The notes under the pieces: generated by a model
Told to the model about the DNA's origin: nothing
Seen by the model: the letters and a program-made list of their open reading frames with translations, nothing else
Database searches by the model: none
Shown: in pieces, positions 1 through 64,000 of the stretch
Layout of the letters: the number at the start of each line of letters is the position of its first letter
How positions within the stretch are numbered: position 1 is the first letter of the stretch
Assembly: GCA_963720265.1 (NCBI GenBank)
Contig: CAVRET010000002.1
Location: forward strand, 931-64,930
Direction: 5' to 3'
Source of the DNA: an uncultured bacterium
GTDB lineage: Bacteria; Patescibacteriota; Saccharimonadia; UBA4664
DNA: 64,000 nucleotides
Translations under genes and position numbers: made by a program

Positions 1-2684
1 AGCTTAACTTCAAAACCAGCCAGGCTCTCCACGTTACCAGTCACGACAGAAACCTCTTTGACGTTAACTTCCTCGGCCACAATCACCTTTAGCTCGTCAG
101 GCACCGGCGTTTCCGACGTCACGACCAAACTTGCCAGCGGCTGCCGCACCTTAATACCGGCCTCAGCCCGGGCCGCCAGCGCTTCAGACACAATAGTGCG
201 CATTATGGTCATTTCTTTTAGTACTGTCTTCTCAAGCTTCCCCGCTTCAGGCCAATCACTCAAATGCACACTCTGCGCCTCATTCAGCCCGGCAGTGAGT
301 TCGCGCCACATATAATCAGACATGAATGGGCTCCATGGAGCTAAAAGTTGGTTTAATCGTGCAAGTGCATAATGCAAAGTCACAAAGGCTTGATCGCGAT
401 CAGCTACATCATCATTACGCGAAAACCGCCGCCGGTTACGCCGCACGTACCAGTTTGAAAGATCATCAATGAAGTCGCGAATCGGCCGAGTCGCTCGCAA
501 CAGCATGTAGGCATCCGCCTGTTTTGTCGCTTCGGCAATCGTTTCATTCAGGCGAGCCAGTAGCCAGCGATCGAGTAGATTCTCGCCCTCCGGTTCAACG
601 AGTTTCCCACCCTTATAGGCCTGCTTCGGCTCCCACCCAGCCGGCACCGCATATAACGCCAAAAATGCGTACGTATTCCACAGCGTCATAAACACATTGC
701 GCCGCACCTCGTTGACGGTATCATAACTAAATCGCACGTCTTCGCCGTTTACTACCGGTGAGCTCATAAAGAAGAATCGCAGGCTATCCGCGCCCGTGGT
801 ATCAAAAATCTCCGACGGCTCAGGATAATTACGCAGCCGTTTCGACAGCTTCTTACCATCGCCTGCCAGCACCAGCCCGTTCACCACCACATTTTTAAAC
901 GCCGGTTTATCAAACAACGCCGTCGCCAGCACGTGCAGAGTGTAAAACCACCCCCGCGTCTGGTCCACGCCCTCGGCAATAAACTCAGCCGGGAAGGCTT
1001 CATCAAACGCCTCCTTACCTTCAAACGGGTAGTGGTCCTGCGCATACGGCATCGAGCCGCTCTCAAACCAACAGTCAAACACTTCTTCGGTCCGCCGGTA
1101 CGTCTTTGCATCGCGCTCAATTACGACCGCATCGATCCCCGGCCGGTGCAGGTCAAAATCGCCCTCATGGCCGGAAAGTTTCCGCAGCTCATCCAGCGAC
1201 CCTGCCACAATTACGTCGTTCTCATCTTGCTCGTTGACCCAAATCGGTATGGGCGCGCCCCAAAACCGGTTGCGCGAAAAGTTCCAGTCCCTAGCTTCCG
1301 CCAGCCAGTTGCCAAACCGCCCCTCCTTCAGGTGCGCCGGCACCCAGTTTACCAGCTCGTTATTGGCTACTAGGGCGTCGCGAAAACCGCTCACCTCCAC
1401 AAACCAGCTCGGCATCGCAAAATAGAGCAATGGCGTTTCGCAGCGCCAGCAAAACGGATACGTGTGAGTAAATTCTTCAGCCGCAAACAGGTCGCCCTTC
1501 TTCTCAAGGTCCAGGGTGATCAACGGATCGGCGTCTTTAAAGAACAGGTCGCCAATCTTCTCCAGCCCGTCCACATGCTTAAACGCGTCTACCATACGGC
1601 CAAAACCGTTCACTGACTCAATTAGCGGCAGCCCCACGCGCAATCCCAGCGCCAGGTCTGTCTCGCCGTAGCGGGGCGCCACGTGCAAAATGCCGGTCCC
1701 CTCCTCTAAGCTCACAGCGTTGTCATCGACATATACCCGGTGCGCCGCCTCCTGCTCAGCCGCGTCCATGGTGCCAATTTGGTACAGCGGCGTGTAGTGC
1801 TCCACCATCTCGGCAACGTCGCGTCCCTTCACCGTATTTGTGATGTTATATTCGGCTTTTTTCAGTGCCAGCACACTTAAGCGCGCCTTGGCCAAAATCA
1901 GCCGCTCGCTCTTCTTCCACGAGTCACCGTCGTCGAGCAGCTCCACTTCAACGTAATCCGCATCCGCCGCTACCGCCAATGCCGCATTGGCCGGCAACGT
2001 CCACGGCGTAGTCGTCCATACCAACAGCGACTTGCGCGGCTTGTGTCCCGGCAGCTCAAACTTCACGTACACACTTGGATCCGGCGTGTCGTCCTTATAA
2101 TTCTGGTTGACCTCAAAGTTGGAAAGCGGCGTGGCACAGCGCGGGCAATACGGATTCGACCTGAAGCCGCGATACACCAGGCCTCGCTTGTGCAACTCGC
2201 TCAAGACCCACCAGACGCTTTCAATGTAATCATCATCTAACGTCGCGTATGAATGCTCCTGATCCGCCCAGCGCCCAATCCGCCGGTACAAATCCTCAAA
2301 AACGTCCTTGTACCGAAACACACTGTCACGCGCCGCCTCATTAAACTTGTCGACACCTAAATCCAGAATCTGTCGCTTGCCGGAAATCCCCAGCTCCTTC
2401 TCAAGCTGGTATTCCACCGGCAACCCGTGCGTGTCCCAGCCTAGCCGTCTGGGCACGTAATAGCCCCGCATGGTTTTATACCGCGTCACCGAATCTTTTA
2501 ACGTTGCTGCCAGAATATGTCCATAATGCGGTGTGCCGTTGGCAAACGGCGGCCCGTCATAAAAACTAAACCGCTTCTTACCCTTGCGCGCCTCAACACT
2601 GGCTGCAAACGTTTTCTCGCGCTCCCACTTGCCAATCATCTCGGCTTCAAGCTCAGGAAAATGCGGCGTACCTACTTGTTTCAT
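1..2684 (-). CDS. ileS: isoleucyl-tRNA synthetase (partial, C-terminal end runs off window start)
   Basis: Minus-strand ATG at 2684 translates MKQVGTPHFPELEAEMIGKWE...RFSFYDGPPFANGTPHYGHIL (class I HIGH motif). Frame stays open to position 1 with no stop, which is why it is absent from the ORF track. AAGGAG RBS precedes the ATG. Confidence 0.9.
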   Translation of the reverse strand, partial: MKQVGTPHFPELEAEMIGKWEREKTFAASVEARKGKKRFSFYDGPPFANGTPHYGHILAATLKDSVTRYKTMRGYYVPRRLGWDTHGLPVEYQLEKELGISGKRQILDLGVDKFNEAARDSVFRYKDVFEDLYRRIGRWADQEHSYATLDDDYIESVWWVLSELHKRGLVYRGFRSNPYCPRCATPLSNFEVNQNYKDDTPDPSVYVKFELPGHKPRKSLLVWTTTPWTLPANAALAVAADADYVEVELLDDGDSWKKSERLILAKARLSVLALKKAEYNITNTVKGRDVAEMVEHYTPLYQIGTMDAAEQEAAHRVYVDDNAVSLEEGTGILHVAPRYGETDLALGLRVGLPLIESVNGFGRMVDAFKHVDGLEKIGDLFFKDADPLITLDLEKKGDLFAAEEFTHTYPFCWRCETPLLYFAMPSWFVEVSGFRDALVANNELVNWVPAHLKEGRFGNWLAEARDWNFSRNRFWGAPIPIWVNEQDENDVIVAGSLDELRKLSGHEGDFDLHRPGIDAVVIERDAKTYRRTEEVFDCWFESGSMPYAQDHYPFEGKEAFDEAFPAEFIAEGVDQTRGWFYTLHVLATALFDKPAFKNVVVNGLVLAGDGKKLSKRLRNYPEPSEIFDTTGADSLRFFFMSSPVVNGEDVRFSYDTVNEVRRNVFMTLWNTYAFLALYAVPAGWEPKQAYKGGKLVEPEGENLLDRWLLARLNETIAEATKQADAYMLLRATRPIRDFIDDLSNWYVRRNRRRFSRNDDVADRDQAFVTLHYALARLNQLLAPWSPFMSDYMWRELTAGLNEAQSVHLSDWPEAGKLEKTVLKEMTIMRTIVSEALAARAEAGIKVRQPLASLVVTSETPVPDELKVIVAEEVNVKEVSVVTGNVESLAGFEVK

Positions 2685-2689
2685 GATTG

Positions 2690-2880
2690 CTCCTTATACA
2701 AAAAAATCCATCGTGCTGCAGGGACCCGTGATACGGGCGGTACCACCCTGCTTTCCAGATGGACGCTTCATTGCACTCGGATAACGCTCGAGCTATGCGT
2801 CGGGTTCTAGTCTTGGCTGCTAGGAGCCAATTTCTTCCCACAGCTTCACGGTTGATCGCCGCTTACTCCTTAATAGGAGG
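2690..2880 (-). promoter_or_regulatory. T-box riboswitch leader upstream of ileS (putative Ile specifier) with terminator hairpin and U-run
   Basis: Minus-strand RNA contains AGCAGGGUGGUACCGCCCG (plus coordinates ~2735-2755), a match to the T-box consensus AGGGUGGNACCGCG. It is followed by the GC hairpin GCAGGG...CCCUGC and a UUUUUUU run directly before the ileS RBS. The upstream stem has a GCGAUCAACC loop that exposes an AUC (Ile) codon followed by A. Confidence 0.55.
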
Positions 2881-2933
2881 CGCCTTTATCAAATTGTAAC
2901 TATATTATAACACAATATTCTCGGCCATGGCTC

Positions 2934-3194
2934 CTAACCGCCGAGCAACCGCTGAATCAGGTACTCCACTCCTTGCAGCAAAAAAAACGTTGCCAGCGGT
3001 CCCAAGTCAAGCCCTGGAAATTGCGGCAGCACCCGCCGCACCGGCCCCACCAGCGGCTCAGTCATATTCACGAGTGTGGCATAAAACCGGCTACCCGGAT
3101 GCACGACATAGCTGGAAATCACTCGGACAATCAACAAAAAATTAAAAATTGTGACAAACAGCTGTACGAATGTCACCAACACCAGCGCTATCAT
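2934..3194 (-). CDS. yggT: YggT/Ycf19 family membrane protein (division-cluster associated)
   Basis: Translation ...LVNMTEPLVGPVRRVLPQFPGLDLGPLATFFLLQ matches the YggT signature TEPxLxPxRRxxPxxGGxDxSP. The ORF-track start at 3269 overlaps the upstream gene, so the internal Met at 3194 is more likely. Confidence 0.7.
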   Translation of the reverse strand: MIALVLVTFVQLFVTIFNFLLIVRVISSYVVHPGSRFYATLVNMTEPLVGPVRRVLPQFPGLDLGPLATFFLLQGVEYLIQRLLGG

Positions 3195-3201
3195 AGTGCT
3201 C

Positions 3202-3486
3202 TCATCGATGCGCCAAATACGCCACATCAGCCGGTGAAGGCAGGCTTTCCATGCCTTGCCAGGTCTCAAGGGGCGTACCGTCGTCTTTCACTAACACCAC
3301 GGCCGGACGATTAAAGATCTCATAATTCTGAGCTAATTGGATGCCGCGCGGACTATCCGCATCAAGCAATTCAGCCTCGACGCGCTCTGACCCAAGCCGC
3401 TTGACCAGATCGGCCGCGGGCCGCTCGTTGTCGCTATCCCGGTTGTACAACACATAGGCCACCATTAGGCAAAGTATACCATTCAA
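3202..3486 (-). CDS. small thioredoxin/glutaredoxin-fold-like protein (no CxxC seen)
   Basis: 94-aa ORF with a beta-alpha pattern ending ...AVVLVKDDGTPLETWQG, typical of a thioredoxin-fold C-terminus. No catalytic cysteines are visible. Confidence 0.4.
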   Translation of the reverse strand: MNGILCLMVAYVLYNRDSDNERPAADLVKRLGSERVEAELLDADSPRGIQLAQNYEIFNRPAVVLVKDDGTPLETWQGMESLPSPADVAYLAHR

Positions 3487-3526
3487 AAAACCGGCACACG
3501 AGCACCCTCCTCTCGTGTTCCGGTTT
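3483..3526 (-). terminator. intrinsic terminator downstream of the 292-aa gene
   Basis: 14-bp stem AACCGGCACACGAG/CTCGTGTTCCGGTT with an 8-nt loop. On the minus strand it is followed by UUUUUU. Confidence 0.6.
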
Positions 3527-3625
3527 GTATATCTACAGTAGCACGGGCCGTACCTTAAGCGTCAACCAGGGCCGGCCCGGGTATGCAAAGATAATCTCCG
3601 CACAAACCAGGCCGACCCCACGTCA

Positions 3626-4504
3626 TCAGGCCGCCAGATCGGCGCTGTGCTGCCACGAAATCGGCAGCGGCAGGACCATGCATCCGCACGGCTCATCGGG
3701 ATGACACAAGTCCGGCGCCGAGTTGGATACGATACCCAAGGCCTGAGCGGCCAAGGCTGCCCATGTGCACGCAAGTGCCTTGGGCAGCTTCCTCCCACGC
3801 ATCAGCCACGCGAGCAGTTCGAAGTCGGCTTCTGTCAGCCGTTCCATGAGCAGCTTGAAGTCTTCATCGGGCACGCCGTCGCGCATCCATCGCTCGTGGA
3901 CGATGCGCAAGAAAGACGCTTCAGCCGGATCGATCGCCCACTCGAGTGTCGTATCCACAGCCTCCATGAAGCACTTCAGCGCCGAGCCGTCCGACAAGCC
4001 ACTGGCCATAACCAAGGCAAACTCGTCATCGCCAGCTATTTGTGCGGCCAGCTGGAGACAGACTCCCTTCGAGATAGCCCCGTACATATACCCGCGGCCG
4101 CGGAGTTTCGCGACCTCGTCGAGCTTGCTGGCGAGTTCCTCGAAGACCTCCGAGCCAGTGACATCTTCCATCTTCATGCACTTTCGCAGCGCGTCCGTCA
4201 CCCTGGCTACGTGCAGGCCATAACGACTGAACAGAGGTCGCCTTGGACGCCTCGGCCGCCCAGGTAGTGTTGGCAGCTTGCGCGGGAACCCCCACGCGTC
4301 GTACAGACCAGGGTAGTCCCCATTGGTTCGCTTAGGAGGTCCAGCCTCAGGATCCCATATCGGCAGTTCACCCGCAGCAGCTATGTACTCGAAGTCATAT
4401 TCGAGCTGCTCCAGTTGTTCGAGTAGATGAGACACCACGTTTTCCCGGCGCCAGGCTTCAATGGCCGCCACTGCGGCGGCCATTGAGTACGGTCGTTCCA
4501 CCAC
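3626..4504 (-). CDS. hypothetical protein (292 aa) inserted between ftsZ and yggT
   Basis: Long minus-strand ORF with no family I can recognise. It has its own terminator and an AT-rich upstream region. It occupies the position where sepF/ylmE normally sit. Confidence 0.6.
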   Translation of the reverse strand: MVERPYSMAAAVAAIEAWRRENVVSHLLEQLEQLEYDFEYIAAAGELPIWDPEAGPPKRTNGDYPGLYDAWGFPRKLPTLPGRPRRPRRPLFSRYGLHVARVTDALRKCMKMEDVTGSEVFEELASKLDEVAKLRGRGYMYGAISKGVCLQLAAQIAGDDEFALVMASGLSDGSALKCFMEAVDTTLEWAIDPAEASFLRIVHERWMRDGVPDEDFKLLMERLTEADFELLAWLMRGRKLPKALACTWAALAAQALGIVSNSAPDLCHPDEPCGCMVLPLPISWQHSADLAA

Positions 4505-4594
4505 AGTAACCCCTCAGGTCAAGGATCTTGCTCCAGCTGCGGCAAGCTTAAACGTAATATATCTTATAAGATAACGATTTCCAAGCCTCTTATG

Positions 4595-6019
4595 CTATTC
4601 AACTTTACGTCGAATAAAAGCCGGCACGTCCAAGTCATCGTCAAGCGGCAAGCTTGAGCTCGCAGGCAAATCAACTGGCGCCGGCTTTGCATCCAGCTCA
4701 GGCGATAGATCGTCGACTACGCCTTCGTAAGCCGGCAAGATATCGTCAGATGAGGCCGCAGCATACACCGTTTGGCCAAATGCAGAGGCTGGCTCCTCAA
4801 CTGCTGTGTTATCGGCCGGCTCAATTGAAGCCAGCGACGGAAAGCGTCGCGGCGGGGGCGTCGACTCCGACTTGCGCACTGCGATGGGCACAACATCCGA
4901 ATCAGAAGCAGTCTGCGGCCGCTCGTTAATAAACGGCTGGCGTGGTGCCGGCATCACCGGCGGAATGTAAGGCTCCGGCTCAGGTTCCGGCTCGGGTTCG
5001 AGTGCCCGTACAGGCGCTTGGGCCTCGCGTTCCCGTACTACCTCGCGTCTCGGCATGGGCTTGCGGTCGGCATCAAAGCCGGTCGCCACCACGGTAATCT
5101 GCAGATCATCTTCCAGCGCATCGTCCAAGACCGCGCCAAAGATAATGTTAGCGTCCGGATCAACCGCATCAGTAATCGTTTTGGCCGCTTCGTCAATCTC
5201 ATGCATGGTCATATTGCGGCCGCCGGTGATATTGAGCAGCACACCGCGAGCGCCCTCAATACTTGTCTCAAGTAGCGGCGAATCGATTGCTTGGCGTGTC
5301 GCCTCCACTGCCCGGTTATCACCGCTCGCCCGGCCGATGCCCATGAGCGCCGACCCTGCATTAGTCATAATGGCCTTAACATCGGCAAAATCCAGGTTGA
5401 TCAGACCATGGATAGTAATAAGACTTGAGATGCCCTGGACACCCTGCTGCAGCACCTCGTCAACAATCCCGAAAGCATCCACCAATGAGGTCTTGCGGTC
5501 AATCATCTGCAACAGCCGGTCGTTCGGAATCGTAATCAGAGTATCAACCGTTCCTCGCAATTCCGCGATCCCAGAGTCAGCACTCCGACGCCTGCGCTCG
5601 CCCTCAAACGTAAACGGCTTGGTCACAATCGCCACTACGAGCGCTCCGGCCTCTCTGGCCGCCGCCGCTACGAGCGGAGCCGCTCCTGTTCCAGTACCTC
5701 CGCCTTCGCCCAGTGTAATAAAGACCATGTCAGAGCCCTTAACGGCTTCATAAATATCTTTCTCGCTCTCCTCAGCTGCCTTGCGGCCCACCTCCGGGTC
5801 AGCCCCGGCACCGAGCCCACGAGTTGTCTCACGCCCGATGTGAACCTTGGTCGCAGCCCTTGAGTGAAGTAATGCCTGGGCGTCGGTGTTAATCACGACA
5901 AACTCAACGCCCTGTAATTTGGCGTCGATCATCCGATTAACGGCTGAGCCGCCACCTCCGCCACAACCTATCACTTTAATCCTGGCCGAAGTGTCTACTT
6001 CGGGCAAAATTTCGGCCAT
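4595..6019 (-). CDS. ftsZ: cell division GTPase FtsZ
   Basis: GGGGGSA tubulin signature, GTGTGAAP, ...[10 protein letters not shown]-terminal [10 protein letters not shown] linker and conserved C-terminal peptide [17 protein letters not shown] at 6019 with a GGTAAGGAGG RBS (the ORF-track start at 6106 is an in-frame upstream extension). Confidence 0.95.
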
Positions 6020-6204
6020 GCACGAGTCCTCCTTACCACCAAACTCACCTTCTGTACCAAGACGAGTACAAAGCTGATGATACACCGCCCTGCAAATTAA
6101 ATGCAAATTAATTATTCACTAATATATATAAACGGCGATGAACAAAATATATGAACAAAACAAACTAGTTTAACCTTTGCAAAAGCATCCGTGAAACGGC
6201 ATTT

Positions 6205-6240
6205 CGGAATTAAAAAAGATTCAGAAAATATTTCTGAATC
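6205..6240 (-). terminator. rho-independent terminator after ftsA (perfect 23-bp palindrome)
   Basis: GATTCAGAAAATATTTCTGAATC at 6218-6240 is a perfect palindrome. On the minus strand it is followed by TTTTTTAATT, inside the AT-rich ftsA-ftsZ spacer. Confidence 0.6.
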
Positions 6241-6254
6241 AAAGTTTTCCACAA

Positions 6255-7490
6255 CTACGGTAATAAATTACGAAGCGTCTTCTTTATCTTGTCCACGGTC
6301 TGGCCAATGCCGGCACCTGGCATTGTCGTAAGTTGACCGTGGCTCATGTTCTCAAGCATAAGACCAATTGGCGCCGCATAGGCCGGGTCGTTAATACGAT
6401 CAACGATACCTGAAAAACCCTCGGGCTTGCCGATTACGGCAGGCAGCTGAAGAGCCTCTTTAGCTAGCTCTTCAATACCGGCCATCTTGGCTCCGCCGCC
6501 GGTAAGTACCACGCCTCCGGGCAGCATCACGTCCTTACCGACTTTCTTCAATTCCGCCCGCACTAGCTGGAAGATCTCATCTAGCCTGGCCCCCACGATA
6601 TGCTGAAGCTCCTTGCGCGTCACGACGCTGTCTTCTCCATCAAGCTCTTCAACCCGGATACGTTCAGCCAGGTTGGCTTTGGCGATATGTGCGCGCACAT
6701 ACTTAAGTTTGATCTTCTCCGCGATATCAACGCTGGTTTTAAGCCCGATCGCCAAATCGTTTGTGATGTGGCCCGCCCCAACCGGCACTACGCTCGAATA
6801 TAATATATCGCCTTCCTCATAGACGGCCACACCGGTTGTGCCCCCGCCGATATCGATCAAGGCCACACCGAGCTCCATCTGCTTCTTCGTGAGCACTGCC
6901 CGCGCCGCCGCCAGCGGCACCAGAATCTGCCCTTGTATCTCAATTCCAGCCTGATGAATGCTGCGATCCAAATTCTTAATCGCCGGCACCGAGCCGGTGA
7001 TAATGTGCGACTCAACCTCAAGTCGTACGCCGTGCATGCCAACCGGATCCTTGATATTCTCCTGTCCGTCGACTGAATACGAGCGCGGAAACACCTGAAT
7101 AATTTCGCGGTTAGGCGGCAGTTGGATCGCCGTTGCTGCCTCCTCCACGCGCACCAAATCTTCAACCATTATTTCCTGATCAGCCCGCGCGACGGCAATC
7201 ACACCCTTCGAGTTTTGGCTCGCAACGTGAGCACCGTCAATCGAAATGGTCGCCCGGTCAATCGCCACACCGGAGATTCGCTCCGCCTCATCAACAGCGG
7301 CTGTTATTGACGACACAGTCTCTTCAACATCAACCACAACACCCTTGCGCATACCGCTGGTCGGTGCGGTTCCAACACCAATCACACTTGGCAGTGCCGC
7401 ACCGTCCTCGTGCAGCCCCACAATGCAACAAACTTTGGTGCTACCAATATCAAGGCCAATGTAAATTTCTTCAGTCGGTTTCGTGGCCAC
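6255..7490 (-). CDS. ftsA: cell division protein FtsA
   Basis: Actin-like ATPase motifs IYIGLDIGSTKVCCIVG and VALIDIGGGTTGVAVY. GTG start. Sits upstream of ftsZ. Confidence 0.9.
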   Translation of the reverse strand: MATKPTEEIYIGLDIGSTKVCCIVGLHEDGAALPSVIGVGTAPTSGMRKGVVVDVEETVSSITAAVDEAERISGVAIDRATISIDGAHVASQNSKGVIAVARADQEIMVEDLVRVEEAATAIQLPPNREIIQVFPRSYSVDGQENIKDPVGMHGVRLEVESHIITGSVPAIKNLDRSIHQAGIEIQGQILVPLAAARAVLTKKQMELGVALIDIGGGTTGVAVYEEGDILYSSVVPVGAGHITNDLAIGLKTSVDIAEKIKLKYVRAHIAKANLAERIRVEELDGEDSVVTRKELQHIVGARLDEIFQLVRAELKKVGKDVMLPGGVVLTGGGAKMAGIEELAKEALQLPAVIGKPEGFSGIVDRINDPAYAAPIGLMLENMSHGQLTTMPGAGIGQTVDKIKKTLRNLLP

Positions 7491-7616
7491 GCGTTTGCTG
7501 CTCCTTGGCTGACATTATAGTTCTTGTAGCCTGGATTGCGCAACGCTGACTACAATTATTTTCCAATCGTTATGACCCTGCAGGCCGCCTGGAACAAGCC
7601 TAAAGACTGAACAATA

Positions 7617-8393
7617 TTAATGTTCAACTTGCGTCAAAACTTCGACGCCGCCTTCGGTCACGAGCACAGTATGTTCAAACTGCGCACCCAGGCTGCCGTC
7701 CTCGGTTCGGATCGTCCAACCATCACGAGCAAGATAAACGCCGGCCTTACCCAGCGTCGCCATTGGCTCGATCGCAATCGACATGCCTGCCTCTAGCCTT
7801 GGGCCGGTACCGGCCCGGCCATAGTTCAAAATCAGCGGGTCCTCGTGCACATCGTGGCCAACCCCGTGGCCGCTTAACTCCCGAATAACACCGAGCTTAT
7901 CACGTCGCAGCCTACGCTCAATCGCTGCCGAGATATCACCAACTCGATTGCCTGCCCGCACCTGTCCAACCCCCAGAGTAAGGGCCTCAGAAGTCGCCGT
8001 TAGCAGACGCTCAGCTGCCACACTCGGCGAACCGCCGGCCACCACCGTCACTGCCCCATCGGTTATCATGCCCTCATAATCCACGCCAAAATCTAGACCA
8101 ACTAGATCACCAGTCTCAATTTCTCGCGCACCCGGGATTCCATGGACCACTTCATCATTGACCGAAATGCAGATAACGGCCGGGAACGGCCTGACCCGCG
8201 GGTCGGTTTTATAGCCCAAAAATGCCGGCTGCCCGCCCAGAGCCAACAGCTCTTTGGCCGCCATTTCTCCCAAAAACCCGGTCGTCTGCCCAGGTTCTAG
8301 CCGGTCCGAAAGCACCTGTAATACTTGAGCCAACATCCGCCCACTCACCCGCAGCCGCTCGATTTCTGCCACCGTATTGATCCGGTTCTTCAT
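7617..8393 (-). CDS. map: methionine aminopeptidase type I
   Basis: Pita-bread fold motifs ...DFGVDYEGMITDGAVT..., HGVGHDVHEDP, AIEPM. Overlaps the adk stop by 4 nt. Confidence 0.9.
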   Translation of the reverse strand: MKNRINTVAEIERLRVSGRMLAQVLQVLSDRLEPGQTTGFLGEMAAKELLALGGQPAFLGYKTDPRVRPFPAVICISVNDEVVHGIPGAREIETGDLVGLDFGVDYEGMITDGAVTVVAGGSPSVAAERLLTATSEALTLGVGQVRAGNRVGDISAAIERRLRRDKLGVIRELSGHGVGHDVHEDPLILNYGRAGTGPRLEAGMSIAIEPMATLGKAGVYLARDGWTIRTEDGSLGAQFEHTVLVTEGGVEVLTQVEH

Positions 8394-8938
8394 GACAACA
8401 CGCCCGCCTTTTGCAGGGCCGTGACAATCTCGTGATGCACCTCCTCAATAGTACCGCGGCCGTTAACGCTGACGAGCAGGCCAAGATCTCGATAATGCTG
8501 AATTACCGGCCGTGTCACCGTATCAAACAACTCCCATTTTTCCCGCACTGCTGTCGGCACGTCATCAGTCCGGCCCCTCAAGCCCAGCCGCTTCACACTC
8601 GTTGCGATATCGAGCTCAATCAGCACAACCGCGTCTAAAGTTCGTTGCAATTTTGGCAAGTTCAGCTCAAGCCAGTGCACATTACTCCATGTCCGGGGCG
8701 TGCCGTCGAGCACCACCGGCCGCTCATTCGGGATCTTTGCCAATGCCTCACCGACTACCCTCTCCACTTCGAGCGCCGGAGCCAGCCGTCCGTCGCGCAT
8801 TTGCGCCGCCGCCTGTTTATCGCGCCTCAACAAAGTGCCACTCGATAAATGCACCCACCCCCACCGTTCAGCGAGTAGCTCGCCTTGTACCGACTTACCC
8901 GCACCAGTCGGGCCCATCAAGACAATTAACTTCCCCAT
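8390..8938 (-). CDS. adk: adenylate kinase-like P-loop kinase
   Basis: N-terminal LIVLMGPTGAGKSVQGEL P-loop. Classic adk-map gene order. Confidence 0.7.
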   Translation of the reverse strand: MGKLIVLMGPTGAGKSVQGELLAERWGWVHLSSGTLLRRDKQAAAQMRDGRLAPALEVERVVGEALAKIPNERPVVLDGTPRTWSNVHWLELNLPKLQRTLDAVVLIELDIATSVKRLGLRGRTDDVPTAVREKWELFDTVTRPVIQHYRDLGLLVSVNGRGTIEEVHHEIVTALQKAGVLS

Positions 8939-9360
8939 ACCAGCCTCTCAAGCGCCGGCCCAAATATCGCCACTGCCACCACCACAGCTGCCACCGACGC
9001 CACCAGTACCGCCCCCGCAGTCATATCCTTTATCAACTTGATATGCGGGTTTTCGTGAATATCTATCAAATCCAGCGTACGCTCAATGGCCGTGTTAAAT
9101 ATTTCGGCCAAAAACACCAAAATGATCGCAAATAACACCGCTATCCACTGTACCGCCGATAACCCAAGCACCACGCCCAAAGCTACGGCTAGTATTGCCA
9201 TCACCAGATGAATACGCGCGTTGCGCTCATGCCGGACCACGTGCTCCGCACCGTGCACAGCGTGCTTCATACTCTGAAGGAAGTTCTGTTTCGAACCCGG
9301 GTGCACCCGTGCTGTGTGGTCATCAGCCGGCTGGGTATTCTCTCCTTGCTCGTTACTCAT
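8926..9360 (-). CDS. dgkA: diacylglycerol/undecaprenol kinase (DgkA family)
   Basis: Three TM helices plus the EIFNTAIE motif characteristic of DgkA. Confidence 0.75.
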   Translation of the reverse strand: MSNEQGENTQPADDHTARVHPGSKQNFLQSMKHAVHGAEHVVRHERNARIHLVMAILAVALGVVLGLSAVQWIAVLFAIILVFLAEIFNTAIERTLDLIDIHENPHIKLIKDMTAGAVLVASVAAVVVAVAIFGPALERLVWGS

Positions 9361-9806
9361 GCTGCCGCCAATTGTTGGCGCACAAGCTTCGACACTGTCG
9401 CGCCGTCGGCCCGAGCGCCTACGCGTTTCATCACGGCTCCAATCACCGCACCCATCTGATTCATGCCGGTTGCACCGGTTTCGGCAATCACCGACCGCAC
9501 CACCTCACTGAGCTCCGCCTCGCTCATTGCTTGGGGAAGATATTCCTGAATAACCTCAAGCTCCGCCGCCTCCTTCTGAACCAAATCATCACGACCGGCA
9601 CTCTGGTAAGCATCGATCGAATCCCGCCGCTGTTTGGCCTCGCGCTGCAACACCTTAAGCGCGTCGTCATCACTAAGCACCCGGCCGGTCTTGATCTCCT
9701 CGTTCTTGAGTGCACCGCGGAGCAATCTGAGTGTACCGGTACGCGCCGCATTACCACCTTTTAGGCTGGCCTTCATGTCTTCGGTCAACTTATCGGCAAC
9801 CATCAC
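9357..9806 (-). CDS. yqeY: GatB/YqeY domain protein
   Basis: LKxxLKxAxKxxxxxRLxxLR...EAKQRRDSI...EAAELEVIQEYLPQ pattern typical of YqeY. Confidence 0.75.
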   Translation of the reverse strand: MMVADKLTEDMKASLKGGNAARTGTLRLLRGALKNEEIKTGRVLSDDDALKVLQREAKQRRDSIDAYQSAGRDDLVQKEAAELEVIQEYLPQAMSEAELSEVVRSVIAETGATGMNQMGAVIGAVMKRVGARADGATVSKLVRQQLAAA

Positions 9807-9839
9807 ATCACGTCCCCAGTCTTACACTCGTATTGTATA

Positions 9840-10049
9840 CTACTTCCCCACGTACACTTTGGCTTTGGCCGCTTTGCGCGCGGCTTTTCGGATGGCGATC
9901 TCGCGCTGCGCCCGCTTCGATAACGGTTTCTCAAAGTATTTGTTGCGCCTGGCCACACCAAGCACGCCCGACTGTTGCACCTTCTTATTAAAGCGCCGGA
10001 TTAAGTTCTCTAACGACTCTTTGTCGTCTTTGCGTGTTACTTGCAGCAT
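9840..10049 (-). CDS. rpsU: 30S ribosomal protein S21
   Basis: 69 aa, basic, ...ENLIRRFNKKVQQSGVLGVARRNKYFEKPLSKRAQ... Confidence 0.85.
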   Translation of the reverse strand: MLQVTRKDDKESLENLIRRFNKKVQQSGVLGVARRNKYFEKPLSKRAQREIAIRKAARKAAKAKVYVGK

Positions 10050-10132
10050 GTTATATCACCTCCTTTCGTAAAAGCGTTGGGGTATTCATTAAAGCCTAAC
10101 TAAGATAACAGATAATCTGCGCTCAGACAAGC

Positions 10133-10495
10133 CTACTTGGGATCCTCTGGACCCCAATGCTCGTGCGGCGATTTGCCCTTGTTGCCGAGAACATGGAAAT
10201 GCAGATGCGGAATGACCTGGCCGGCGCCTTCTCCATTGTTCACCCGCAAACGCCATGAACCGGCAATACCAGATTTGCGAGCCACCTCGCGCACCGCCAT
10301 CAACAATTTACCGGCCAACTCTGGATCATCAAGCTCGTCCAAACTTGCAATATGAGCCTTCGGGACAACCAACACATGTACCGGCGCATCGGGATGAATA
10401 TCGTTAAACGCCGCTGCAATCTCGTTTTGCCACAACAGCTCGCCCCTGTCGCCGTTCGCAATCGAGCAAAATAAACAATCGTTTTGCATGGACAA
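10133..10495 (-). CDS. HIT family hydrolase
   Basis: CLFCSI... and the histidine triad HLHFHVLG. Confidence 0.85.
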   Translation of the reverse strand: MSMQNDCLFCSIANGDRGELLWQNEIAAAFNDIHPDAPVHVLVVPKAHIASLDELDDPELAGKLLMAVREVARKSGIAGSWRLRVNNGEGAGQVIPHLHFHVLGNKGKSPHEHWGPEDPK

Positions 10496-10532
10496 AGTAT
10501 AGCATGCAGCAATTCACTCATGTCGCTCATGC

Positions 10533-11252
10533 TTGCTATTGGGCAAAATCCGGTTCAAAATAGCCGATTCGCTTAAAGGCCGGGTGGAATCGCCCATGAC
10601 AATAACCCTCAAATCCACAATTCTTGCCAGCGTCTCTGTCGCGGCAGCACTCAACGTTGGCCAATTCTTCACCTCCTACCAACAACGCGAGCTGGCCTTC
10701 ACCCCGGCCTGGGCTCGCGTAGTCAATGCCTCGGCTGCTGCCAACCCGACGACCCAGACCTCAGTGCAGCTGGCAGCCGCACATCCAGCCGCTACAGCCG
10801 GCCCGACGACGCCACCCACGGCCACACCGACGCCTGCAGCCGACCCCGCGCTTACACAAGCTCAGTCGGCTCTGTCCCGCACCGGCCTGATACCGTCATA
10901 TGCTGCCCTCTATCTCAACGTCCAGCAGCGCACCGGCACCCCGTGGCAACTTCTGGCCGCTGTCCATGAAGTTGAAACCGGGCAGTCCGGCTCCACCAGC
11001 CGCACCAGCGCCGCCGGCGCCACCGGCCCCATGCAATTCATGCCCGCTACCTTTAACCGCTACGCCGCCGACGGCAATGGCGACGGCGTAGCCAGCATCA
11101 CGAATCTCGACGACGCTATGCTCACCGCCGGCCGCTACCTGGCTGCCAATGGTGCCGCCTCCGGTAATTATTCAAACGCCCTATACGTCTATAATCACTC
11201 CCAAAGCTACGTCGCGCGCGTGCTCGAGCTGGCCGACCGGCTCGGTCTTTAG
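10533..11252 (+). CDS. lytic transglycosylase-domain protein with signal peptide/TM and Pro/Thr/Ala linker
   Basis: LLAAVHEVETGQ...GATGPMQFMPATFNRYAADGNGDG...DAMLTAGRYL (lytic murein transglycosylase catalytic region). Likely real start at the Met at 10596 (MTITLKSTILASV...). Confidence 0.7.
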   Translation: MLLGKIRFKIADSLKGRVESPMTITLKSTILASVSVAAALNVGQFFTSYQQRELAFTPAWARVVNASAAANPTTQTSVQLAAAHPAATAGPTTPPTATPTPAADPALTQAQSALSRTGLIPSYAALYLNVQQRTGTPWQLLAAVHEVETGQSGSTSRTSAAGATGPMQFMPATFNRYAADGNGDGVASITNLDDAMLTAGRYLAANGAASGNYSNALYVYNHSQSYVARVLELADRLGL

Positions 11253-11308
11253 CTAAAAATGTAAGATTTTTTATAGTCTGCCCGCGCGGACTGTGCTGTG
11301 CTAAGACC

Positions 11309-11899
11309 ATGAGTACACAGCGCTTCACCGCCATTGTGATGATTTGTTTCGTCAGCCTGCTAAGCGGACTGGTGTATGCATCGTCGTCGGGATCGCAGCG
11401 CTTGGCTTTGTCAGACGACACCGCCATGGCCGCGACTCCTGTGCCCACGCCGCTTCCGGCCGGCGGCACTACGCAGTTCGAATTCACAGTCCAAGGACCG
11501 GTCGTCGCCAATGAGCTGTATCGCTCAAGTATCATCACCATCACGCCCACCAGTCGTACGCTCACCATTTACGCCACCTACACGAATCAGCCGATCCTCA
11601 CCCAAAACCTCGACAACAACGACGCCGCCTACAACCAGTTATGGGGCGCTCTCCAAACCACCGGCTTCCCGAACCGCATTGGTAACCACGGCGACCCCGG
11701 CAGCAACTGCCCCAACGGCCTCCGCTATACCTACACGGTCTTGGGTCCGGGCAACCAATCGCTCATCCAGACCTGGGCCACGAGTTGCGGCAACCAAGGT
11801 GAACCCTTCAGCGGCAACGTCGGCGCAGTTAACCAGCTCATTCGTAACCAGATCCCGGGGATTGCCCAAATTCCGGACTACCAAGCGTTCATACAATAA
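11309..11899 (+). CDS. hypothetical secreted protein
   Basis: N-terminal signal-like segment AIVMICFVSLLSGLVYASSSG. No recognisable domain. Confidence 0.5.
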   Translation: MSTQRFTAIVMICFVSLLSGLVYASSSGSQRLALSDDTAMAATPVPTPLPAGGTTQFEFTVQGPVVANELYRSSIITITPTSRTLTIYATYTNQPILTQNLDNNDAAYNQLWGALQTTGFPNRIGNHGDPGSNCPNGLRYTYTVLGPGNQSLIQTWATSCGNQGEPFSGNVGAVNQLIRNQIPGIAQIPDYQAFIQ

Positions 11900-11938
11900 A
11901 CTTTGTGTTCGAAGAGATTAATAACTTGAGGAGGTTCT

Positions 11939-12352
11939 ATGACTACACAAGTATCAACTGGGTCAACATCCGGCTGGGTAGGCTGGATCGTGTTTGCAGC
12001 CGTCATGATGATTTTAGACGGCATCTTCCAATTCATTGTCGGACTGACGGCCATCATTAATCCGCACTGGTTTGTGATCCACGACCAATCGGTGCTGTTC
12101 GTTAACCTCCACACCTGGGGCTGGGTACACCTGATAATCTCAATCCTAGTGATCATCGCCGGCGCAGCGTTATTCTCTGGCAATACAGCGGCCCGCATTT
12201 TCGCGGTCGTGTTGGCAGGCTTAAGCGCCATCGACAATCTAGCGTTCCTTGGTGTATATCCGTTTTGGTCGCTCGTCGTGATCACCATCGATGTACTCGT
12301 AATCTACGCGCTCATCGTTCACGGCGGCGAACTCAAGCAGGGCCGCGTCTAG
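11939..12352 (+). CDS. hypothetical integral membrane protein
   Basis: GAGGAGG RBS 6 nt upstream of the ATG. Four hydrophobic helices. Confidence 0.6.
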
Positions 12353-13122
12353 TTCTTCGACTGCTTTGTCTCACTCGCCACAAATTGTTTGAGGCTCGAT
12401 AGGGTGTCCATAAGTTGAGCCGGGAACACAATGGTAGAGTTACGCTCAGTGGCAATTTCGGCTAGCACCTGCAGATTGCGCAGCTGCAACGCCACCGGAT
12501 GGGCTTGAATGATATCAGCGGCCTGACCCAGTTTCTCGGCACTCAGGTATTCGCCCTCGGCCGCAATGATTTTGGCTCGCTTGTCGCGCTCGGCTTCGGC
12601 CTGGGCCGCCATGGCTCGTTGCATGGTATCCGGCAACTGAATGTCTTTGAGCTCAACCCGGCTCAATTCCACACCCCATTGCTCAACCGTGGTGTCCAAA
12701 ATTTCCTTCACTAGGTCGTTAATCTTGTCCGTGCCGGACAGGACCTCGTCGAGCATGTGCCGACCGACCACGTTGCGGACGGTAGTCTGTGCCCGCTGAT
12801 TAATCGCCACGGCCACATTTTCGATCTCCACCAGGCTTTTCACCGGCTCAACAACTCGGTAGTATGACACCGCTGCCACATCAATTGATACGTTGTCTTT
12901 GGTAATAACCTTTTGCGACGGAACCGGCATGGTCATGGTACGCATATTCACCTTCTTCATCACATCCACGAACGGGAAGATTAGCCGCAAACCAGGACCG
13001 CGGACACCTCCCATCACGCGCCCAAACCGAAAGATCACGCCCCGTTCATACTGCTGAACGATGCGCAGCCCAAACAGCGTAGCGACAAGAACGATGATAA
13101 TCAGAATAACCAGGCCATTCAT
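12349..13122 (-). CDS. SPFH/band-7 (stomatin/prohibitin-like) protein
   Basis: N-terminal TM, then [15 protein letters not shown]... and a C-terminal [19 protein letters not shown] coiled coil, typical of the SPFH family. Confidence 0.85.
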
Positions 13123-13152
13123 TGCCCGCGTCTCCCTTAGTTATACCCTATT

Positions 13153-14436
13153 CTACCCTATTCCAAACCGATTGCGTAGCTCAGCCACAATACTGCTCAA
13201 TGGCAGCACCTCTTGCGCCCCAGACGTCATATCGCGCAAAATGACCGTCTCCTCCCGCACCTCTTTTTGGCCGATGATGACCGCATAGTCAACACCCAAG
13301 CGATTAGCTCGCTCCAGCTGTGCACCAATGCCGTCGCGATCAACCGCACCGGTCGCGGCCACCCCGCCGTCAAGTAGCTGCTCGATCAACCGAAACGCCG
13401 CTAGCCTTGCCGGCTCGCCCAGACTGGCTACATACACCCGCTTCGGCACCGGCGGCACCGGCATCGCACCCTCGGCCGCTAGTTCTAGCATGATCCGCTC
13501 CAGCCCCAACGCAAAACCAACCGCCGGCGTCGGCTGGCCGCCCAATAACTCAACCAGCAAATCATACCGGCCGCCGCCACCCAAAGCCGACTGCGCGCCC
13601 TCACGCTCACCGTAGAATTCAAACACGGTCCTCGTGTAATAGTCCAATCCCCGCACCAACCATGGATTGAGCTCATAGGCCAGACCCAAATCATCAAGGT
13701 ATTCCAAAACACCGGCAAAGTGCTTCTGGCAGGCTTCGCACAAATAGTTGAGCGTCTGCGGCGCCTCGGCCAGTACCCCCCGGGTCGCCGGTTCCTTCGA
13801 ATCAAGCACACGCAAGGGATTCTTGGCTAGGCGTTCGCGGTCTACCTCCGCCAGCTTACTCTCGTGTGCTTTCAGATAATCAACCAGCGCCTTGCGATAC
13901 TTCGGTCGGCAAACCGGGTCACCGATGCTATTGAGTTGCAGCGACACATTGCTCAGCCGTATCCGCTTAAAAAAGCGTTGCGCCAAGGTAATAACCTGAG
14001 CATCCATACTTGGCGCCAGCTCCCCCAGCGCCTCCAGATTTACTTGGTTAAATTGCCGCTGCCGTCCACCTTGCGGCCGATCATAGCGAAACAGCGACCC
14101 ATCAGCGTACAGCTTCACCGGCTGAGGCCACGAGTTCAAACCTCGCTCAATGTAGGCCCGCACAATTCCGGCCGTAAACTCCGGCCGTAGCGACACGCTG
14201 TGGCCAGACCGGTCCTCAAACGTATACAGCTCCTTCGACACCGCATCCGTATCAGCGCCTACGCCGCGCACAAACAGATCGGTATCTTCAAGCAACGGCG
14301 TCTCAATCCGACCATACCCGGCCGCTTCCGCCACGCTCCGAAACTGGTTAACCAAAAACGTCATCTGTGCCGCCGGTTCGCCGATTAAATCGACCATCCC
14401 GCGCAGCGACTGAAATTCTTGCCGAGCCACGACCAC
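13153..14436 (-). CDS. hisS: histidyl-tRNA synthetase
   Basis: Class II motifs ...FRYDRPQGGRQRQFNQVNLEALG... and GGGRYDLL, plus a C-terminal anticodon-binding domain. Confidence 0.9.
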   Translation of the reverse strand: MVVARQEFQSLRGMVDLIGEPAAQMTFLVNQFRSVAEAAGYGRIETPLLEDTDLFVRGVGADTDAVSKELYTFEDRSGHSVSLRPEFTAGIVRAYIERGLNSWPQPVKLYADGSLFRYDRPQGGRQRQFNQVNLEALGELAPSMDAQVITLAQRFFKRIRLSNVSLQLNSIGDPVCRPKYRKALVDYLKAHESKLAEVDRERLAKNPLRVLDSKEPATRGVLAEAPQTLNYLCEACQKHFAGVLEYLDDLGLAYELNPWLVRGLDYYTRTVFEFYGEREGAQSALGGGGRYDLLVELLGGQPTPAVGFALGLERIMLELAAEGAMPVPPVPKRVYVASLGEPARLAAFRLIEQLLDGGVAATGAVDRDGIGAQLERANRLGVDYAVIIGQKEVREETVILRDMTSGAQEVLPLSSIVAELRNRFGIG

Positions 14437-14485
14437 TCCTTTTTGCTGAAGGTCAGCGTAGCATGGCGGCCGCCCTCAAATCAAC

Positions 14486-16648
14486 CTACGCCGCCAAATC
14501 AGGCCGCCGCACCGATATCACGCCGCTCAACCGCTCAAAATCGTGCATAACTCGAGCCAGCATAAATAAATCCGGCACCTCAATCGCAAAACTAAGGCGC
14601 GTGTGCGTTTCATCTGTTGCATCACGTACCGTAGTCATATCGCGCAAAGCCAGCTGCCGCTTCACCACCACACCCGCTACATCGGCAACCAAGCCCTTGC
14701 GGTTCAATGCCTCAATCTCAATCCGGCACACCACAAACTCAGCTGGTTCGGCTGCCGTCTCCCAGTGGCATTCAGCGTATCGCTCCGGATCGGACGGCAA
14801 ATTCCGACACCCCAATGCGTGCACCGTCACTCCCTTACCCCGCGTTACAAACCCAATCAACGGCTGCGGAAACACCGGCCGGCAGCAGGGCGCCAATGTA
14901 TATGGCAAGTCCTCTCCAGCCACCATGATGCGCCCAGTCGGTTCCTTGCGCCGCACCGTCACCGCTCCCTTCGGACGGGCCGCATCCGGAATCAGCCGGC
15001 GGATAACCGGAGCCGTCGCCAGCGCCCCCTCACCGATCTGGGCCAACAGATCCTCCTCATTCTTGATATGCAGGTTATCCAAAGCATCAGCCACATAGCG
15101 CTTCGGCAGCTCTTCTAGTCGCCTCACGCCCCACGCCCGCAGCTCAGTTTCAAGAATCGTGCGCCCCGACGCCACATTAGCTTCCCTACTAGCAGCCCGA
15201 AACCAGGCCTTGATCTTGCTCTTGGCCTGCGAGGTCACCACCAGGTTCAGCCAATCGCGGCTCGGTGCTGGTTCACGACGGGTTAAAATCTCAACTACAT
15301 CGCGGTTCTCCAGCCGGCTATCGAGCGGCACCAATTTGCCGTTCACTTTGGCGCCAAGCGCCCTCAGTCCGATATCGCCGTGTACCCCAAATGCAAAATC
15401 AAGCGGCGTTGCTCCTTCCGGCAAGTCGTACAAATCACCCTTGGGCGAGAACACGAAAATCCGGTCGGTAAACAAATCAAGCTTCGCACCCTCCACAAAT
15501 TCTTGCTCACTCATCGCCGCCTGCTGCAACCCCTGCAACCGCTGCACCCAAGCCAGATTCTCCGGCACCGCCTCACCCATAAGGTTGCCGCCGCCCATCT
15601 TCTGCTCCGAATAATAAAAATGCGCTGCCACGCCATACTCAGCTGCCATATGCATCTCCGGTGTCCGAATTTGAATCTCGGTAATATGCCCGTCTTCCGC
15701 AAACACGGTTGTGTGCAAACTCTGGTAGCCGTTCGGCTTGGGCACGGCGATGTAATCTTTAATGCGATAAATGAGCGGCCGGTAATGCTGATGCAATAAC
15801 CCCAGAGTCTGGTAACAGGCCGACACGTCCGGGACAATCACCCGTACCGCCATGAGATCATAGATTTTCTCAATATCGCCGTCCACCTTGGCGAGCTTCT
15901 TATAGATACTATAGAAATGCTTCGGACGCGCCGAAATATCGATGATCTCCACTCCGCCGGCCACCAAATACTCGCGAATTGCGCGTTTCAGTACCGCCAA
16001 ATAACGTTTGGCCTTTTCGGCCCGCACCTTCACTTGGCGCTCCAAAGCCGCAAATTCATCCGGCTTGGCATAACGGAAACCCAGATCGTCCAACTCCACC
16101 TTAAGCTGGCCCATGCCCAAGCGGTCGGCCAGCGGAGCGTAAACCTCCAGGCTCTCACGGGCAATGCGCATCCGGCGGTCCGGCGGTAAGTGAGTTAGCG
16201 TCCGCAAATTGTGCAGCCGATCGGCCAGCTTAATCAGAATCACCCGCTGATCGCGCGCGGTCGCAAGCAAGAGTTTGCGCAAGTTCTCAGTACTAGCCGC
16301 GCGGCGTATGCTATCCTCCGGCAGTCTCGGTGCTGTCGACAGCCGCAGTTTCGTCACACCGTCAACCAGCCCGGCCACTTCCTGGCCAAATCGACCGTTT
16401 AGGACCTGTGGGGTCGCTCCGGTATCCTCAACCACATCGTGCAGTAACGCCGCAGCTAGAGCCTCATAATCAAGCCCCCAGTCGGCTACGATCTCTGCCA
16501 CTGCGATTGGGTGTGTCACATACGGCTCACCACTCGCACGGAGCTGCCCGGAGTGAGCCGCTACGGCAAATGCGAGGGCGTCACCGATAACCGCGTTTTG
16601 CTCTTGGTTAAAGCGATCTTTGTCGTATCGAACACTAAAATTATTCAT
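14486..16648 (-). CDS. relA: bifunctional (p)ppGpp synthetase/hydrolase RelA/SpoT
   Basis: HD hydrolase motif HPIAVAEIVADWGLD...LLHDVVEDT, a synthetase domain, and TGS/ACT regions. The ORF track extends to 16699; the Met at 16648 (MNNFSV...) avoids overlap with recJ. Confidence 0.85.
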   Translation of the reverse strand: MNNFSVRYDKDRFNQEQNAVIGDALAFAVAAHSGQLRASGEPYVTHPIAVAEIVADWGLDYEALAAALLHDVVEDTGATPQVLNGRFGQEVAGLVDGVTKLRLSTAPRLPEDSIRRAASTENLRKLLLATARDQRVILIKLADRLHNLRTLTHLPPDRRMRIARESLEVYAPLADRLGMGQLKVELDDLGFRYAKPDEFAALERQVKVRAEKAKRYLAVLKRAIREYLVAGGVEIIDISARPKHFYSIYKKLAKVDGDIEKIYDLMAVRVIVPDVSACYQTLGLLHQHYRPLIYRIKDYIAVPKPNGYQSLHTTVFAEDGHITEIQIRTPEMHMAAEYGVAAHFYYSEQKMGGGNLMGEAVPENLAWVQRLQGLQQAAMSEQEFVEGAKLDLFTDRIFVFSPKGDLYDLPEGATPLDFAFGVHGDIGLRALGAKVNGKLVPLDSRLENRDVVEILTRREPAPSRDWLNLVVTSQAKSKIKAWFRAASREANVASGRTILETELRAWGVRRLEELPKRYVADALDNLHIKNEEDLLAQIGEGALATAPVIRRLIPDAARPKGAVTVRRKEPTGRIMVAGEDLPYTLAPCCRPVFPQPLIGFVTRGKGVTVHALGCRNLPSDPERYAECHWETAAEPAEFVVCRIEIEALNRKGLVADVAGVVVKRQLALRDMTTVRDATDETHTRLSFAIEVPDLFMLARVMHDFERLSGVISVRRPDLAA

Positions 16649-18308
16649 ACTCAATGCGCTCCAAAATAAGCTGCAGGCTCCGCTTGCCCTGAAACTCATT
16701 CTTGTTCAATCTACCGACTAGCGTCAATTGCTGGCCGTCTCGCAGAGTGCTATAACGCTCACTTAGACCAAAGCCTACAGCCGAAAGCCGACGCCCCCTC
16801 TGATCGCAAATTACCAGGCGCAAATGCTGGCCTGCAGATCCAATCCTCGCTACCCGTTCGCAAGGCACATTCGTAATCTTAATCAAAGGCGCTGGATTTT
16901 CGCGGCCGTATGGCTGCAAGAGATCAAACGTCGCCAGCAAGTCCCAATCAATGCCTCCCAAATCGCCGAAACTCACCTCGGCAGCCGCTATCGGCACTTC
17001 ATACGCGCAGGCCCCACTTGATACAAAATACTCGTTCAGACCGGCCCGCAGCTCATCCAGCCGCTCAGTCGGTAGTGTAAACCCAGCAGCAAAAAAATGC
17101 CCACCATACTTACTCAGAAGCGTTGCATTTGCCCTCAGCGCCTCTACCATGTTAAATGCCCCGACGCTCCTGGCCGAACCCTTAGTGTCATCACCCAGAA
17201 TCTGGCCCACCAGTACCGGCTTGCCAAATTTCTCCACCAGTTTCGACGCCACGACGCCAACGACCCCGTGCGACCAATCCGCACCGGCCAGTACCAGTAC
17301 CGGATCATCAACATACACCCCCGCTGCCGCTACAGCCGCAGTTGTGATCAAATCCTGCGTTGCTCTACGCTCACGATTGCGCTGGTCAAGCCTCACGGCC
17401 AACTCACCTGCCCGGTGTACATCTTTAGTCCGAACCAGCTCCAGGCTGCCGGCAGCATGCTCAAGTCGGCCGGCCGCATTCATACGCGGGCCGAGGCGAA
17501 ACCCCAAGGCCTCAGTATCCAGCTCGGCCGGCACTGTCCCTGCCACCATTGCCAACTGGGTAATGCCGGGCCGCCGGGTTTGTCGCAGCACCTTCAGTCC
17601 ATAGGTTACCAGCATGCGATTCTCGCCCACGAGCGGCACGACGTCGCATACCGTCCCCAGCGCCACCAGATCGAGCAACCACTTCTCTTGCCCGACCGCC
17701 GGGCACCCCAGCCGCGCCTGCATCGCCCGCACCACCTGAAACGCTACACCCACCCCTGCCAATTCCTTAAACGGATACTGGTCACCGGGTCGCTTAGGAT
17801 TAATCACGGCTACTGCCTCGGGTATAATCGGCGGCACTGCATGATGGTCAGTAATGATAAGGTCTAGGCCGTGCTCCTGCGCCCAAACTGCCTCGTGCGC
17901 GCTCGTAATGCCGCAATCAACACTCACCACCAGCGTTACGCCGCGCGCCGCCAATGCCTCAAGCGCACCCTGGTTAATCCCGTACCCTTCCTCAAACCGG
18001 TCTGGAATATAGCTCTCAGCCCGCACTCCCAGTGCCTCAAGCGCCTCCAGCATCACGGCGCTGGCCGTAATCCCATCAATGTCGTAATCACCGTATACTG
18101 CCACCCGTTCGCCACGCTCAGCCGCCAACCGGATCCGCGCAACCGCCGGCTCCATATCGGTAAGAAGCCAGGGATCATGTGCATCGCGCTCGTAATCCGG
18201 CCACAAAAATCGCTCCATCGCCTCGGGCGCCACCCCCCGGCCGGCCAGAATTTGCGTCACCACTTCAGGCACTAACCGTTCAGCTGTAATCTCAGGCGGT
18301 TCGTTCAT
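16641..18308 (-). CDS. recJ: single-stranded-DNA-specific exonuclease RecJ
   Basis: DHH motifs VYGDYDIDGITASAV, VSVDCGI and LIITDHH, plus a DHHA1 region. Likely start MNEPPEITAERL at 18308 (the ORF track shows an upstream extension to 18425). Confidence 0.85.
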   Translation of the reverse strand: MNEPPEITAERLVPEVVTQILAGRGVAPEAMERFLWPDYERDAHDPWLLTDMEPAVARIRLAAERGERVAVYGDYDIDGITASAVMLEALEALGVRAESYIPDRFEEGYGINQGALEALAARGVTLVVSVDCGITSAHEAVWAQEHGLDLIITDHHAVPPIIPEAVAVINPKRPGDQYPFKELAGVGVAFQVVRAMQARLGCPAVGQEKWLLDLVALGTVCDVVPLVGENRMLVTYGLKVLRQTRRPGITQLAMVAGTVPAELDTEALGFRLGPRMNAAGRLEHAAGSLELVRTKDVHRAGELAVRLDQRNRERRATQDLITTAAVAAAGVYVDDPVLVLAGADWSHGVVGVVASKLVEKFGKPVLVGQILGDDTKGSARSVGAFNMVEALRANATLLSKYGGHFFAAGFTLPTERLDELRAGLNEYFVSSGACAYEVPIAAAEVSFGDLGGIDWDLLATFDLLQPYGRENPAPLIKITNVPCERVARIGSAGQHLRLVICDQRGRRLSAVGFGLSERYSTLRDGQQLTLVGRLNKNEFQGKRSLQLILERIEYE

Positions 18309-18366
18309 ATTCTTAAGTATACCTTGACCACTAACCTGTACAGTGCAAGAATAATGCCCTGGAACA

Positions 18367-18687
18367 TTGCCGATCCAAGATTGCGAGCCGAACATGGCAA
18401 CTCTCATTGAAGAACAGGCTATCACCTGGGCATTTGAACTCGGGCAGGAAGCCCAGATCCTAACAGCTGCTGGTCGCCCGGTCGACGTCGTATGGGAGGT
18501 CCTTGCAGTTATCTCCCAAATCGAGGGCTTCGATCAGGTTGAAATCCTGATCCAGCTGGATACCTACCCCAGGATTTACTGGGTCCTCCGTGCCCGTGTG
18601 GTCATCGGCATCGGACTCGATGCCAGGCTTAATACCGCCAGGCATTTGCTCGCGGACGCCCTCGGGCTGGAACTGCCGTGCGTATGA
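18367..18687 (+). CDS. hypothetical small protein (uncertain)
   Basis: Only open frame between the divergent recJ and the membrane-protein gene. No recognisable features. A 61-aa antisense ORF also exists. Confidence 0.25.
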   Translation: MPIQDCEPNMATLIEEQAITWAFELGQEAQILTAAGRPVDVVWEVLAVISQIEGFDQVEILIQLDTYPRIYWVLRARVVIGIGLDARLNTARHLLADALGLELPCV

Positions 18688-18773
18688 GAGAGCCTCTCAG
18701 CCACATGCAACGCGCGGCGGCGATAAAGGGCCGGCACACCAACGTTGTGCCGGCCCTTGCCAATAAAGGTCAG

Positions 18774-19229
18774 TTAACGAATTCGCCGAAACCGCTGATG
18801 GTAATTCGCAAGCGCCTGCACACCGTAAATGACCGCCAAAATACAAGCCGGTACCACCTCAAGCCACAGACTACCTACGGGATTTTGTTCAAAATACATC
18901 TGCTGGTGCACAATTGCGGCCGCCAACCCATCAACCATGACCACCCACAAAAGCGGCATAGCTACCGTTAGACCCATCGCAGCCCACACGCTCCGTTGTC
19001 GCAAACCGTTCAGCAAGTAGCCCACGATCCAAATCAAGGCCAAACCAAGCGCAAATCCGGTCACCGGGTCTACTCCCGGAATTTCGGTCTGCGCATGTCG
19101 ATACCAGTAATCGGCATTGATAATCAACTTGACCACATCGACTGTCACCGCCAATCCGACCAGCGGCCATCCAATCACGACGCCAAAACTAACGCTGCTT
19201 ATTCCTCGGCGCACCACTTTGGCCGCCAT
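18774..19229 (-). CDS. hypothetical membrane protein
   Basis: 4-5 hydrophobic helices. No family assignment. Confidence 0.5.
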   Translation of the reverse strand: MAAKVVRRGISSVSFGVVIGWPLVGLAVTVDVVKLIINADYWYRHAQTEIPGVDPVTGFALGLALIWIVGYLLNGLRQRSVWAAMGLTVAMPLLWVVMVDGLAAAIVHQQMYFEQNPVGSLWLEVVPACILAVIYGVQALANYHQRFRRIR

Positions 19230-19382
19230 GGCAAATCTAGAACTTTCGGCTCAAAAAATAGAAATTAGGATCACTGCGCCGCACGAAGCCGATTGGCATA
19301 TCCGGCACTCGGCAAACTGTGCGGGGGCGGTAAATCGGTCTGCGCGGAGTCCGCATTACCATAATCGTTTCCAATATGCGTC

Positions 19383-19700
19383 TCATAGCGTTCGACTCCC
19401 TCGCCTGGCTAGGCTCTTCAAAACCAGACCCTGAAGCTCACGGTATAAGGGAAACCGCGGATTCGCCTCGTAGACTTTCGAGTTTCCCTCTATCTTCACA
19501 TTCACAAAACCGACCTCCGCGAGCCTCTTGAGCTCTCGCTGCACATTGCCCGGATCCTCTTTGATCATCTTCGCGAGGCCGCGGACGTGCATCCGGAAGT
19601 CGGGATACTTCGTATATATTACGATGATTTTGCGTCTGGTTTTAGACGTGATAAACAGTTCAAGCATCTGTTTTTTATTTAGTTGGTATTTGTTTAACAA
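19383..19700 (-). CDS. small Lys-rich winged-helix-like DNA-binding protein in AT-rich patch
   Basis: 105 aa, ...HVRGLAKMIKEDPGNVQRELKRLAEVGFVNVKIEGNSKVYE... resembles a wHTH recognition helix plus wing. Local GC drops sharply across 19590-19800. Confidence 0.45.
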   Translation of the reverse strand: MLNKYQLNKKQMLELFITSKTRRKIIVIYTKYPDFRMHVRGLAKMIKEDPGNVQRELKRLAEVGFVNVKIEGNSKVYEANPRFPLYRELQGLVLKSLARRGSRTL

Positions 19701-19794
19701 CTGGTGTTGTTAATTTGACTCTAGGGCAACCATGGCCGGAATGCAAGTCTTTTTTACAACAATCTCTCAGAAAACTCTTAGTTTCGGTGTAAGA

Positions 19795-20715
19795 TTAGGC
19801 CTTCTTTGCCACGAGCTGCGTCTTTTCCAGCTTCTTTAACTTGTGGTTATGCCAGGTCACGAGCAGCGGTGAAGCGTTAAAGATTGACGAATACGTTCCC
19901 GAAGCAATACCAATGAGAAGTGCCAGCACAAAGGTTCGAATTGAGGCTCCACCAAACAGGAATAGCGCCAAAAGCGTCAGGAGCACTGTCAGTGAGGTGT
20001 TAATTGATCGTGCAACCGTCTCAAGAATAGAATTGTTGACTACTGTCTCGAAGCTGCCCTTATCGCGCCGCAAGTTCTCGCGAATCCGGTCAAATACCAC
20101 GATGGTGTCGTGCACACTAAAGCCAATCACGGTCAAGATCGCGGTTACAAACAACGAATCAACCTCAATCCCGGCAAAATGCCCCAGCAGCGAAAACACG
20201 CCAAGCACAAACAATGCATCGTGCAGCAGGGCCGCGATTGCCATAAACCCAAAGCTCCACGGCGACACCGGCGGCGGTGCATTGCGGAAGGCAAAAGCAA
20301 TATAAAGCACGATTGCCAAACTCACCACCACCAGACTCGCAATAGCATTACGCGCAATCGTCGCTGATACCGTTGGGCCAATCGAGTCAAACGACAGCTC
20401 AGCAAACCCCTCGTGCGCCAACGCAGCCTTAAACTTCTCATGGTCTGCCTCGTGCTGGCCTTGCGGCGCCGGGTCGCGGTAACGAATCTCAGTCTGGTTA
20501 TCGCCGGCCGGCTCCACCTGGATGTCTTGGAATCCCAAACCTGTCGCCGCTTGCTGCGCCTGTGACAGGCTCACCGTTCCCTGTGCGGTCAATAATTCGC
20601 CGGCTGTAAAATCGATCCCCAGCTTAAGGCCAAACAACGCCAGCGAGATTACGCCTGGCACAATCATCACGCAGGAGATCGTATACCAAATCCGTCGCTT
20701 ACCGATCAAATTCAT
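19795..20715 (-). CDS. secF: protein translocase subunit SecF
   Basis: SecF N-terminal region LGIDFTAGELLTAQ and six TM segments. Overlaps the secD stop. Confidence 0.9.
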   Translation of the reverse strand: MNLIGKRRIWYTISCVMIVPGVISLALFGLKLGIDFTAGELLTAQGTVSLSQAQQAATGLGFQDIQVEPAGDNQTEIRYRDPAPQGQHEADHEKFKAALAHEGFAELSFDSIGPTVSATIARNAIASLVVVSLAIVLYIAFAFRNAPPPVSPWSFGFMAIAALLHDALFVLGVFSLLGHFAGIEVDSLFVTAILTVIGFSVHDTIVVFDRIRENLRRDKGSFETVVNNSILETVARSINTSLTVLLTLLALFLFGGASIRTFVLALLIGIASGTYSSIFNASPLLVTWHNHKLKKLEKTQLVAKKA

Positions 20716-22070
20716 GCCTTCGCCTCCGCCGCCGAAGCCGGCGCCGACGGTGTCGGCTTCTCTTGCTCTGCCGGTATTTTCAACCCATACCAGGACAAAT
20801 TACGTCCCCAGCGCTGGCGAATTACCATCCTGAGCAAAGTACGAGTCACCACCACAGCCGTAAACATACTCACAAGCACACCCAGACCAAGCGTGACCGC
20901 GAATCCCCGGATAATAGGTGTAGCTGCGCTTGTTGCGTACAAAATCACACAAGTGATGAGGGTCGACACATTTGAATCCCGGATACTCGTCCAAGCCCGG
21001 TCAAAGGCTGCCTCAGTCGCAGCTACAAAGCTCTTGCCTGCCCTCAACTCCTCTTTCATGCGCTCAAAGATAAGAATATTGGCGTCCACCGCCATACCAA
21101 TACTCAAGATGAATCCAGCGATCCCGGCCAGCGTTAGCACAATCGTATATCCCGGCACCAGTGCGCTCAGTTTATAGATCGTGAGCGTGATGCAGGTGTA
21201 GATAAACAGCGCGATCACCGCCAACGCACCCGCCAACCGGTAATACATCAGCATAAACAGAGCGACCACAGTTAAGCCAATAATGCCGGCCACCAACGAT
21301 TCCTGCACGCTTTCTTTGCCCAGTGTTGGCCCAACCGTCTCCTGCTCAACAAGTGTCACCGGCACCGGCAACGCGCCGGCCGTAATTTCGTCCGCGATCT
21401 GTCTGGCCTGGTTAATGTTGAGGTTGCCCGTGAGTATCGCTGTGCCGTCGGTAATCGCCTCGGTGCGGGCCGGTCCAAACGTCGGTTGGCCGTCAAGCAG
21501 GGTCAGCAGCAAATTACCATTCTGGCTCAACTGAGTCGTAAGCGTTGAAAATTTCTTGGTCGACTCCCCACCTTTCAGCTTCAACACGACGTCGGGCTGG
21601 TCTTTGGTGGGATCATAATCGGCCGTCGCCGAATCCACGTCATTACCGTTAATGTCGGTCGGCGTTTCCGCACCAGTCTGCGCATTCACCGTCACAAACG
21701 TCAGGTTGGCCGTCTCGCCGATCTGATTAATCGCGTCGCTCACATTCTTCACACCCGGCAAACTCACAGCCACCCTGTTGCTGCCTTCTTGCTGTACCGT
21801 CACCTCTTGGGTCCCGCCGATATTTGCACGCCGCGTCATCACGGTCACCAGCGAGGCCATGGCCGTATCGCGCTGATCCGCCGGAGTTTTGCTCAAATCC
21901 GCCTGAAACACGAGCTGCGCTCCACCCTGCAGATCCAAACCCTGCCTCACGCTCAGCTTGACATGCTTGAGTCCCAACGCCGAAAACACCAGGTCTTCAC
22001 GCGGCATCGCCAGGACCGCGCAGACCACAGCCAAGACCAAAATCAAAATAAATTTCAGCCGCACACTCAT
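20712..22070 (-). CDS. secD: protein translocase subunit SecD
   Basis: SecD periplasmic domain plus six C-terminal TM segments (…ITLAGIAGFILSIGMAVDANILIFERM...). Confidence 0.9.
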   Translation of the reverse strand: MSVRLKFILILVLAVVCAVLAMPREDLVFSALGLKHVKLSVRQGLDLQGGAQLVFQADLSKTPADQRDTAMASLVTVMTRRANIGGTQEVTVQQEGSNRVAVSLPGVKNVSDAINQIGETANLTFVTVNAQTGAETPTDINGNDVDSATADYDPTKDQPDVVLKLKGGESTKKFSTLTTQLSQNGNLLLTLLDGQPTFGPARTEAITDGTAILTGNLNINQARQIADEITAGALPVPVTLVEQETVGPTLGKESVQESLVAGIIGLTVVALFMLMYYRLAGALAVIALFIYTCITLTIYKLSALVPGYTIVLTLAGIAGFILSIGMAVDANILIFERMKEELRAGKSFVAATEAAFDRAWTSIRDSNVSTLITCVILYATSAATPIIRGFAVTLGLGVLVSMFTAVVVTRTLLRMVIRQRWGRNLSWYGLKIPAEQEKPTPSAPASAAEAKA

Positions 22071-22122
22071 AATCTCGACTACTATAGCCTGTATCTGCCG
22101 GATGCGTCAATTCAGATTGTCT

Positions 22123-22785
22123 TCAGATCCAACGCGACACAACATTATCAATCCGCTCAGTGATCGTTGCCGGATCAATTCTGTCCTCATCCGTATAGTA
22201 ATGCGAGACCGAAAAAAAATTTTCCGGCATATACAAGTAATGCATTTCATCAACCAAACCTCGCAGCCGATCGATGACATCAACCGGGCCGACCGGAATC
22301 GCGGCAATCGTTTTCTCAACGTGCAAGCGGTTTAAGTAATGCATGGCCGCGTCAAAGCTCAACCCATTCTTGACCCCGTCAGTCGCGATGATGACATTGC
22401 GCGCAACCAACTGGGCGGGATCAGCCAAACCGTGCTCGCCCATCACAGCCGACATCTCATACATTTGCCGCAGTTTTTGTTCCTCAACATACCCTCGCAT
22501 GTCTTCCATATAGTCTTCCATCTGTCCGGCTGAAATCATCGAGTTGTAGGTAAACACGCCGCTTTGGTCAATCGTTCCGACAACGAGGCTAGACTCACCC
22601 GGCGCCGAAATTCGAGCCGTTAGCAAAAGTGTCAGCAGACTATGGAGACGACGGGCAACCTGTTCCCCTACCGCCACACCCCCAGGCGACAGGGCCAGCA
22701 CAACGGTGTTCTCATATCGATACTGCATCAACTGATCTGCCAGCATGTTGCCAGCCTGCGCCCGATCGTGGAAATACATAACCAC
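22123..22785 (-). CDS. predicted phosphoribosyltransferase (PRTase type I fold)
   Basis: VVLALSPGGVAVG... and VIIATDGVKNGLSF (PRPP-binding-like acidic loop). COG1926-like. Confidence 0.55.
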   Translation of the reverse strand: MVMYFHDRAQAGNMLADQLMQYRYENTVVLALSPGGVAVGEQVARRLHSLLTLLLTARISAPGESSLVVGTIDQSGVFTYNSMISAGQMEDYMEDMRGYVEEQKLRQMYEMSAVMGEHGLADPAQLVARNVIIATDGVKNGLSFDAAMHYLNRLHVEKTIAAIPVGPVDVIDRLRGLVDEMHYLYMPENFFSVSHYYTDEDRIDPATITERIDNVVSRWI

Positions 22786-22812
22786 ATTGTATCAGCCCCG
22801 TATACTAAAACC

Positions 22813-24786
22813 ATGGAGCACGTGAGGCACTATCTAATTACGCCGCTGGCTTATACCGGCCGCACCTCAGCTTTTACCTACCACAGCGAGCTGGAGCTTG
22901 AACCAGGTCGCATTGTCGAAATATCAGTTGGCCGCCGCAACGTTATTGGTGTAATCGAGGCGGCAGTTGAACGTCCCGCATTCAAGACCAAGCCGATCAC
23001 CCGCGCACTTGAATTGCCGGCCATACCTTCTGAACTGCGCGAATTGGCTGGTTGGCTTAGCCGATTCTACGCAGCCAGCCCAGCCAGCGTCTGGACCACC
23101 ATGTTGCCCGCCGGGCTCGGCAAAACCCGCCGTCTGAAACCAATCCCAAGCAGCTCAGACATCACCGCATCCACGCCGAGGCTCTCACCACTGCAAAACC
23201 TGCCACCGCTTACCGAAGACCAAGCTTCTGCCCTGGCTCGCATACGTAACTCAAACCTGAGCACCGGGCTCGTCCAAGGAGTAACCGGCTCGGGCAAAAC
23301 GAGGCTCTACCTCGAGCTTGCAGCCGAGACGCTCGCGGCCGGCCGGTCATGCATCGTACTAGTACCTGAAATCATCCTCACCCCCCAGCTGGTCAGCCAA
23401 TTCGAAGCCGAGTTTGGTGCGAACGTACTAACGAGCCATTCCAAACTTACCGAAAGTCAACGTCACACGATTTGGCTAGCTGCTATGACCGCCCGTGTGG
23501 GCCACCAGCCCCGTATTATTATCGGTCCACGGTCGTGCCTATTTATGCCTGTCCACCAGCTTGGTTTGATTGTCGTCGACGAGTGCCACGAATCGAGCTA
23601 CAAGCAAGACCAACACCCAAGGTATCATGCAGTTACAGCCGCTGCCCGGCTGGCCCAGCTCACCTCCGCCAGGCTGGTACTCGGCTCAGCCACACCCGGT
23701 CTGAATGAGCTTTTTCTGGCTCGCGAACATCGCATTGAACACATTTTGCTCTCACATCGCATAAGCAAGATACCGCATCCAGAAGCCAAAATTATTGACC
23801 TGCGCAATAAAGATAATCTCAAGTCGAACAAATTTATTGCTCAAGAACTCCTGGACGCAATAGCGACAACCATGGACGCCGGTCGTCAGACGCTGCTCTA
23901 CCTCGGCCGGCGCGGCAGCGCGTCGAGTCAAGTCTGTGGCGACTGCGGCCACGTCACGACCTGCCCAAACTGCCAATTACCGCTCACCTTTCATGCCGAC
24001 CTTATGCGCCTCATTTGCCACCATTGCAACTTCCGCACCGCGAGCCCAGCCATTTGCCCTGCCTGTAACTCCGCCAACCTCAAGCTCATTGGTGCCGGGA
24101 CCAAACGAATCGAAGCCGAAGTCGGTGCACTTTTTCCGCAGGCTCGCATCGCCAGACTCGACCGCGACTCGGCTACACTTACAAACCTAAAAGCAGTGCT
24201 CAAGGGCCTAAACAACGGCGAGCTTGATATTATCATTGGTACACAAATGATCACCGGCGGCCTCGACCTGGCTGGCCTCGATACCGTTGGCGTCATCTCA
24301 GCCGATACACTCCTCCATTTGCCCGATTTCACCGCCGCCGAGCGTACGTTCCAACTGCTCAGCCAGGTTGCAGGCCGAGCCGGCCGTCGCGACCGCCCAG
24401 GCCAAGTCTTCATTCAAACCTACACGCCCGACCACCCAGCCATTGTCGCCGCTGCCCGTAACGACTTTGACTCCTTTGCGGCCACGGAGCTCGCTCAGCG
24501 CAAAGCCCTGCGCTATCCGCCGTTTGTCTACCTACTCAAGCTGACGGTTGCAGCCGCCTCCAGGCAAGCCGCTATCGCCGAAGCCACCGCCTTCGCCGAA
24601 AAACTCCGAGCTCAGCCCGGCCTCGACGTTACCGGTCCTGCCCCGGCTTTCATCGAAACCATAGGCGGGCGCTTTCACTGGCTCATCACCGCCAAATCAG
24701 TCCGCCGTCCGCCCCTCGTTACCATTGCCGAAAACCTCCCTGGCCCCCACTGGACCGCCGATCTCGACCCGGTCAACCTGTTATAA
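22813..24786 (+). CDS. priA: primosomal protein N' (replication restart helicase PriA)
   Basis: Walker A GVTGSGKT, DEAH-like VVDECHE, and zinc-binding CGDCGH...CPNCQ...CHHC...CPAC. Start ATG at 22813 (MEHVRHYLITPLAYTG...) clears the convergent gene. Confidence 0.9.
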   Translation: MEHVRHYLITPLAYTGRTSAFTYHSELELEPGRIVEISVGRRNVIGVIEAAVERPAFKTKPITRALELPAIPSELRELAGWLSRFYAASPASVWTTMLPAGLGKTRRLKPIPSSSDITASTPRLSPLQNLPPLTEDQASALARIRNSNLSTGLVQGVTGSGKTRLYLELAAETLAAGRSCIVLVPEIILTPQLVSQFEAEFGANVLTSHSKLTESQRHTIWLAAMTARVGHQPRIIIGPRSCLFMPVHQLGLIVVDECHESSYKQDQHPRYHAVTAAARLAQLTSARLVLGSATPGLNELFLAREHRIEHILLSHRISKIPHPEAKIIDLRNKDNLKSNKFIAQELLDAIATTMDAGRQTLLYLGRRGSASSQVCGDCGHVTTCPNCQLPLTFHADLMRLICHHCNFRTASPAICPACNSANLKLIGAGTKRIEAEVGALFPQARIARLDRDSATLTNLKAVLKGLNNGELDIIIGTQMITGGLDLAGLDTVGVISADTLLHLPDFTAAERTFQLLSQVAGRAGRRDRPGQVFIQTYTPDHPAIVAAARNDFDSFAATELAQRKALRYPPFVYLLKLTVAAASRQAAIAEATAFAEKLRAQPGLDVTGPAPAFIETIGGRFHWLITAKSVRRPPLVTIAENLPGPHWTADLDPVNLL

Positions 24787-25882
24787 AGCGGCGCACTATC
24801 CCCTCGTTAGCGTCCACTTCAACCATGTCTCCCTCCGAGAAAACCCTTGTGCCGTTAACAGTGCCGACAATACAGGGGATGTTCAGCTCTCGGCTAATAA
24901 TGGCGGCATGTGACAACACTCCGCCCTGGTTTGTCACAATCGCCCCAGCCTTTTTACACAGCATCGTGAGTTCAGGATTAGTGCTTTGAACGATTAAAAT
25001 GTCACCTTTGCGCATCCGTTTATCAACTGCTTGGGCCTCAGCCAGGTCGAGCATCGGCGCTATTACGACTCGTCCTCGCGCTACCCCTCGGTTGGCGACC
25101 ATACCTGACAGGCCGGCCCTTGCTGCCTCAATCTGCCCCCGCTCAAAGGCTACGAAGTTGTCGCTTACCTTGACTGCCTCGTCGTACGTAAAGTAGTGTA
25201 TCTCTCCGCCATGTTTGCGCAGCACATAAGACGATCGGCGCTGGGCAATGCTTTCGTTATCTGGCCGGACGCCTCCAAAGAGATCCTTCAGCTCATCCAA
25301 ATACAGGTAGTGGGCTGCGTCCGCTCCCGCAAAAAATGACCCATCGATGTAATCCATCAAGGAGTCAAGTACGCCGTCTTTCATAATGTAGGCATTCAGG
25401 GTTTGCCTACCCTGTGATTTCAGCTCGTTCAAGGTCTCGAGGTTGTGCTGCAAGATTGTATCCCTATGATGGTTCAAAAAATCCACGGCAGCGTCCTGAA
25501 AAACCGACTCCGTAAACCCATAGAATTTGTATAGTTGGCCCATCCCAGATATCACCTGCACAAATTCTTCCGCGGACATGTCGTCTGGCACTTCGCTGTA
25601 CCGCTGGATCAAATCCGCAGCTGTAGCCCCCATATAGCGGACAAAGTTTGAGACGTAGTCCTCAAATTCTACTTGACTACGTAATAACTCCAACCCCTGC
25701 CGGCCGAGTTTGGTAAAGGATTGCTTTGGAAGCGATAATGACCAAGCTCCATCCCGGTTAATAATTAGTGGGTCGCCGACACCAAGTGGACCGTCCAAAA
25801 AGAAAACATTGACAACGCAAGCAGCCCGGTTGAGCATCCGAAACATTGTCTGGTAATCACTCGGCTTTGGCAGGGCTTCCAT
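24773..25882 (-). CDS. PEP-utilising enzyme mobile-domain protein
   Basis: C-terminal ...GAIVTNQGGVLSHAAIISRELNIPCIVGT... is the phospho-histidine swivelling-domain motif of PEP synthase/rifampin-phosphotransferase-like enzymes. Confidence 0.6.
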   Translation of the reverse strand: MEALPKPSDYQTMFRMLNRAACVVNVFFLDGPLGVGDPLIINRDGAWSLSLPKQSFTKLGRQGLELLRSQVEFEDYVSNFVRYMGATAADLIQRYSEVPDDMSAEEFVQVISGMGQLYKFYGFTESVFQDAAVDFLNHHRDTILQHNLETLNELKSQGRQTLNAYIMKDGVLDSLMDYIDGSFFAGADAAHYLYLDELKDLFGGVRPDNESIAQRRSSYVLRKHGGEIHYFTYDEAVKVSDNFVAFERGQIEAARAGLSGMVANRGVARGRVVIAPMLDLAEAQAVDKRMRKGDILIVQSTNPELTMLCKKAGAIVTNQGGVLSHAAIISRELNIPCIVGTVNGTRVFSEGDMVEVDANEGIVRRFITG

Positions 25883-25957
25883 CTTACTGCGTCCCAGGCA
25901 TACGTAATGTACAAATGATAGCACCCCGTTTCGACAACCTGAGAGCCATCAGGTAAA

Positions 25958-26512
25958 ATGCGCTATGTAATGACCGCCAACGACATTATTACGCTGCCGG
26001 CGCCCAAGCTCCACGAACGGTCGAAAAAAATCGGCCATGTTGACGACGATATTCGCGCGCTCGCCCAAGACATGATCACGGCCACGCTCGACTGGGAGGC
26101 CAGCCGCGAGCACGAATTTGGCGCCGCCCTGGCAGCCGTGCAGGTCGGCCGGCTCTACCGTCTCGTCGTCATCCGCAACGACTTCGACGACAAGGAGAAT
26201 CGGTCGTTTAGCGTTTTTATTAACCCGGAAATTGTCAAAGCCGAAGGTGAACCCACGGCCGAGCTCGAAGGCTGTCTCAGCGTAAAAGACATTTATGGCT
26301 CAGTGGAGCGCTTTCCCAAAGTTAAGGTAAGGGCCCTGAATCTCGACGGCCAGCCCGTGCGTGTCACGGCCACCGGCTTTTTAGCGCGTGTCTTCCAGCA
26401 CGAAATCGACCACACCAATGGTACTGTTTTTACCGACCGCATCACCAATCCCCATGAGCTGTACCGTTTGCAGCCCAACGGCAAATTTACCCCGCTAGAA
26501 GCATCACCATGA
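25958..26512 (+). CDS. def: peptide deformylase
   Basis: Motifs GAALAAVQVG, EGCLS and HEIDHTNG. ATGA overlap with fmt. Confidence 0.9.
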   Translation: MRYVMTANDIITLPAPKLHERSKKIGHVDDDIRALAQDMITATLDWEASREHEFGAALAAVQVGRLYRLVVIRNDFDDKENRSFSVFINPEIVKAEGEPTAELEGCLSVKDIYGSVERFPKVKVRALNLDGQPVRVTATGFLARVFQHEIDHTNGTVFTDRITNPHELYRLQPNGKFTPLEASP

Positions 26513-27429
26513 GTGCCAGCACTACCGACCGCCTCATATTCTTTGGTACCGACGCCTTCAGTGTGCCCTCATTCATCCGCCTCCTGACCGAACATTGGAA
26601 CGTCGTGGCATTGGTCACGCGGCCTGACGCGCCGGCCGGCCGCGGTCGCAAAGAAACCATGCCTGCAGTCAAACGCTTAGCTCTGGCCAAGGATATTCCG
26701 GTATTTCAACCCGAGCGTATACGCGATCTCGCCGGCGAGCTTACAGCACTGGAGCCCACCGCCGGCATCGTAGTCGCCTACGGCCAAATCATCCCAAGAA
26801 CCGTTATAGACCTCTTCCCCAAGGGCCTCATTAATGTCCACGCCTCGCTGCTGCCATCCCACCGCGGGGCTGTGCCGATCGAAGCCGCGATTCTCGCCGG
26901 CGATACCGCGACCGGTGTTACCCTCATGCGCCTCGACCCCGGCCTCGATACCGGCCCCGCCTTTGATGTCGCCAAACTCCAGCTTGGCGGCACCGAGACC
27001 CGCCTTGATCTGTACGAATGGCTGGCTGAACTCGGCGCCGATCTGCTCGCTGCCAAGCTGCCCGCCATTCTCGACGGCAATCTCGTCCCCATTCCGCAAA
27101 ACAACTCGCATGCCACCCACAGCAAACGCCTCACCAAGGCCGACGGCGAAATCCACTGGGGCAAGCCGGCCGCCGAACTCGAACGTGAGGTCCGTGCCTA
27201 TCTTGGCTGGCCCGGCTCACGCACCACCATCGCCGGCACGCCGGTCACGATTACGGCCGCCCACACGAGCCCCCACAACGGCAAAGCCAGCATCCCCTAC
27301 CGTACACCAAGCGGCGAGCTGGCGGTCTATACCACCGATGGCAGTCTCATCATCGACCACCTCATCCCCGCGGGCAAACGCGAAATGACCGGCCCCGCCT
27401 TCCTCGCGGGCCACCCCCTAGCCAGCTAG
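26509..27429 (+). CDS. fmt: methionyl-tRNA formyltransferase
   Basis: LIFFGTDAFSVP..., INVHASLLPSHRGAVPI (formyl-transferase SLLP motif), and a C-terminal domain. Confidence 0.9.
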   Translation: MSASTTDRLIFFGTDAFSVPSFIRLLTEHWNVVALVTRPDAPAGRGRKETMPAVKRLALAKDIPVFQPERIRDLAGELTALEPTAGIVVAYGQIIPRTVIDLFPKGLINVHASLLPSHRGAVPIEAAILAGDTATGVTLMRLDPGLDTGPAFDVAKLQLGGTETRLDLYEWLAELGADLLAAKLPAILDGNLVPIPQNNSHATHSKRLTKADGEIHWGKPAAELEREVRAYLGWPGSRTTIAGTPVTITAAHTSPHNGKASIPYRTPSGELAVYTTDGSLIIDHLIPAGKREMTGPAFLAGHPLAS

Positions 27430-27473
27430 CTGCCGGGGTTTTGTGCGCTACCACCCGCCTGTCCGCCGCTGCC

Positions 27474-30400
27474 TCACGGCCGACGACGCCGTTGCTGACC
27501 ACCTCCTCCGCCCTGGGAGGCTCGCCTCCTGGCACTTACCCTTCGCTTATCGAGTTCGATTTGGGCAGCGTCGGCGTACTCCAAGAGTTCTTTACCGTAA
27601 TCTAAGTTATTTTTGTGCTGATTTGGTCCCACATATGCCACAAACCCTGAGCGCGACATGTTTCTGCGTCCCTGATCACGATTCGGATCGACTTTACGAA
27701 TATAGTCGCGCCCGCCTGCTGCCGCCTCGTCGAGTATGCCGACAATTTCATTGATCGCCGCATCGATCTGATCAACGCTCGCATTGCGATCGTCCTTAAT
27801 CCTCTGGCGCACTTCAGCTATCCTCTCCTGAAAGCGCAAATTATACCAACGGTCGGCCCATTGGTTATACAGCGTTTCTGTATCCGAATCGGCATTTTGG
27901 AGAACAAGATTACTGTCGGCATTGCGCACGACAGTGTCACCACTCCGTCCGGCAATGTCGCCACCAACTAAATTGGCCTCTGCCGTACTGTGCACATCAT
28001 GCAATAGGGCGCGCAATTGCCCAATTTCCCATTGCTCGTCTTGAGGCGGCGCATCAAATTGCTGATTACGTTTGCCTCGACGCTCCCTGGTACGACCGAT
28101 AATATCTCCGATCTCAGCCGCACCTTGAACAGCCGGAGATGGCTCAGTCTCAGCCGCCGGAGGTTGGCCCTGATCTGGTGGGGGTGGAACCGGAGGCTGA
28201 GTATCTGGAGCGGCAGGTTGGCCCTGAGCTGGACCCGCAGCAGCGTTATCAGGGCCGCTAGGCGCTTGAGTCGCTGCCGGTGCCGCACTCGCCGGTTGCG
28301 CAGCTGCCGGTTGTGTCAACGCCCGCTCACGCGCATCCAAGATATCGAGCAATGCCTGATCGGCCGGATGATCAGGCCGCGCTTGCAGCTTTCTGTCAGG
28401 TAGTCCATCGCGTGCGACTTTGCCACCCTCAAAGTAATCACGACGCTCAAGATCAAGCCGAATAGTGCTAAGCTGCCGCGCATTAGTAGCTGCAGCCGCC
28501 AAGCGTTCAACCTGCTCTGGTGTTACTGGGCCGGTTTGCGAATAAGGGAATGGCCCTTGCGCTTCAGCTGCTCGCACGAGCCTCGCGATTGCCGTACTAT
28601 GCGGCCTTTCGATCGCCGGTGGTCTGGATAAGGCGCCACCCAACGTTGCGTCGAGAGCCTGAGCCTCAGTACTCAACGGTCTAGAGAGAGGGGCGTCGTC
28701 AAGTGACGCACTGAGCGCCTGGCCCGCCGCATTTAGCCGGTCGGCCAGCCCTGTTCTGCGCTGTCGCTCGTCTCCTGAAAGAACCGCACCGATTACCGGC
28801 TCAACCCGGGTGGTATCATCAGGGCCGGCGACAACCATGCGCTCCCGAATCGCGGAACTGCGCACCCGGGCCAGTGCGATCCTGAGTTCTGATCGGCGAC
28901 CCCGGGCGTCGGCTTGCGACATTGCCGCCAAACCATCAGCATCGTTTAGGACAGCGTCCGCGCGGTCAAATAATCTACGAAGCGTCTCGTCGACTCCTTC
29001 AGCGTTGCGCGGCTCATCGATCTCACGGTTAGTCTCGGCGATCGCCTGCTCATTGTGACGCCGCTCCGCCTCAACTGCCGCTGCCAGGTTCTCTTTACGC
29101 TGCCTACGCTCCGCCCTCAGATCAGCTGCCGCTTGCCTTACCTGCTTCCTAGCCTCGGCCGTGGCTTGCTCTTGCTGGACTGCAGCATCTGCCACTTCCT
29201 GTATTTGCTGTTGCGCGGCAATTTGTGCGTTGTACTCTCCCTGCATAGCCGTAGTCGCACGAAGTAAGCGCTCGCCCGCTTCGGTTTGACCCTGAAAACC
29301 GCGCGGACTACCAAGGAACTCCAATTCATCCGCTATGACTTCATACTGCTGGCGCAGAGTTTCTGGATCTAGCTGACCATGCGTCCGCTGCTCACGATAA
29401 TGCTCTGCAAGGCCTTCGGCGCGAACAGCCAATTGCCGCCAGCCGTCAATGATCCGCATATCCGCCACCCGCTCCGGCGACACGAGCCGCGGACCGCCAA
29501 GCGACCGCAACCCTGCCTGCGCCACTCTAGCCGGTTCTTGCTCTTCATCGACCTCCCGCGCCAACCGCTGCGTCCGTTCATGATGGCCCTCTTCCTCAAG
29601 CCCTGCTGCCACGCGCTGCTGCCGCGCAACCTCGGCTCGGCGGGCCAGATCAATGGCATGGTCCTGCAAGTCTTCCGCACCGGCGGCTATCCTCGCTTCC
29701 CGCCAGCGGGCCACATTTGACACCCCCACGCCCATGTTCTCGCCCTGTGGGTCATGCGTCCAAGTCGACTGCTCAAGGAACGTCTGTAGCTGATCACTTA
29801 TTGCAACTTCAACCCCGCCTCGAACCTGACGCCGTTCCGTCAAAACCCCCCCGGGAATCGCTACCGCTTGAAAGCGTACCAACTCCCCGACGGTCCCCTC
29901 CCGACGGTTCCTTCGGGCATTGGCCCGCCGGATCGTGACGATGGCCACATTGGGGTCATCGGTTGCATAGACCGACCGCTCAACAGCGCTCCTACGATCG
30001 CTCACGGTTCGCGCGCCACCAATAGTCGCCCGCCATAGCAAGCTCCGGTTTTCACCCCCCGGCCGCACCATATGCCTTCGCCGGTCAATTTCATCCAATG
30101 TGTCATCTTCCTCCAAATCCACACCCAGCTCATTTGCTAGTGCTGACAAGAGCGCTTCGCGCTCCTGATCGGTACCAATACCAATGTAATCAACCGACTG
30201 CAAACTCTCAGGCAGATTGCCCCTGCGGTCCGGTTGCACCAGTTCCTGCGCTCGTTGAACTTCATCTAAGAGGTCGAGAATCTGCATGCCCAGAAGCGGA
30301 TTAGGCCCATATTCCGGCCACTGCCGGGGTCGGTATCCTTCTGGCTCACCCTGACCCCCTGGCCCGCCCGGACCACCGCCACGCGGACCACCCGACCCGT

Positions 30401-32108
30401 CGGCCGACAATGGCTCCGGCGGCTCAGGTGCCGCTGACGCTCGCTGAGCGAAGTTCTCAAACAGCCGCGCTGTGCGCTCCCGGCCGTCAGCCCGTGCCTC
30501 CTCGGCCATCTGTTGCCATTGCGCCGCCGTGCCTCGCCCCTCGGGCCAGGCCTCCGGTGGCACGGCCTGTGCTTCAGCCCGCGTCGCAAAATCTTCATAT
30601 GCTCCCGCCCCCGCCTCGTCACCCTGCGCCCGCCGTTCGGCCGCCAGCTGCTCCCATTGTTCCTGGGTACCTTGAAGAATGGGAACCGGCTCACGAGGCA
30701 CCCGCGACATATCAATACCACGCCCGCGCCGCCCTTCGCGCCGCTCATCATCGTCCAGGTCAGCCTCATAGGCGGCTGCCAGATCACGAAATTCTGCCGC
30801 CTCTTGGCGCAGCCTCGCAGCCTCGGCCGGATTGCCCTCCCGCCCGACTCTTTCTGCTTCTCCGCTAGCCTCATTAGCTCGCTGTCTGGCACGTTCAAGC
30901 AACCGGTCTATTCTCGCGTCTTCTGGTTCATTGTTTAAACGCCCCCAACGTTCGGGAATCCTCGGCGGTTCAGGGCTCCTGTTGTCATCAGCTGCCTCTT
31001 GCAGACGGACGCGTTCAGCATCGAGCCAAGCATCCGCCGCTCGATTCCTCGGCGCTTCGTTCAGGCGTTCGTTCATGGCCTCACCCGCAGCTCTGCGAGC
31101 TTCTTGAAGGTTTCCCGCTACCTCACGCGCCCTTCCGGCCGCTTCACCTGCCATATTGGCGGCACCACGCACGCTACCGCCCACTCCGTGACCAACGCCA
31201 CGAGCCGCGTCCCGCACACCTCCCCCAATTCTTGCCCGTAACCCGGATTGTGCCTGCTCCTCAGAAGCGGCAGGTGGGAGCAGTGCACTCGGGTGTGACG
31301 CTGCCTCAAGCCGTGCCCGCGCAGCCTGTTCGCGTAATTCACGCTGCTCTCGCTCATTCAGACGCCTTGCTGCCTCCCAAGCTGCTTCTGGATCGGGCGC
31401 AGCCGCAATTTCTCGTGCCCGGGCTGCACGCTCGCGGGCATCTCGTTCCGCAATTGCAGGATCTTCTCCGGCTGCCGCCGACCAATAGGTTTCTCTCATA
31501 ACTCGACCCGGACCATCAACAGGCTGCCCGCGCCTGGCTTCAAGCCACTCAGGCGGCCGATCCGGATCCTGGGCACCCCTATCCCTAGCTTGCTGCTGGT
31601 AATATTCGGCCCGCTCGCGAAATCCGCCACGCCGGGCTTGCGCGGCAAACCGCGCAAACATCTCCGCCTGACTCTCGCCAGATTGCTGCAACCACTGGTT
31701 AATATCCCCGGCCATAAAATCAGCGAACACCGCATCCTCATGTCGATCGCGCTCACGGTATTCCTGGGCAAGCCGGGAAATCCATTCTTGGGCCCCCTCG
31801 TCAGGCTGTCGCTGTTCCCAATCTGCTAACTGTCTGCCATCTTGTCTCGGCTGGTCCATCCGTTCAACCGCCGGCATCCAAGGTGGAACATCTAGAGCAT
31901 CGTGGTCTTCAAAATCCCAAACATCATCCGGACCCGAACGTGGCAATGGCATGCCCGGCTGCCACGGTTCAGGATCCCGCCGCTGTTCACGCCGAGGTAC
32001 GCGGCGCCAGCGTGGGTCAATCTCTCCCGGGCCGCCGGCGCCTTCCTCTCCACCAGATCCCGGTCCACCCGGACCTTCTCCTCCTCCTGGTCTTCTCGGC
32101 GGCACCAA
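27474..32108 (-). CDS. giant (up to 1544 aa) low-complexity repetitive protein of unknown function
   Basis: Single uninterrupted minus-strand frame of 4.6 kb. The other five frames in this span are short. Extreme R/E/A/D/Q/G bias, Gly/Pro-rich tracts, ~45-aa internal repeats, and no TM or signal peptide. The annotated start (TTG at 32108) lies inside the rbfA terminator U-tract; the first ATG is at 31952. Confidence 0.7.
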   Translation of the reverse strand: MVPPRRPGGGEGPGGPGSGGEEGAGGPGEIDPRWRRVPRREQRRDPEPWQPGMPLPRSGPDDVWDFEDHDALDVPPWMPAVERMDQPRQDGRQLADWEQRQPDEGAQEWISRLAQEYRERDRHEDAVFADFMAGDINQWLQQSGESQAEMFARFAAQARRGGFRERAEYYQQQARDRGAQDPDRPPEWLEARRGQPVDGPGRVMRETYWSAAAGEDPAIAERDARERAARAREIAAAPDPEAAWEAARRLNEREQRELREQAARARLEAASHPSALLPPAASEEQAQSGLRARIGGGVRDAARGVGHGVGGSVRGAANMAGEAAGRAREVAGNLQEARRAAGEAMNERLNEAPRNRAADAWLDAERVRLQEAADDNRSPEPPRIPERWGRLNNEPEDARIDRLLERARQRANEASGEAERVGREGNPAEAARLRQEAAEFRDLAAAYEADLDDDERREGRRGRGIDMSRVPREPVPILQGTQEQWEQLAAERRAQGDEAGAGAYEDFATRAEAQAVPPEAWPEGRGTAAQWQQMAEEARADGRERTARLFENFAQRASAAPEPPEPLSADGSGGPRGGGPGGPGGQGEPEGYRPRQWPEYGPNPLLGMQILDLLDEVQRAQELVQPDRRGNLPESLQSVDYIGIGTDQEREALLSALANELGVDLEEDDTLDEIDRRRHMVRPGGENRSLLWRATIGGARTVSDRRSAVERSVYATDDPNVAIVTIRRANARRNRREGTVGELVRFQAVAIPGGVLTERRQVRGGVEVAISDQLQTFLEQSTWTHDPQGENMGVGVSNVARWREARIAAGAEDLQDHAIDLARRAEVARQQRVAAGLEEEGHHERTQRLAREVDEEQEPARVAQAGLRSLGGPRLVSPERVADMRIIDGWRQLAVRAEGLAEHYREQRTHGQLDPETLRQQYEVIADELEFLGSPRGFQGQTEAGERLLRATTAMQGEYNAQIAAQQQIQEVADAAVQQEQATAEARKQVRQAAADLRAERRQRKENLAAAVEAERRHNEQAIAETNREIDEPRNAEGVDETLRRLFDRADAVLNDADGLAAMSQADARGRRSELRIALARVRSSAIRERMVVAGPDDTTRVEPVIGAVLSGDERQRRTGLADRLNAAGQALSASLDDAPLSRPLSTEAQALDATLGGALSRPPAIERPHSTAIARLVRAAEAQGPFPYSQTGPVTPEQVERLAAAATNARQLSTIRLDLERRDYFEGGKVARDGLPDRKLQARPDHPADQALLDILDARERALTQPAAAQPASAAPAATQAPSGPDNAAAGPAQGQPAAPDTQPPVPPPPDQGQPPAAETEPSPAVQGAAEIGDIIGRTRERRGKRNQQFDAPPQDEQWEIGQLRALLHDVHSTAEANLVGGDIAGRSGDTVVRNADSNLVLQNADSDTETLYNQWADRWYNLRFQERIAEVRQRIKDDRNASVDQIDAAINEIVGILDEAAAGGRDYIRKVDPNRDQGRRNMSRSGFVAYVGPNQHKNNLDYGKELLEYADAAQIELDKRRVSARRRASQGGGGGQQRRRRP

Positions 32109-32133
32109 AAACTCCGGTTACTTCTAACCGGAG
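32106..32133 (-). terminator. intrinsic terminator after rbfA
   Basis: 9-bp stem CTCCGGTTA/TAACCGGAG with a 4-nt loop. On the minus strand it is followed by UUUUUUGG. Confidence 0.6.
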
Positions 32134-32164
32134 TATAGCACAAGCAGCATATCTGGCGCTTCGG

Positions 32165-32497
32165 TCATAAATCCCGCAATAACTGCTCCATTCGGGCCGC
32201 ATCTTCGCCGCCGGTGTCATGCTTAAGGACAAGCCGTGGCACATACTTGGTACTCATGTGCGCGGCCAGCGCCGCCTGCAGTTCTCCTCTGGTTCCGAGT
32301 ACCAGCTTCCATAACCTGGCCTGCTCAGAATCCGAGCCCAACAAGCCAATCCACACCGCGGCCTGGCGCAAATCCGGCGCCGCGTCCACCCGCGTTACCG
32401 TCACGGCCGCCCGGTCGCGCTCCAAAGCCTCGGCCAACTTTGGCGCCACCACCGCCTGAATCAGACTTTCAATTTTCGCCACTCGCTGCGACGCCAT
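32165..32497 (-). CDS. rbfA: ribosome-binding factor A
   Basis: 110 aa, MASQRVAKIESLIQAVVAPKL...VTVTRVDAAPDLRQAAVWI, a KH-like RbfA fold signature. Immediately downstream of infB. Confidence 0.85.
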   Translation of the reverse strand: MASQRVAKIESLIQAVVAPKLAEALERDRAAVTVTRVDAAPDLRQAAVWIGLLGSDSEQARLWKLVLGTRGELQAALAAHMSTKYVPRLVLKHDTGGEDAARMEQLLRDL

Positions 32498-32500
32498 TCC

Positions 32501-34282
32501 TTAGGCCTCAAGTGTCCGCGCGCGTTCTTCCCGCGTAAAGAACTCCAGGTGATCACCCAGCTCAATGCCAACGGAGGTCGCCACATTCAACCCGCAGGTC
32601 TCACCCTCGACCGCTTCTTTGGCGTCCGCCCGGTCCTTTTGCAAGCTCGTGAGCGTTCCTTCGCCAATGAGTTCCTTGCCGCGCCGCACCCGCAGCTTCA
32701 GGCCCGGCGCTACCCGGCCTTCCGTCACCGTCCCGCCGCACACGACATTGGTTTTCGTGGTCTTAAACACGCCCTTAATCTCAAGTTTGCCAACCACGGT
32801 TTCGACCACTTCAGGCGGCAGCATTTGGCTCAATGCATCACGCAAATCATCTGTTAGTTCATAAATCACCCGATACAACCGCACGGTCACATTCTCGCGG
32901 CTAGCCAGCGCTTTCAAGCCCGAGTTAAGGCTCACGTTAAACCCAATCAGCAACGCCCCGGCCGTCTTCGCAAATGCGATGTCCGATTCCGCAATGTCAC
33001 CCACAGCCGAGCTCACCACCTTCACCGCCACCTCGTCACTGCGCAGCCGCTCCAAACTCTCGAGCAACGACTCCAGCGACCCCTTGGTGTCAGCCTTCAG
33101 GACCACGTTGAGCTCTCGCACGTTGCCGGCCGTAATTGCATCCGACAGCGCTCCCACGTCGATCTTCTTAACCCCTAAGGTTTTGGCCTGTTCTCGCCGC
33201 GTTGTCGCAGCCGCCGCCTCACGCGCCGCTTTATCGCTCGCAACGACCCTAAACATATCACCAAACGACGGCACTGCCTTAAAGCCGGTCACTACCGAAG
33301 GCATTCCCGGATCGGCGTGCTGAATGCGCTTGCCCCGATAGTCAGTCAAATTTCGCACCTTCGCATACGTACCACCGGCCACGACATAATCACCAACAGC
33401 CAAGCGACCGGTTTGCACCAGCACCGTTGCCACCGGCCCGCGCCCGGTATCGAGATGCGACTCAATAATTTGCCCCGCGGCCGGACCGTCCGGCCGCGCC
33501 CGCAGGTCTTCAATATCAGCCACGAGCAACACCAGATCAAGCAATTGCTCAATCCCCTCGCCGGTCTTCGCCGACACATCCACCATCACCGTGTCGCCGC
33601 CCCACGCTTCCGGAATCAAACCAAGCTCCGACAATTCTTGTCGCACTCGGTTGGGGTCAGCACCTTCTTTATCAATCTTGGTAATTGCCACCACCATCTT
33701 CACGCCGGCCTCGCGCGCGTGCCGAATGGCTTCCTTGGTTTGCGGCTTTACGCCGTCATCCGCCGCCACCACGATCACTGCCACATCAGTCAACCGCGCG
33801 CCATGTTGTCTGAGCGCGCTAAAGGCCTCGTGTCCCGGGGTGTCAATAAAGGTAATCCACCGATCTCCGCGCTTCACCTGGTAGGCGCCGATATGCTGAG
33901 TGATACCGCCGGCCTCTTTTTCAGCCACATGGCTTTTGCGAATTGCATCAAGCAGCGATGTTTTGCCATGGTCAACATGGCCCATTACGGCCACGATTGG
34001 GGGTCGTGCTGCACCCTCTCCATCGGCCAGTTTCGCTTGTGCGCTGGTTGACACAGCCTCAGCTTCTGGTGCCGCTTCAGCCTCCACCTCGTACCCCAGC
34101 TCTGACCCAATAATAGAGGCTGTATCAAAATCAATCTGCTCGTTAATGGTCGCCATCACGCCGTTTTTCATCAATTCGGCAATAACTCGTGTCACCGGCA
34201 GGCCCAATTTTTCGGCAAACTCACCCACCCCGATAATCTCAGGGACATTAATCGTTTGGTTGTTTACCGCGGGTTCTGCCAT
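32501..34282 (-). CDS. infB: translation initiation factor IF-2 (short form, 593 aa)
   Basis: G domain motifs VMGHVDHGKTSLLD, DTPGHEAF and NKID, followed by domain II and C1/C2. No long N-terminal extension. Confidence 0.9.
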   Translation of the reverse strand: MAEPAVNNQTINVPEIIGVGEFAEKLGLPVTRVIAELMKNGVMATINEQIDFDTASIIGSELGYEVEAEAAPEAEAVSTSAQAKLADGEGAARPPIVAVMGHVDHGKTSLLDAIRKSHVAEKEAGGITQHIGAYQVKRGDRWITFIDTPGHEAFSALRQHGARLTDVAVIVVAADDGVKPQTKEAIRHAREAGVKMVVAITKIDKEGADPNRVRQELSELGLIPEAWGGDTVMVDVSAKTGEGIEQLLDLVLLVADIEDLRARPDGPAAGQIIESHLDTGRGPVATVLVQTGRLAVGDYVVAGGTYAKVRNLTDYRGKRIQHADPGMPSVVTGFKAVPSFGDMFRVVASDKAAREAAAATTRREQAKTLGVKKIDVGALSDAITAGNVRELNVVLKADTKGSLESLLESLERLRSDEVAVKVVSSAVGDIAESDIAFAKTAGALLIGFNVSLNSGLKALASRENVTVRLYRVIYELTDDLRDALSQMLPPEVVETVVGKLEIKGVFKTTKTNVVCGGTVTEGRVAPGLKLRVRRGKELIGEGTLTSLQKDRADAKEAVEGETCGLNVATSVGIELGDHLEFFTREERARTLEA

Positions 34283-34293
34283 CGTCTCATCCT

Positions 34294-34494
34294 TTAAGCT
34301 CGTGCTAATCCTTTAATCGTTTTCGGTAGTATCTCAGCGCACTGATCACTGCAACTGTAGTAGCCGCGGCCCGGCGCCGTCTGCCGCGTATCCCGTGCGA
34401 GCCGTCCGCTGACGACCGTCCAGCGCGTGAGTGACCGCTTGGGCGCTTGCTTCCGGCAGACCCGGCAACGCCGCAGCGGTCCCTCAGCCGCCAT
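34294..34494 (-). CDS. ylxR: YlxR/RnpM family protein (DUF448)
   Basis: 66 aa, RRCRVCRK...GRGYYSCSDQC, the classic YlxR signature found upstream of infB. Confidence 0.8.
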   Translation of the reverse strand: MAAEGPLRRCRVCRKQAPKRSLTRWTVVSGRLARDTRQTAPGRGYYSCSDQCAEILPKTIKGLARA

Positions 34495-35600
34495 TAGCTC
34501 GCCTCGGCTGCTTCGGCCGCCTTGCGGTTGGTCTTAAGCGACAGGCTCAGCTTGTGGGCTTCCGGATCGATCGCGATGATCCGGAACTTCTTGGTCTCGC
34601 CCAGCTTCACGAGCGAATTGGGATCTTCCACATGCGTATCAGAAAGTTCGCTAATGTGCACCAATGCTTCGATCGCGGGCGTCACCTGTACAAAGGCGCC
34701 AAACGGCGTAATCCTGGTAATCTTGCCTTCTACTGAGTCTCCCACTTTGTACTTGGCCGCATCTTTCAGCCACGGGTCGGGCATAAGCTGCTTCATGCTT
34801 AAGGACAGCTTATCGCGGTCAATCGAGATGATCTTGGCCTTCACTTTATCGCCAACTTTCACATAACTGGCCGGATTATCCACCCGGTCCCAGGCGATTT
34901 CAGAAATGTGCACCAGGCCTTCCACGCCGTTCACGTTCACGAAGATGCCAAAGTCGACCACGCCGGTGGCAATACCTTCCACAACGTCGCCGACGGTCAT
35001 CTTGCTAACCTTGCTCTCAGTGTCTTCGCGCTTGGCTGCCTTCTCCGATAGAATCAGCTTGTTATCACGCCGGTTCAGATCCAGTACCCGTACGGACAAC
35101 GGCTTGCTCACCAGCGCGTTCAATCGGTGCAGAATTTCGTCCTTGTCGGCACCGCTCACCCGCGGATAATTCTCAGCCGATAGCTGGCTCACCGGCAAAA
35201 AGCCGCGAATGCCGTCCACTTCCATGAGCAGACCACCCTTGTTGGCGTCAAACGCGCTGGCGCTAAACACTTCGGCCCTGTTAAAGCGCTCCTCCAGGCT
35301 CTCCCAGCCCTTCTCTTTAGCCACTTTGCGCAAACTCAAAATCGCGTAGCCGTGATCATCTTCCGGCTCCAAAACCGAAGCCGAAATCACGTCCCCAGGC
35401 TTAATATCCTGGCTACGCTCAATCTCCCGACCCACTACGAGGCCGGTGCCGCGCGGTCCCAGGTCCAGCCACACCTCGTGCTTCTCGGCCGCGATCACGG
35501 TACCTTCCACGACGTCCCCAGCCGCCATGCCCACTACCGGGTCTTCGGCCAAGAGCTGCTCCATAGTGAGCTCGTCCTTCACTGCTGTCTTTGTTGCCAT
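34494..35600 (-). CDS. rpsA: 30S ribosomal protein S1 (short, 4 S1 domains)
   Basis: Four S1 repeats (GDVVEGTVIA..., GGLLMEVDGIRGFLPVSQLS, GDVVEGIATGVVDFGIFVNV...HISEI, GDSVEGKITRITPFGAFVQV...HISEL). The Met at 35600 (MATKTAVK) is preferred over the upstream ORF-track start at 35681. Confidence 0.8.
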   Translation of the reverse strand: MATKTAVKDELTMEQLLAEDPVVGMAAGDVVEGTVIAAEKHEVWLDLGPRGTGLVVGREIERSQDIKPGDVISASVLEPEDDHGYAILSLRKVAKEKGWESLEERFNRAEVFSASAFDANKGGLLMEVDGIRGFLPVSQLSAENYPRVSGADKDEILHRLNALVSKPLSVRVLDLNRRDNKLILSEKAAKREDTESKVSKMTVGDVVEGIATGVVDFGIFVNVNGVEGLVHISEIAWDRVDNPASYVKVGDKVKAKIISIDRDKLSLSMKQLMPDPWLKDAAKYKVGDSVEGKITRITPFGAFVQVTPAIEALVHISELSDTHVEDPNSLVKLGETKKFRIIAIDPEAHKLSLSLKTNRKAAEAAEAS

Positions 35601-35745
35601 TAAATACGTTTCCGCGCACAAACTGCCTTGTGGCTCATCGCCCCAAGGCGCGCGTACTTCTCCTTCCAAAAAATAGTTCACTCATGCATGGCACATGTAC
35701 GAGTGACTACAATCATCATACCCTATATAAGATCTCTGGTAAAGC

Positions 35746-36234
35746 TTAGGGACGACGAGCCGCTGCCACAATCGCGCGCCGCGACCGCCGCACCGCCAAA
35801 GCCATGAAGACAATTGCGCCCGCGCCAAACGCGCCTGCAATCGGTGTAGCCGGTCCAGTCTGAGGCAGGGGTGCACCAGTTCCGCCGGTCTGCGGCGTCG
35901 TACCACCGGCCACCACGCCACTACCGCCGGTAGTAACAGGCTTCGGAGTTGGACTCGCCTTCGGGCTTTTGGTCGGTGTGGGCGTCTTGCCACCCTGAAT
36001 CGTATTGGCCTGGGGTGTCTGGACCGGAGCCGTATTGGTCGTTGGCTTCCCACCACTGCTGCTTTGGGCCGGCGGTGTCACGGTTGCCATGGCTGTTGCT
36101 TGGGTCTGCTGCTTCGCGGCCTGGTCATGATTAACCTGTGCCTTGCGCTGAGCGTTCCCATACAAAAAGGTCGCTACCACAATCGCGGCAATAATAACCA
36201 GTCCAATAATTGTCTTAACTGCGTCTCGCGTCAT
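35746..36234 (-). CDS. small LPXTG-anchored Thr/Pro-rich surface protein
   Basis: N-terminal TM/signal segment and a low-complexity TPT-rich middle. C-terminal LPQTGP, a hydrophobic stretch, then RRSRRAIVAAARRP: a sortase sorting signal. Confidence 0.65.
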   Translation of the reverse strand: MTRDAVKTIIGLVIIAAIVVATFLYGNAQRKAQVNHDQAAKQQTQATAMATVTPPAQSSSGGKPTTNTAPVQTPQANTIQGGKTPTPTKSPKASPTPKPVTTGGSGVVAGGTTPQTGGTGAPLPQTGPATPIAGAFGAGAIVFMALAVRRSRRAIVAAARRP

Positions 36235-36320
36235 CGCGCACTCCCATCAAACGTATCCCTTGTTGTACCCCATCTGGAGATACCTGGCAAGCACAAGCAC
36301 AAAAAATCATACGCAATTCA

Positions 36321-36392
36321 AAAATAGCCCGCTGTTGCCGAGGAATGGACACCTTGGAGGGGCCAAAACCCAAGCAACAGCGGGCTATTTTT
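36321..36392. repeat. long inverted repeat/hairpin (18-bp stem, ~35-nt loop) in a 350-bp intergenic region. Likely a bidirectional terminator, or part of an ncRNA.
   Basis: AAAATAGCCCGCTGTTGC ... GCAACAGCGGGCTATTTT are perfectly complementary. T-runs follow on both strands. Confidence 0.6.
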
Positions 36393-36585
36393 GTTGGTTT
36401 TAGTTAGGCGCTCTTTTGACATGAGCGCTGGTTGGGGCTTTGGCACGAGCCAATTTGCAAGGAGGTGAGCACTCGCGCATAGCCGGTCAAGGCCCCAACA
36501 CCACTCGTCACCCTCACGGTCGCACTCTAATTTACCACACTATGGAACAAATGTCAACTGTTTTTCGCTAGTTTTTGCTTGGCAG

Positions 36586-37203
36586 TCAAATTCTCAATCC
36601 TTCGGCCAACCGCTCAAAAAAATTTCGGGAATACTCGTAATCGGTCCGGCCCATCTCCCGCGCCTCCGGAGTCGTAATTGCATCCCACTTGCGCTTGAGA
36701 TGCCCACCAGTCCAAAAATCCGCAACAATCATCTCCATCGTATCGCCGCGCAGTGTCCGCACCATCACAATCCGCGCTACCCCCACCGGCCCAAAGGCGT
36801 CCAATTTGTCGGCGTCCCGCAGCAGCCTCGTCTCAACCGCTTCATCATCGCGCCGGTATTTCGGGTCCGAGCCGTGGTGTGCCACTGCATCAACCGCGCG
36901 CGCCAGCCTGTCAGCCGGAAAATCCGCTTCTTGCAAGACTTCGCGCGCCACCACTGCATCCAACTCATGAGAATCTTCGCCTTGCCGTTCCGGATAATAC
37001 CCGGCCATATCATGCACCAAACAAGCCCCGGCCAGTACCTGTTCGTCATAGGTAGCATCCAACTTTTCTGCCAGCGCTACTGCCTTCCGCCACACCCGTT
37101 CGTGATGATCCGGCCCGTGGCTCTTCAGCGGATTCGCCGCCTCGTGATACCGTCGTTTATTGGCTTCAAGCAAACGTTTTTCAAGTTCATAATCTGATTT
37201 CAT
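36586..37203 (-). CDS. HD-domain phosphohydrolase
   Basis: ...HGPDHHERVW..., LVHDMAGY and ...LRDADKLDAF (H...HD...D motif series). Confidence 0.75.
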   Translation of the reverse strand: MKSDYELEKRLLEANKRRYHEAANPLKSHGPDHHERVWRKAVALAEKLDATYDEQVLAGACLVHDMAGYYPERQGEDSHELDAVVAREVLQEADFPADRLARAVDAVAHHGSDPKYRRDDEAVETRLLRDADKLDAFGPVGVARIVMVRTLRGDTMEMIVADFWTGGHLKRKWDAITTPEAREMGRTDYEYSRNFFERLAEGLRI

Positions 37204-37267
37204 AGGCGCAATTATAGTACAATAACGCCCACCCGGGCAGGGCGCACCTACCTACATCGAAAGGCCC

Positions 37268-37942
37268 ATGCCGATGACACAGACCGATAGTCTTTCCGCA
37301 ACGACTCTCAGGCATCGACTCCGCCACCGCGAAGTATTCGTTAGAGGCGTTGTCGACAAAAATAACCCAACGCTCGTCCGAATGTTGGCCCTTGGCGCCA
37401 ACGACGCTGGAACACATGCTGGCGCCGTATCATTCAACGGTCACGTGACCTCGATCACGGCCTTGCGGCTTGGCAGCCACAGTCCACTAATTACCGGCTT
37501 CCCTTTCGGTCTCGTAGACGACACCGTGCTCGAAAGCCTGGGGCGCATCGTAGAGGAACTACAAGAATGTCACGAGAAATGGGGGTTGCCAGACGCAGTG
37601 GTGTGGGCCGGATGCAGCCCCCACGGCACTGCAACTCGATCCGATCCGTCAGCGAAACTGCCGCTGCAGCATCTCACGGCCATGTGCGTTGGACTGACCA
37701 TCAAATCCACACTCGTCCGCGACTGGCTGTCCAGCGACTTGAACTGGCGACCGATCGTCTCCGCCATGTTGCAGCAACTCCAAGGCAACCTGGTGAATGC
37801 CAATATGCCTACTCAACTCGACTACTGGCACTTAGCCGAGCGCGCCCTGCCCGGGCCGCTCAAACCGCTCAAATTACCATCCCGCTTATGCTCGACCCCC
37901 CATTTCCAAAACGCTATAGTACCTAGCAATACAGGAGGGTGA
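37268..37942 (+). CDS. hypothetical protein (224 aa), translationally coupled to the ImmA/IrrE-like peptidase gene
   Basis: Only long frame in this span. Ends with ATGA overlap onto the next gene. No recognisable domain or HTH. Confidence 0.45.
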   Translation: MPMTQTDSLSATTLRHRLRHREVFVRGVVDKNNPTLVRMLALGANDAGTHAGAVSFNGHVTSITALRLGSHSPLITGFPFGLVDDTVLESLGRIVEELQECHEKWGLPDAVVWAGCSPHGTATRSDPSAKLPLQHLTAMCVGLTIKSTLVRDWLSSDLNWRPIVSAMLQQLQGNLVNANMPTQLDYWHLAERALPGPLKPLKLPSRLCSTPHFQNAIVPSNTGG

Positions 37943-38421
37943 GCATGGAATTTCTCGCAAACTTCACGGACCAGACCTTCGTGCCGGGCCGTTACTTTAT
38001 GTGGTCGCCGGCCAGCAGGACCATTACGTTCGATTCCCGGCGTATCAATACCAACAATGGCCGCTTAGCTCTGCTCCACGAGCTTGGCCACGCCAGATTA
38101 AACCACCGCATTTACAAATACGATATGGAGCTCCTCAGCATGGAGCTCGACGCCTGGGACATCGCCCGCGAATTGGCACCGTTATACGGCGTCAAAATCA
38201 ACGAGCAGCACATTACCGCCACCATTGCCAGCTACGACGATTGGCTCACCAAGCGCGCCACCTGCCCGGACTGCAACAACTTCTCGCTCCAACGCGGCCG
38301 CGACAGTTACGGCTGCTTTGTGTGCGGCGCCAAGTGGGTCGTCAACTGGCGCAAAGACCGTCGCGTTAAGCGCACCGTCGTCTCCCGATTCGCCGACCTC
38401 GCCGAAGCTTCGGTAAACTAA
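37939..38421 (+). CDS. ImmA/IrrE-family (DUF955) zinc metallopeptidase-like protein with C-terminal zinc ribbon
   Basis: LALLHELGHARLNH (HExxH plus downstream H). C-terminal CPDCNN...CFVCG. Strong AGGAGGG RBS. Confidence 0.6.
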   Translation: MSMEFLANFTDQTFVPGRYFMWSPASRTITFDSRRINTNNGRLALLHELGHARLNHRIYKYDMELLSMELDAWDIARELAPLYGVKINEQHITATIASYDDWLTKRATCPDCNNFSLQRGRDSYGCFVCGAKWVVNWRKDRRVKRTVVSRFADLAEASVN

Positions 38422-39827
38422 CCCTTTACCCGAATTCCGCGCCGGCCGCGCATCGCCGTCCAGACACCGTGTTTGGCATCTATCGGCTGGCGTTTCGCAC
38501 GAGCAACCTTGTCGTAAATCGTTGGCAACGTCTCAGCATGATACTTCGCACGCAAGCCCTCGTACCAGGCTCGGTCATACAAATTCCAAAACTCGTCCTC
38601 TGAGTAGTAGGCATAGGCATACAACCATTTCCGGCCGCCAAGCTCACTGAGCTTGGCCTCCAATTCCCGGTTGGCCGCAACCACGGCGTCAAGGTCGTGA
38701 CTGTAAAATCCCCACACGCCAACGTTCACGGCCAAGCCGTCAGCCAACGGCCGCGACAAAAATTGCCCGGCATCGGCGTGCCCGTCGATATTAAGCGGAC
38801 ACAGCCACAACGGGTACATGCCAAACCTGCGGTCAATCCATTCCATAAAGGCCACTGCGGTAGCCGGCGGGAGCGCCAAATCCTGAATAATAAACTCCTG
38901 CGACACGCCGCTGGCCTGCAGCGCCTCATACATCGCCCGCGTGTGCATAACCGTATCAAGCAGCCGCCGCGTAACCTTATTAAACGGCTTGTGAAAGCGC
39001 CGAAATGCGTATTCACCCATCCAAAACCCGCCCCGGTCATAGCGAAACAAATAATCTTCCACCGGCACTGCTTCATGCTGCGGTCGGCCGCTCTTAAGTT
39101 GCTTCCTGACGTGGAGGTAAAACCACTCGTCTCCGCGCCTGCTAAATCGAACTACCGGCGCACGAGTCGCCTCGACCAGCTTGCCCACAATGATCACGCC
39201 CAAATTGCGCGCAAACATAACACCGTCAACAAAATCAGGCCGTTCGGTCACAGCCGCTTTGAGCGTTTCGGTTGCTTCTTCAAACCCGTGCACCACCCGG
39301 TATTCCAACTCCACGTAAGCCTTCGCCGTTACCAATCGCACCTCGGCCGCCGTTACCACACCAAGCGTACCGTATGACCCAGCCGCACCGTAGAACAGAT
39401 CCGCGCGTGCTTCCCGTGACGCCCGCACCACCTCCCCGTTCGCCAGCACCAGTTCAAACCAGTTCAACGTCTCGTTAAATCCGCCCCACTTAAACGAACT
39501 GCTTTCTCCGGCCCCGCCCTGCAGGCCACCGGCCACTGTAATACCCGGAAATTCCATCACCACCGGCGGTATCAGCCCATGTGCCAAGGCCGCCCGCACG
39601 AGGGCGTCCATGGGCACATTTGCCTCCACCAGCGCCGTTTGCCGCTTGGCATCAACCTCGAGCACATGCGTAAAATCACTCACATCCACTATGCCCGTCC
39701 GGTCAAATTCCAGCACGCGTGTAGAATTCGTACTGCCGTGATACACCTTAAACGGCCCTCGCCGGCCGTAAAACGCCCGCACCTGCTCGGCCAAGGCCGC
39801 CACTCGGTCCTCATGTTTCGCCTGCAT
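38418..39827 (-). CDS. FAD-binding oxidoreductase (PCMH-type FAD domain)
   Basis: N-terminal ...VYHGSTNSTRV...VDVSDFTHVLEVD...EANV...GITVAGGLQGGAGESSSFKWG is the FAD-binding type 4 pattern. 469 aa. Confidence 0.6.
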   Translation of the reverse strand: MQAKHEDRVAALAEQVRAFYGRRGPFKVYHGSTNSTRVLEFDRTGIVDVSDFTHVLEVDAKRQTALVEANVPMDALVRAALAHGLIPPVVMEFPGITVAGGLQGGAGESSSFKWGGFNETLNWFELVLANGEVVRASREARADLFYGAAGSYGTLGVVTAAEVRLVTAKAYVELEYRVVHGFEEATETLKAAVTERPDFVDGVMFARNLGVIIVGKLVEATRAPVVRFSRRGDEWFYLHVRKQLKSGRPQHEAVPVEDYLFRYDRGGFWMGEYAFRRFHKPFNKVTRRLLDTVMHTRAMYEALQASGVSQEFIIQDLALPPATAVAFMEWIDRRFGMYPLWLCPLNIDGHADAGQFLSRPLADGLAVNVGVWGFYSHDLDAVVAANRELEAKLSELGGRKWLYAYAYYSEDEFWNLYDRAWYEGLRAKYHAETLPTIYDKVARAKRQPIDAKHGVWTAMRGRRGIRVKG

Positions 39828-40366
39828 CAGCGCGCTAAGCCCTCCACAATGTGCGCGTTCGGCAGTTCTGCCAGCGCCCGCCCGGGGAAAAGCAGCTTCG
39901 ACTTCCGCAAACCACCGCCCATTAACAATCGCTGAATCTCAAGCACACGCGCATCTACCAACAGCGGCCACTCGGCCGGCAGGCCGATGGCCGTAATACT
40001 GCCATACTCCATCCGGCTCTGTGCCACGGCTACGTCTTTTGGCGCCAGCGACAGTTTCCTGGCATCAAGTACCTTGCGCGCCACGCCATTCAAATCCGCT
40101 CGACTGGCCGCCACCATTACCACAACGGCAAGCCGCTTCACACCCGCCCGAGCCGCCTCCACAATCACCGTATTTGCGGTCTGCTCAGCCGGTATCCCGT
40201 AATGTTCACAAAAGGCTTCGGTATCACTGTATTGAGGGTCAATTTCTGCCACTTCAAATCGCCCGATGAGTTCAGCATCGGGCCAAATCTGCAGCGCGGC
40301 CACCACCGGTTCGGCCAGCAAATCTTCACGCTCCAGCGCCGGATAAGTCACAAGTTGGTTCGCCAT
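39827..40366 (-). CDS. ybaK: YbaK/ProX-type aminoacyl-tRNA deacylase domain protein
   Basis: 179 aa. ...ANTVIVEAARAGVKRLAVVVMVAASRADLNGVARKV...SITAIGLP... resembles the trans-editing domain. Confidence 0.5.
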   Translation of the reverse strand: MANQLVTYPALEREDLLAEPVVAALQIWPDAELIGRFEVAEIDPQYSDTEAFCEHYGIPAEQTANTVIVEAARAGVKRLAVVVMVAASRADLNGVARKVLDARKLSLAPKDVAVAQSRMEYGSITAIGLPAEWPLLVDARVLEIQRLLMGGGLRKSKLLFPGRALAELPNAHIVEGLAR

Positions 40367-40434
40367 ATGATAGATTATACCAAGACCAAAAAAGACCCTT
40401 AAAGGGTCTCCTCTGGCGCATTCAAGCAGCGGAT

Positions 40435-40662
40435 TTACGCCGCCAGCTCAACGTCTGACTGTACGGGCTTGCTAGCCTTGGTACGGCGCGAAGCCTTACC
40501 GCCTTTGCGGCCTGCCTCAACGGCTAAGTCACGGTTCATTGCGAAACCGCCGCCTTTTGAGATCCTGCCACCGCGTCGGCCGATTTCCTCGTAGAAGTTC
40601 AGACCGTAGCGTTGCTTGTTGGTTGCGGCGGCTTTGCGGCCGCCAGCTTGGGTACCTGCCAT
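40435..40662 (-). CDS. KGG-repeat stress-induced protein (YciG-like)
   Basis: MAGTQAGGRKAAATN...GRRGGRISKGGGFAMNRDLAVEAGRKGGKASRR (KGG repeats). GAGGAG RBS before the Met at 40662. Confidence 0.65.
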   Translation of the reverse strand: MAGTQAGGRKAAATNKQRYGLNFYEEIGRRGGRISKGGGFAMNRDLAVEAGRKGGKASRRTKASKPVQSDVELAA

Positions 40663-40860
40663 TGCTACACTCCTCTTAATATCAAAACTATGCCAAAAGT
40701 GGCTGTCCATATCGTTAGCGTTTCTGCTAAAAAGCTCATCATTCGGTGATTGACCCTTAGCAAAATTGCTAAAATGCCTACGGATACGGTCAATCTTAGC
40801 ATAAACATGTTACCCTGTCAATAGTAATTATGCTTACGCCCCTTTGCTACACTAGTCACA

Positions 40861-41370
40861 ATGACCAAATCACCATTGCGCCTTATTTTGTCAAACCTAC
40901 GCAGTGCCGGGAACGTCGGCCAGATATTGCGTACTGCTGATGCCTGCGGCGTCGAGCTGGTCTGCGCCTGTGGTTACACGCCCTACCCGCTTGTAAAAAA
41001 TGACACAAGGCCCGCCCACGTCAGCGCCGCCAACCAGCGCACAATTTCCAAAACCTCACTCGGTGCCGAATCGACTGTGCCGCTCCTGCACTACGCCGAC
41101 ACTCTCACGGCTCTCCGCGAAGCCAAGTCCCACAGCTTCGAAATCATCGTAATCGAGCAGGCTGAGAATACCCTTAACCTTTTTGGCTACAAACCTCCAC
41201 CCGGCCGGCCTCTGGCGCTGGTATTTGGCAACGAGGTTGAAGGTGTATCAGCCGGCGACCTAGCCGCGGCCGACGTGGTGCTTGAACTACCCATGCTCGG
41301 CCGCAAAGAGTCACTCAACGTCGCGGCCACCGCCGCCATCGCCATGTATCAACTCCGCTTTGGTGCCTAG
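40861..41370 (+). CDS. SpoU/TrmH-family RNA 2'-O-methyltransferase
   Basis: ...LSNLRSAGNVGQILRTADACGV..., LVFGNEVEGVS and ...LNVAATAAIAMYQL (SPOUT motifs). Confidence 0.8.
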   Translation: MTKSPLRLILSNLRSAGNVGQILRTADACGVELVCACGYTPYPLVKNDTRPAHVSAANQRTISKTSLGAESTVPLLHYADTLTALREAKSHSFEIIVIEQAENTLNLFGYKPPPGRPLALVFGNEVEGVSAGDLAAADVVLELPMLGRKESLNVAATAAIAMYQLRFGA

Positions 41371-41407
41371 CGGCGGAGGTTTTGACAACACGAAAAGCTT
41401 CTAAACG

Positions 41408-41437
41408 CCAAAAACCACCCTTTCGGATGGTTTTTGG
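41408..41437. terminator. bidirectional terminator hairpin between the SpoU gene and 5S rRNA
   Basis: CCAAAAACCA(ccctttcgga)TGGTTTTTGG, a 10-bp stem flanked by T/A runs. Confidence 0.5.
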
Positions 41438-41442
41438 ATAAT

Positions 41443-41555
41443 CCGGCACCGTGCTACTTTCCCCTTTCGAGTATCATCGCCGCAGCGGGTCTTAACGGTG
41501 GTGTTCGGGATGGGAACCAGTGTATCCCCCGCGCCATAAGCACCGGGTTCGCGGG
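41443..41555 (-). rRNA. rrf: 5S ribosomal RNA
   Basis: Reverse complement reads ...GGUGCUUAUGGCGCGGGGGAUACACUGGUUCCCAUCCCGAACACCACCGUUAAGACCCGCUGCGGCGAUGAUACUCGAAAGGGGAAAGUAGCACGGUGCCGG, with a 5S helix I closure and loop C CCGAAC. Ends are approximate. Confidence 0.8.
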
Positions 41556-41977
41556 TCGCACACTATCCCGTAGGATATTTGGTGGACCAGCGAACTCGGC
41601 ACTCATGTGAGTGTCAGATTTTGTGAATGGGTGCTTCCTTGCGCGTATGCGCCGGTAGCCACAAACTGCTAGTCAAACCTTGCAAAAAAGTCAATCGACC
41701 GATTAGTACACCTCGGCTAAACACATTACTGTGCGTACACCTAGTGCCTATCAACCTGGTAGTCTTCCAGGGGTCTGATTGGGAAATCTAATCTTGAGGT
41801 AGGTTTCGCGCTTATATGCTTTCAGCGCTTATCCTGTCCGAACATAGCTACCCGACGATGCCCTTGGCAGAACAATCGGTACACCAGAGGTTCGTTCACT
41901 CCGGTCCTCTCGTACTAGGAGTCACTCCTCTCAAATTTCCTTACGCCCACACCAGATAGGGACCGAACTGTTTCACA

Positions 41978-42034
<57 letters not shown>

Positions 42035-42058
42035 GGTGCTTCCCCCCCAGGATGCGAC

Positions 42059-42502
42059 GAGCCGACATCGCTGTCGATTCCACAATTACTTGTGGCCCAG
42101 ACTATATCTTATCCCTGCTCTCCAGACTTAGGCTGATAGGCCATATCTATGAGTTGAGTCTTGCAGGGCTCGGCGTGTTAGCCCACTTTACGTGGACTCT
42201 CATCTTTCGAATCAGTCGTTACGGGGTCATCAGTCAATTTATACTTGAAGCAAGGTAACGCATATGGAGCAATCTGCTGCCAACTTCGAACAAAGCGTTC
42301 TTGCGATTGCCTTGTTTGCGTAGCGTACCATCGCCTAGCAGACTGCCTATTAGGACTTCCTGCTGAATTGACGTTAGACTTCCCACGGTATTGTCCTTGT
42401 TTGTATCATACCGAACATTCACCGTACAAACAATAGGATTTCACCGTTATAAGCCGAATTTTTGGTACAGGATTACTCCTGTAGCACCCCGATATTGATT
42501 CT
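42059..42502 (-). mobile_element. group I-like intron in 23S at the site homologous to E. coli 2499/2500 (GGCACCU|CGAUGUC), carrying a degenerate LAGLIDADG ORF
   Basis: Exon homology breaks after GAGCCGACATCG (plus coordinate 42058) and resumes at AGGTGCCAAAC (42503). The inserted RNA starts after an exon U and ends in G, consistent with group I splice sites. Confidence 0.65.
42234..42422 (-). pseudogene. LAGLIDADG homing endonuclease remnant (62 aa)
   Basis: Translation ...QEVLIGSLLGDGTLRKQGNRKNALFEV... contains a LAGLIDADG-type motif. It is too short to be an intact enzyme. Confidence 0.5.
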
Positions 42503-43183
42503 AGGTGCCAAACAGCGCCGTCTATGTGAACTATTGGGCGCTATAAGCCTGTTATCCCCAGGGTAACTTTTGTCCGTTGAGCGCTGCAGATTCCACATTC
42601 TAGATTGCAGCGGATCACTAACTCCTACTTTCGTACCTGCTCGGCTTGTAAGCCTCACAGTCAAGCTGGCTTCTGCGTTTGCACTATCGATACGATTTCC
42701 ATCCGTACCTAGCCAACCTTTGAACGCCTCCGTTACTCTTTAGGAGGCAACCGCCCCAGTTAAACTACCCACCAGACACTGTTCCAGTGCCGGAATTCGC
42801 GTACAAGGTAATCTAACAAGACAAGTCGCATGCATATGCGTGAGTTAGGAAAAAGTTTCCATTTGAACTTGTTCTACTTGTCTTGTCAGCATTGTCCGCA
42901 AATTGCGGCACTGGTTAGGACAAAGTTACAGCCAGGGTGGTATTTCACATTTCGGCTCCGCCAGAGCTAACGCTCTAACTTCACAGCCTCCCACCTATTC
43001 TACACAGGCTATAACTCGGCCCAATGCCAAGTTGTAGTAAAGCTCCATGGGGTCTTTCCGTCTTGGTGCGGGTAAACGGCATCTTTACCGCTATTGCAAT
43101 TTCACCGAGTCCCTCGTTGAGACAGTGCCCATATCGTTACGCCATTCGTGCGGGACGGAACTTACCCGCCAAGGAATTTCGCT

Positions 43184-43970
43184 TTATGTCAAGTTATTGG
43201 TATCACCAACCCGTCTGGAGATCCTTGGTTCTCGCTGACGGCTGCATGTCGCCATGCAGTACGGACTCTATCTTTACCGCTGTCGCGGCATCCGGCGTAT
43301 TAGCCTCTGAGGATTCTTATCAGATCCTGCCTGGATTTTTGCCTATTCATTGTTTGCGTAATCTCAGCTATTTCGATCAATCCCTCTGGGGTTTTATGCA
43401 CTCCAGAGTTGATTAACGAAACGCAGTGCGCAAATTTTTGAAAATCATGTTGCTTATGCGTTCGCAATTAATACAAGCTGAAGAAGGGTATGATCCTTTC
43501 GATCAAGTCTTCACGCCTTTGTACCACGTATCGATACATTGCTTCTGTATGGTTATCGTAACGTCGATTAATCACGACGGTACCCACTCCAAAGAAATGT
43601 TGCAATCGATGCAAGCACTCGATGCTCTTGGCACCTTGCGCAACTGCGAATTCATGGGCAACTTGGTAGCCAGTTCTGTATCCACGATGAGTTTTAGTAG
43701 TCAGTTGCCTGACAAACCCAATTGAGAAGCATCCTTCTCCGTCTACAAAACCAATAACCCAGCCAAGCTCGATAAGCCTTTCCTGCTGATTGTCCGCACC
43801 TGTCGCATTGTCAGTCATGTTGGCATTATACCGAACAAAGTCCGTATAATAAACATTGCTAGCGCAGGATTCTCGGGGTTTCCAGCATATAGCCAGATTT
43901 TCTCTCAAAACCTCTATGGCAAGAGGAAAACGAGAGGTGGTCTTACACCACACTAAGGCAGCTTGTGTTC
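43184..43970 (-). mobile_element. intron-like intervening sequence in 23S at the site homologous to E. coli ~1917 (GGUCCUAAGGU|AGCGAAAUUCC), encoding a LAGLIDADG endonuclease
   Basis: The exon sequence CAAGGAATTTCGCT ends at 43183 and ACCTTAGGAC resumes at 43971. The joined exons reproduce the universally conserved GGTCCTAAGGTAGCGAAATTCC. Confidence 0.65.
43468..43953 (-). CDS. LAGLIDADG homing endonuclease (intron-encoded)
   Basis: ...RLIELGWVIGFVDGEGCFSIGF... is a canonical single-motif LAGLIDADG. Possible start at the internal Met at 43818 (MTDNATG...). Confidence 0.8.
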   Translation of the reverse strand: MWCKTTSRFPLAIEVLRENLAICWKPRESCASNVYYTDFVRYNANMTDNATGADNQQERLIELGWVIGFVDGEGCFSIGFVRQLTTKTHRGYRTGYQVAHEFAVAQGAKSIECLHRLQHFFGVGTVVINRRYDNHTEAMYRYVVQRREDLIERIIPFFSLY

Positions 43971-46507
43971 ACCTTAGGACTCTTATAGTTAGAGCCGCCG
44001 TTTACTGGGGCTTCATTTCAGAGCTTGCACCCCTCCACTTAACCTTCCAGCACCGGGCAGGCGTCAGTCCGTATACATCCTCTTTCGAGTTAGCACAGAC
44101 CTGTGTTTTTGATAAACAGTCGCATGGGCTCTTTTGCTGCGGCCCTCCGAAGAGGGCAGACCTTATCCCGAAGTTACGGTCGCTGTATTGCCGAGTTCCT
44201 TAACGAGGGTTCTCTCGTACACCTTGGTCTACTCGACCCGAGCACCTGAGTCGGTTTGCGGTACGGGCGGCTATGCCTATTAACCCCAAAGCTTTTCTTG
44301 TCGGCTTGGCTCGCGTGAATCAACCCTTGCGGGCCTTTCATTCGCGTCTCACCCGGATTGCTCCGGACTACCTGCTTAGACGGATATAGCCAAAAATCCG
44401 CTCACGCTACCACGCCGCGTCATCTGGGGGAACAACATCGCCGGTACGGGAATATCAACCCGTTGTCCATCGCCTACGCTACTCGCCTCGGCTTAGGCCC
44501 GACTAACCCTGGGACGATAATCGTTGCCCAGGAAACCTTGCTCTTACGGTGGCAGGGATTCTCACCCTGCTTAAAGTTACTTATTCCAGCATTCTCACTT
44601 CCCCGCGCTCCACCAGACCTTCCGGTCTGACTTCACCGCCCGAGGAACGCTCCTCTACCACGCATGCGCTTGCGCGCACACATCCGCATCTTCGGCGCTA
44701 CGCTTGAGCCCCGTTATATTTTCCGCGCCGAATCACAATTGACCAGTGAGCTGTTACGCACTCTTTAAATGCATGGCTGCTTCTAAGCCCACATCCTGGT
44801 TGTTTATGCGTTCCGACATCGTTTCCCACTTAGCGTAGACTTGGGGGCCTTAGATGGCGATCTGGGCTGTTTCCCTTTTGAGCGACGAGCTTAGCCCCGC
44901 CGTTCTGACTGCCACAGTAATCTCTCCCGGTATTCGCAGTTTGCCAAGGATCAGTATCCTTGCGGACCATTACCTAAACAGAGCTCTACCCCCAGGAGGT
45001 AGTATGTGACGCTAGCCCTAAAGCTATTTCGAGGAGAACCAGCTATCTCCGAGTTCGATTGGAATTTCTCCGCTAACCACAGGTCATCCAAGCATTTTGC
45101 AACATGTCCTGGTTCGGTCCTCCACGCCGTTTTACCGACGCTTCAACCTGCCCATGGTTAGGTCACCCGGTTTCGGGTCTAATCCTGCGTACTATGTCGC
45201 CTTATTAAGCCTCGCTTTCACTACGGCTCCGTCAACTGACTTAACCTAACGCACGCAAAATTAACTCGCTGGATCGTTCTACAAAAAGCACGCCGTCACC
45301 CCATTGCTGAGGCTCCGACTCATTGTAGGCACATGATTTCAGGTTCTATTTCACTCCCCTTCCGGGGTTCTTTTCGCCTTTCCCTCACGGTACTTGTTCG
45401 CTATCGATCGTAAAGTATATTTAGCCTTGGAAGGTGGTCCTTCCAGATTCAGTCAGGCTCCAGTCTATCTCCCGACCTACTCGAGAATAGAGATATAAGG
45501 GCTGAAGTTTTTCGTGTACGGGGCTTTCACCCTCTTTGGCGCAAGATTCCGCCTGCTTCCACTAATCTTCAACTTTCTTACCTTACCGGCGCGTGACAGC
45601 GCAAACCGTCGCAATAAAGATCGCTTTCTTTGATTACTCTCGCAAAGCGCTCTTTATTGGTCATCTCTATCTCACAACCCCTCATTAACATTCGCCTGTC
45701 AGCTTATTCGTGTGCGAACACACGAAAGTCAATAAGGTTTTGGCTCTTCCCATTTCGCTCGCCGCTACTAAGGGAATTGAGGTTTCTCTCTCTTCCTGTG
45801 GCTACTTAGATGTTTCAGTTCACCACGTACCCTCCACACATCCTATTTTATTCAGATATGGGTAACCGCGTATAACCACGGCTGGGTTGCCCCATTCGGA
45901 AATCCCCGGGTCAAAGCTTGATTGACAGCTCACCGAGGCTTATCGCAGCCTTCTACGTCCTTCGTCGGTACTTTACGTCAAGGCATTCATCATGTGCCCT
46001 TAAGTAACTTTCTTACTTTGTTTGACTAGCAGTTTATAACTGCCGGTCGATCGATCTCCTCCACCTCGGCAGATGGATTCGATTCGATGAAATTGTTTGT
46101 AAATCTCACGCCTTGCGGCGCTTGATTTTACCCATTCATATTCACTTCTCAAAAAACAACTCCGCGAACCGGATTGATTCTGCGGAGCTCACATAATAAG
46201 AGACAACTATTTGCGCTTAGGCGATTTCTCCGCTTACCGCTAGTTGTCTACACATATAATGCGAGCCCTCGAAGTAACTCTATTAAGATATCAGATCAAG
46301 CTTGCTCGGTCAATACCCTGAGCGCCTATTTTGCAAAGATGCCGGTATGTAATTGCGAGAAACCCGCTCCAACATCATTGCCGGAACGGGCCATACAAAT
46401 TCCTGATCACCCGGATATCTCCAGGCTCTCCACCCGCCTCGGGCGCTGCCGAGGCGGGTCATCTGGTTGGTTGTGGACGGGCGGCTTGCCAAAAAAGACG
46501 CGACGTA

Positions 46508-46870
46508 CTAGTGTACGCCTGGTTTTTTGCCTTCCTCGTAGTCGACGCGACGATGCGAGGCAAGGACCCGCGCGATCGTACTAGCCGCCAGATTGACGTC
46601 GTCCGCCACCGAAATGCGCTCTGCCCACGACCACCAGAACCACCACTGGCCGTCTTTACCGCACCCGACGTACACGTTTTCCTCGAGTGCCCGAGCGGCC
46701 GTATTAACAACGTACAAGCTAGGCCTGCGCCTCGGCGGCGCCATCAAGTATGCCTCAAGCCCATGGTGGCTGAGCTCGTCTGCGAGCTTCTCGAGGTACA
46801 TGGCCTGGATCTGATCCGGGTCTCCGGTCCGCTTTACCGTCGCCTGACCGTCAGCGGTACTAGTCGGCAA
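46508..46870 (-). CDS. hypothetical protein (120 aa) between 23S 5' end and the tRNA genes (uncertain)
   Basis: Open frame with Trp-rich segment QWWFWWSW. No homology recognised. Overlapping plus-strand ORFs are also open. Confidence 0.3.
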   Translation of the reverse strand: MPTSTADGQATVKRTGDPDQIQAMYLEKLADELSHHGLEAYLMAPPRRRPSLYVVNTAARALEENVYVGCGKDGQWWFWWSWAERISVADDVNLAASTIARVLASHRRVDYEEGKKPGVH

Positions 46871-47069
46871 GACTAGTCACTCCCTTTCGTACACGGATAA
46901 GGATGAAACTGTGGGGCAACATGTGCAGACTGTGCCCTTGGGCTGTTAAGCTCCAGCCAATATCTTAGCTCAAACCGTCAGCATGAGCAATAAGGCTCTG
47001 ACACCTTGCCGCTTAACCCCAATTATGCTTAAATACCTGCGTTACCGTCCCGGCCCGCGGCCCTTCCAT

Positions 47070-47146
47070 GGGCTTGTAGCTCAGCTGGTCAGAGCGCGTC
47101 ACTGATAATGACGAGGTCGCAGGTTCGAGCCCTGCCAAGCCCACCA
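47070..47146 (+). tRNA. tRNA-Ile (anticodon GAU)
   Basis: GGGCTTGTAGCTCAGCTGGTCAGAGCGCGTCACTGATAATGACGAGGTCGCAGGTTCGAGCCCTGCCAAGCCCACCA. Cloverleaf with acceptor GGGCTTG/CAAGCCC, anticodon loop CUGAUAA, encoded CCA. Confidence 0.9.
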
Positions 47147-47179
47147 TGCAATTATCCCGGGCCGATCGGCCGCCACTTT

Positions 47180-47256
47180 GGGGCATTAGCTCAGCTGGCT
47201 AGAGCGCCTGCTTTGCAAGCAGGAGGTCATCGGTTCGAATCCGATATGCTCCACCA
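47180..47256 (+). tRNA. tRNA-Ala (anticodon UGC)
   Basis: GGGGCATTAGCTCAGCTGGCTAGAGCGCCTGCTTTGCAAGCAGGAGGTCATCGGTTCGAATCCGATATGCTCCACCA. Shows the G3:U70 identity pair, anticodon loop UUUGCAA, encoded CCA. Confidence 0.9.
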
Positions 47257-47880
47257 TGACAGGCTTACTGCAACCATTGACCCCTAGGGCAAGGTTCAGC
47301 AGGTCTGTCGAGGTTAGATCTTCATCATCAGATCGCAGATCGCTTCCCTTTGGGTCTTAGTAGCTAACATTGCCAAACAAAGAGCGAACAAAGATACTGA
47401 TTGCAATAACGAGCGATCAGGATATGTTCAAGCAGTACTGCCCGCGATGCAAACAGCCACAGCCTGTGAGTGCCCAGGAGTCTCCGCACGCAGTTTGTAA
47501 CAATGCTCAACCCCACGTTCATTGTGCAGTCTGCCGTCTGCCCTTGTCGCTTTCCGGAAGCCTTTTGCGGGACATCGGTACTTCGGCCAGAGTTAGTGCT
47601 AGAAGTTGTTGAGTATCACCGTCTTGGCCTCACCGTGGTCTGGGCTAATGTCGCAGACCTTACTAGTAACAGTGGCCACGTCGAAGCTCCTTTTCGCTTG
47701 CGGGGATTGGCCATTTTGATTATTCCATAATGCTTCGGCTCACTGTCAAAAAACGCGAAAAACCGAACAACCTAACAGCCTCAACCAACAGAACCGCGGA
47801 AACCATGCCACAACATAAACGAAGGCATTTGTTGCGACTTTGAGGCTAAGTGTCGCTTAAGCTTCATTGTGCGACGCGGG

Positions 47881-48468
47881 TTATGTTGGCCCGCCGCCTT
47901 CATGACGGGCGTGACGCTCGCGCAGTTTGCGCTCAGCAAGCGTAGTCGTAACGTCACTGAAGTAATCAGTTGCTAACCAATTTGCAGCATCTACTAGAGG
48001 AGTCGACGTATCATCCCCAGACTGACCCGCTTCAACAAATTGCCTAAAGGACATGGTAGCACCTCGCTCAGTATGACGAGCAGTATCCCAGAGTCCAACA
48101 GCCTTCTCTACGGACTCCAGATAGGCCAGCTGTCTTTCCTGTCTTGCCGCTGCCGCCGCATCTTGCGGCTCATCCAACTCAATACGGTCACGCTTCAGGG
48201 ATAATGCTTCACTCACGATCGCAGGGACTGCGAATTCTCGCTCGGGATCGTGGTGCGGCCTTCGCATCTCTTGGAGTGTCTGCTCGTATTCCGCCTTTGC
48301 ATCGCGGATCTGATCCTGATAACTTCTCTCTCCCGGGCCTTGTTCTTGATGGTCCATCTCTCCTCCAGTTTGCCATATCATAACTGCGAGCAAAATCAAC
48401 GACAAGCACTCCTGAACCGCAGAGCGATACCAGTAAGCGAGGAGGTGTCTGCGTGGTGGAGTGTGCAT
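47881..48468 (-). CDS. hypothetical protein (195 aa)
   Basis: Acidic/charged, N-terminal hydrophobic segment LSLILLAVMIW. No family recognised. Confidence 0.4.
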   Translation of the reverse strand: MHTPPRRHLLAYWYRSAVQECLSLILLAVMIWQTGGEMDHQEQGPGERSYQDQIRDAKAEYEQTLQEMRRPHHDPEREFAVPAIVSEALSLKRDRIELDEPQDAAAAARQERQLAYLESVEKAVGLWDTARHTERGATMSFRQFVEAGQSGDDTSTPLVDAANWLATDYFSDVTTTLAERKLRERHARHEGGGPT

Positions 48469-48587
48469 TTTCTAGCTGGGACTCCACGAGCCTCACAGTA
48501 AAGAGGAGGGATTGCGATGAAACGTCGTCCACAGCGCCTCTTTCTCAGCTTTGACCGACGCAGAGTGCTTTGTCAAACTCCTCGGGG

Positions 48588-48956
48588 CTACCTTTGCGGG
48601 TTGTGGGATTGGCTAAGCCTCCTAGCTAGTTCATCAATGTACATCGCAACCTCTTCGTATGCCCTAGATTCTTCGTCAGGAATTATAATACCCCTAGATT
48701 GAGGGACCCGAAATTGCATGAACGACGCGACCCCGAGTGCGGCTAGGATCTCACTATTACCAGCGCCGGCAACCGTACCCGCGTAATATCGCAGCTCGTC
48801 GGGGTTTGCCATACTAATACTCGCGAAATCCTGCCCGTCCAATTCTGAGTAGCGTTTCGCCGCCAGGGATTCAGCCCTAAGTTGGAGAGATTCTTGTTTC
48901 CTCTCGGCCAGTAATTCTTCAGATATAGGTGAGTCCTGGCCGTGCTCCGGGCCCAT
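48588..48956 (-). CDS. hypothetical protein (122 aa)
   Basis: Open frame with no recognisable domain. Confidence 0.4.
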   Translation of the reverse strand: MGPEHGQDSPISEELLAERKQESLQLRAESLAAKRYSELDGQDFASISMANPDELRYYAGTVAGAGNSEILAALGVASFMQFRVPQSRGIIIPDEESRAYEEVAMYIDELARRLSQSHNPQR

Positions 48957-49121
48957 TGTTTAACCCTTTCTCTTATATAGAGTAAAGCATCATTGGTAGC
49001 CCATCAACGACATCGATGATGACAATACCGGTTTGGTACCTGCTCGTCGCAGCCGAAGCGAGCCTGTGCCTTCACTTCGATGTAAAAAAGCGAATTGGGT
49101 AACTTCAGAGCGACATGAATG

Positions 49122-49382
49122 TTACTTATATAGCTGGCTGTGCGTCCCAACAGCCACGAATAGCGCCGTGTTCTCGTCTACCTGCCGGTAGTGTGCTCGC
49201 CAGTCGCCACCAAACGCTATCGAACGATGTCCGATCCACTCCCCCGTCAGCGGATGATTATATAAGCTGGGATGGTTTGGCTCTGCCTTAAATAAGGCGA
49301 GCGCCTTTGCAAAACGATCCCGCTGAGCGGGCCGTAACTTCTTGTACTGCTTCTTGAATTTTGGGGAGTAGAAAAGCTGCAC
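49122..49382 (-). CDS. RelE/YafQ-family type II toxin
   Basis: 86 aa, MQLFYSPKFKKQYKKL...NHPSLYNHPLTGEWIGHRSIAFGGDWRAHYRQVDENTALFVAVGTHSQLY (YafQ-like mRNA interferase pattern). Starts 4 nt after the antitoxin stop. Confidence 0.75.
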   Translation of the reverse strand: MQLFYSPKFKKQYKKLRPAQRDRFAKALALFKAEPNHPSLYNHPLTGEWIGHRSIAFGGDWRAHYRQVDENTALFVAVGTHSQLYK

Positions 49383-49385
49383 GAA

Positions 49386-49658
49386 CTAGCGCTCAAGGTC
49401 AGCAATCATGTCGTCGGCGCTATCGAAGGGGCCGGAGACGTTACCTGCTGCATAGTCGGCGTCCGCCTCCTTGATAAGCTCCTCTAGGTACGGCGTGGGA
49501 GTCAACCCAACGTTAAACTCTACTTTGCCACTGCGGAGCATTTGCTTAATCTGTGCGTTCATAAGGGCAGAAACGGGCAGGCCAACTTGGGATGCAAATT
49601 CCTTGAGCTGGTCCCTGGTCTCGGGGTCGGTCTTGATATTGATAATAGCCGTATTCAT
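49386..49658 (-). CDS. RelB/DinJ-family antitoxin
   Basis: 90 aa. INIKTDPETRDQLKEFASQVGLPVSALMNAQIKQMLRSGKV resembles a DinJ ribbon-helix-helix N-terminus. Confidence 0.7.
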   Translation of the reverse strand: MNTAIINIKTDPETRDQLKEFASQVGLPVSALMNAQIKQMLRSGKVEFNVGLTPTPYLEELIKEADADYAAGNVSGPFDSADDMIADLER

Positions 49659-49829
49659 GTGACTATTGTATAGACAATGATTATTAAGTCAACCGATCCG
49701 CTAACGGCTCACAAGCTCCATTGTGCGACACGGTTACGGTCAACGTGCTAGCTGACCGCCCGACCTCAGTCGGTTCGAACGCTATCCCTCTTAGCAAATC
49801 CCCTTATGCTTTTGGTACAATAGCCGCAA

Positions 49830-50126
49830 ATGCCGACGAAGAGTGCCACCAAAATCTACATAAAATCCGGGTTTGCCATACCCCTCGGCCTACTTTTAGT
49901 AGCCTTAGTCTTGTCTCTCGTCGGTCTAGCAATGTACAGCTCGATGAATGCAAAGCATTCTGTGCTCGTTTTTCAGCCAGAAACTAGCATGCCCACGGGC
50001 ACTATCTCAATTGTCGGCCTCGATGGGAAGGTACGGCACTCACTTACAAGTCCCCCCAGCTCCGCTTCGTATGATCCGACCACATATTCGGTAGAAGGTA
50101 GTGCCCTTGTGCAGGGAAGTGTCTGA
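49830..50126 (+). CDS. small membrane/secreted protein, apparently truncated by IS insertion
   Basis: Signal/TM segment GFAIPLGLLLVALVLSLVGLAMY. The stop codon TGA is supplied by the first bases of the IS terminal repeat (cTGAacc). Confidence 0.45.
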   Translation: MPTKSATKIYIKSGFAIPLGLLLVALVLSLVGLAMYSSMNAKHSVLVFQPETSMPTGTISIVGLDGKVRHSLTSPPSSASYDPTTYSVEGSALVQGSV

Positions 50127-51287
50127 ACCACCCCACACTTCCTTGAGCTGCAACTAAAAAGACGACACACTGTTTTCTGTCCACTTCAAAACAAACAGGA
50201 AAACAAATATGTCGTCACCCAATATTGTACGGGGTATCCGTACTCGTATACAAAAGCAATTAATGCCCAGTGTGCCGAGCCGTTGGCGGACGCAGCTGTC
50301 GTTTGGCCTGCAGGCATACGGACTTAGAGCTTTCCAGAGCGCCAGTGGCAATGCCCGCATGGTGGTTGCCAACCCCCACACCGGTCTGCGTAAGGCAGAG
50401 CGCATGTTCCAAAACACCGCCTTTACCGACCAGCTCGGAGAGGTTTTTGACCAGCTGGCGCTCGTCAAACCACGCAGCTATGTAAATGTAGATCACTCGG
50501 ACATGCATGGGCTCACAGCCTTGGTAGGTGCCGTACAAACCCGGAAGGGCAGATCCCTCCCTTGTATGGTTGAGACCACTTACGCTCACCATATTCCTGC
50601 CCACGAGAATGCCGCTCCGCACTGGAAGAAACTCAGAGCTGCCATGCAAGCGGCCCGCCGGCAGCAGTCTTTTACCGAGCATACCGTCACTAGCCTCCAA
50701 GCCATGGCTGACCGGCTCGGCTTCTGGCCCCGACTGGTCTTTGACCGCGGTTTTGGCAACCGGTCCATTGTGACGCATCTAGCAGCAGCAAACGCTACCT
50801 TCTATGTCCGCCTCAAAGCTGGCCGCCACGTTGCATGTGACAGCGAAGTAACCGAGGTCAGCACTCTAACTGACCGGGATACCACGGTCCAGATATATGG
50901 ACTGACTCTCCGGGTTATCCGCTCGCCCAAAAGCCGGCGTGCCAAAGAGTCCTGGTACATACTCACTAACGATTTCAGAAGCAGTCGAACTAAGATTATC
51001 CGAATTTACTACCACCGATTCGAGATTGAAGAGACCTTTCGGGACATTAAACACATCTTTGAGTACAAACGCACCAGGTTAACCAAGCCGCATAACCTAA
51101 AGCTCATCTTGTGGCTGGTCAGCCTTGGCATTGCACTACTTTATCTGGAAACGAAGCCCACTAAACAAACCGTGACAAGCGCCAACCCCAAGAAGCAAAC
51201 GTCCTGGCTCCGCCAGGCCTACGAGCAACTGCAGCAGGCGTTAACCGAGCAGGTCTGGGGCGGGGTGTGAAGTGTGGGGTGGTTCAG
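50123..51287 (+). mobile_element. IS4-family-like insertion sequence, copy 1 (1165 bp)
   Basis: Terminal inverted repeats CTGAACCACCCCACACTTC (50123-50141) / GAAGTGTGGGGTGGTTCAG (51269-51287). Carries one transposase gene. No flanking direct repeat was found for this copy. Confidence 0.85.
50209..51270 (+). CDS. tnp: DDE transposase (IS4-like)
   Basis: 353 aa, ...LVFDRGFGN... and ...YYHRFEIEETFRDIKH... (the Y-(2)-R-(3)-E-(6)-K block typical of IS4-group transposases). Identical copy at 56670-57731. Confidence 0.85.
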   Translation: MSSPNIVRGIRTRIQKQLMPSVPSRWRTQLSFGLQAYGLRAFQSASGNARMVVANPHTGLRKAERMFQNTAFTDQLGEVFDQLALVKPRSYVNVDHSDMHGLTALVGAVQTRKGRSLPCMVETTYAHHIPAHENAAPHWKKLRAAMQAARRQQSFTEHTVTSLQAMADRLGFWPRLVFDRGFGNRSIVTHLAAANATFYVRLKAGRHVACDSEVTEVSTLTDRDTTVQIYGLTLRVIRSPKSRRAKESWYILTNDFRSSRTKIIRIYYHRFEIEETFRDIKHIFEYKRTRLTKPHNLKLILWLVSLGIALLYLETKPTKQTVTSANPKKQTSWLRQAYEQLQQALTEQVWGGV

Positions 51288-51316
51288 ATGCGGGTTCTTT
51301 CATTCTTATGCTTAAA

Positions 51317-51814
51317 TTATTCGAATATAACGCCGGATAAGTAGCGCTGAATCAATACCTTATCTGCGGGGAATAGATTAAGCCCTAAGCCTTCATCCGG
51401 TTCATACCAACCCCAATCGAGACGCCCCTCGGATTCCAAGTCGCTGAAGTCACCTGAAACATAACGGGCTTTCATACCAATAGTTACATAGCTTCTTTCT
51501 TTATCAGCCCGATAAAAATCATATACGGAGATAAGGTTGAGATCCGAGCAGGCCACTCCACTCTCCTCCTTCACCTCCCTGACACCACAATCTTTGAGCG
51601 TTTCGGCATTCTCCCAATGGCCACCCGGTACGCCGTAAACATCGCCTTTACGGGTATCCTTTCCGAGAAGTATCTTGCCGTCCTTTACGACAACAACAGC
51701 GACCCCAATGCTCGGCCTATCGTTCATCTCAACTCCTTCCGGCTTTCTACTGACATAGTATAAACCAGCCCAAAGCCGCTCCGCCAGTTCTTGATATACC
51801 CCGGTGCGGTCCAA
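51317..51814 (-). CDS. NUDIX hydrolase
   Basis: Nudix box GGHWENAETLKDCGVREVKEESGV (GX5EX7REVXEESGV). Confidence 0.8.
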   Translation of the reverse strand: MDRTGVYQELAERLWAGLYYVSRKPEGVEMNDRPSIGVAVVVVKDGKILLGKDTRKGDVYGVPGGHWENAETLKDCGVREVKEESGVACSDLNLISVYDFYRADKERSYVTIGMKARYVSGDFSDLESEGRLDWGWYEPDEGLGLNLFPADKVLIQRYLSGVIFE

Positions 51815-51928
51815 CGTATCGCTGGGTTGTTCACGATCAAAGATTGCACCGGCAGCTCACCCTTGCGCGGGCCAACTTCCGGTTAGCATAAGACACCGAT
51901 TGGCCCTGCCTCTGCTATCATAAAAGTC

Positions 51929-52369
51929 ATGAGCGAAATCACAGTACAAGAAGTCCCCATCGAGCAAATTCTCGGCGTCCACGAAAGCGTTTCAGAATTC
52001 GAAGTACCAGCTCAAAAAGCGTACTTTGAAGATCGCTACAAAGATCACGAGCATCTTATCATCCTTGGGTCTCTCGATAGCTCGCCCGCCGGATATTTGG
52101 TCGGCTACGATCGCGATGGCGATGGATCGTTTTACTGCTGGATGGCAGGCGTCGATTCTCACCACCGGCGGCGTGGCGTTTTAAGTGCGCTCATGGATTT
52201 CCAGGATCAATGGGCCAGATCACATGGATACCACAAAATCAAAATTAGAACGATAAACGAACGCCGAGAAATGTTGATAAACCTCATAAAACGAGGCTTC
52301 TTACTAACTGAAGTCGAGCAACGACCCGATGCCGGCAATAACGCTATCAGCCTCGAATTTCCTCTCTAG
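51929..52369 (+). CDS. GNAT family N-acetyltransferase
   Basis: ...HHRRRGVLSALMDFQDQWARSHGYHKIKIRT...NLIKRGF (acetyl-CoA binding motif A region). Confidence 0.7.
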   Translation: MSEITVQEVPIEQILGVHESVSEFEVPAQKAYFEDRYKDHEHLIILGSLDSSPAGYLVGYDRDGDGSFYCWMAGVDSHHRRRGVLSALMDFQDQWARSHGYHKIKIRTINERREMLINLIKRGFLLTEVEQRPDAGNNAISLEFPL

Positions 52370-52430
52370 AGCCGCGGTGCCCTCCATATCGGTTCATCTG
52401 CAAAAAGTGTACCATTATGCTAGAACTACG

Positions 52431-53060
52431 ATGCCTGAGCACGACAGTCACCAAGAGCCACTACCAGCCTGGTCAAATCGGATCGAGGATATGGTGCGAA
52501 ACGCCCAGCCGCAGAAGGAAGCTGGCCAGGATGTCTTGCGCCTCGACCAAGTTTCGTCAAATGCCTTGCACCTGGATAACACCCGCCTTCAAGAACTTGG
52601 TCACGCCATTCAGGACCATGGCTTAACCTTTGACCAGCTCATCGAGGCTGGCCATGGGATCAATGATGAGGGCATTTACACCCAATTTGTGGGTAATTCT
52701 CTGGACCGTATCGAAGTACGAATCCGCCAGACCACTCATGAAGACTCACCTGACATGCATTCGTGTATCTCCGGCGCATTACTCGCCTACGTTCTGATTG
52801 AGGGCACACAAACGCACGACATTGCTATGGACTTCGGCGGCGTACAGGCAGCAACCACATTTCGTGAAGAGCATAACGAAACCCTGCTCGAAAACCTCAC
52901 CGCCGTACCGCACACTCAACAAGGACTCCAGCTGGCATTTGAAAACGCCCTGACCGGGCTGCCTGATGATGTCAACCCTGCACTTGCCAGAGTTGGGGCC
53001 GGCGCCACCATACTTGGCAAAATCGCCGCTGTAGAGTTCACCGGCGGCCTAACGATATGA
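52431..53060 (+). CDS. hypothetical protein (~210 aa)
   Basis: Long open frame (the ORF track extends upstream to 52329 into the GNAT gene). No recognisable domain. Confidence 0.4.
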   Translation: MPEHDSHQEPLPAWSNRIEDMVRNAQPQKEAGQDVLRLDQVSSNALHLDNTRLQELGHAIQDHGLTFDQLIEAGHGINDEGIYTQFVGNSLDRIEVRIRQTTHEDSPDMHSCISGALLAYVLIEGTQTHDIAMDFGGVQAATTFREEHNETLLENLTAVPHTQQGLQLAFENALTGLPDDVNPALARVGAGATILGKIAAVEFTGGLTI

Positions 53061-53499
53061 ATGAAAAATTTCTAAAATTCATGAAAACTGCGGGCAAGCT
53101 CAAGACCCTTAAGTCATGGCGCTCGCACTCGCCGAACACTTTGGCGTTGACGAGGCTAAAGTGACCAAAATGGCCGTGCTTCACGACTTGGCTGAATCAA
53201 AAATCGGCGATGTCGTCGCCATGCGCGGGTCCAAAACCCTCGCCAATCAGGCCGACAAAATAACCAAAGAGCGTGTCGCAATGCGGGAAATCGCCGCCCT
53301 TGCGGGCCACGAAAGCGACTGGGCCGACGTATTTGATGAACTCATAGCGGATCAAACGTTCACGATCTCGAATTGCTCGCATTCTTGGAAGAGCTCAAGC
53401 GCCAGGCATAAAGCGTCGCCGCCACACTGGTTGCCAGATTTAAGCTCGACACACCGGGCCGCATCGGCAGCGCCACCAGCCGGTCAGCCCGCCGTTTGA
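53057..53499 (+). pseudogene. degraded HD-domain 5'-deoxynucleotidase (YfbR-like), frameshift plus internal deletion
   Basis: The frame starting at 53057 gives MNEKFLKFMKTAGKLKTLK, a YfbR-type N-terminus, then runs into a stop. A second frame from 53116 gives MALALAEHFGVDEAKVTKMAVLHDLAESKIGDV (HD motif). About 15 residues normally lying between these parts are missing. The 3' part overlaps the convergent SpoU gene. Confidence 0.5.
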
Positions 53500-54097
53500 G
53501 TTCGTCGGACACCCCTTCGCGCTCGGTGCCAAACACCAGCAGCGCCCGCGAATCAATGCCCGCTGTCGCAATCGGTTCGCCCTCCGGATCCATCACGGTC
53601 ACCGGCCCGGCTAGCTCACTGGCATCCTCAGCCCTCATCACCGGCACGGCAAAATGCAAGCCTGAACTACCGCGCACAGCCTCGGCGTGCCACGGATCAA
53701 CCTGGCCGATTGTGGTAACGCCGCTGGCGCCCACCGCCGCCGCTACCCGTACGACCGCCCCCACATTTCCGAGCCGCCGCAGATTTTCGAGCAGCACCGC
53801 CGGAGCCATGCGGTTACGATCGCGCTCGGGCGCCGTGCGATACACCGGCCGCCGCGCCACGGCCGCAATACCAGTGGGGTGCCGACCGGGCGAGTAGCGC
53901 ACAAACACGTCCGCCGGCACTATCTGCACCAGGCCTTGCAGCGCACCCGCCACATCCGGTGCCAGCTCGGCCGCCAGCCTCGGCCAGTCCGAACCTTCCA
54001 CGGCCACAACCTCGGTCAAGTCAGCGCCAAATCGCAACGCATGCTTCACGGCATGAAAGCCGTCAACCGTCACCAATTCATCGCTCATCGTGCGCAT
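53360..54097 (-). CDS. SpoU/TrmH-family RNA methyltransferase (second copy)
   Basis: ...LLENLRRLGNVGAVVRVAAAVGASGV..., LVFGTEREGVS and ...LNLATSVAATLYA (SPOUT motifs). Confidence 0.75.
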   Translation of the reverse strand: MRTMSDELVTVDGFHAVKHALRFGADLTEVVAVEGSDWPRLAAELAPDVAGALQGLVQIVPADVFVRYSPGRHPTGIAAVARRPVYRTAPERDRNRMAPAVLLENLRRLGNVGAVVRVAAAVGASGVTTIGQVDPWHAEAVRGSSGLHFAVPVMRAEDASELAGPVTVMDPEGEPIATAGIDSRALLVFGTEREGVSDELKRRADRLVALPMRPGVSSLNLATSVAATLYAWRLSSSKNASNSRS

Positions 54098-54101
54098 AAG
54101 T

Positions 54102-54563
54102 CTATACCGACCCGGCCGTGTTGTCAGCTCGCCCGCTAATTATCGCCCTAAGGGTCTCCAGATCGGCCCGCAATCTGGCCTGGGCCATTGATTCAATCGC
54201 TTGTCGCGCCAGATTCAGCACAAAATTCTGAAGCTTAAACTGCATATGACACACCACCTCACACTGCACAGGCTCGAGTGCGCGGAGCGCAAACACGGCA
54301 TGAAACGTCACCAAGCCGGCGTCATTAACTAGCTCGATCTCGCGATTTGGCACCAGCCGCACCACATGCACTTCCGAATGTATCGTGTGTCCGGCTGCCA
54401 CAATCTCGGTTTTGTAGTCCATCCCCTCGCGCATCGGACCTCTAGACGAGATCTTGCGCATACCGCTGTTCCACAACGGATGCCGGCTCAGGTCGCACAG
54501 CTCACGATACACCTCCGCCACCGGGCAGGGAAATTCCACCGGGATGGTTGCGACGTACGTCAT
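54102..54563 (-). CDS. SRPBCC (polyketide cyclase/START-like) family protein
   Basis: 153 aa with a beta-grip-like pattern and W at ...HPLWNSG... Typical length and profile of SRPBCC ligand-binding proteins. Confidence 0.45.
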   Translation of the reverse strand: MTYVATIPVEFPCPVAEVYRELCDLSRHPLWNSGMRKISSRGPMREGMDYKTEIVAAGHTIHSEVHVVRLVPNREIELVNDAGLVTFHAVFALRALEPVQCEVVCHMQFKLQNFVLNLARQAIESMAQARLRADLETLRAIISGRADNTAGSV

Positions 54564-54579
54564 TATCCGTAGTATAGCG

Positions 54580-56277
54580 CTAAAATAACTGCCCTTGCGA
54601 CCGCTTAATCCGGTTGATCCGGCGCTTGTGCTCTTGGCTTGCTAGATCTGGGTCAGCCTGACGCGCCACCGGCAGTGCTCCGGCGAAACGCGACAATCCG
54701 GCCGACTGCCCGCCGCGCCTGCGTGCCCAGGTTATATCAAGCCGCTGTTTGGCCCGTGTCATGGCCACATAAAACAGTCGCCGCTCTTCATCGATGTCAG
54801 TCGCCAGTGCGGGCCGCATATGAGGCAGTAGCCCATCCTCGGCCCCCAGCACAAACACGTGTTCAAATTCCAACCCCTTGGCCGCATGAATGGTCGCAAG
54901 CGTAATCGCCTCGGCCAATGGATCGTAATATTCAGCCTCTCGCAAATCCGCAAAATAGCGCCCGGCCGCCACCGCGTCAGAACCAAACCGCGCGGTAATA
55001 CTCGCTAGTTGCGCAAGTTCGCGGCGGCGGGCCTCATCATCAAAGCCACCGATCTGCGCCGCAATCCGTTGTACCAGCTCGGGTACCGCTACCGTGCCAA
55101 CCTGCGCCACCAACTCCCGCTCCAGCCACCCGTCAGCCGCATCGCTACCAAGCCGCTCAAGCGCGCGTACCACACCCTGCATCTCCGGTCGCTCGTACGG
55201 CGACCCCTCGCCTGCTACCTGAAACGGCAGCCCCGATTCATTAAGCCGCCGAATTAGCTCACCCGCCGCCCGATGCGTCCGGTACACCACGGCAAAATCG
55301 CGGAAGCTCGAGGCCACCGGTTCGTCCGCGCTCGCTTCATTGAAACCTGTCCCACCCACGCCGGTCTCAATCTGTCCCACAATCCAATCTGCTTCACGAT
55401 ACTCGTCCAGCATTTCCATCAGCCGCACGCGTCCGGCTGCGCTCTGTGCCGGCTCAAGTGCTGCTCCTTCCGAAAAAACCGCATTCCCAACCGCCACGAT
55501 ATCCCGAGCTGAACGGTAATTCACCCTCAGACAGACATTCTGCGCTTCTGGAAAATCGCGCTCAAACCGGTCAAATACATCTCCGTTTGCTCCACGAAAT
55601 CCGTAAATTGACTGCCGCGAGTCGCCAATCACAAATAATCCCCCGCTGCCGGCAAGCAGCTTCACCAGCTCATACTGGAGTTCGTTTGTATCCTGAAATT
55701 CGTCCACCAGCACATACTTACGCGCAGTTGAACTCGGATTGGCGCGTACACGGTCATACAAATCCCTCAGCACGCCGTCGAAATCCCGCTGACCGCGCGC
55801 CGCCAGCGCTTCGTCGTACCGGGCCGCCAGTTCGGCCAGCTCGGCCGGCGGCTCAGTGACATAGCTAGCTCTACTGAGAGCCAGAGATAACGCCCGCGCA
55901 CTTACCCCCTTAAACGCCGTCGGCCGCCTCAACTCAGCTAATACTGCCAGCCGTTCATCATTACTAACAAATGCCCGCCCATCGTCACCCAGCACCCGCA
56001 CTCCAAGCGCGTGAAAGGTCGTAATCTCGGGCCTAGGCATGGCCGCACCAGACCCAACCAACCCGTCCACTCGCGACCGCATCTCAGCTGCCGCCTTGCG
56101 CGTAAATGTTAGTGCCAAAATCTCGGACGGCCTCACCCCGCTACTCAACAGCCATGCCGCCCGAGCTGCCAGGGTCTTGGTTTTGCCCGTCCCCGGTCCG
56201 GCCACAATCATTACCGGCCCATCGGGCGCCGTCGCGGCCGCCCGCTGTTCGGCGTTCAATTCGTCCAATGTCATCAC
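54580..56277 (-). CDS. UvrD/PcrA-family superfamily-1 DNA helicase (compact, 565 aa)
   Basis: Walker A AGPGTGKTKTLAAR, motif II VLVDEFQDTN, motif III GDSRQSIYGFRGA, and C-terminal TIHAAKGLEFEHVFV...FYVAMTRAK. Confidence 0.8.
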   Translation of the reverse strand: MMTLDELNAEQRAAATAPDGPVMIVAGPGTGKTKTLAARAAWLLSSGVRPSEILALTFTRKAAAEMRSRVDGLVGSGAAMPRPEITTFHALGVRVLGDDGRAFVSNDERLAVLAELRRPTAFKGVSARALSLALSRASYVTEPPAELAELAARYDEALAARGQRDFDGVLRDLYDRVRANPSSTARKYVLVDEFQDTNELQYELVKLLAGSGGLFVIGDSRQSIYGFRGANGDVFDRFERDFPEAQNVCLRVNYRSARDIVAVGNAVFSEGAALEPAQSAAGRVRLMEMLDEYREADWIVGQIETGVGGTGFNEASADEPVASSFRDFAVVYRTHRAAGELIRRLNESGLPFQVAGEGSPYERPEMQGVVRALERLGSDAADGWLERELVAQVGTVAVPELVQRIAAQIGGFDDEARRRELAQLASITARFGSDAVAAGRYFADLREAEYYDPLAEAITLATIHAAKGLEFEHVFVLGAEDGLLPHMRPALATDIDEERRLFYVAMTRAKQRLDITWARRRGGQSAGLSRFAGALPVARQADPDLASQEHKRRINRIKRSQGQLF

Positions 56278-56297
56278 AATGCCACTATACTAAACAT

Positions 56298-56624
56298 ATG
56301 TTGCAACTTCCCGAGCTCCCAGCCGGAATGTATCGCCATTACAGGGGCCATCTCTACCAAGCTCTCGGCTACGGCTGCGATGCCAATGATTACGACCACA
56401 TCATGGTTTTCTACATCGGCCTTGAGCTCGAAAGCGCCCGCCCCAACACGCCGCGGCTCTCTGCTCGCACTGCTGTAAGCTCCGACCCCAAAGTCGACGC
56501 CTGGTGGGATTTCGTCCACGAAGGCGGCTCCAAATGCACCCACAAGCGCACCGGCACCACCTGCGCCACCGGGCAATCGGTCACGCGCCGCTTCACCTAT
56601 CTTGGCCCCATCTACCAGCCGTAA
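56298..56624 (+). CDS. DUF1653-like small protein
   Basis: MLQLPELPAGMYRHYRGHLYQALGYGCDANDYDHIMVFY... matches the G-Y-RHYKG-LYQV pattern of DUF1653. Confidence 0.5.
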   Translation: MLQLPELPAGMYRHYRGHLYQALGYGCDANDYDHIMVFYIGLELESARPNTPRLSARTAVSSDPKVDAWWDFVHEGGSKCTHKRTGTTCATGQSVTRRFTYLGPIYQP

Positions 56625-56652
56625 ATCTAAGGCTAGACCCGACAGTGATAAC

Positions 56653-57817
56653 CTGAACCACCCCACACTTCACACCCCGCCCCAGACCTGCTCGGTTAAC
56701 GCCTGCTGCAGTTGCTCGTAGGCCTGGCGGAGCCAGGACGTTTGCTTCTTGGGGTTGGCGCTTGTCACGGTTTGTTTAGTGGGCTTCGTTTCCAGATAAA
56801 GTAGTGCAATGCCAAGGCTGACCAGCCACAAGATGAGCTTTAGGTTATGCGGCTTGGTTAACCTGGTGCGTTTGTACTCAAAGATGTGTTTAATGTCCCG
56901 AAAGGTCTCTTCAATCTCGAATCGGTGGTAGTAAATTCGGATAATCTTAGTTCGACTGCTTCTGAAATCGTTAGTGAGTATGTACCAGGACTCTTTGGCA
57001 CGCCGGCTTTTGGGCGAGCGGATAACCCGGAGAGTCAGTCCATATATCTGGACCGTGGTATCCCGGTCAGTTAGAGTGCTGACCTCGGTTACTTCGCTGT
57101 CACATGCAACGTGGCGGCCAGCTTTGAGGCGGACATAGAAGGTAGCGTTTGCTGCTGCTAGATGCGTCACAATGGACCGGTTGCCAAAACCGCGGTCAAA
57201 GACCAGTCGGGGCCAGAAGCCGAGCCGGTCAGCCATGGCTTGGAGGCTAGTGACGGTATGCTCGGTAAAAGACTGCTGCCGGCGGGCCGCTTGCATGGCA
57301 GCTCTGAGTTTCTTCCAGTGCGGAGCGGCATTCTCGTGGGCAGGAATATGGTGAGCGTAAGTGGTCTCAACCATACAAGGGAGGGATCTGCCCTTCCGGG
57401 TTTGTACGGCACCTACCAAGGCTGTGAGCCCATGCATGTCCGAGTGATCTACATTTACATAGCTGCGTGGTTTGACGAGCGCCAGCTGGTCAAAAACCTC
57501 TCCGAGCTGGTCGGTAAAGGCGGTGTTTTGGAACATGCGCTCTGCCTTACGCAGACCGGTGTGGGGGTTGGCAACCACCATGCGGGCATTGCCACTGGCG
57601 CTCTGGAAAGCTCTAAGTCCGTATGCCTGCAGGCCAAACGACAGCTGCGTCCGCCAACGGCTCGGCACACTGGGCATTAATTGCTTTTGTATACGAGTAC
57701 GGATACCCCGTACAATATTGGGTGACGACATATTTGTTTTCCTGTTTGTTTTGAAGTGGACAGAAAACAGTGTGTCGTCTTTTTAGTTGCAGCTCAAGGA
57801 AGTGTGGGGTGGTTCAG
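56653..57817 (-). mobile_element. IS4-family-like insertion sequence, copy 2 (identical, inverted) with 9-bp target-site duplication
   Basis: Same terminal repeats as copy 1. Flanked on both sides by the direct repeat AGTGATAAC (56644-56652 and 57818-57826). Confidence 0.85.
56670..57731 (-). CDS. tnp: DDE transposase (IS4-like), identical to the 50209-51270 copy
   Basis: Translation is 100% identical to copy 1 over 353 aa. Confidence 0.85.
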   Translation of the reverse strand: MSSPNIVRGIRTRIQKQLMPSVPSRWRTQLSFGLQAYGLRAFQSASGNARMVVANPHTGLRKAERMFQNTAFTDQLGEVFDQLALVKPRSYVNVDHSDMHGLTALVGAVQTRKGRSLPCMVETTYAHHIPAHENAAPHWKKLRAAMQAARRQQSFTEHTVTSLQAMADRLGFWPRLVFDRGFGNRSIVTHLAAANATFYVRLKAGRHVACDSEVTEVSTLTDRDTTVQIYGLTLRVIRSPKSRRAKESWYILTNDFRSSRTKIIRIYYHRFEIEETFRDIKHIFEYKRTRLTKPHNLKLILWLVSLGIALLYLETKPTKQTVTSANPKKQTSWLRQAYEQLQQALTEQVWGGV

Positions 57818-58410
57818 AGTGATAACATTGCAATGTAGGTCGCAACATTGCAAAATACGGCTTACCGGAACACGCAGCGAGCAGGGCCTTCGATGTATCC
57901 GGCGAACCGAACAAGCTTCCCTTGGGAGACAAGATAATCGTGGGCCAATACCGCTGGACGAATAATGTTGTGATAGTCCGCCGGAGAATTACACGTTACA
58001 TCGGAATCGCCTGGCGAATCCCTTCCGCCAAACCGCACACAGTACATAACTGTGATCATCGACACTTCTCGCGCAGGCGGGCTGAGGGATGTGGATTGCA
58101 GCTGATGGCACGCCTGCTCGCAAAGGAGCAGCGCCTCCGTCAATGTGTCGCCGAGGTAACGTACTGTGATGCCTCCGACCTCAGCTCTCGCGACCATGCA
58201 ACCCGCCTCTGCGAACAGCTAGCTCATGGCCACCCTGATATGACCACCACCGAACGAAACGATCTACTGAACTACATTCGGTGCTGGTACCAGTCCATCT
58301 GGGAAGAAGGTCCGCGTACCGGGGACCGGCTCTAAACCAGCCGATTGAGGCATCCGCAGGCCAATCATCTATGACATTGGCTTGCGGGTGCCTCTGCTTC
58401 TAAGAATAAC

Positions 58411-59712
58411 TTACAACAACGACAGCTGATTCAGCATCTCGGCCCGTTCAGCACTGTCGCGAAACACTTTTATCACGCCGAATACGCCGTCGTACCCCGG
58501 TTCCAGATAAACATCACGCCGTCGCATCCGGTCAACCGCCGTCGCCAGCACAGGCGACGCCTCTCGAATCTGGTCCAGCCCCAGCTCGCGCAAAATCGCA
58601 AACTCAGATCCCAAGGCTGTAACCAGGCGGTCATATTCGCGCCCTACAGCCGCACCGCCGCTACCCTTGACGCCGCGCAGTTCCGCCAACACTTCACCCA
58701 GCGGAATAATATACTCCACCCGCTTAGCTCCCGCAGGTTCAAAACCTTCCAGGCGGTCTGCCGCCGCCAACTCCCCGACGCGATAATCCACACCCACCAC
58801 CACCGGCTTGCCACACTTTGGGCACACCCCGCCATGCTCGCGCGTCTCATCAGGCCGCATCCGCACTCCGCACGCTCGGTGTCCGTCGTAATGGTATTTG
58901 CCCTCTTCCGGAAAAAACTCAATTGTCCCAATCAGCCGGTCATCATTCGCCTTTATGGTGCCGACAATATCGTCATAGCTTAAACCAGACCGTACCACCG
59001 TTGCCTCTCGGCCCAATTTTTGTGGTGAATGCGCGTCTGAGTTTGAAATAATCGCTCGTCCGTCCAAGTCCGCCACTCGCCAGTTCATGCTGGGATCACT
59101 CGAAAGACCCGTTTCCACGGCCCGGATCTCACTTGCCAAGTCACCGTAAGCCTCTGCCATTGAGTCAAACCCGCTTTTTGACCCAAATACGGCAAACCAC
59201 GGCGTCCAAATATGCGCCGGCACATAGAGAGCCCGCGGCTGGGTTTCAAGGGTTAGGCGCAACAGCTCCTCCGAATCCAAGCCCAAAATCGGCCGTCCGT
59301 CAGCCTTCAAATTTCCGATCCGGGAGAGTCGCTCGTTCAGCGCACTCACGGCTTCCAAGCTAGGCATAATTATCAGTTGGTGGACCTTGCGCACTCGTTC
59401 GCCACGCTTGTAAATAGTTGCAATCTCCACGCTCGGCACAAATCGCACAACGGCACTGCGCACGCTTGCCGGCAACCCGGCATCCACTTCGTCCGCCAAC
59501 TCAGGTTTGAGCCTAAGCAGTCCGGCCTCGGCCGGCTCAAGCTGGCCACGCATTTCCTCAAACCACGCCGGGTGCGTGAAATCCCCGGTCCCAAGTATCG
59601 CGATGCCTTTAATTTTGGCCCACTTGTAGAGCCCCGGCAGGGTTAAATCCTGGCTCGTCGCCCGCGCGTGCCGCGAGTGCACATGAAGATCAACAACCAG
59701 CTCACCAATCAC
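58411..59712 (-). CDS. PHP-domain nuclease, EndoQ-like (TIGR00375-type)
   Basis: N-terminal VDLHVHSRHA (PHP metal site), further His/Asp motifs (...SNSDAHSPQ...), and zinc-finger-like CPKCGK about 130 aa from the C-terminus. 433 aa, similar in size to endonuclease Q. Confidence 0.55.
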   Translation of the reverse strand: MIGELVVDLHVHSRHARATSQDLTLPGLYKWAKIKGIAILGTGDFTHPAWFEEMRGQLEPAEAGLLRLKPELADEVDAGLPASVRSAVVRFVPSVEIATIYKRGERVRKVHQLIIMPSLEAVSALNERLSRIGNLKADGRPILGLDSEELLRLTLETQPRALYVPAHIWTPWFAVFGSKSGFDSMAEAYGDLASEIRAVETGLSSDPSMNWRVADLDGRAIISNSDAHSPQKLGREATVVRSGLSYDDIVGTIKANDDRLIGTIEFFPEEGKYHYDGHRACGVRMRPDETREHGGVCPKCGKPVVVGVDYRVGELAAADRLEGFEPAGAKRVEYIIPLGEVLAELRGVKGSGGAAVGREYDRLVTALGSEFAILRELGLDQIREASPVLATAVDRMRRRDVYLEPGYDGVFGVIKVFRDSAERAEMLNQLSLL

Positions 59713-59790
59713 GCTGCTATCATAACACGCTTGATATTGAATAATTTTTGTGTTCTCATATGAGAGGTTGTTTGTTCAATAAATCCAACT

Positions 59791-60365
59791 TTGATCGGAC
59801 GGCACGCAATGAACACTACTTCACTGTTTCCGGTCGAGCGTGGAAGGTTCACACTCAGCCGCCTGTGCACGCGACATTGCCCAGACCTGGAGTCACTTTA
59901 CCGGAATCATCCTGTGGAGGTCCGTCTTTACAGCCCGCAGTTGAGCAGCCAATTTGCGGCCGCACCCGAAACCACGGTTGCGCAGCTGATCCGCGAGCAG
60001 GTCAACTCTGCCCATCAAGGTCTGAACCTCAGTTGCGGCATTTTGGTCAAAGGACAACTCGTCGGCCAAATCGATTGCGCGTTTGACCCCGAAACCCCAA
60101 CGGTGATCGAGCTGGGCTATTGGATCATAGCCGACCTCCAACAGCAGGGCATCATGTCCGAGGCCTGCGAGCTGATCCTGAGCACTGCTTTGCTCACCGC
60201 AACGTAAGAAGCGCCTGGCTGCACATTGCCCAGGCCAACACCGTCAGCCAAAAACTGGCTGCCAAGCTCCGCTTCCATCCAGCCGGCCGGCCAACGCGAG
60301 TATCCGACGAATACAGTTCCCGGGACATGCAATGGTTCGTCCGCTACGCCCCCGCCAGACCGTAA
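59791..60365 (+). pseudogene. GNAT (RimJ/RimL-like) acetyltransferase with an apparent frameshift near 60190
   Basis: Frame 1 gives ...ELGYWIIADLQQQGIMSEACELILSTALLTAT then a stop at 60205-60207. A second frame continues FAHRNVRSAWLHIAQANTVSQKLAAKLRFHPAG..., the typical GNAT C-terminal ...N..S..L..KLGF block. Confidence 0.5.
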
Positions 60366-60397
60366 GGCCCCGCGGGGGTCTTACGTTTGTTATACTT

Positions 60398-60691
60398 ATG
60401 CTTATGGACATCAGTCTTAATTCGGTTCTGATTGGCGGTGCCATGGTAATCGCCGGCGTACTATTCGTCCGCTTTACCTTCAAGATCGCCAACTTTACCG
60501 GCCGTCAAGACTGGCTTGAGCATTACACCGGCTCCGGCACCACCTACGGCATTTACAAAATCTTCGGCGTGCTCCTCGTGATTGTTGGATTCATGGTTGC
60601 CTCCGGCTTTGGTAACGACGTCCTCGGCTGGCTTCTCTCGCCGTTTCACTCCGCTTTCCACGGCCTCGGCGGCCAGCAGCCAGGTTATTGA
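60398..60691 (+). CDS. small integral membrane protein
   Basis: MLMDISLNSVLIGGAMVIAGVLFV... and a second helix IFGVLLVIVGFMVASGF. The ORF-track start at 60332 is probably an upstream extension. Confidence 0.5.
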   Translation: MLMDISLNSVLIGGAMVIAGVLFVRFTFKIANFTGRQDWLEHYTGSGTTYGIYKIFGVLLVIVGFMVASGFGNDVLGWLLSPFHSAFHGLGGQQPGY

Positions 60692-60783
60692 CTTAATATA
60701 AAATCTGTGGCTAAATAGTACAGGCCGTGCCACCGTAAGGCACGGTTATTCTGTTCCCGATTCCCGGAAGGAGGCTGGTACGA

Positions 60784-61545
60784 TTGTACCCGCCTTTGAG
60801 GTTGCAGGAGCTTACCGATACGTTCCATGGTGTTTTCTGCGGTGGCGTCTCGGTCATACCCGGCATAGATCGAGCGCTTGCCATGGTGAACAAGCCCATC
60901 ACAAAGGTCGTCATCGTCGTCACAACCGGTGGAGACCAGGGCGAGCTCGTGGAAGCATTCAAGCAGGCCGGACTACGAGACAACAGCATCGTTGTCGTCG
61001 AGGCCACCGAGGGCACGGCCCAGCTCGAGGCCGCGATCTACGAGAAAGACAACGAAGCCGATCTCGTTATATTCGTCGGCGGCAACGGCGCCGACTTCCT
61101 CGTTCGCCTGCGCGACACCCCCGGCCTGACCGATTTCCTGCACAGGGTCATGTTCGACTCCACAAAGGTCAAGCTTGGCGCCAGCCTCGGACTGGTTATG
61201 TGGTTCGACTGGTTTTTCACCTGCGACCAGGAAGGCGACCGCGAAAGCAACGACTTCCGCCCAGTGCCGGCTCTGAAGGCTATCCCCGGCGGCGCCTGCG
61301 CCCATTTCGGCGGCGCCAAACAATTCGCGCTCTACCAGGCGGCAAGGAGCATGGAGCCGGGCACGATCATCCTCTGCGCCGGCGAAGACTCCGTGATCAC
61401 ATGCAATCGCGGCAAGCTCGAGGTCACGCCGGGCACGCTCGTGGAACGAATCCTGGTGCTGCCGGACAAGGCAATCGTCATCAGCTCGCTCGACCGGCGG
61501 GGTCCGATTCGCTTCAGCGATTTCTGGGACCCCGACTGGCACTGA
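60784..61545 (+). CDS. peptidase S51 (dipeptidase E/cyanophycinase-like, class I glutamine-amidotransferase fold)
   Basis: ...VVIVVTTGGDQGE...LVIFVGGNGADFLVRLRDTPGLTDFL...GASLGLVM... follows the S51 pattern GGN...L...L...G.SAG. Alternative start at the Met at 60883. Confidence 0.5.
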   Translation: MYPPLRLQELTDTFHGVFCGGVSVIPGIDRALAMVNKPITKVVIVVTTGGDQGELVEAFKQAGLRDNSIVVVEATEGTAQLEAAIYEKDNEADLVIFVGGNGADFLVRLRDTPGLTDFLHRVMFDSTKVKLGASLGLVMWFDWFFTCDQEGDRESNDFRPVPALKAIPGGACAHFGGAKQFALYQAARSMEPGTIILCAGEDSVITCNRGKLEVTPGTLVERILVLPDKAIVISSLDRRGPIRFSDFWDPDWH

Positions 61546-61800
61546 GACTCTAACGAAGCCGGAACATTCGTTCGCCGGGTGCGCCCATTGGCGGCGCACC
61601 CGGCGGGCCACGCCTGAGCGCTCAATCGCAAGCATTGAGCTCCGAGGTCTGACCCGCCCTAGCTCTACAGAAATTTTTACTTACAAACAAAAAGCCCACC
61701 CAAAAATGCTGTCGAGAATGTTTGGTGACCGCAGGGAGGTCGCGAAGCGACAACGAAGCGAGTTTCGCAGACAGTATTTTTTAGGTGGCCTGATTGTTTC

Positions 61801-61831
61801 AAGCTTGAACCCTTAATCGTGCAGTGTAGAC
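61801..61831. repeat. 3' half of the pre-16S processing stem (complementary to 63561-63590)
   Basis: AGCTTGAACCCTTAATCGTGCAGTGTA is the reverse complement of TACACTGCACGATTAAGATTTCAAGCT found upstream of the 16S 5' end. Confidence 0.7.
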
Positions 61832-61954
61832 GTCGACCTGGAAGTTCCACAGTTGGCCGGCAGGATCACATCTCTTGCGAGCAGATCAACCATCCGAACC
61901 AAACTGGCCGAAAGTCAAAGCCTTCGGAACGCCTTACGGCGTCGCATCTCCCTA

Positions 61955-63420
<1,466 letters not shown>

Positions 63421-63560
63421 ATCGTTTGGAAACGACCATGCCCATCCGAAGACAGGGCTTTGGGTTGCTTGAGCTTGGCGCTCAAAAAAATTGAGGTAAC
63501 GATTTTTACAAATCGTTCCTTTTGGTTGCTAAGTAAACTTAGCAACTCGTCATTACACTG

Positions 63561-63590
63561 CACGATTAAGATTTCAAGCTACCCGTCCAT
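63561..63590. repeat. 5' half of the pre-16S processing stem
   Basis: Complementary to 61801-61831. The two halves flank the mature 16S as expected for an RNase III processing helix. Confidence 0.7.
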
Positions 63591-63703
63591 TTTGGCGGCA
63601 AAATAAATAGCCAGCGATCGTTCGCCTGCTACATATTAGCGACCCATTTCAAGACTGTATCTAACTCTAGCGTACATCCACCCGGCAGTCAAGATATATC
63701 ACG

Positions 63704-64000
63704 CTACAAATTATAATACTTCGTCCGCAAATAATCGTCGTATTTCGCCTTTTGTTGGCGTCGAAGAATAAGCATTGCCACGCCGCCCATCGCCGCCAGG
63801 ACCACAAGTATAATCACCACTAGATTCCACGAGATGCCGTGCGTAATCGTGGCGAGTACTAATACATCGTTGGCAGTGGTGGTAGTAAATGTCATGTGCT
63901 GAGTCGAGGCATTAAACTTAGCGTTCGAAATCGTACTGAGGTTGCCGTTGCCGTCAGCCGTGTAGGCTGTCGGCTTAGTAACACCTTTGAGCTTGTTCTT
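63704..64000 (-). CDS. 3' end of a minus-strand gene running off the window (protein with C-terminal TM anchor)
   Basis: The frame is open from the window edge down to the stop at 63704. C-terminal ...WNLVVIILVVLAAMGGVAMLILRRQQKAK... is a hydrophobic helix plus basic tail. Confidence 0.4.
   Translation of the reverse strand, partial: KNKLKGVTKPTAYTADGNGNLSTISNAKFNASTQHMTFTTTTANDVLVLATITHGISWNLVVIILVVLAAMGGVAMLILRRQQKAKYDDYLRTKYYNL

Follow-up and report, generated by a model that had tools for sequence, protein, structure and literature searches.

The polar hub proteins HubP, FimV and TspA of Vibrio, Pseudomonas and Neisseria are very large, strongly acidic and fast-evolving multivalent scaffolds that contain imperfect repeats of about 45 residues and low-complexity linkers. 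Disordered hub regions such as the C-terminal half of RNase E, PopZ and the FtsZ linker are length-variable, poorly conserved and composition-driven, with short conserved islands and a constraint on their properties instead of their sequence. In myosins VI, VII and X, extended spacers are formed by ER/K single alpha-helices, and in VirD4-dependent type IV secretion a positively charged C-terminal tail is a known type of signal. We compared with these systems a giant gene that is located on the minus strand of the window, by which we mean the whole 64-kb stretch of Saccharibacteria DNA analyzed here; all features described below lie on the same strand. Like HubP and FimV, its product is large (1543 aa), acidic (net charge -49) and equipped with degenerate repeats (four copies of about 35-45 aa), but it shares no sequence similarity with them and possesses none of their N-terminal signal sequence, periplasmic LysM domain, TM helix and C-terminal FimV motif. 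It also resembles the disordered hub regions in its variable length, poor conservation, composition-driven sequence and short conserved islands. However, the regions of RNase E, PopZ and FtsZ extend from a conserved domain with catalytic or polymerising activity, whereas the giant protein has no such domain and the gene as a whole is lineage-restricted. The FtsZ encoded by the same genome carries a 158-aa linker rich in P, A, E and D.

The open reading frame at 27474-32108 is a genuine gene. None of its 1544 codons is a stop, whereas the remaining five frames carry 27, 27, 30, 41 and 126 stops, and the chance that a frame stays open over this length by luck is P ~ e^-27. Its synonymous codon usage correlates with that of 21 neighbouring genes at r=0.86, compared to 0.60-0.74 for its other frames; when the neighbours themselves are treated in the same way, 15 of the 21 give 0.81-0.94 and the remainder 0.31-0.77, which places the giant gene inside their main range. 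Its GC content at the three codon positions is 0.76/0.52/0.55, and GC3 is thus lower than that of the neighbours (0.57-0.73), indicating that the high GC stems from the amino-acid content. The low GC3, the low-complexity sequence and the lack of a homologue at database-wide significance would fit a non-functional or decaying frame, i.e. a spurious high-GC frame or a gene drifting without selection. The sequence-only reading had named relatives that lack the frame, or carry it broken by stops, as the outcome speaking against a gene. This test fails since the relatives hold large open frames in the same position between rbfA and fmt, kept at every related locus that was read despite near-total turnover of the sequence. 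Together with the open frame itself, the conserved promoter and Shine-Dalgarno sequence and the detectable conserved cores, this largely refutes the notion of a decaying frame, which we regard as extremely improbable.

The coding sequence extends over 27474..32105 (stop codon 27474-27476) and encodes 1543 aa from GTG 32105 or 1544 aa from TTG 32108. The public protein entry P0001 uses GTG 32105 (1543 aa), and the identical protein is encoded in a second, independent Logan assembly. From the letters of the window it had been proposed that translation really starts at ATG 31952. This is contradicted by a Shine-Dalgarno sequence (GGAG, 32112..32115) 6 nt before GTG 32105, and by the relatives, which repeat this order of Shine-Dalgarno sequence, spacer (6-8 nt) and start codon. 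Moreover, five of the six first-after-rbfA frames with a called start possess a G/P-rich N-terminus of the 'GPE.G.GGP' type, and the 52 residues dropped by the ATG 31952 start are therefore a shared feature. Judged by these comparisons, the upstream GTG 32105 is the real start and not ATG 31952.

The region in front of the gene is densely packed. An extended -10 promoter element (TGCTATACT, 32132..32140) is situated at the distance of about 30-40 nt from the start codon that is typical of the family, and its TGnTAnAnT form is invariant in 9/9 aligned loci. Within the window, the motif TGNTATAMT occurs 7 times compared to 1.55 expected occurrences. We infer a transcription start at about 32125. 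A hairpin followed by a T-run (32107..32134), with 10 pairs between 32134 and 32111, is the putative intrinsic terminator of rpsA-ylxR-infB-rbfA. The 5' arm of this hairpin starts at the fourth base of the -10 hexamer, its 3' arm contains the Shine-Dalgarno sequence and TTG 32108 lies inside its T-run. The sequence-only reading had anticipated a terminator hairpin between rbfA and the giant gene, a TTG formed by its U-tract and a promoter belonging to the gene itself, and all three are recovered here. Compensatory pair changes in the loci L088 and L150 show that the hairpin is conserved, the T-run being absent from L150. A promoter-overlapping hairpin that bears the Shine-Dalgarno sequence is found in five of the nine loci and is absent from four. 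Taken from these signals, the giant gene is an independent transcription unit of its own. The hairpin and T-run would end the rpsA-ylxR-infB-rbfA transcript, and the extended -10 element overlapping the 5' arm would start a new mRNA within that arm. The Shine-Dalgarno sequence would then be buried in the hairpin of a read-through RNA and accessible in the mRNA made from the gene's promoter; both the start of transcription and the hairpin's role are predictions. The interval between the stop codon and fmt contains no terminator-like structure (z=-0.25).

The gene is preceded by rpsA, ylxR (66 aa), infB (593 aa) and rbfA, as the earlier reading had described, and is followed by the convergent fmt and def. 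Since this position between rpsA-ylxR-infB-rbfA and fmt-def is kept in relatives, we considered an RNA- or ribosome-associated disordered protein that would form condensates or act like a chaperone in translation initiation or ribosome maturation, with RNA contacted via the RGG/Arg-rich tail. The polyampholyte, low-complexity composition is consistent with such a function, and so are the RG/RGG-rich tails of several members (e.g. L087b, L153 and the window protein). However, the gene is transcribed separately, behind a terminator, and adjacency to translation genes carries little weight because gene order across the entire region is conserved in these small genomes. The protein is also net acidic and a known RNA-binding domain was not found in it. 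A likeness to the N-terminal extensions of IF2, previously suggested, did not hold up, as Pfam IF2_N matched infB and the giant protein remained without any Pfam match. We thus consider an RNA-associated function to be distinctly unlikely.

The closer relatives were collected via fmt; a contig search with IF2 gave, among the matches listed, best matches with only 56% identity. They share the order RelA-RecJ-...-SecF-SecD-PRT-PriA-def-fmt, followed on the opposite strand by X, rbfA, infB and rpsA, where X denotes the slot between rbfA on the same strand and the convergent fmt that the giant gene occupies in the window. In related high-GC Saccharimonadia this slot is filled by one or two Pfam-less open reading frames in every readable locus, encoding proteins of 955, 918, 1184+1306, 793+922, 548+695, 737+727, 759, 582, 456 and at least 1403 aa, with totals per slot from 456 to about 2490 aa. 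All of them are rich in A, R, E, G, P and D, and copy number, fission or fusion and length differ among the loci. In the related contigs (clade GC 56-61%) fmt is 63-80% identical to that of the window, and where fmt retains 71-80% identity the giant protein can barely be aligned. The available pairs of loci are either identical, as are L083 and L084 (1 mismatch in 2868 nt), or saturated. Composition-controlled alignment links the window protein to its relatives through a beta-rich core (residues ~700-775), the C-terminal domain and an N-terminal repeat of the form W...F..FA.RA. As far as synteny and these alignments reach, the giant gene is a member of a lineage-restricted, very fast-evolving modular family in the rbfA-fmt slot, and this family is confined to the slot of one high-GC branch of Saccharibacteria. 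Proteins of 560-655 aa that contain TM helices and follow infB in distant Saccharimonadales (L003, L005, L006-8) were rejected as homologues on the basis of blastp (E>1) and the absence of the extended -10 element.

The composition of the protein is extreme (A 15.3, R 13.3, E 10.0, G 9.0, Q 7.3, D 7.2 and K 0.6%, with a background of K 3.9 and R 7.4%), in line with the bias towards Arg, Glu, Ala, Asp, Gln and Gly noted before, and 31% of the residues are charged. As also stated earlier, neither a signal peptide nor a TM helix is present: Kyte-Doolittle hydropathy averaged over 19 residues reaches 1.05 at most, the N-terminus is rich in G, P, R and E rather than hydrophobic, and a cell-wall anchor or adhesin repeats were likewise not detected. 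A Gly/Pro-rich tract at residues 6-28 (32025..32093) has similar counterparts at the N-termini of L083, L086, L087a and L088a. It is followed by the repeat copies R1 and R2 of the form W...LA.E...F..F(A) at residues ~105-168 (~105-137 and ~134-168; 31605..31796) and by the tandem copies R3 and R4, recognised by repeat analysis, at residues 481-526 and 527-570 (30399..30668). A second Gly/Pro-rich tract, defined by composition, covers residues ~569-592 (30333..30404). The repeats and both tracts had been seen in the sequence-only reading, which counted three copies instead of four and put the second tract in front of the tandem repeats rather than behind them. R3 and R4 are only about 54% identical at the DNA level and their duplication is therefore old; the repeats do not derive from a recent DNA duplication, and no paralogue is found elsewhere in the window. 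An HMM of R1-R4 matches residues 60-86 of L083 with a score that none of 200 shuffles reached. A linear motif, 'P-x-W', noticed on visual inspection was discarded, as it is not enriched (29 observed, 30.9 expected). The expectation that later regions are less biased is met by the hydrophobic fraction, which is 0.26-0.32 at residues 600-800 and 0.24-0.30 at residues 1350-1500, compared to mostly 0.10-0.18 in the N-terminal 600 residues.

Searches with full-length and sub-region queries against an index of 5.8 billion proteins returned the giant protein itself or nothing, and phmmer with residues 345-1544 against 1.84 billion representative proteins gave only the self-match. A tblastn search of a phage collection remained without a match, and neither an RNase E/G catalytic S1 or 5'-sensor nor a DNase I-like domain was found with Pfam and NCBIfam. 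The absence of a recognisable domain, as claimed from the sequence, is thus substantiated by Pfam, NCBIfam, PHROGs and PADLOC (nothing significant at E<=1) and by the PDB, which was searched with the sequence and with profiles of the beta-rich core, the module described below and a long C-terminal alignment. The best PDB matches were EapH1/MAP (E=0.43) and a chimera with the single alpha-helix of myosin-7 (E=1), which is the sole PDB match of any sort within the predicted helix.

The less biased region at residues 600-800 (29709..30311) contains the conserved beta-rich core at residues 702-774 (29787-30005), which was delimited by a family HMM and Smith-Waterman alignment. In the family it takes the form (Y/F)...P..(P)NVA.V..R....G.L(V/L)S..V....G, and the window protein is recognised as carrying it. 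Smith-Waterman alignment of residues 590-870 with L087a yields z=12.5, and residues 702-774 obtain 8.1 bits from an HMM in whose construction the window protein had no part, a score that none of 500 shuffles reached; the HMM segments were chosen by eye in two relatives, which introduces a mild selection bias into this score. On the alignments, the core is the sole element common widely across the family. It is also where descent from a well-known family (adhesins, helicases, RNase E-type scaffolds or FimV/HubP proteins), obscured by divergence and missed in the searches, might show itself. The core gave sub-threshold matches to SLBB in one relative (E=0.01-0.06; when the members of alignment A1 were compared with Pfam one by one, only SLBB was found, E=0.01, in a single member) and to EapH1/MAP with a profile of three relatives. 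SLBB and EapH1/MAP domains are both beta-grasp folds. Against such a descent stand the empty results from Pfam, NCBIfam, PHROGs, PADLOC and the PDB, the latter also with family profiles, and the lack of catalytic motifs, TM helices and LysM domains, and hence we consider it very improbable.

Single-sequence AlphaFold2 models of residues 590-1290 and 1340-1544 have a mean pLDDT of 50 and 47, respectively, and no fold can be assigned because both models are poor. The region that stands out from this low confidence is a helix of 89 residues, rich in Q, E, A and R, at residues 943-1031 (29016..29282; pLDDT mostly 74-87), a candidate single alpha-helix or coiled-coil spacer. Its length and E/R/Q/A-rich composition are reminiscent of the ER/K helices of the myosins. 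In contrast to these, lysine is almost absent and replaced by arginine, and the PDB similarity mentioned above is not significant; the predicted helix could equally be a coiled coil. Modules of about 50 aa with the pattern 'helix-G(L/F/V)(V/L)-hairpin-helix' dominate L086, L087b, L088b, L152a and L153. In the window protein the corresponding helix-G-wing-helix HMM scores at best 1.3 bits (residues 1079-1128), a value matched by 83 of 500 shuffles; the module is visible there by eye only.

Further towards the C-terminus, a region with the motif 'RPDH..D..LL..L..R' (residues 1234-1276, 28281..28409) directly precedes a Pro/Ala/Gln-rich linker recognised by composition (residues ~1270-1335, 28104..28301). 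In blastp the motif region is 39% identical over 44 aa to a fragment from L082 (E=0.003), and composition-controlled alignment of residues 1201-1320 gives z=7.0. The C-terminal domain (residues ~1340-1518, 27555..28091) is defined by similarity to the C-terminal fragments of relatives: residues 1231-1544 align with those of the closest relatives by Smith-Waterman at z=6.7 (L082) and 5.3 (L085), residues 18-92 of L085 match residues 1429-1501, and residues 1381-1500 reach z=5.8 with L085.

The protein ends in an Arg/Gly-rich basic tail (27477..27551) with a net charge of +9 in the last 25 residues, the 99.9th percentile of its own 25-residue windows. In 10 of the 13 complete family proteins the tail likewise reaches at least the 90th percentile, and among complete proteins and fragments four are without a basic tail. 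This positively charged, unstructured tail on an otherwise acidic protein resembles the Arg-rich C-terminal signals of VirB/D4-type substrates. We considered an effector that is translocated and interacts with the host, or a factor exposed at the surface; its export would do without a Sec signal and could proceed, e.g., by a monoderm-type T4SS. Acting on or in the host bacterium would explain an arms-race-like divergence, and the contrast between the well-conserved fmt and its barely alignable neighbour, the changes in copy number, fission or fusion and length, and the depletion of lysine to 0.6% all agree with this. Type IV secretion systems are widespread in Patescibacteria and their substrates are unknown (bioRxiv 10.1101/2025.01.22.634366). 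However, the protein carries no effector domain, signal peptide, TM helix or cell-wall anchor, the lysine content varies from 0.6 to 4.9% within the family, so that depletion is not conserved, and four complete proteins or fragments do without the tail. The neighbourhood is stably syntenic and purely housekeeping or translational: the annotated ORFs of the window are housekeeping genes with no secretion-system gene among them, and no T4SS gene was found among the Pfam-scanned ORFs of these 64 kb, in a genome of 1.1 Mb. On balance an effector or surface factor seems unlikely to us. A more elaborate form is more doubtful still, in which the rbfA-fmt slot would be a hot-spot for a hypervariable, Sec-independent exported protein delivered by this soil clade onto or into its actinobacterial host, with the Arg-rich tail as type IV secretion signal. 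Its lysine-poor, disordered, modular body would be the outcome of an arms race against the defences of the host, the depletion of lysine possibly being an avoidance of host pupylation.

The reading that we prefer is a cytoplasmic scaffold. From the N- to the C-terminus, the product consists of a G/P-rich N-terminus, the W...F..FA.RA repeats, a second G/P tract, the beta-rich core, the predicted helix, the P/A/Q linker, the C-terminal domain and the basic Arg/Gly-rich tail, and is probably a largely disordered or helical, net-acidic polyampholyte. The charged residues, the G/P tracts and the predicted 89-residue helix suggest an elongated shape. Lacking both a signal peptide and a TM helix, the protein would remain in the cytoplasm, where charged helices and disordered linkers would act as spacers between small folded modules. 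Its basic tail may serve as an anchor on a polyanion (nucleic acid or an acidic membrane), and an aromatic/Arg tail (GGFWYRWFRGRL) present in some relatives would have the same effect at the membrane. The extreme divergence in length and sequence could then be due to linkers under relaxed constraint. Fast divergence, fission or fusion and variation in length nevertheless fit an arms-race protein (effector or surface factor) equally well. A genuine family gene with its own promoter, encoding a cytoplasmic scaffold, is our overall explanation, which we put forward tentatively and place somewhat short of probable. A little more tentative is the specific function of an extended, multivalent scaffold or spacer in the cytoplasm with a basic anchoring tail, a best guess drawn from composition and architecture.

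At present the protein is another lineage-restricted low-complexity protein of the kind that genomes of candidate phyla hold in numbers. The gene nevertheless takes up about 0.4% of a reduced genome of 1.1 Mb, and since the slot is filled in every relative read despite the turnover of its sequence, the cell apparently bears its cost and retains it. The overlap of terminator, promoter and Shine-Dalgarno hairpin represents a compact and testable regulatory design. If exported, the slot proteins would be the first candidate cargo or substrate family for the T4SS of Patescibacteria; if a scaffold, the giant protein would be a rare bacterial protein conserved by architecture and not by sequence. 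The example shows that 'no homologue in 1.8 billion proteins' can conceal a syntenic family, here one that is recoverable only via its neighbouring genes and composition-controlled alignment.

The minus-strand ORF at 27474–32108, located between rbfA and fmt, is a real gene. As the sequence-only reading had observed, it runs for 1544 codons without a stop; the other five frames over the same DNA contain 27–126 stops each. Its synonymous codon usage correlates with that of 21 neighbouring genes at r = 0.86, compared to 0.60–0.74 for the wrong frames and 0.81–0.94 for 15 of the 21 neighbours themselves. Since its GC3 (0.55) is below that of the neighbours, the raised GC content of the region reflects Ala, Arg, Gly and Pro codons and not mutational drift. 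The protein is present as a public entry (P0001, 1543 aa, start GTG 32105, 1,108,292-bp contig), and an identical protein is encoded in an independent Logan assembly. A spurious ORF is essentially excluded.

The gene is set among housekeeping genes. It is preceded on its strand by rpsA, a 66-aa YlxR-type ORF, a short infB (593 aa) and rbfA; downstream, fmt and def are convergent to it, and a PEP-utiliser gene and priA lie beyond them, with SecDF, RecJ, RelA/SpoT, HisRS, FtsZ and FtsA farther out. The PEP-utiliser gene (24773–25924, minus strand) encodes 383 aa with a PEP-utilising mobile domain and separates priA from def, which directly follows priA at most related loci; other small inserts occur there in L086, L087 and L152. 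Relatives of its IF2 and fmt place the genome in the Saccharibacteria (Saccharimonadia). Contigs of closer relatives were found via fmt (63–80% identical, GC 56–61%), and the block RelA-RecJ-...-SecF-SecD-PRT-PriA-def-fmt> <X <rbfA <infB <rpsA is kept across them, X denoting the large ORF or ORFs in the rbfA-fmt slot. In every relative contig that extends beyond fmt, this slot is filled by one or two large ORFs that match no Pfam family: 955 aa in L083/84, 918 in L086, 1184 + 1306 in L087, 793 + 922 in L088, 548 + 695 in L150, 737 + 727 in L152, 759 in L091, 582 in L092, at least 1030 in L153 and at least 1403 in its sister contig, and 456 aa in a related record without DNA. In L082 and L085, the two nearest relatives, the slot protein is represented by C-terminal fragments. 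All slot proteins are rich in A/R/E/G/P/D, with K at 0.6–4.9%. Those of L087 (14912–18466), L088 (13701–16082) and L083 (10921–13788; all minus strand) contain His/Gly tracts, for example GHGGGGHGGGHHGEG and GGHGHGHGGGHIG; none occurs in the window protein. More distant Saccharimonadales (L003, L005–L008; GC 46–51%) have a charged low-complexity ORF of 560–655 aa directly after infB, with no large gap for rbfA between the two. These ORFs (L003 11783–13462, L005 11837–13612, L006 5950–7908) contain a hydrophobic TM-like stretch, but no similarity between them and the window protein could be detected, and the extended -10 described below is missing; on the longer contigs L003 and L005 a minus-strand ORF of ~300 aa comes next, at the place of fmt in the window.

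Searches of the window protein against Pfam, NCBIfam, PHROGs, PADLOC and PDB sequences gave no significant match, and phage genomes gave none. In an index of 5.8 billion proteins the sole hit, if any, was the protein itself, and an exhaustive phmmer search of residues 345–1544 against 1.84 billion representatives likewise found no other sequence. Plain blastp was likewise insignificant between most slot-protein pairs; only those of L092, L150 (second ORF) and L152 (first ORF) match one another (E = 1e-14 to 1e-28). Homology was judged against composition-matched shuffles. Residues 590–870 align to residues 380–600 of the first L087 ORF with a Smith-Waterman score of 106 (shuffles 36 ± 5.6; z = 12.5). 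When five relatives, but not the window sequence, were used to build an HMM of the beta-rich core, it hit residues 702–774 (8.1 bits, i-E 1.5e-4; equalled by 0 of 500 shuffles), the aligned pattern being ...DPNVAIV..RR....G.LV....V..PGG.... The C-terminal 314 residues match the L082 and L085 fragments (z = 6.7 and 5.3), including an 'RPDH..D..LL..L..R' motif before the linker, and an HMM of the window protein's four repeats finds L083 residues 60–86, the equivalent N-terminal position (equalled by 0 of 200 shuffles). Hence, the window protein belongs, as a long member encoded by a single ORF, to a modular family restricted to one clade. Because it is only ~25% identical or unalignable where fmt is 71–80% identical, database-wide E-values miss this family. 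A module of ~50 aa, 'helix-G(L/F/V)(V/L)-hairpin-helix', makes up much of the proteins of L086, L087 (second ORF), L088 (second ORF), L152 (first ORF) and L153; in the window protein it cannot be detected with statistical support.

The sequence-only reading had also proposed that the gene has its own promoter, and this is supported by an extended -10, TGnTAnAnT, that is invariant between rbfA and X at nine loci (in the window TGCTATACT, 32140–32132, minus strand). The motif TGNTATAMT occurs at 7 sites in the window against 1.55 expected, a count reached by 0 of 100 shuffles; other sites are 40374–40382, 10496–10504, 3473–3481 and 2904–2912 (minus) and 60388–60396 (plus). The first of these ends only 7 nt before ATG 40366 of a tRNA-editing-domain gene, a spacing that suggests a leaderless mRNA. 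One TGGTATAAT match inside the giant ORF (27840–27848, minus; codons W-Y-N, residues ~1421–1423) is probably a coding coincidence and less likely an internal promoter. A hairpin overlaps this promoter at five loci: it starts from the fourth base of the -10 hexamer, and its stem shows compensatory pair changes (GC GC to AT AT in L150, at several positions in L088). GGAG lies in the 3' arm, 6–8 nt before the start codon, and in four of these loci a T-run comes next. Hairpin and T-run would act as an intrinsic terminator for RNA coming from rbfA and also bury the Shine-Dalgarno, which would be free in RNA begun near 32125, ~7 nt past the -10, without the 5' arm. G/P-rich 'GPE.G.GGP'-type N-termini are shared by five of the six ORFs that come first after rbfA and have a called start. 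These and the Shine-Dalgarno spacing support GTG 32105 as the start rather than ATG 31952, which had been favoured earlier. The overlap of promoter, terminator and Shine-Dalgarno would be a neat feature of the slot family.

The composition of the window protein (A 15.3, R 13.3, E 10.0, G 9.0, Q 7.3, D 7.2, K 0.6%; 31% charged residues, net charge -49) is as biased as first described; the lack of a TM helix, the P/A/Q linker and the two stretches of weaker bias (residues 600–800 and 1350–1500) were likewise recovered. Two G/P tracts do exist, the second of them located after the tandem repeat pair and not before it. The repeat W...LA.E...F..FA.RA is present in four copies (residues ~105–137, ~134–168, 481–526 and 527–570); the last two, in tandem, share only ~54% DNA identity, which marks their duplication as old. 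Long low-complexity linkers are not unique to this ORF in the genome, since FtsZ (4595–6106, minus; 503 aa) has a P/A/E/D-rich C-terminal linker of 158 aa including (EP)5. Single-sequence AlphaFold2 predictions had mean pLDDT values of 50 (residues 590–1290) and 47 (1340–1544), the sole confident element being a long helix at 943–1031 (74–87 over most of it). The sole fold hints are sub-threshold beta-grasp matches (SLBB, E = 0.01–0.06, in one relative; EapH1/MAP, E = 0.43, with a profile of three relatives).

Elsewhere in the window, the 23S rRNA match (41682–46014, minus) spans 4333 nt against a 2925-nt model, so that ~1.4 kb is insertion; an ORF inside the match (43468–43953, minus) encodes a homing endonuclease of the LAGLIDADG type (Pfam E = 2.7e-13), and this points to an intron or intervening sequence. 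The 16S rRNA (61956–63418, minus) is unlinked from 23S-5S (41441–46014, minus), with ~16 kb of tRNAs, insertion-sequence copies and protein genes in between. Two inverted, 100% identical 1166-bp insertion-sequence copies (~50122–51287, plus; ~56653–57818, minus), encoding a 353-aa DDE_Tnp_1 transposase, flank ~5.4 kb in which a UvrD-like helicase and a SpoU methylase are encoded, and the whole may be a composite transposon.

The window protein appears to consist of small modules separated by polyampholyte helices and G/P linkers. Its C-terminal tail is basic, with a charge of +9 over the final 25 residues (99.9th percentile among its windows), as are those of 10 of the 13 complete slot proteins (at or above the 90th percentile); L092 and the second L150 ORF have aromatic/Arg tails such as GGFWYRWFRGRL. 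No export signal was found in it. We tentatively favour an elongated cytoplasmic scaffold or spacer whose tail would anchor it to nucleic acid or membrane. The positively charged tail and the extreme sequence turnover of slot proteins are also what a translocated effector might display, and T4SS are widespread in Patescibacteria, their substrates not being known (bioRxiv 10.1101/2025.01.22.634366); we consider this role unlikely. An association with RNA or the ribosome, the two grounds for which are the gene position and RGG-like tails, appears slightly less probable still. Whether scaffold or not, the window protein adds to the uncharacterised low-complexity proteins of candidate-phyla genomes, and the slot proteins together are a newly delineated, clade-restricted and hyper-divergent family.

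Follow-up and report, generated by a model that had tools for sequence, protein, structure and literature searches.

The locus described here raises the question of what interrupts the only 23S rRNA gene in the window (the whole stretch of DNA analysed, 64,000 nt from an uncultured member of the Saccharimonadia), how the interruptions arrived, and whether they are still able to splice and to move. The gene matches the bacterial LSU rRNA model over its full length on the minus strand (Rfam RF02541, 2427.7 bits, model positions 1-2925), with 4333 nt against 2925 model positions, and its sequence is broken up by two group I introns and by one expansion that is not an intron. The closest match to its exons is a metagenome-assembled Saccharimonadales genome with 77.6% rRNA identity, which makes a Patescibacteria/CPR host the most likely. 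Two expansions in domain I are also present in the gene. We consider it likely that both introns came by endonuclease-driven homing and have since entered the decay phase of that cycle. The gene and its three interruptions are as follows.

41682-46014, minus strand: 23S rRNA gene (host gene), 4333 nt with all insertions
42071-42502, minus strand: intron A, group I, 432 nt, after E. coli U2500; starts AGAAUC and ends CGACAG, with the terminal G at 42071
42793-42902, minus strand: 110 nt inserted into a helix-79-like hairpin at its terminal loop
43184-43970, minus strand: intron B, group I, 787 nt, after E. coli U1931; starts GAACAC and ends GACAUAA

The exon junctions are read directly as GGCACCU / CGAUGUCGGCUC for intron A and as ...GUCCUAAGGU / AGCGAAAUUCC for intron B; the junction uridines fall at positions 2499 and 1930 of a 2903 nt E. 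coli copy, which correspond to 2500 and 1931 in the standard 2904 nt numbering. That the two insertions are group I introns is not a chance assignment, since each, searched alone, matches the Intron_gpI model RF00028 (intron A at an E-value of 1.4e-9, intron B at 7.7e-5) and each has many homologues at the same rRNA site. A sequence-only reading of this DNA had already taken both for group I introns and their positions for known intron sites, a view now supported by the RF00028 matches, the guide sequences and the covariation, and the folding of a group I core that it named as a check succeeds for both introns with covariation behind it. Its span for intron B was exact, as was its 2499/2500 site for intron A (after U2500 in standard numbering), and the junctions agree with its statements that the 5′ exon of intron A ends in U and the intron in G, and that intron B ends in A. 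Its start of intron A at 42059 had taken in 12 exon bases, and its placement of intron B at about 1917 gives way to U1931/A1932 when numbered against E. coli.

Intron A and the 110 nt expansion

The RF00028 match of intron A scores 42.5 bits, which is under the gathering score of 50 bits. Its 3′ core was placed by the cmscan alignment together with conservation in alignment A2, and the P1 pairing is found both in the minimum free energy fold and by RNAalifold.

42483-42490, minus strand: internal guide sequence GGGGUGCU, which forms P1 with GGCACCU of the 5′ exon, the splice site being at U2500.G
42234-42422, minus strand: remnant of a LAGLIDADG_2 homing-endonuclease gene, 62 codons
42080-42184, minus strand: 3′ core
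42175-42184, minus strand: P7, 5′ strand
42169-42174, minus strand: P3′
42113-42168, minus strand: P8
42099-42110, minus strand: J8/7-P7′, AAGAUAUAGUCU
42080-42097, minus strand: P9

Helices P1-P6 and P9 are recovered by RNAalifold, with compensatory changes at 14 of 45 pairs, and with P1 (U.G), P2-P9 and the terminal G (omega-G) in place the ribozyme of intron A is structurally complete. Six introns from Actinomycetota and CPR loci (L001, L013, L017, L024, L030 and L078) are homologous to intron A, lie at the identical site and share its core motifs UAUAACGGUGAA, AAUACCGUGGGAAGUC, GACCCCGUAACGACUGA and AAGAUAUAGUC. Organellar LSU genes also carry introns near this site.

The endonuclease gene of intron A is a fragment. 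Relatives at L2500 occur as ORF-bearing forms of about 800-850 nt and as ORF-less forms of about 290-330 nt, and intron A, at 432 nt, is an intermediate that retains only the first 50 or so codons (about 150 nt) of a LAGLIDADG_2 gene, comprising the N-terminal motif region. Aligned with its ORF-bearing relatives L017, L030 and L013 it lacks about 410 nt; the ORF in the relatives is about 200 codons long, and that at the matching place in L017 encodes 203 amino acids. The remnant matches Pfam PF03161 at 23.6 bits (E-value 5.6e-5), below the cut-off of 25, and over profile positions 2-37 of 168 only. The partial match and the deletion relative to the homologues thus agree with the sequence-only reading, which had noted a 62 amino acid ORF with the motif LIGSLLGDG, found at 42234-42422 on the minus strand, and had called it a decayed LAGLIDADG remnant.

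The third interruption is of another kind. The 110 nt replace two model positions at about 2238 ([110] in the cmscan alignment) and fold into a long irregular hairpin (-49.8 kcal/mol, z -6.96), with neither a group I signature nor an ORF found in the element. A long hairpin had been noticed here before, at 42790-42900, although its size had been put at about 70 nt. Locus L079 holds about 966 nt at the same place. The element resembles the RNase III-type intervening sequences of 23S rRNA in forming a long stable hairpin in a terminal loop and in having no ORF, but these lie in the stem-loops of helices 25 and 45, whereas the element, with its stable stem, lies in a helix-79-like loop and may be a mere expansion segment. 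We regard it as an expansion or intervening sequence rather than an intron.

Intron B and its endonuclease gene

Intron B matches RF00028 over its 3′ core with 27.4 bits, again under the gathering score of 50 bits. The Rfam model is unable to span the 480 nt ORF, and its placement of P1-P6 was rejected as it falls on coding sequence; the true 5′ core precedes the ORF. The 5′ core was delimited by RNAalifold on 76 relatives, the catalytic core by the cmscan alignment and covariation on 62 relatives, and the two extra hairpins by a comparison of 5′ parts and alignment A4.

43953-43962, minus strand: guide sequence; GCU (43960-43962) forms P10 with the 3′ exon AGC, and GCCUUAG (43953-43959) forms P1 with the 5′ exon CUAAGGU, with U1931.G
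43902-43951, minus strand: two extra hairpins (P2/P2.1-like)
43777-43897, minus strand: 5′ core, with P3 (UCUGGC, 43892-43897), P4 (UGCUGG/UCAGCA), P5 (CCG/CGG), P5a (CCUGCGC/GCGACAGG) and the start of P6
43263-43307, minus strand: catalytic core
43301-43307, minus strand: P7, 5′ strand, G(A)GGCUA
43291-43296, minus strand: P3′, GCCGGA
43275-43290, minus strand: P8
43268-43274, minus strand: J8/7, AAGAUAG
43263-43267, minus strand: P7′, AGUCC
43242-43259, minus strand: P9 with a GCGA tetraloop; peripheral hairpins P9.1 and P9.2 at 43196-43241
43184-43186, minus strand: 3′ strand of P9.0 and terminal nucleotide; U43186 and A43185 pair with A43260 and U43261 of J7/9, and A43184 occupies the usual omega-G position

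The pairing of the 3′ core is well conserved among the 62 relatives, with 96.7% of the cells in P7, P8 and P9 paired and double changes in 16 of 20 pairs; doubly changed cells number 229 against 64 expected, a value reached in none of 500 shuffles. In P7, G43305 pairs with C43264 after the bulged A43306, so that the guanosine-binding G-C pair, homologous to Tetrahymena G264:C311, is present. The J8/7-P7′ segment AAGAUAGAGUC is one base off the Rfam consensus AAGAUAUAGUC, which is that of Tetrahymena also. As in intron A, a U.G wobble with the guide sequence marks the 5′ splice site, and almost every one of 78 L1931 introns has a GCC-type guide of this kind with P10 adjoining it, a few automated calls being spurious. 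The nearest relative, L201, is on an independent metagenome contig and is 80% identical at the nucleotide level; the two extra hairpins are shared with L201 only and are missing in most relatives.

The intron belongs to a large and widespread family. Its endonuclease has 4984 protein homologues at E <= 1e-10, and shares about 70% identity with thousands of metagenomic members; homologues occur in at least 459 species-representative genomes, including those of Actinomycetota, Gammaproteobacteria, CPR, Armatimonadota, Gemmatimonadota and others, and the intron is found at the same site in 78 of the 80 loci taken for comparison. Single-motif LAGLIDADG introns at L1931 have been described in Simkania, Thermotoga and Synechococcus, with ORFs that extend into the core (PMC1995217). 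These share with intron B the site after U1931, a similar size (650-800 nt) and a LAGLIDADG_1 ORF entering the ribozyme core (PMC1995217), but differ from it in that intron B has a nonsense codon in the gene and ends in A. Among CPR bacteria, positions 1917, 1931 and 1952 of 23S genes are often occupied by group I introns that carry LAGLIDADG_1 genes, the ORFs are sometimes degenerate with large deletions, and target cleavage has been shown for I-ShaI, a single-domain enzyme of Shapirobacteria at insertion site 23IS7 (PMC11270868). Apart from the terminal A of intron B, the two introns and the expansion agree with the published accounts of CPR rRNA introns.

The endonuclease gene occupies the P5-P6 region and overlaps the core at both ends, its ATG lying within the P5 extension.

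43471-43818, minus strand: LAGLIDADG_1 gene, codons 1-116, with ATG at 43816-43818
43468-43470, minus strand: in-frame TAA at codon 117
43300-43467, minus strand: in-frame continuation of the gene, 55 codons with homology to the family's C-terminal helices and a stop at 43300-43302

The 116-codon piece alone matches Pfam PF00961 with 52.3 bits and the read-through with 70.6 bits (cut-off 23.1; a single LAGLIDADG helix with its catalytic acidic residue, motif LGWVIGFVDGEG, as in enzymes of the I-CreI/I-CeuI type), and alignments with PDB homologues (best E-value 3.6e-29) cross the TAA up to about residue 160. The ORF is therefore interrupted within the fold of about 150 residues, and the TAA ends the protein about 60 codons before the family length (177-200 amino acids). 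Homologues carry K, P, Q or N at codon 117, the codon in L201 being AAA, and only four of 78 L1931 family members have an in-frame stop before the C-terminal motif. Since the AAA-to-TAA change removes the C-terminal helices, the endonuclease is very probably inactive. The sequence-only reading had rightly recognized a single-motif LAGLIDADG gene for 116-161 amino acids (ORFs of 116 from ATG and 161 from GTG, with LGWVIGFVDGEGCFSI, are present at 43468-43953 on the minus strand), but had called the enzyme intact, which the in-frame TAA and the homology beyond it contradict; inactivating changes in this ORF, which it had named as counting against its interpretation, are present in the protein and not in the ribozyme RNA.

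The 3′-terminal nucleotide of the L1931 introns

The last base of intron B is A, directly after the covariation-supported P9.0, in place of the omega-G. No shift of the exon boundaries that would provide a terminal G restores the conserved GGU / AGCG junction, and the splice sites are fixed by P1 (U.G) and the adjoining P10. The G of the conserved UAAG/ACUUG just upstream was considered as the true terminus and rejected, as the rRNA core would then retain four to eight variable extra bases, and UAAC stands at this place in many relatives; for introns that end in U, relocation of the site to 1930 was likewise considered and rejected. L201 also ends in A, and where intron B has GUA in J7/9 with a tail of ..CAUAA, L201 has GUU with ..CAAAA, a compensatory change in P9.0. 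The terminal A is thus real and a feature of the lineage.

Non-G termini are common in the family at large. The last base in the 78 genome-derived introns is G in 32, A in 27, C in 10 and U in 9, so that 46 do not end in G, and 35 of these 46 have an intact endonuclease gene. When 168 distinct L1931 introns are compared, the base at the 3′ end is seen to vary with the P7 pair that corresponds by homology to Tetrahymena G264:C311. Introns with an A-U pair all end in U (79 of 79) and those with C-G nearly always in A (14 of 15), while the one intron with U-A ends in U; the 69 with G-C end in G (34), A (23), C (10) or U (2), and within this class a non-G terminus accompanies C as the first nucleotide of J7/9 in 27 of 29 cases. 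By eye, alignment A3 shows no correlation of the terminal base with the next P7 pair (A-U against G.U), and a scan of viral contigs found no intron of the G-C/GAUAGAG core type.

The 264:311 pair is the exception to the tolerance of P7 to sequence change, and swapping it abolished activity (PMC2860135); a base triple at the guanosine site has also been shown (PMC10020454). The family differs from its engineered counterparts in the specificities that its pairings would imply, A-U going with U and C-G with A, whereas the engineered Tetrahymena pairing is A:U with adenosine and a terminal A; intron B departs further in keeping G-C and yet ending in A. Those Tetrahymena ribozymes, the work of Michel et al. 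in 1989 and of Been and Perrotta in 1991, reportedly accept a different nucleoside when G264:C311 is altered, and the 3′-terminal intron base is said to have to follow, so that the same two positions change together as in the L1931 family. In the bacterium Coxiella burnetii, Raghavan et al. reportedly described a 23S group I intron, Cbu.L1917, that ends in a nucleotide other than G and lies in a gene with more than one intron and an intervening sequence. Cbu.L1917 lies at 1917 rather than 1931 and in a different host lineage, and it is a single case, whereas the non-G terminus is a family-wide feature of the L1931 introns. The literature searched contained no report of natural covariation of the terminal nucleotide with its binding pair, which is no proof of novelty. 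We suggest only tentatively that intron B, with its terminal A, exemplifies a relaxation and re-specification of the group I nucleoside pocket throughout the family.

Alternative explanations and splicing

Two other readings bear on the lesions of intron B. The TAA might be read through or recoded, so that a full-length endonuclease of about 172 amino acids is still made, and the 55 codons beyond it are indeed still in frame and conserved, as the gain in PF00961 score indicates. Homology kept downstream is, however, the signature of a recent nonsense mutation, this stretch is in part constrained as ribozyme core (P6′, P7 and P3′), and the other genes of the window are long ORFs with standard stops under table 11, which argues against a reassigned TAA; no bacterial code in which UAA is reassigned is known to us, and we regard read-through as highly improbable. 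Alternatively, the terminal A and the TAA could both have arisen in this one genome, by recent damage or through errors of assembly, the functional ancestor having ended in G with an intact gene and the terminal nucleotide having no biological meaning. The TAA is one substitution from AAA and has been seen in one assembly only, metagenome-derived assemblies contain errors, and several family members have frameshifts. Against this stand the terminal A of the independent L201 contig with its compensatory P9.0 change, the many family members that lack a terminal G and retain an intact gene, and the near-perfect regularity of terminal base and P7 pair in 168 distinct sequences, and we consider such an origin quite unlikely, although the TAA taken by itself may be an error. 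A lineage-specific terminal A and a probable nonsense mutation remain the preferred account of intron B.

We infer that both introns leave the pre-23S rRNA by two-step transesterification, in which P1 would hold the 5′ exon and P10/P9.0 the 3′ exon. In the second step intron B would present an A instead of a G in the terminal-nucleotide position, and this step is probably slower and dependent on P9.0 and P10; a terminal A is expected to hinder exon ligation. The insertions could instead be unspliced, either kept as expansion segments or excised by host RNases without religation to give a fragmented 23S rRNA, with the group I-like core a relic. Intron B lacks the terminal G needed in normal exon ligation, both endonuclease genes are in decay, the gene already tolerates the 110 nt insertion and its domain-I expansions, and the title of a publication on the Simkania L1931 intron (reference 28 of PMC11270868) describes that intron as 'unspliced'. 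A relic would, however, be expected to lose the helices, J8/7 and guide sequences for both exons that are conserved family-wide with compensatory changes, and P10, which serves exon ligation only, is present and on average longer in introns without a terminal G (mean 4.9 bp with terminal A and 4.7 bp with terminal C, against 3.1 bp). Sites 1931 and 2500 moreover lie in the most conserved rRNA core, the latter in the peptidyl-transferase region, and intron A is canonical in all respects tested. Retention or fragmentation therefore seems to us unlikely, and splicing of both introns the better reading.

The locus is thus a further documented case of CPR-type bacteria gathering mobile group I introns in their sole rRNA genes, with decay of the endonuclease genes after fixation. 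One gene has been lost by deletion and the other by a fresh nonsense mutation, a snapshot of the homing cycle, though not a new one. If the pattern of terminal base and P7 pair is functional, there would be natural group I introns whose pocket recognizes U or A, and not G, for exon ligation, and which might use a non-guanosine cofactor in the first step; the G-C/terminal-A type in the window would in that case splice despite a mismatch at the terminal nucleotide, aided by P9.0 and P10. In group I introns the terminal G and its G-C binding pair are regarded as near-invariant, and a large natural family with joint changes at the two positions would offer ready-made test cases for changes of nucleoside specificity in an RNA active site and for natural non-guanosine cofactors.

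The 23S rRNA gene and its insertions

The 23S rRNA gene is 4333 nt long, against 2925 positions in the Rfam model, and the surplus lies at five places: insertions of 787 nt (intron B), 110 nt and 432 nt (intron A), and two small expansions in domain I (about 36 nt at 45693-45728 and about 80 nt at 45582-45661, minus strand). The exons most closely match those of a metagenome-assembled Saccharimonadales genome, at 77.6 % identity, and a 1.1-Mb contig encodes a truncated intron B protein identical to that of the window, so that the host probably belongs to the candidate phyla radiation (CPR). The features of the region are as follows.

41441-47: 5S rRNA gene (Rfam)
41682-46014, minus strand: 23S rRNA gene, complete, bacterial (Rfam)
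42502 down to 42071: intron A; RNA strand, 5' exon ...UUUGGCACCU, intron AGAAUC...CGACAG, 3' exon CGAUGUCGGCUC
42793-42902: 110-nt insertion, in a hairpin loop at Rfam model position ~2238
43970 down to 43184: intron B; RNA strand, 5' exon ...GUCCUAAGGU, intron GAACAC...GACAUAA, 3' exon AGCGAAAUUCC
43816 (ATG) to 43468-43470 (TAA): intron B ORF, 116 codons
47070-47256: tRNA-Ile(GAT) and tRNA-Ala(TGC) genes, beside the 23S gene on the opposite strand
50122-51287 and 56653-57818: IS4-family pair, 1166 nt each, 100 % identical, in inverted orientation
61956-63418: 16S rRNA gene (Rfam)

Counted on a 2903-nt E. coli 23S copy, the junction Us are bases 1930 and 2499, equivalent to 1931 and 2500 in the standard numbering on 2904 nt. 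The sequence-only reading had placed intron A correctly at 2499/2500, but its start at 42059 took in 12 exon bases, and the assignment of intron B to the ~1917 site was wrong. The hairpin carrying the 110-nt insertion is read as helix 79. The element folds into an extended hairpin (−49.8 kcal/mol, z −6.96), neither an ORF nor a group I match was found in it, and about 966 nt (4891-5857) occupy the same site in the related locus L079; it is an expansion or an intervening sequence. The rRNA genes are unlinked in the window, with 23S-5S and 16S 16 kb apart. The IS4-family copies between them enclose 5.4 kb, including a PcrA/UvrD-like helicase gene, and this layout suggests IS-mediated rearrangement.

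Two group I introns of a described type

Both large insertions are group I introns, as had been proposed, with Rfam Intron_gpI matches, guide sequences and a paired core. Searched singly, intron A scores 42.5 bits (E 1.4e-9) and intron B 27.4 bits (E 7.7e-5); neither reaches the gathering score of 50 bits. In each a guide sequence pairs with the 5' exon and forms U.G where the exon ends, and in intron B a 3-bp P10 with the 3' exon adjoins it. Helices P1, P2, P3, P4-P6 and P9 of intron A were obtained from a single-sequence fold and from RNAalifold with three ORF-less relatives, the latter giving compensatory changes at 14 of 45 pairs. The Rfam alignment of intron B covers the 3' core only and misplaces P1-P6; P4, P5 and P5a were found upstream of the ORF by RNAalifold with 76 relatives. 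Counted on 62 relatives, P7, P8 and P9 are 96.7 % paired with double changes at 16 of 20 pairs, a level not approached by any shuffle or slid register.

The endonuclease family of intron B has 4984 database matches at E <= 1e-10 and is present in 459 or more species-representative genomes of many phyla; 78 of 80 fetched loci carry an intron at the same site. A second insertion resembling an intron lies 10-15 nt past 1931, on its downstream side, in several metagenome contigs (L094, L155, L091 and L116). CPR 23S genes are known to carry group I introns at 1917, 1931 and 1952 that encode LAGLIDADG_1 proteins; degenerate ORFs with large deletions occur among them, and I-ShaI, a CPR enzyme of this type, is biochemically active (PMC11270868). 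Single-motif L1931 introns, with ORFs overlapping the core, are listed for Simkania, Thermotoga and Synechococcus (PMC1995217). From these accounts and the family distribution, the window introns are a further example of an already described type, and the arrangement as a whole is typical of CPR rRNA genes.

Decay of the endonuclease genes

The 62-codon ORF of intron A is a decayed LAGLIDADG remnant, as the sequence-only reading had it, and its match to the LAGLIDADG_2 profile is confined to positions 2-37 of 168. Related introns have ORFs of about 200 codons here (L017, L030, L013) or none (L001, L078, L024); about 150 nt of ORF are left, and about 410 nt are missing relative to the ORF-bearing relatives.

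The intron B gene had been described as intact, which does not hold, since the TAA at 43468-43470 cuts the ORF and homology goes on past it. A further 55 codons follow in frame, with homology unbroken across the stop in three comparisons. Reading through the stop lifts the Pfam LAGLIDADG_1 score from 52.3 to 70.6 bits, the alignment with PDB relatives extends to residue ~160, and where intron B has TAA, K, P, Q or N stands in fourteen ~70 %-identical homologues of 177-203 aa. The codon is AAA in L201, a metagenome contig with 80 % nucleotide identity and the same extra hairpins. Because homology crosses the stop, L201 has a sense codon there and only 4 of 78 family members have a comparable in-frame stop, the gene is a pseudogene made by a recent nonsense mutation, provided that the base was called correctly.

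The endonuclease frame runs into ribozyme helices at both ends (43777-43818 and 43297-43318). In the family, P5a', P5', P4' and P6 encode an invariant protein stretch, A(D/E)NQQERL. The C-terminal remnant in intron B ends at a stop codon within the P7 5' strand, and one extra base of that strand in the window (GGCUAAUAC) closes the frame about 11 codons before the homologues' end.

The terminal base and the P7 pair

The last base of intron B is indeed A rather than G, as had been noticed. J7/9 is G-U-A (43262-43260), and because U43261 and A43260 pair with A43185 and U43186, A43184 occupies the exact place normally taken by the terminal G. L201 has J7/9 GUU and a tail ..CAAAA, a compensatory change with the terminal A kept, and the terminal A is a feature of the lineage and no damage. 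The last intron base of the 78 genome-derived family members is G in 32, A in 27, C in 10 and U in 9. A guide sequence is recognizable in nearly all of them, the endonuclease gene is intact in 35 of 46 non-G introns, and mean P10 is longer in the terminal-A (4.9 bp) and terminal-C (4.7 bp) classes, against 3.1 bp. We note that the L2500 intron in a metagenome-assembled Peribacteria genome (L017:6180-7026) ends in A (..ACCGUA, then exon CGAUG), in contrast to the other six L2500 introns seen; given this intron, the non-G terminus may be wider than the L1931 family.

In L1931 introns the P7 pair beside the bulged A can be aligned position by position with Tetrahymena G264:C311, the pair that normally binds guanosine, because the J8/7-P7 consensus AAGAUAUAGUC is common to both. 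Altering the 264:311 pair reportedly alters nucleoside specificity and requires a matching 3'-terminal base (Michel et al. 1989; Been and Perrotta 1991). In our alignment of L1931 introns (A3) the pair is G-C in 56, A-U in five and U-A in one, with terminal U in 6/6 introns with an altered pair. A metagenome scan for cores with non-C at this position gave 120 stretches, which were pooled with genome-derived loci into 168 distinct cores (the loci behind the pattern being L024-L032, L074 and L081-L200, e.g. L084, L097, L090 and L093). In counts that shared ancestry inflates, A-U goes with terminal U in 79/79 (positions −2 to −4 varying freely), C-G with terminal A in 14/15 and U-A with terminal U in its one core, and G-C with G in 34, A in 23, C in 10 and U in 2. 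P9.0 covariation is seen throughout the introns with a variable P7 pair, and in the A-U class 1.84 of the 2 P9.0 pairs form, where shuffled sets give 0.98 (0/2000). Within the G-C class (L001-L080 and the window), 27 of 29 introns whose first J7/9 base is C have a non-G terminus, and 32 of 43 with any other base there end in G; intron B of the window has G (43262), yet ends in A.

The terminal G is known to stack on G264-C311 as part of a triple, and bases just 3' of P7 make up P9.0 (PMC10020454), and the 264:311 pair is an exception to P7 sequence tolerance, its swap having abolished activity (PMC2860135). No published account of natural variants of this pair and terminal base was found in the literature searched. 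A natural nucleoside-specificity switch in L1931 introns is a possibility to which we lean less than to its contrary, and because of the inflated counts we treat it as a lead, short of a result. Intron B of the window lies outside the simple matching rule, since it keeps G-C yet ends in A. The window's own interest is modest, and is somewhat raised by this non-G terminus and by the family-wide pattern reached from it.
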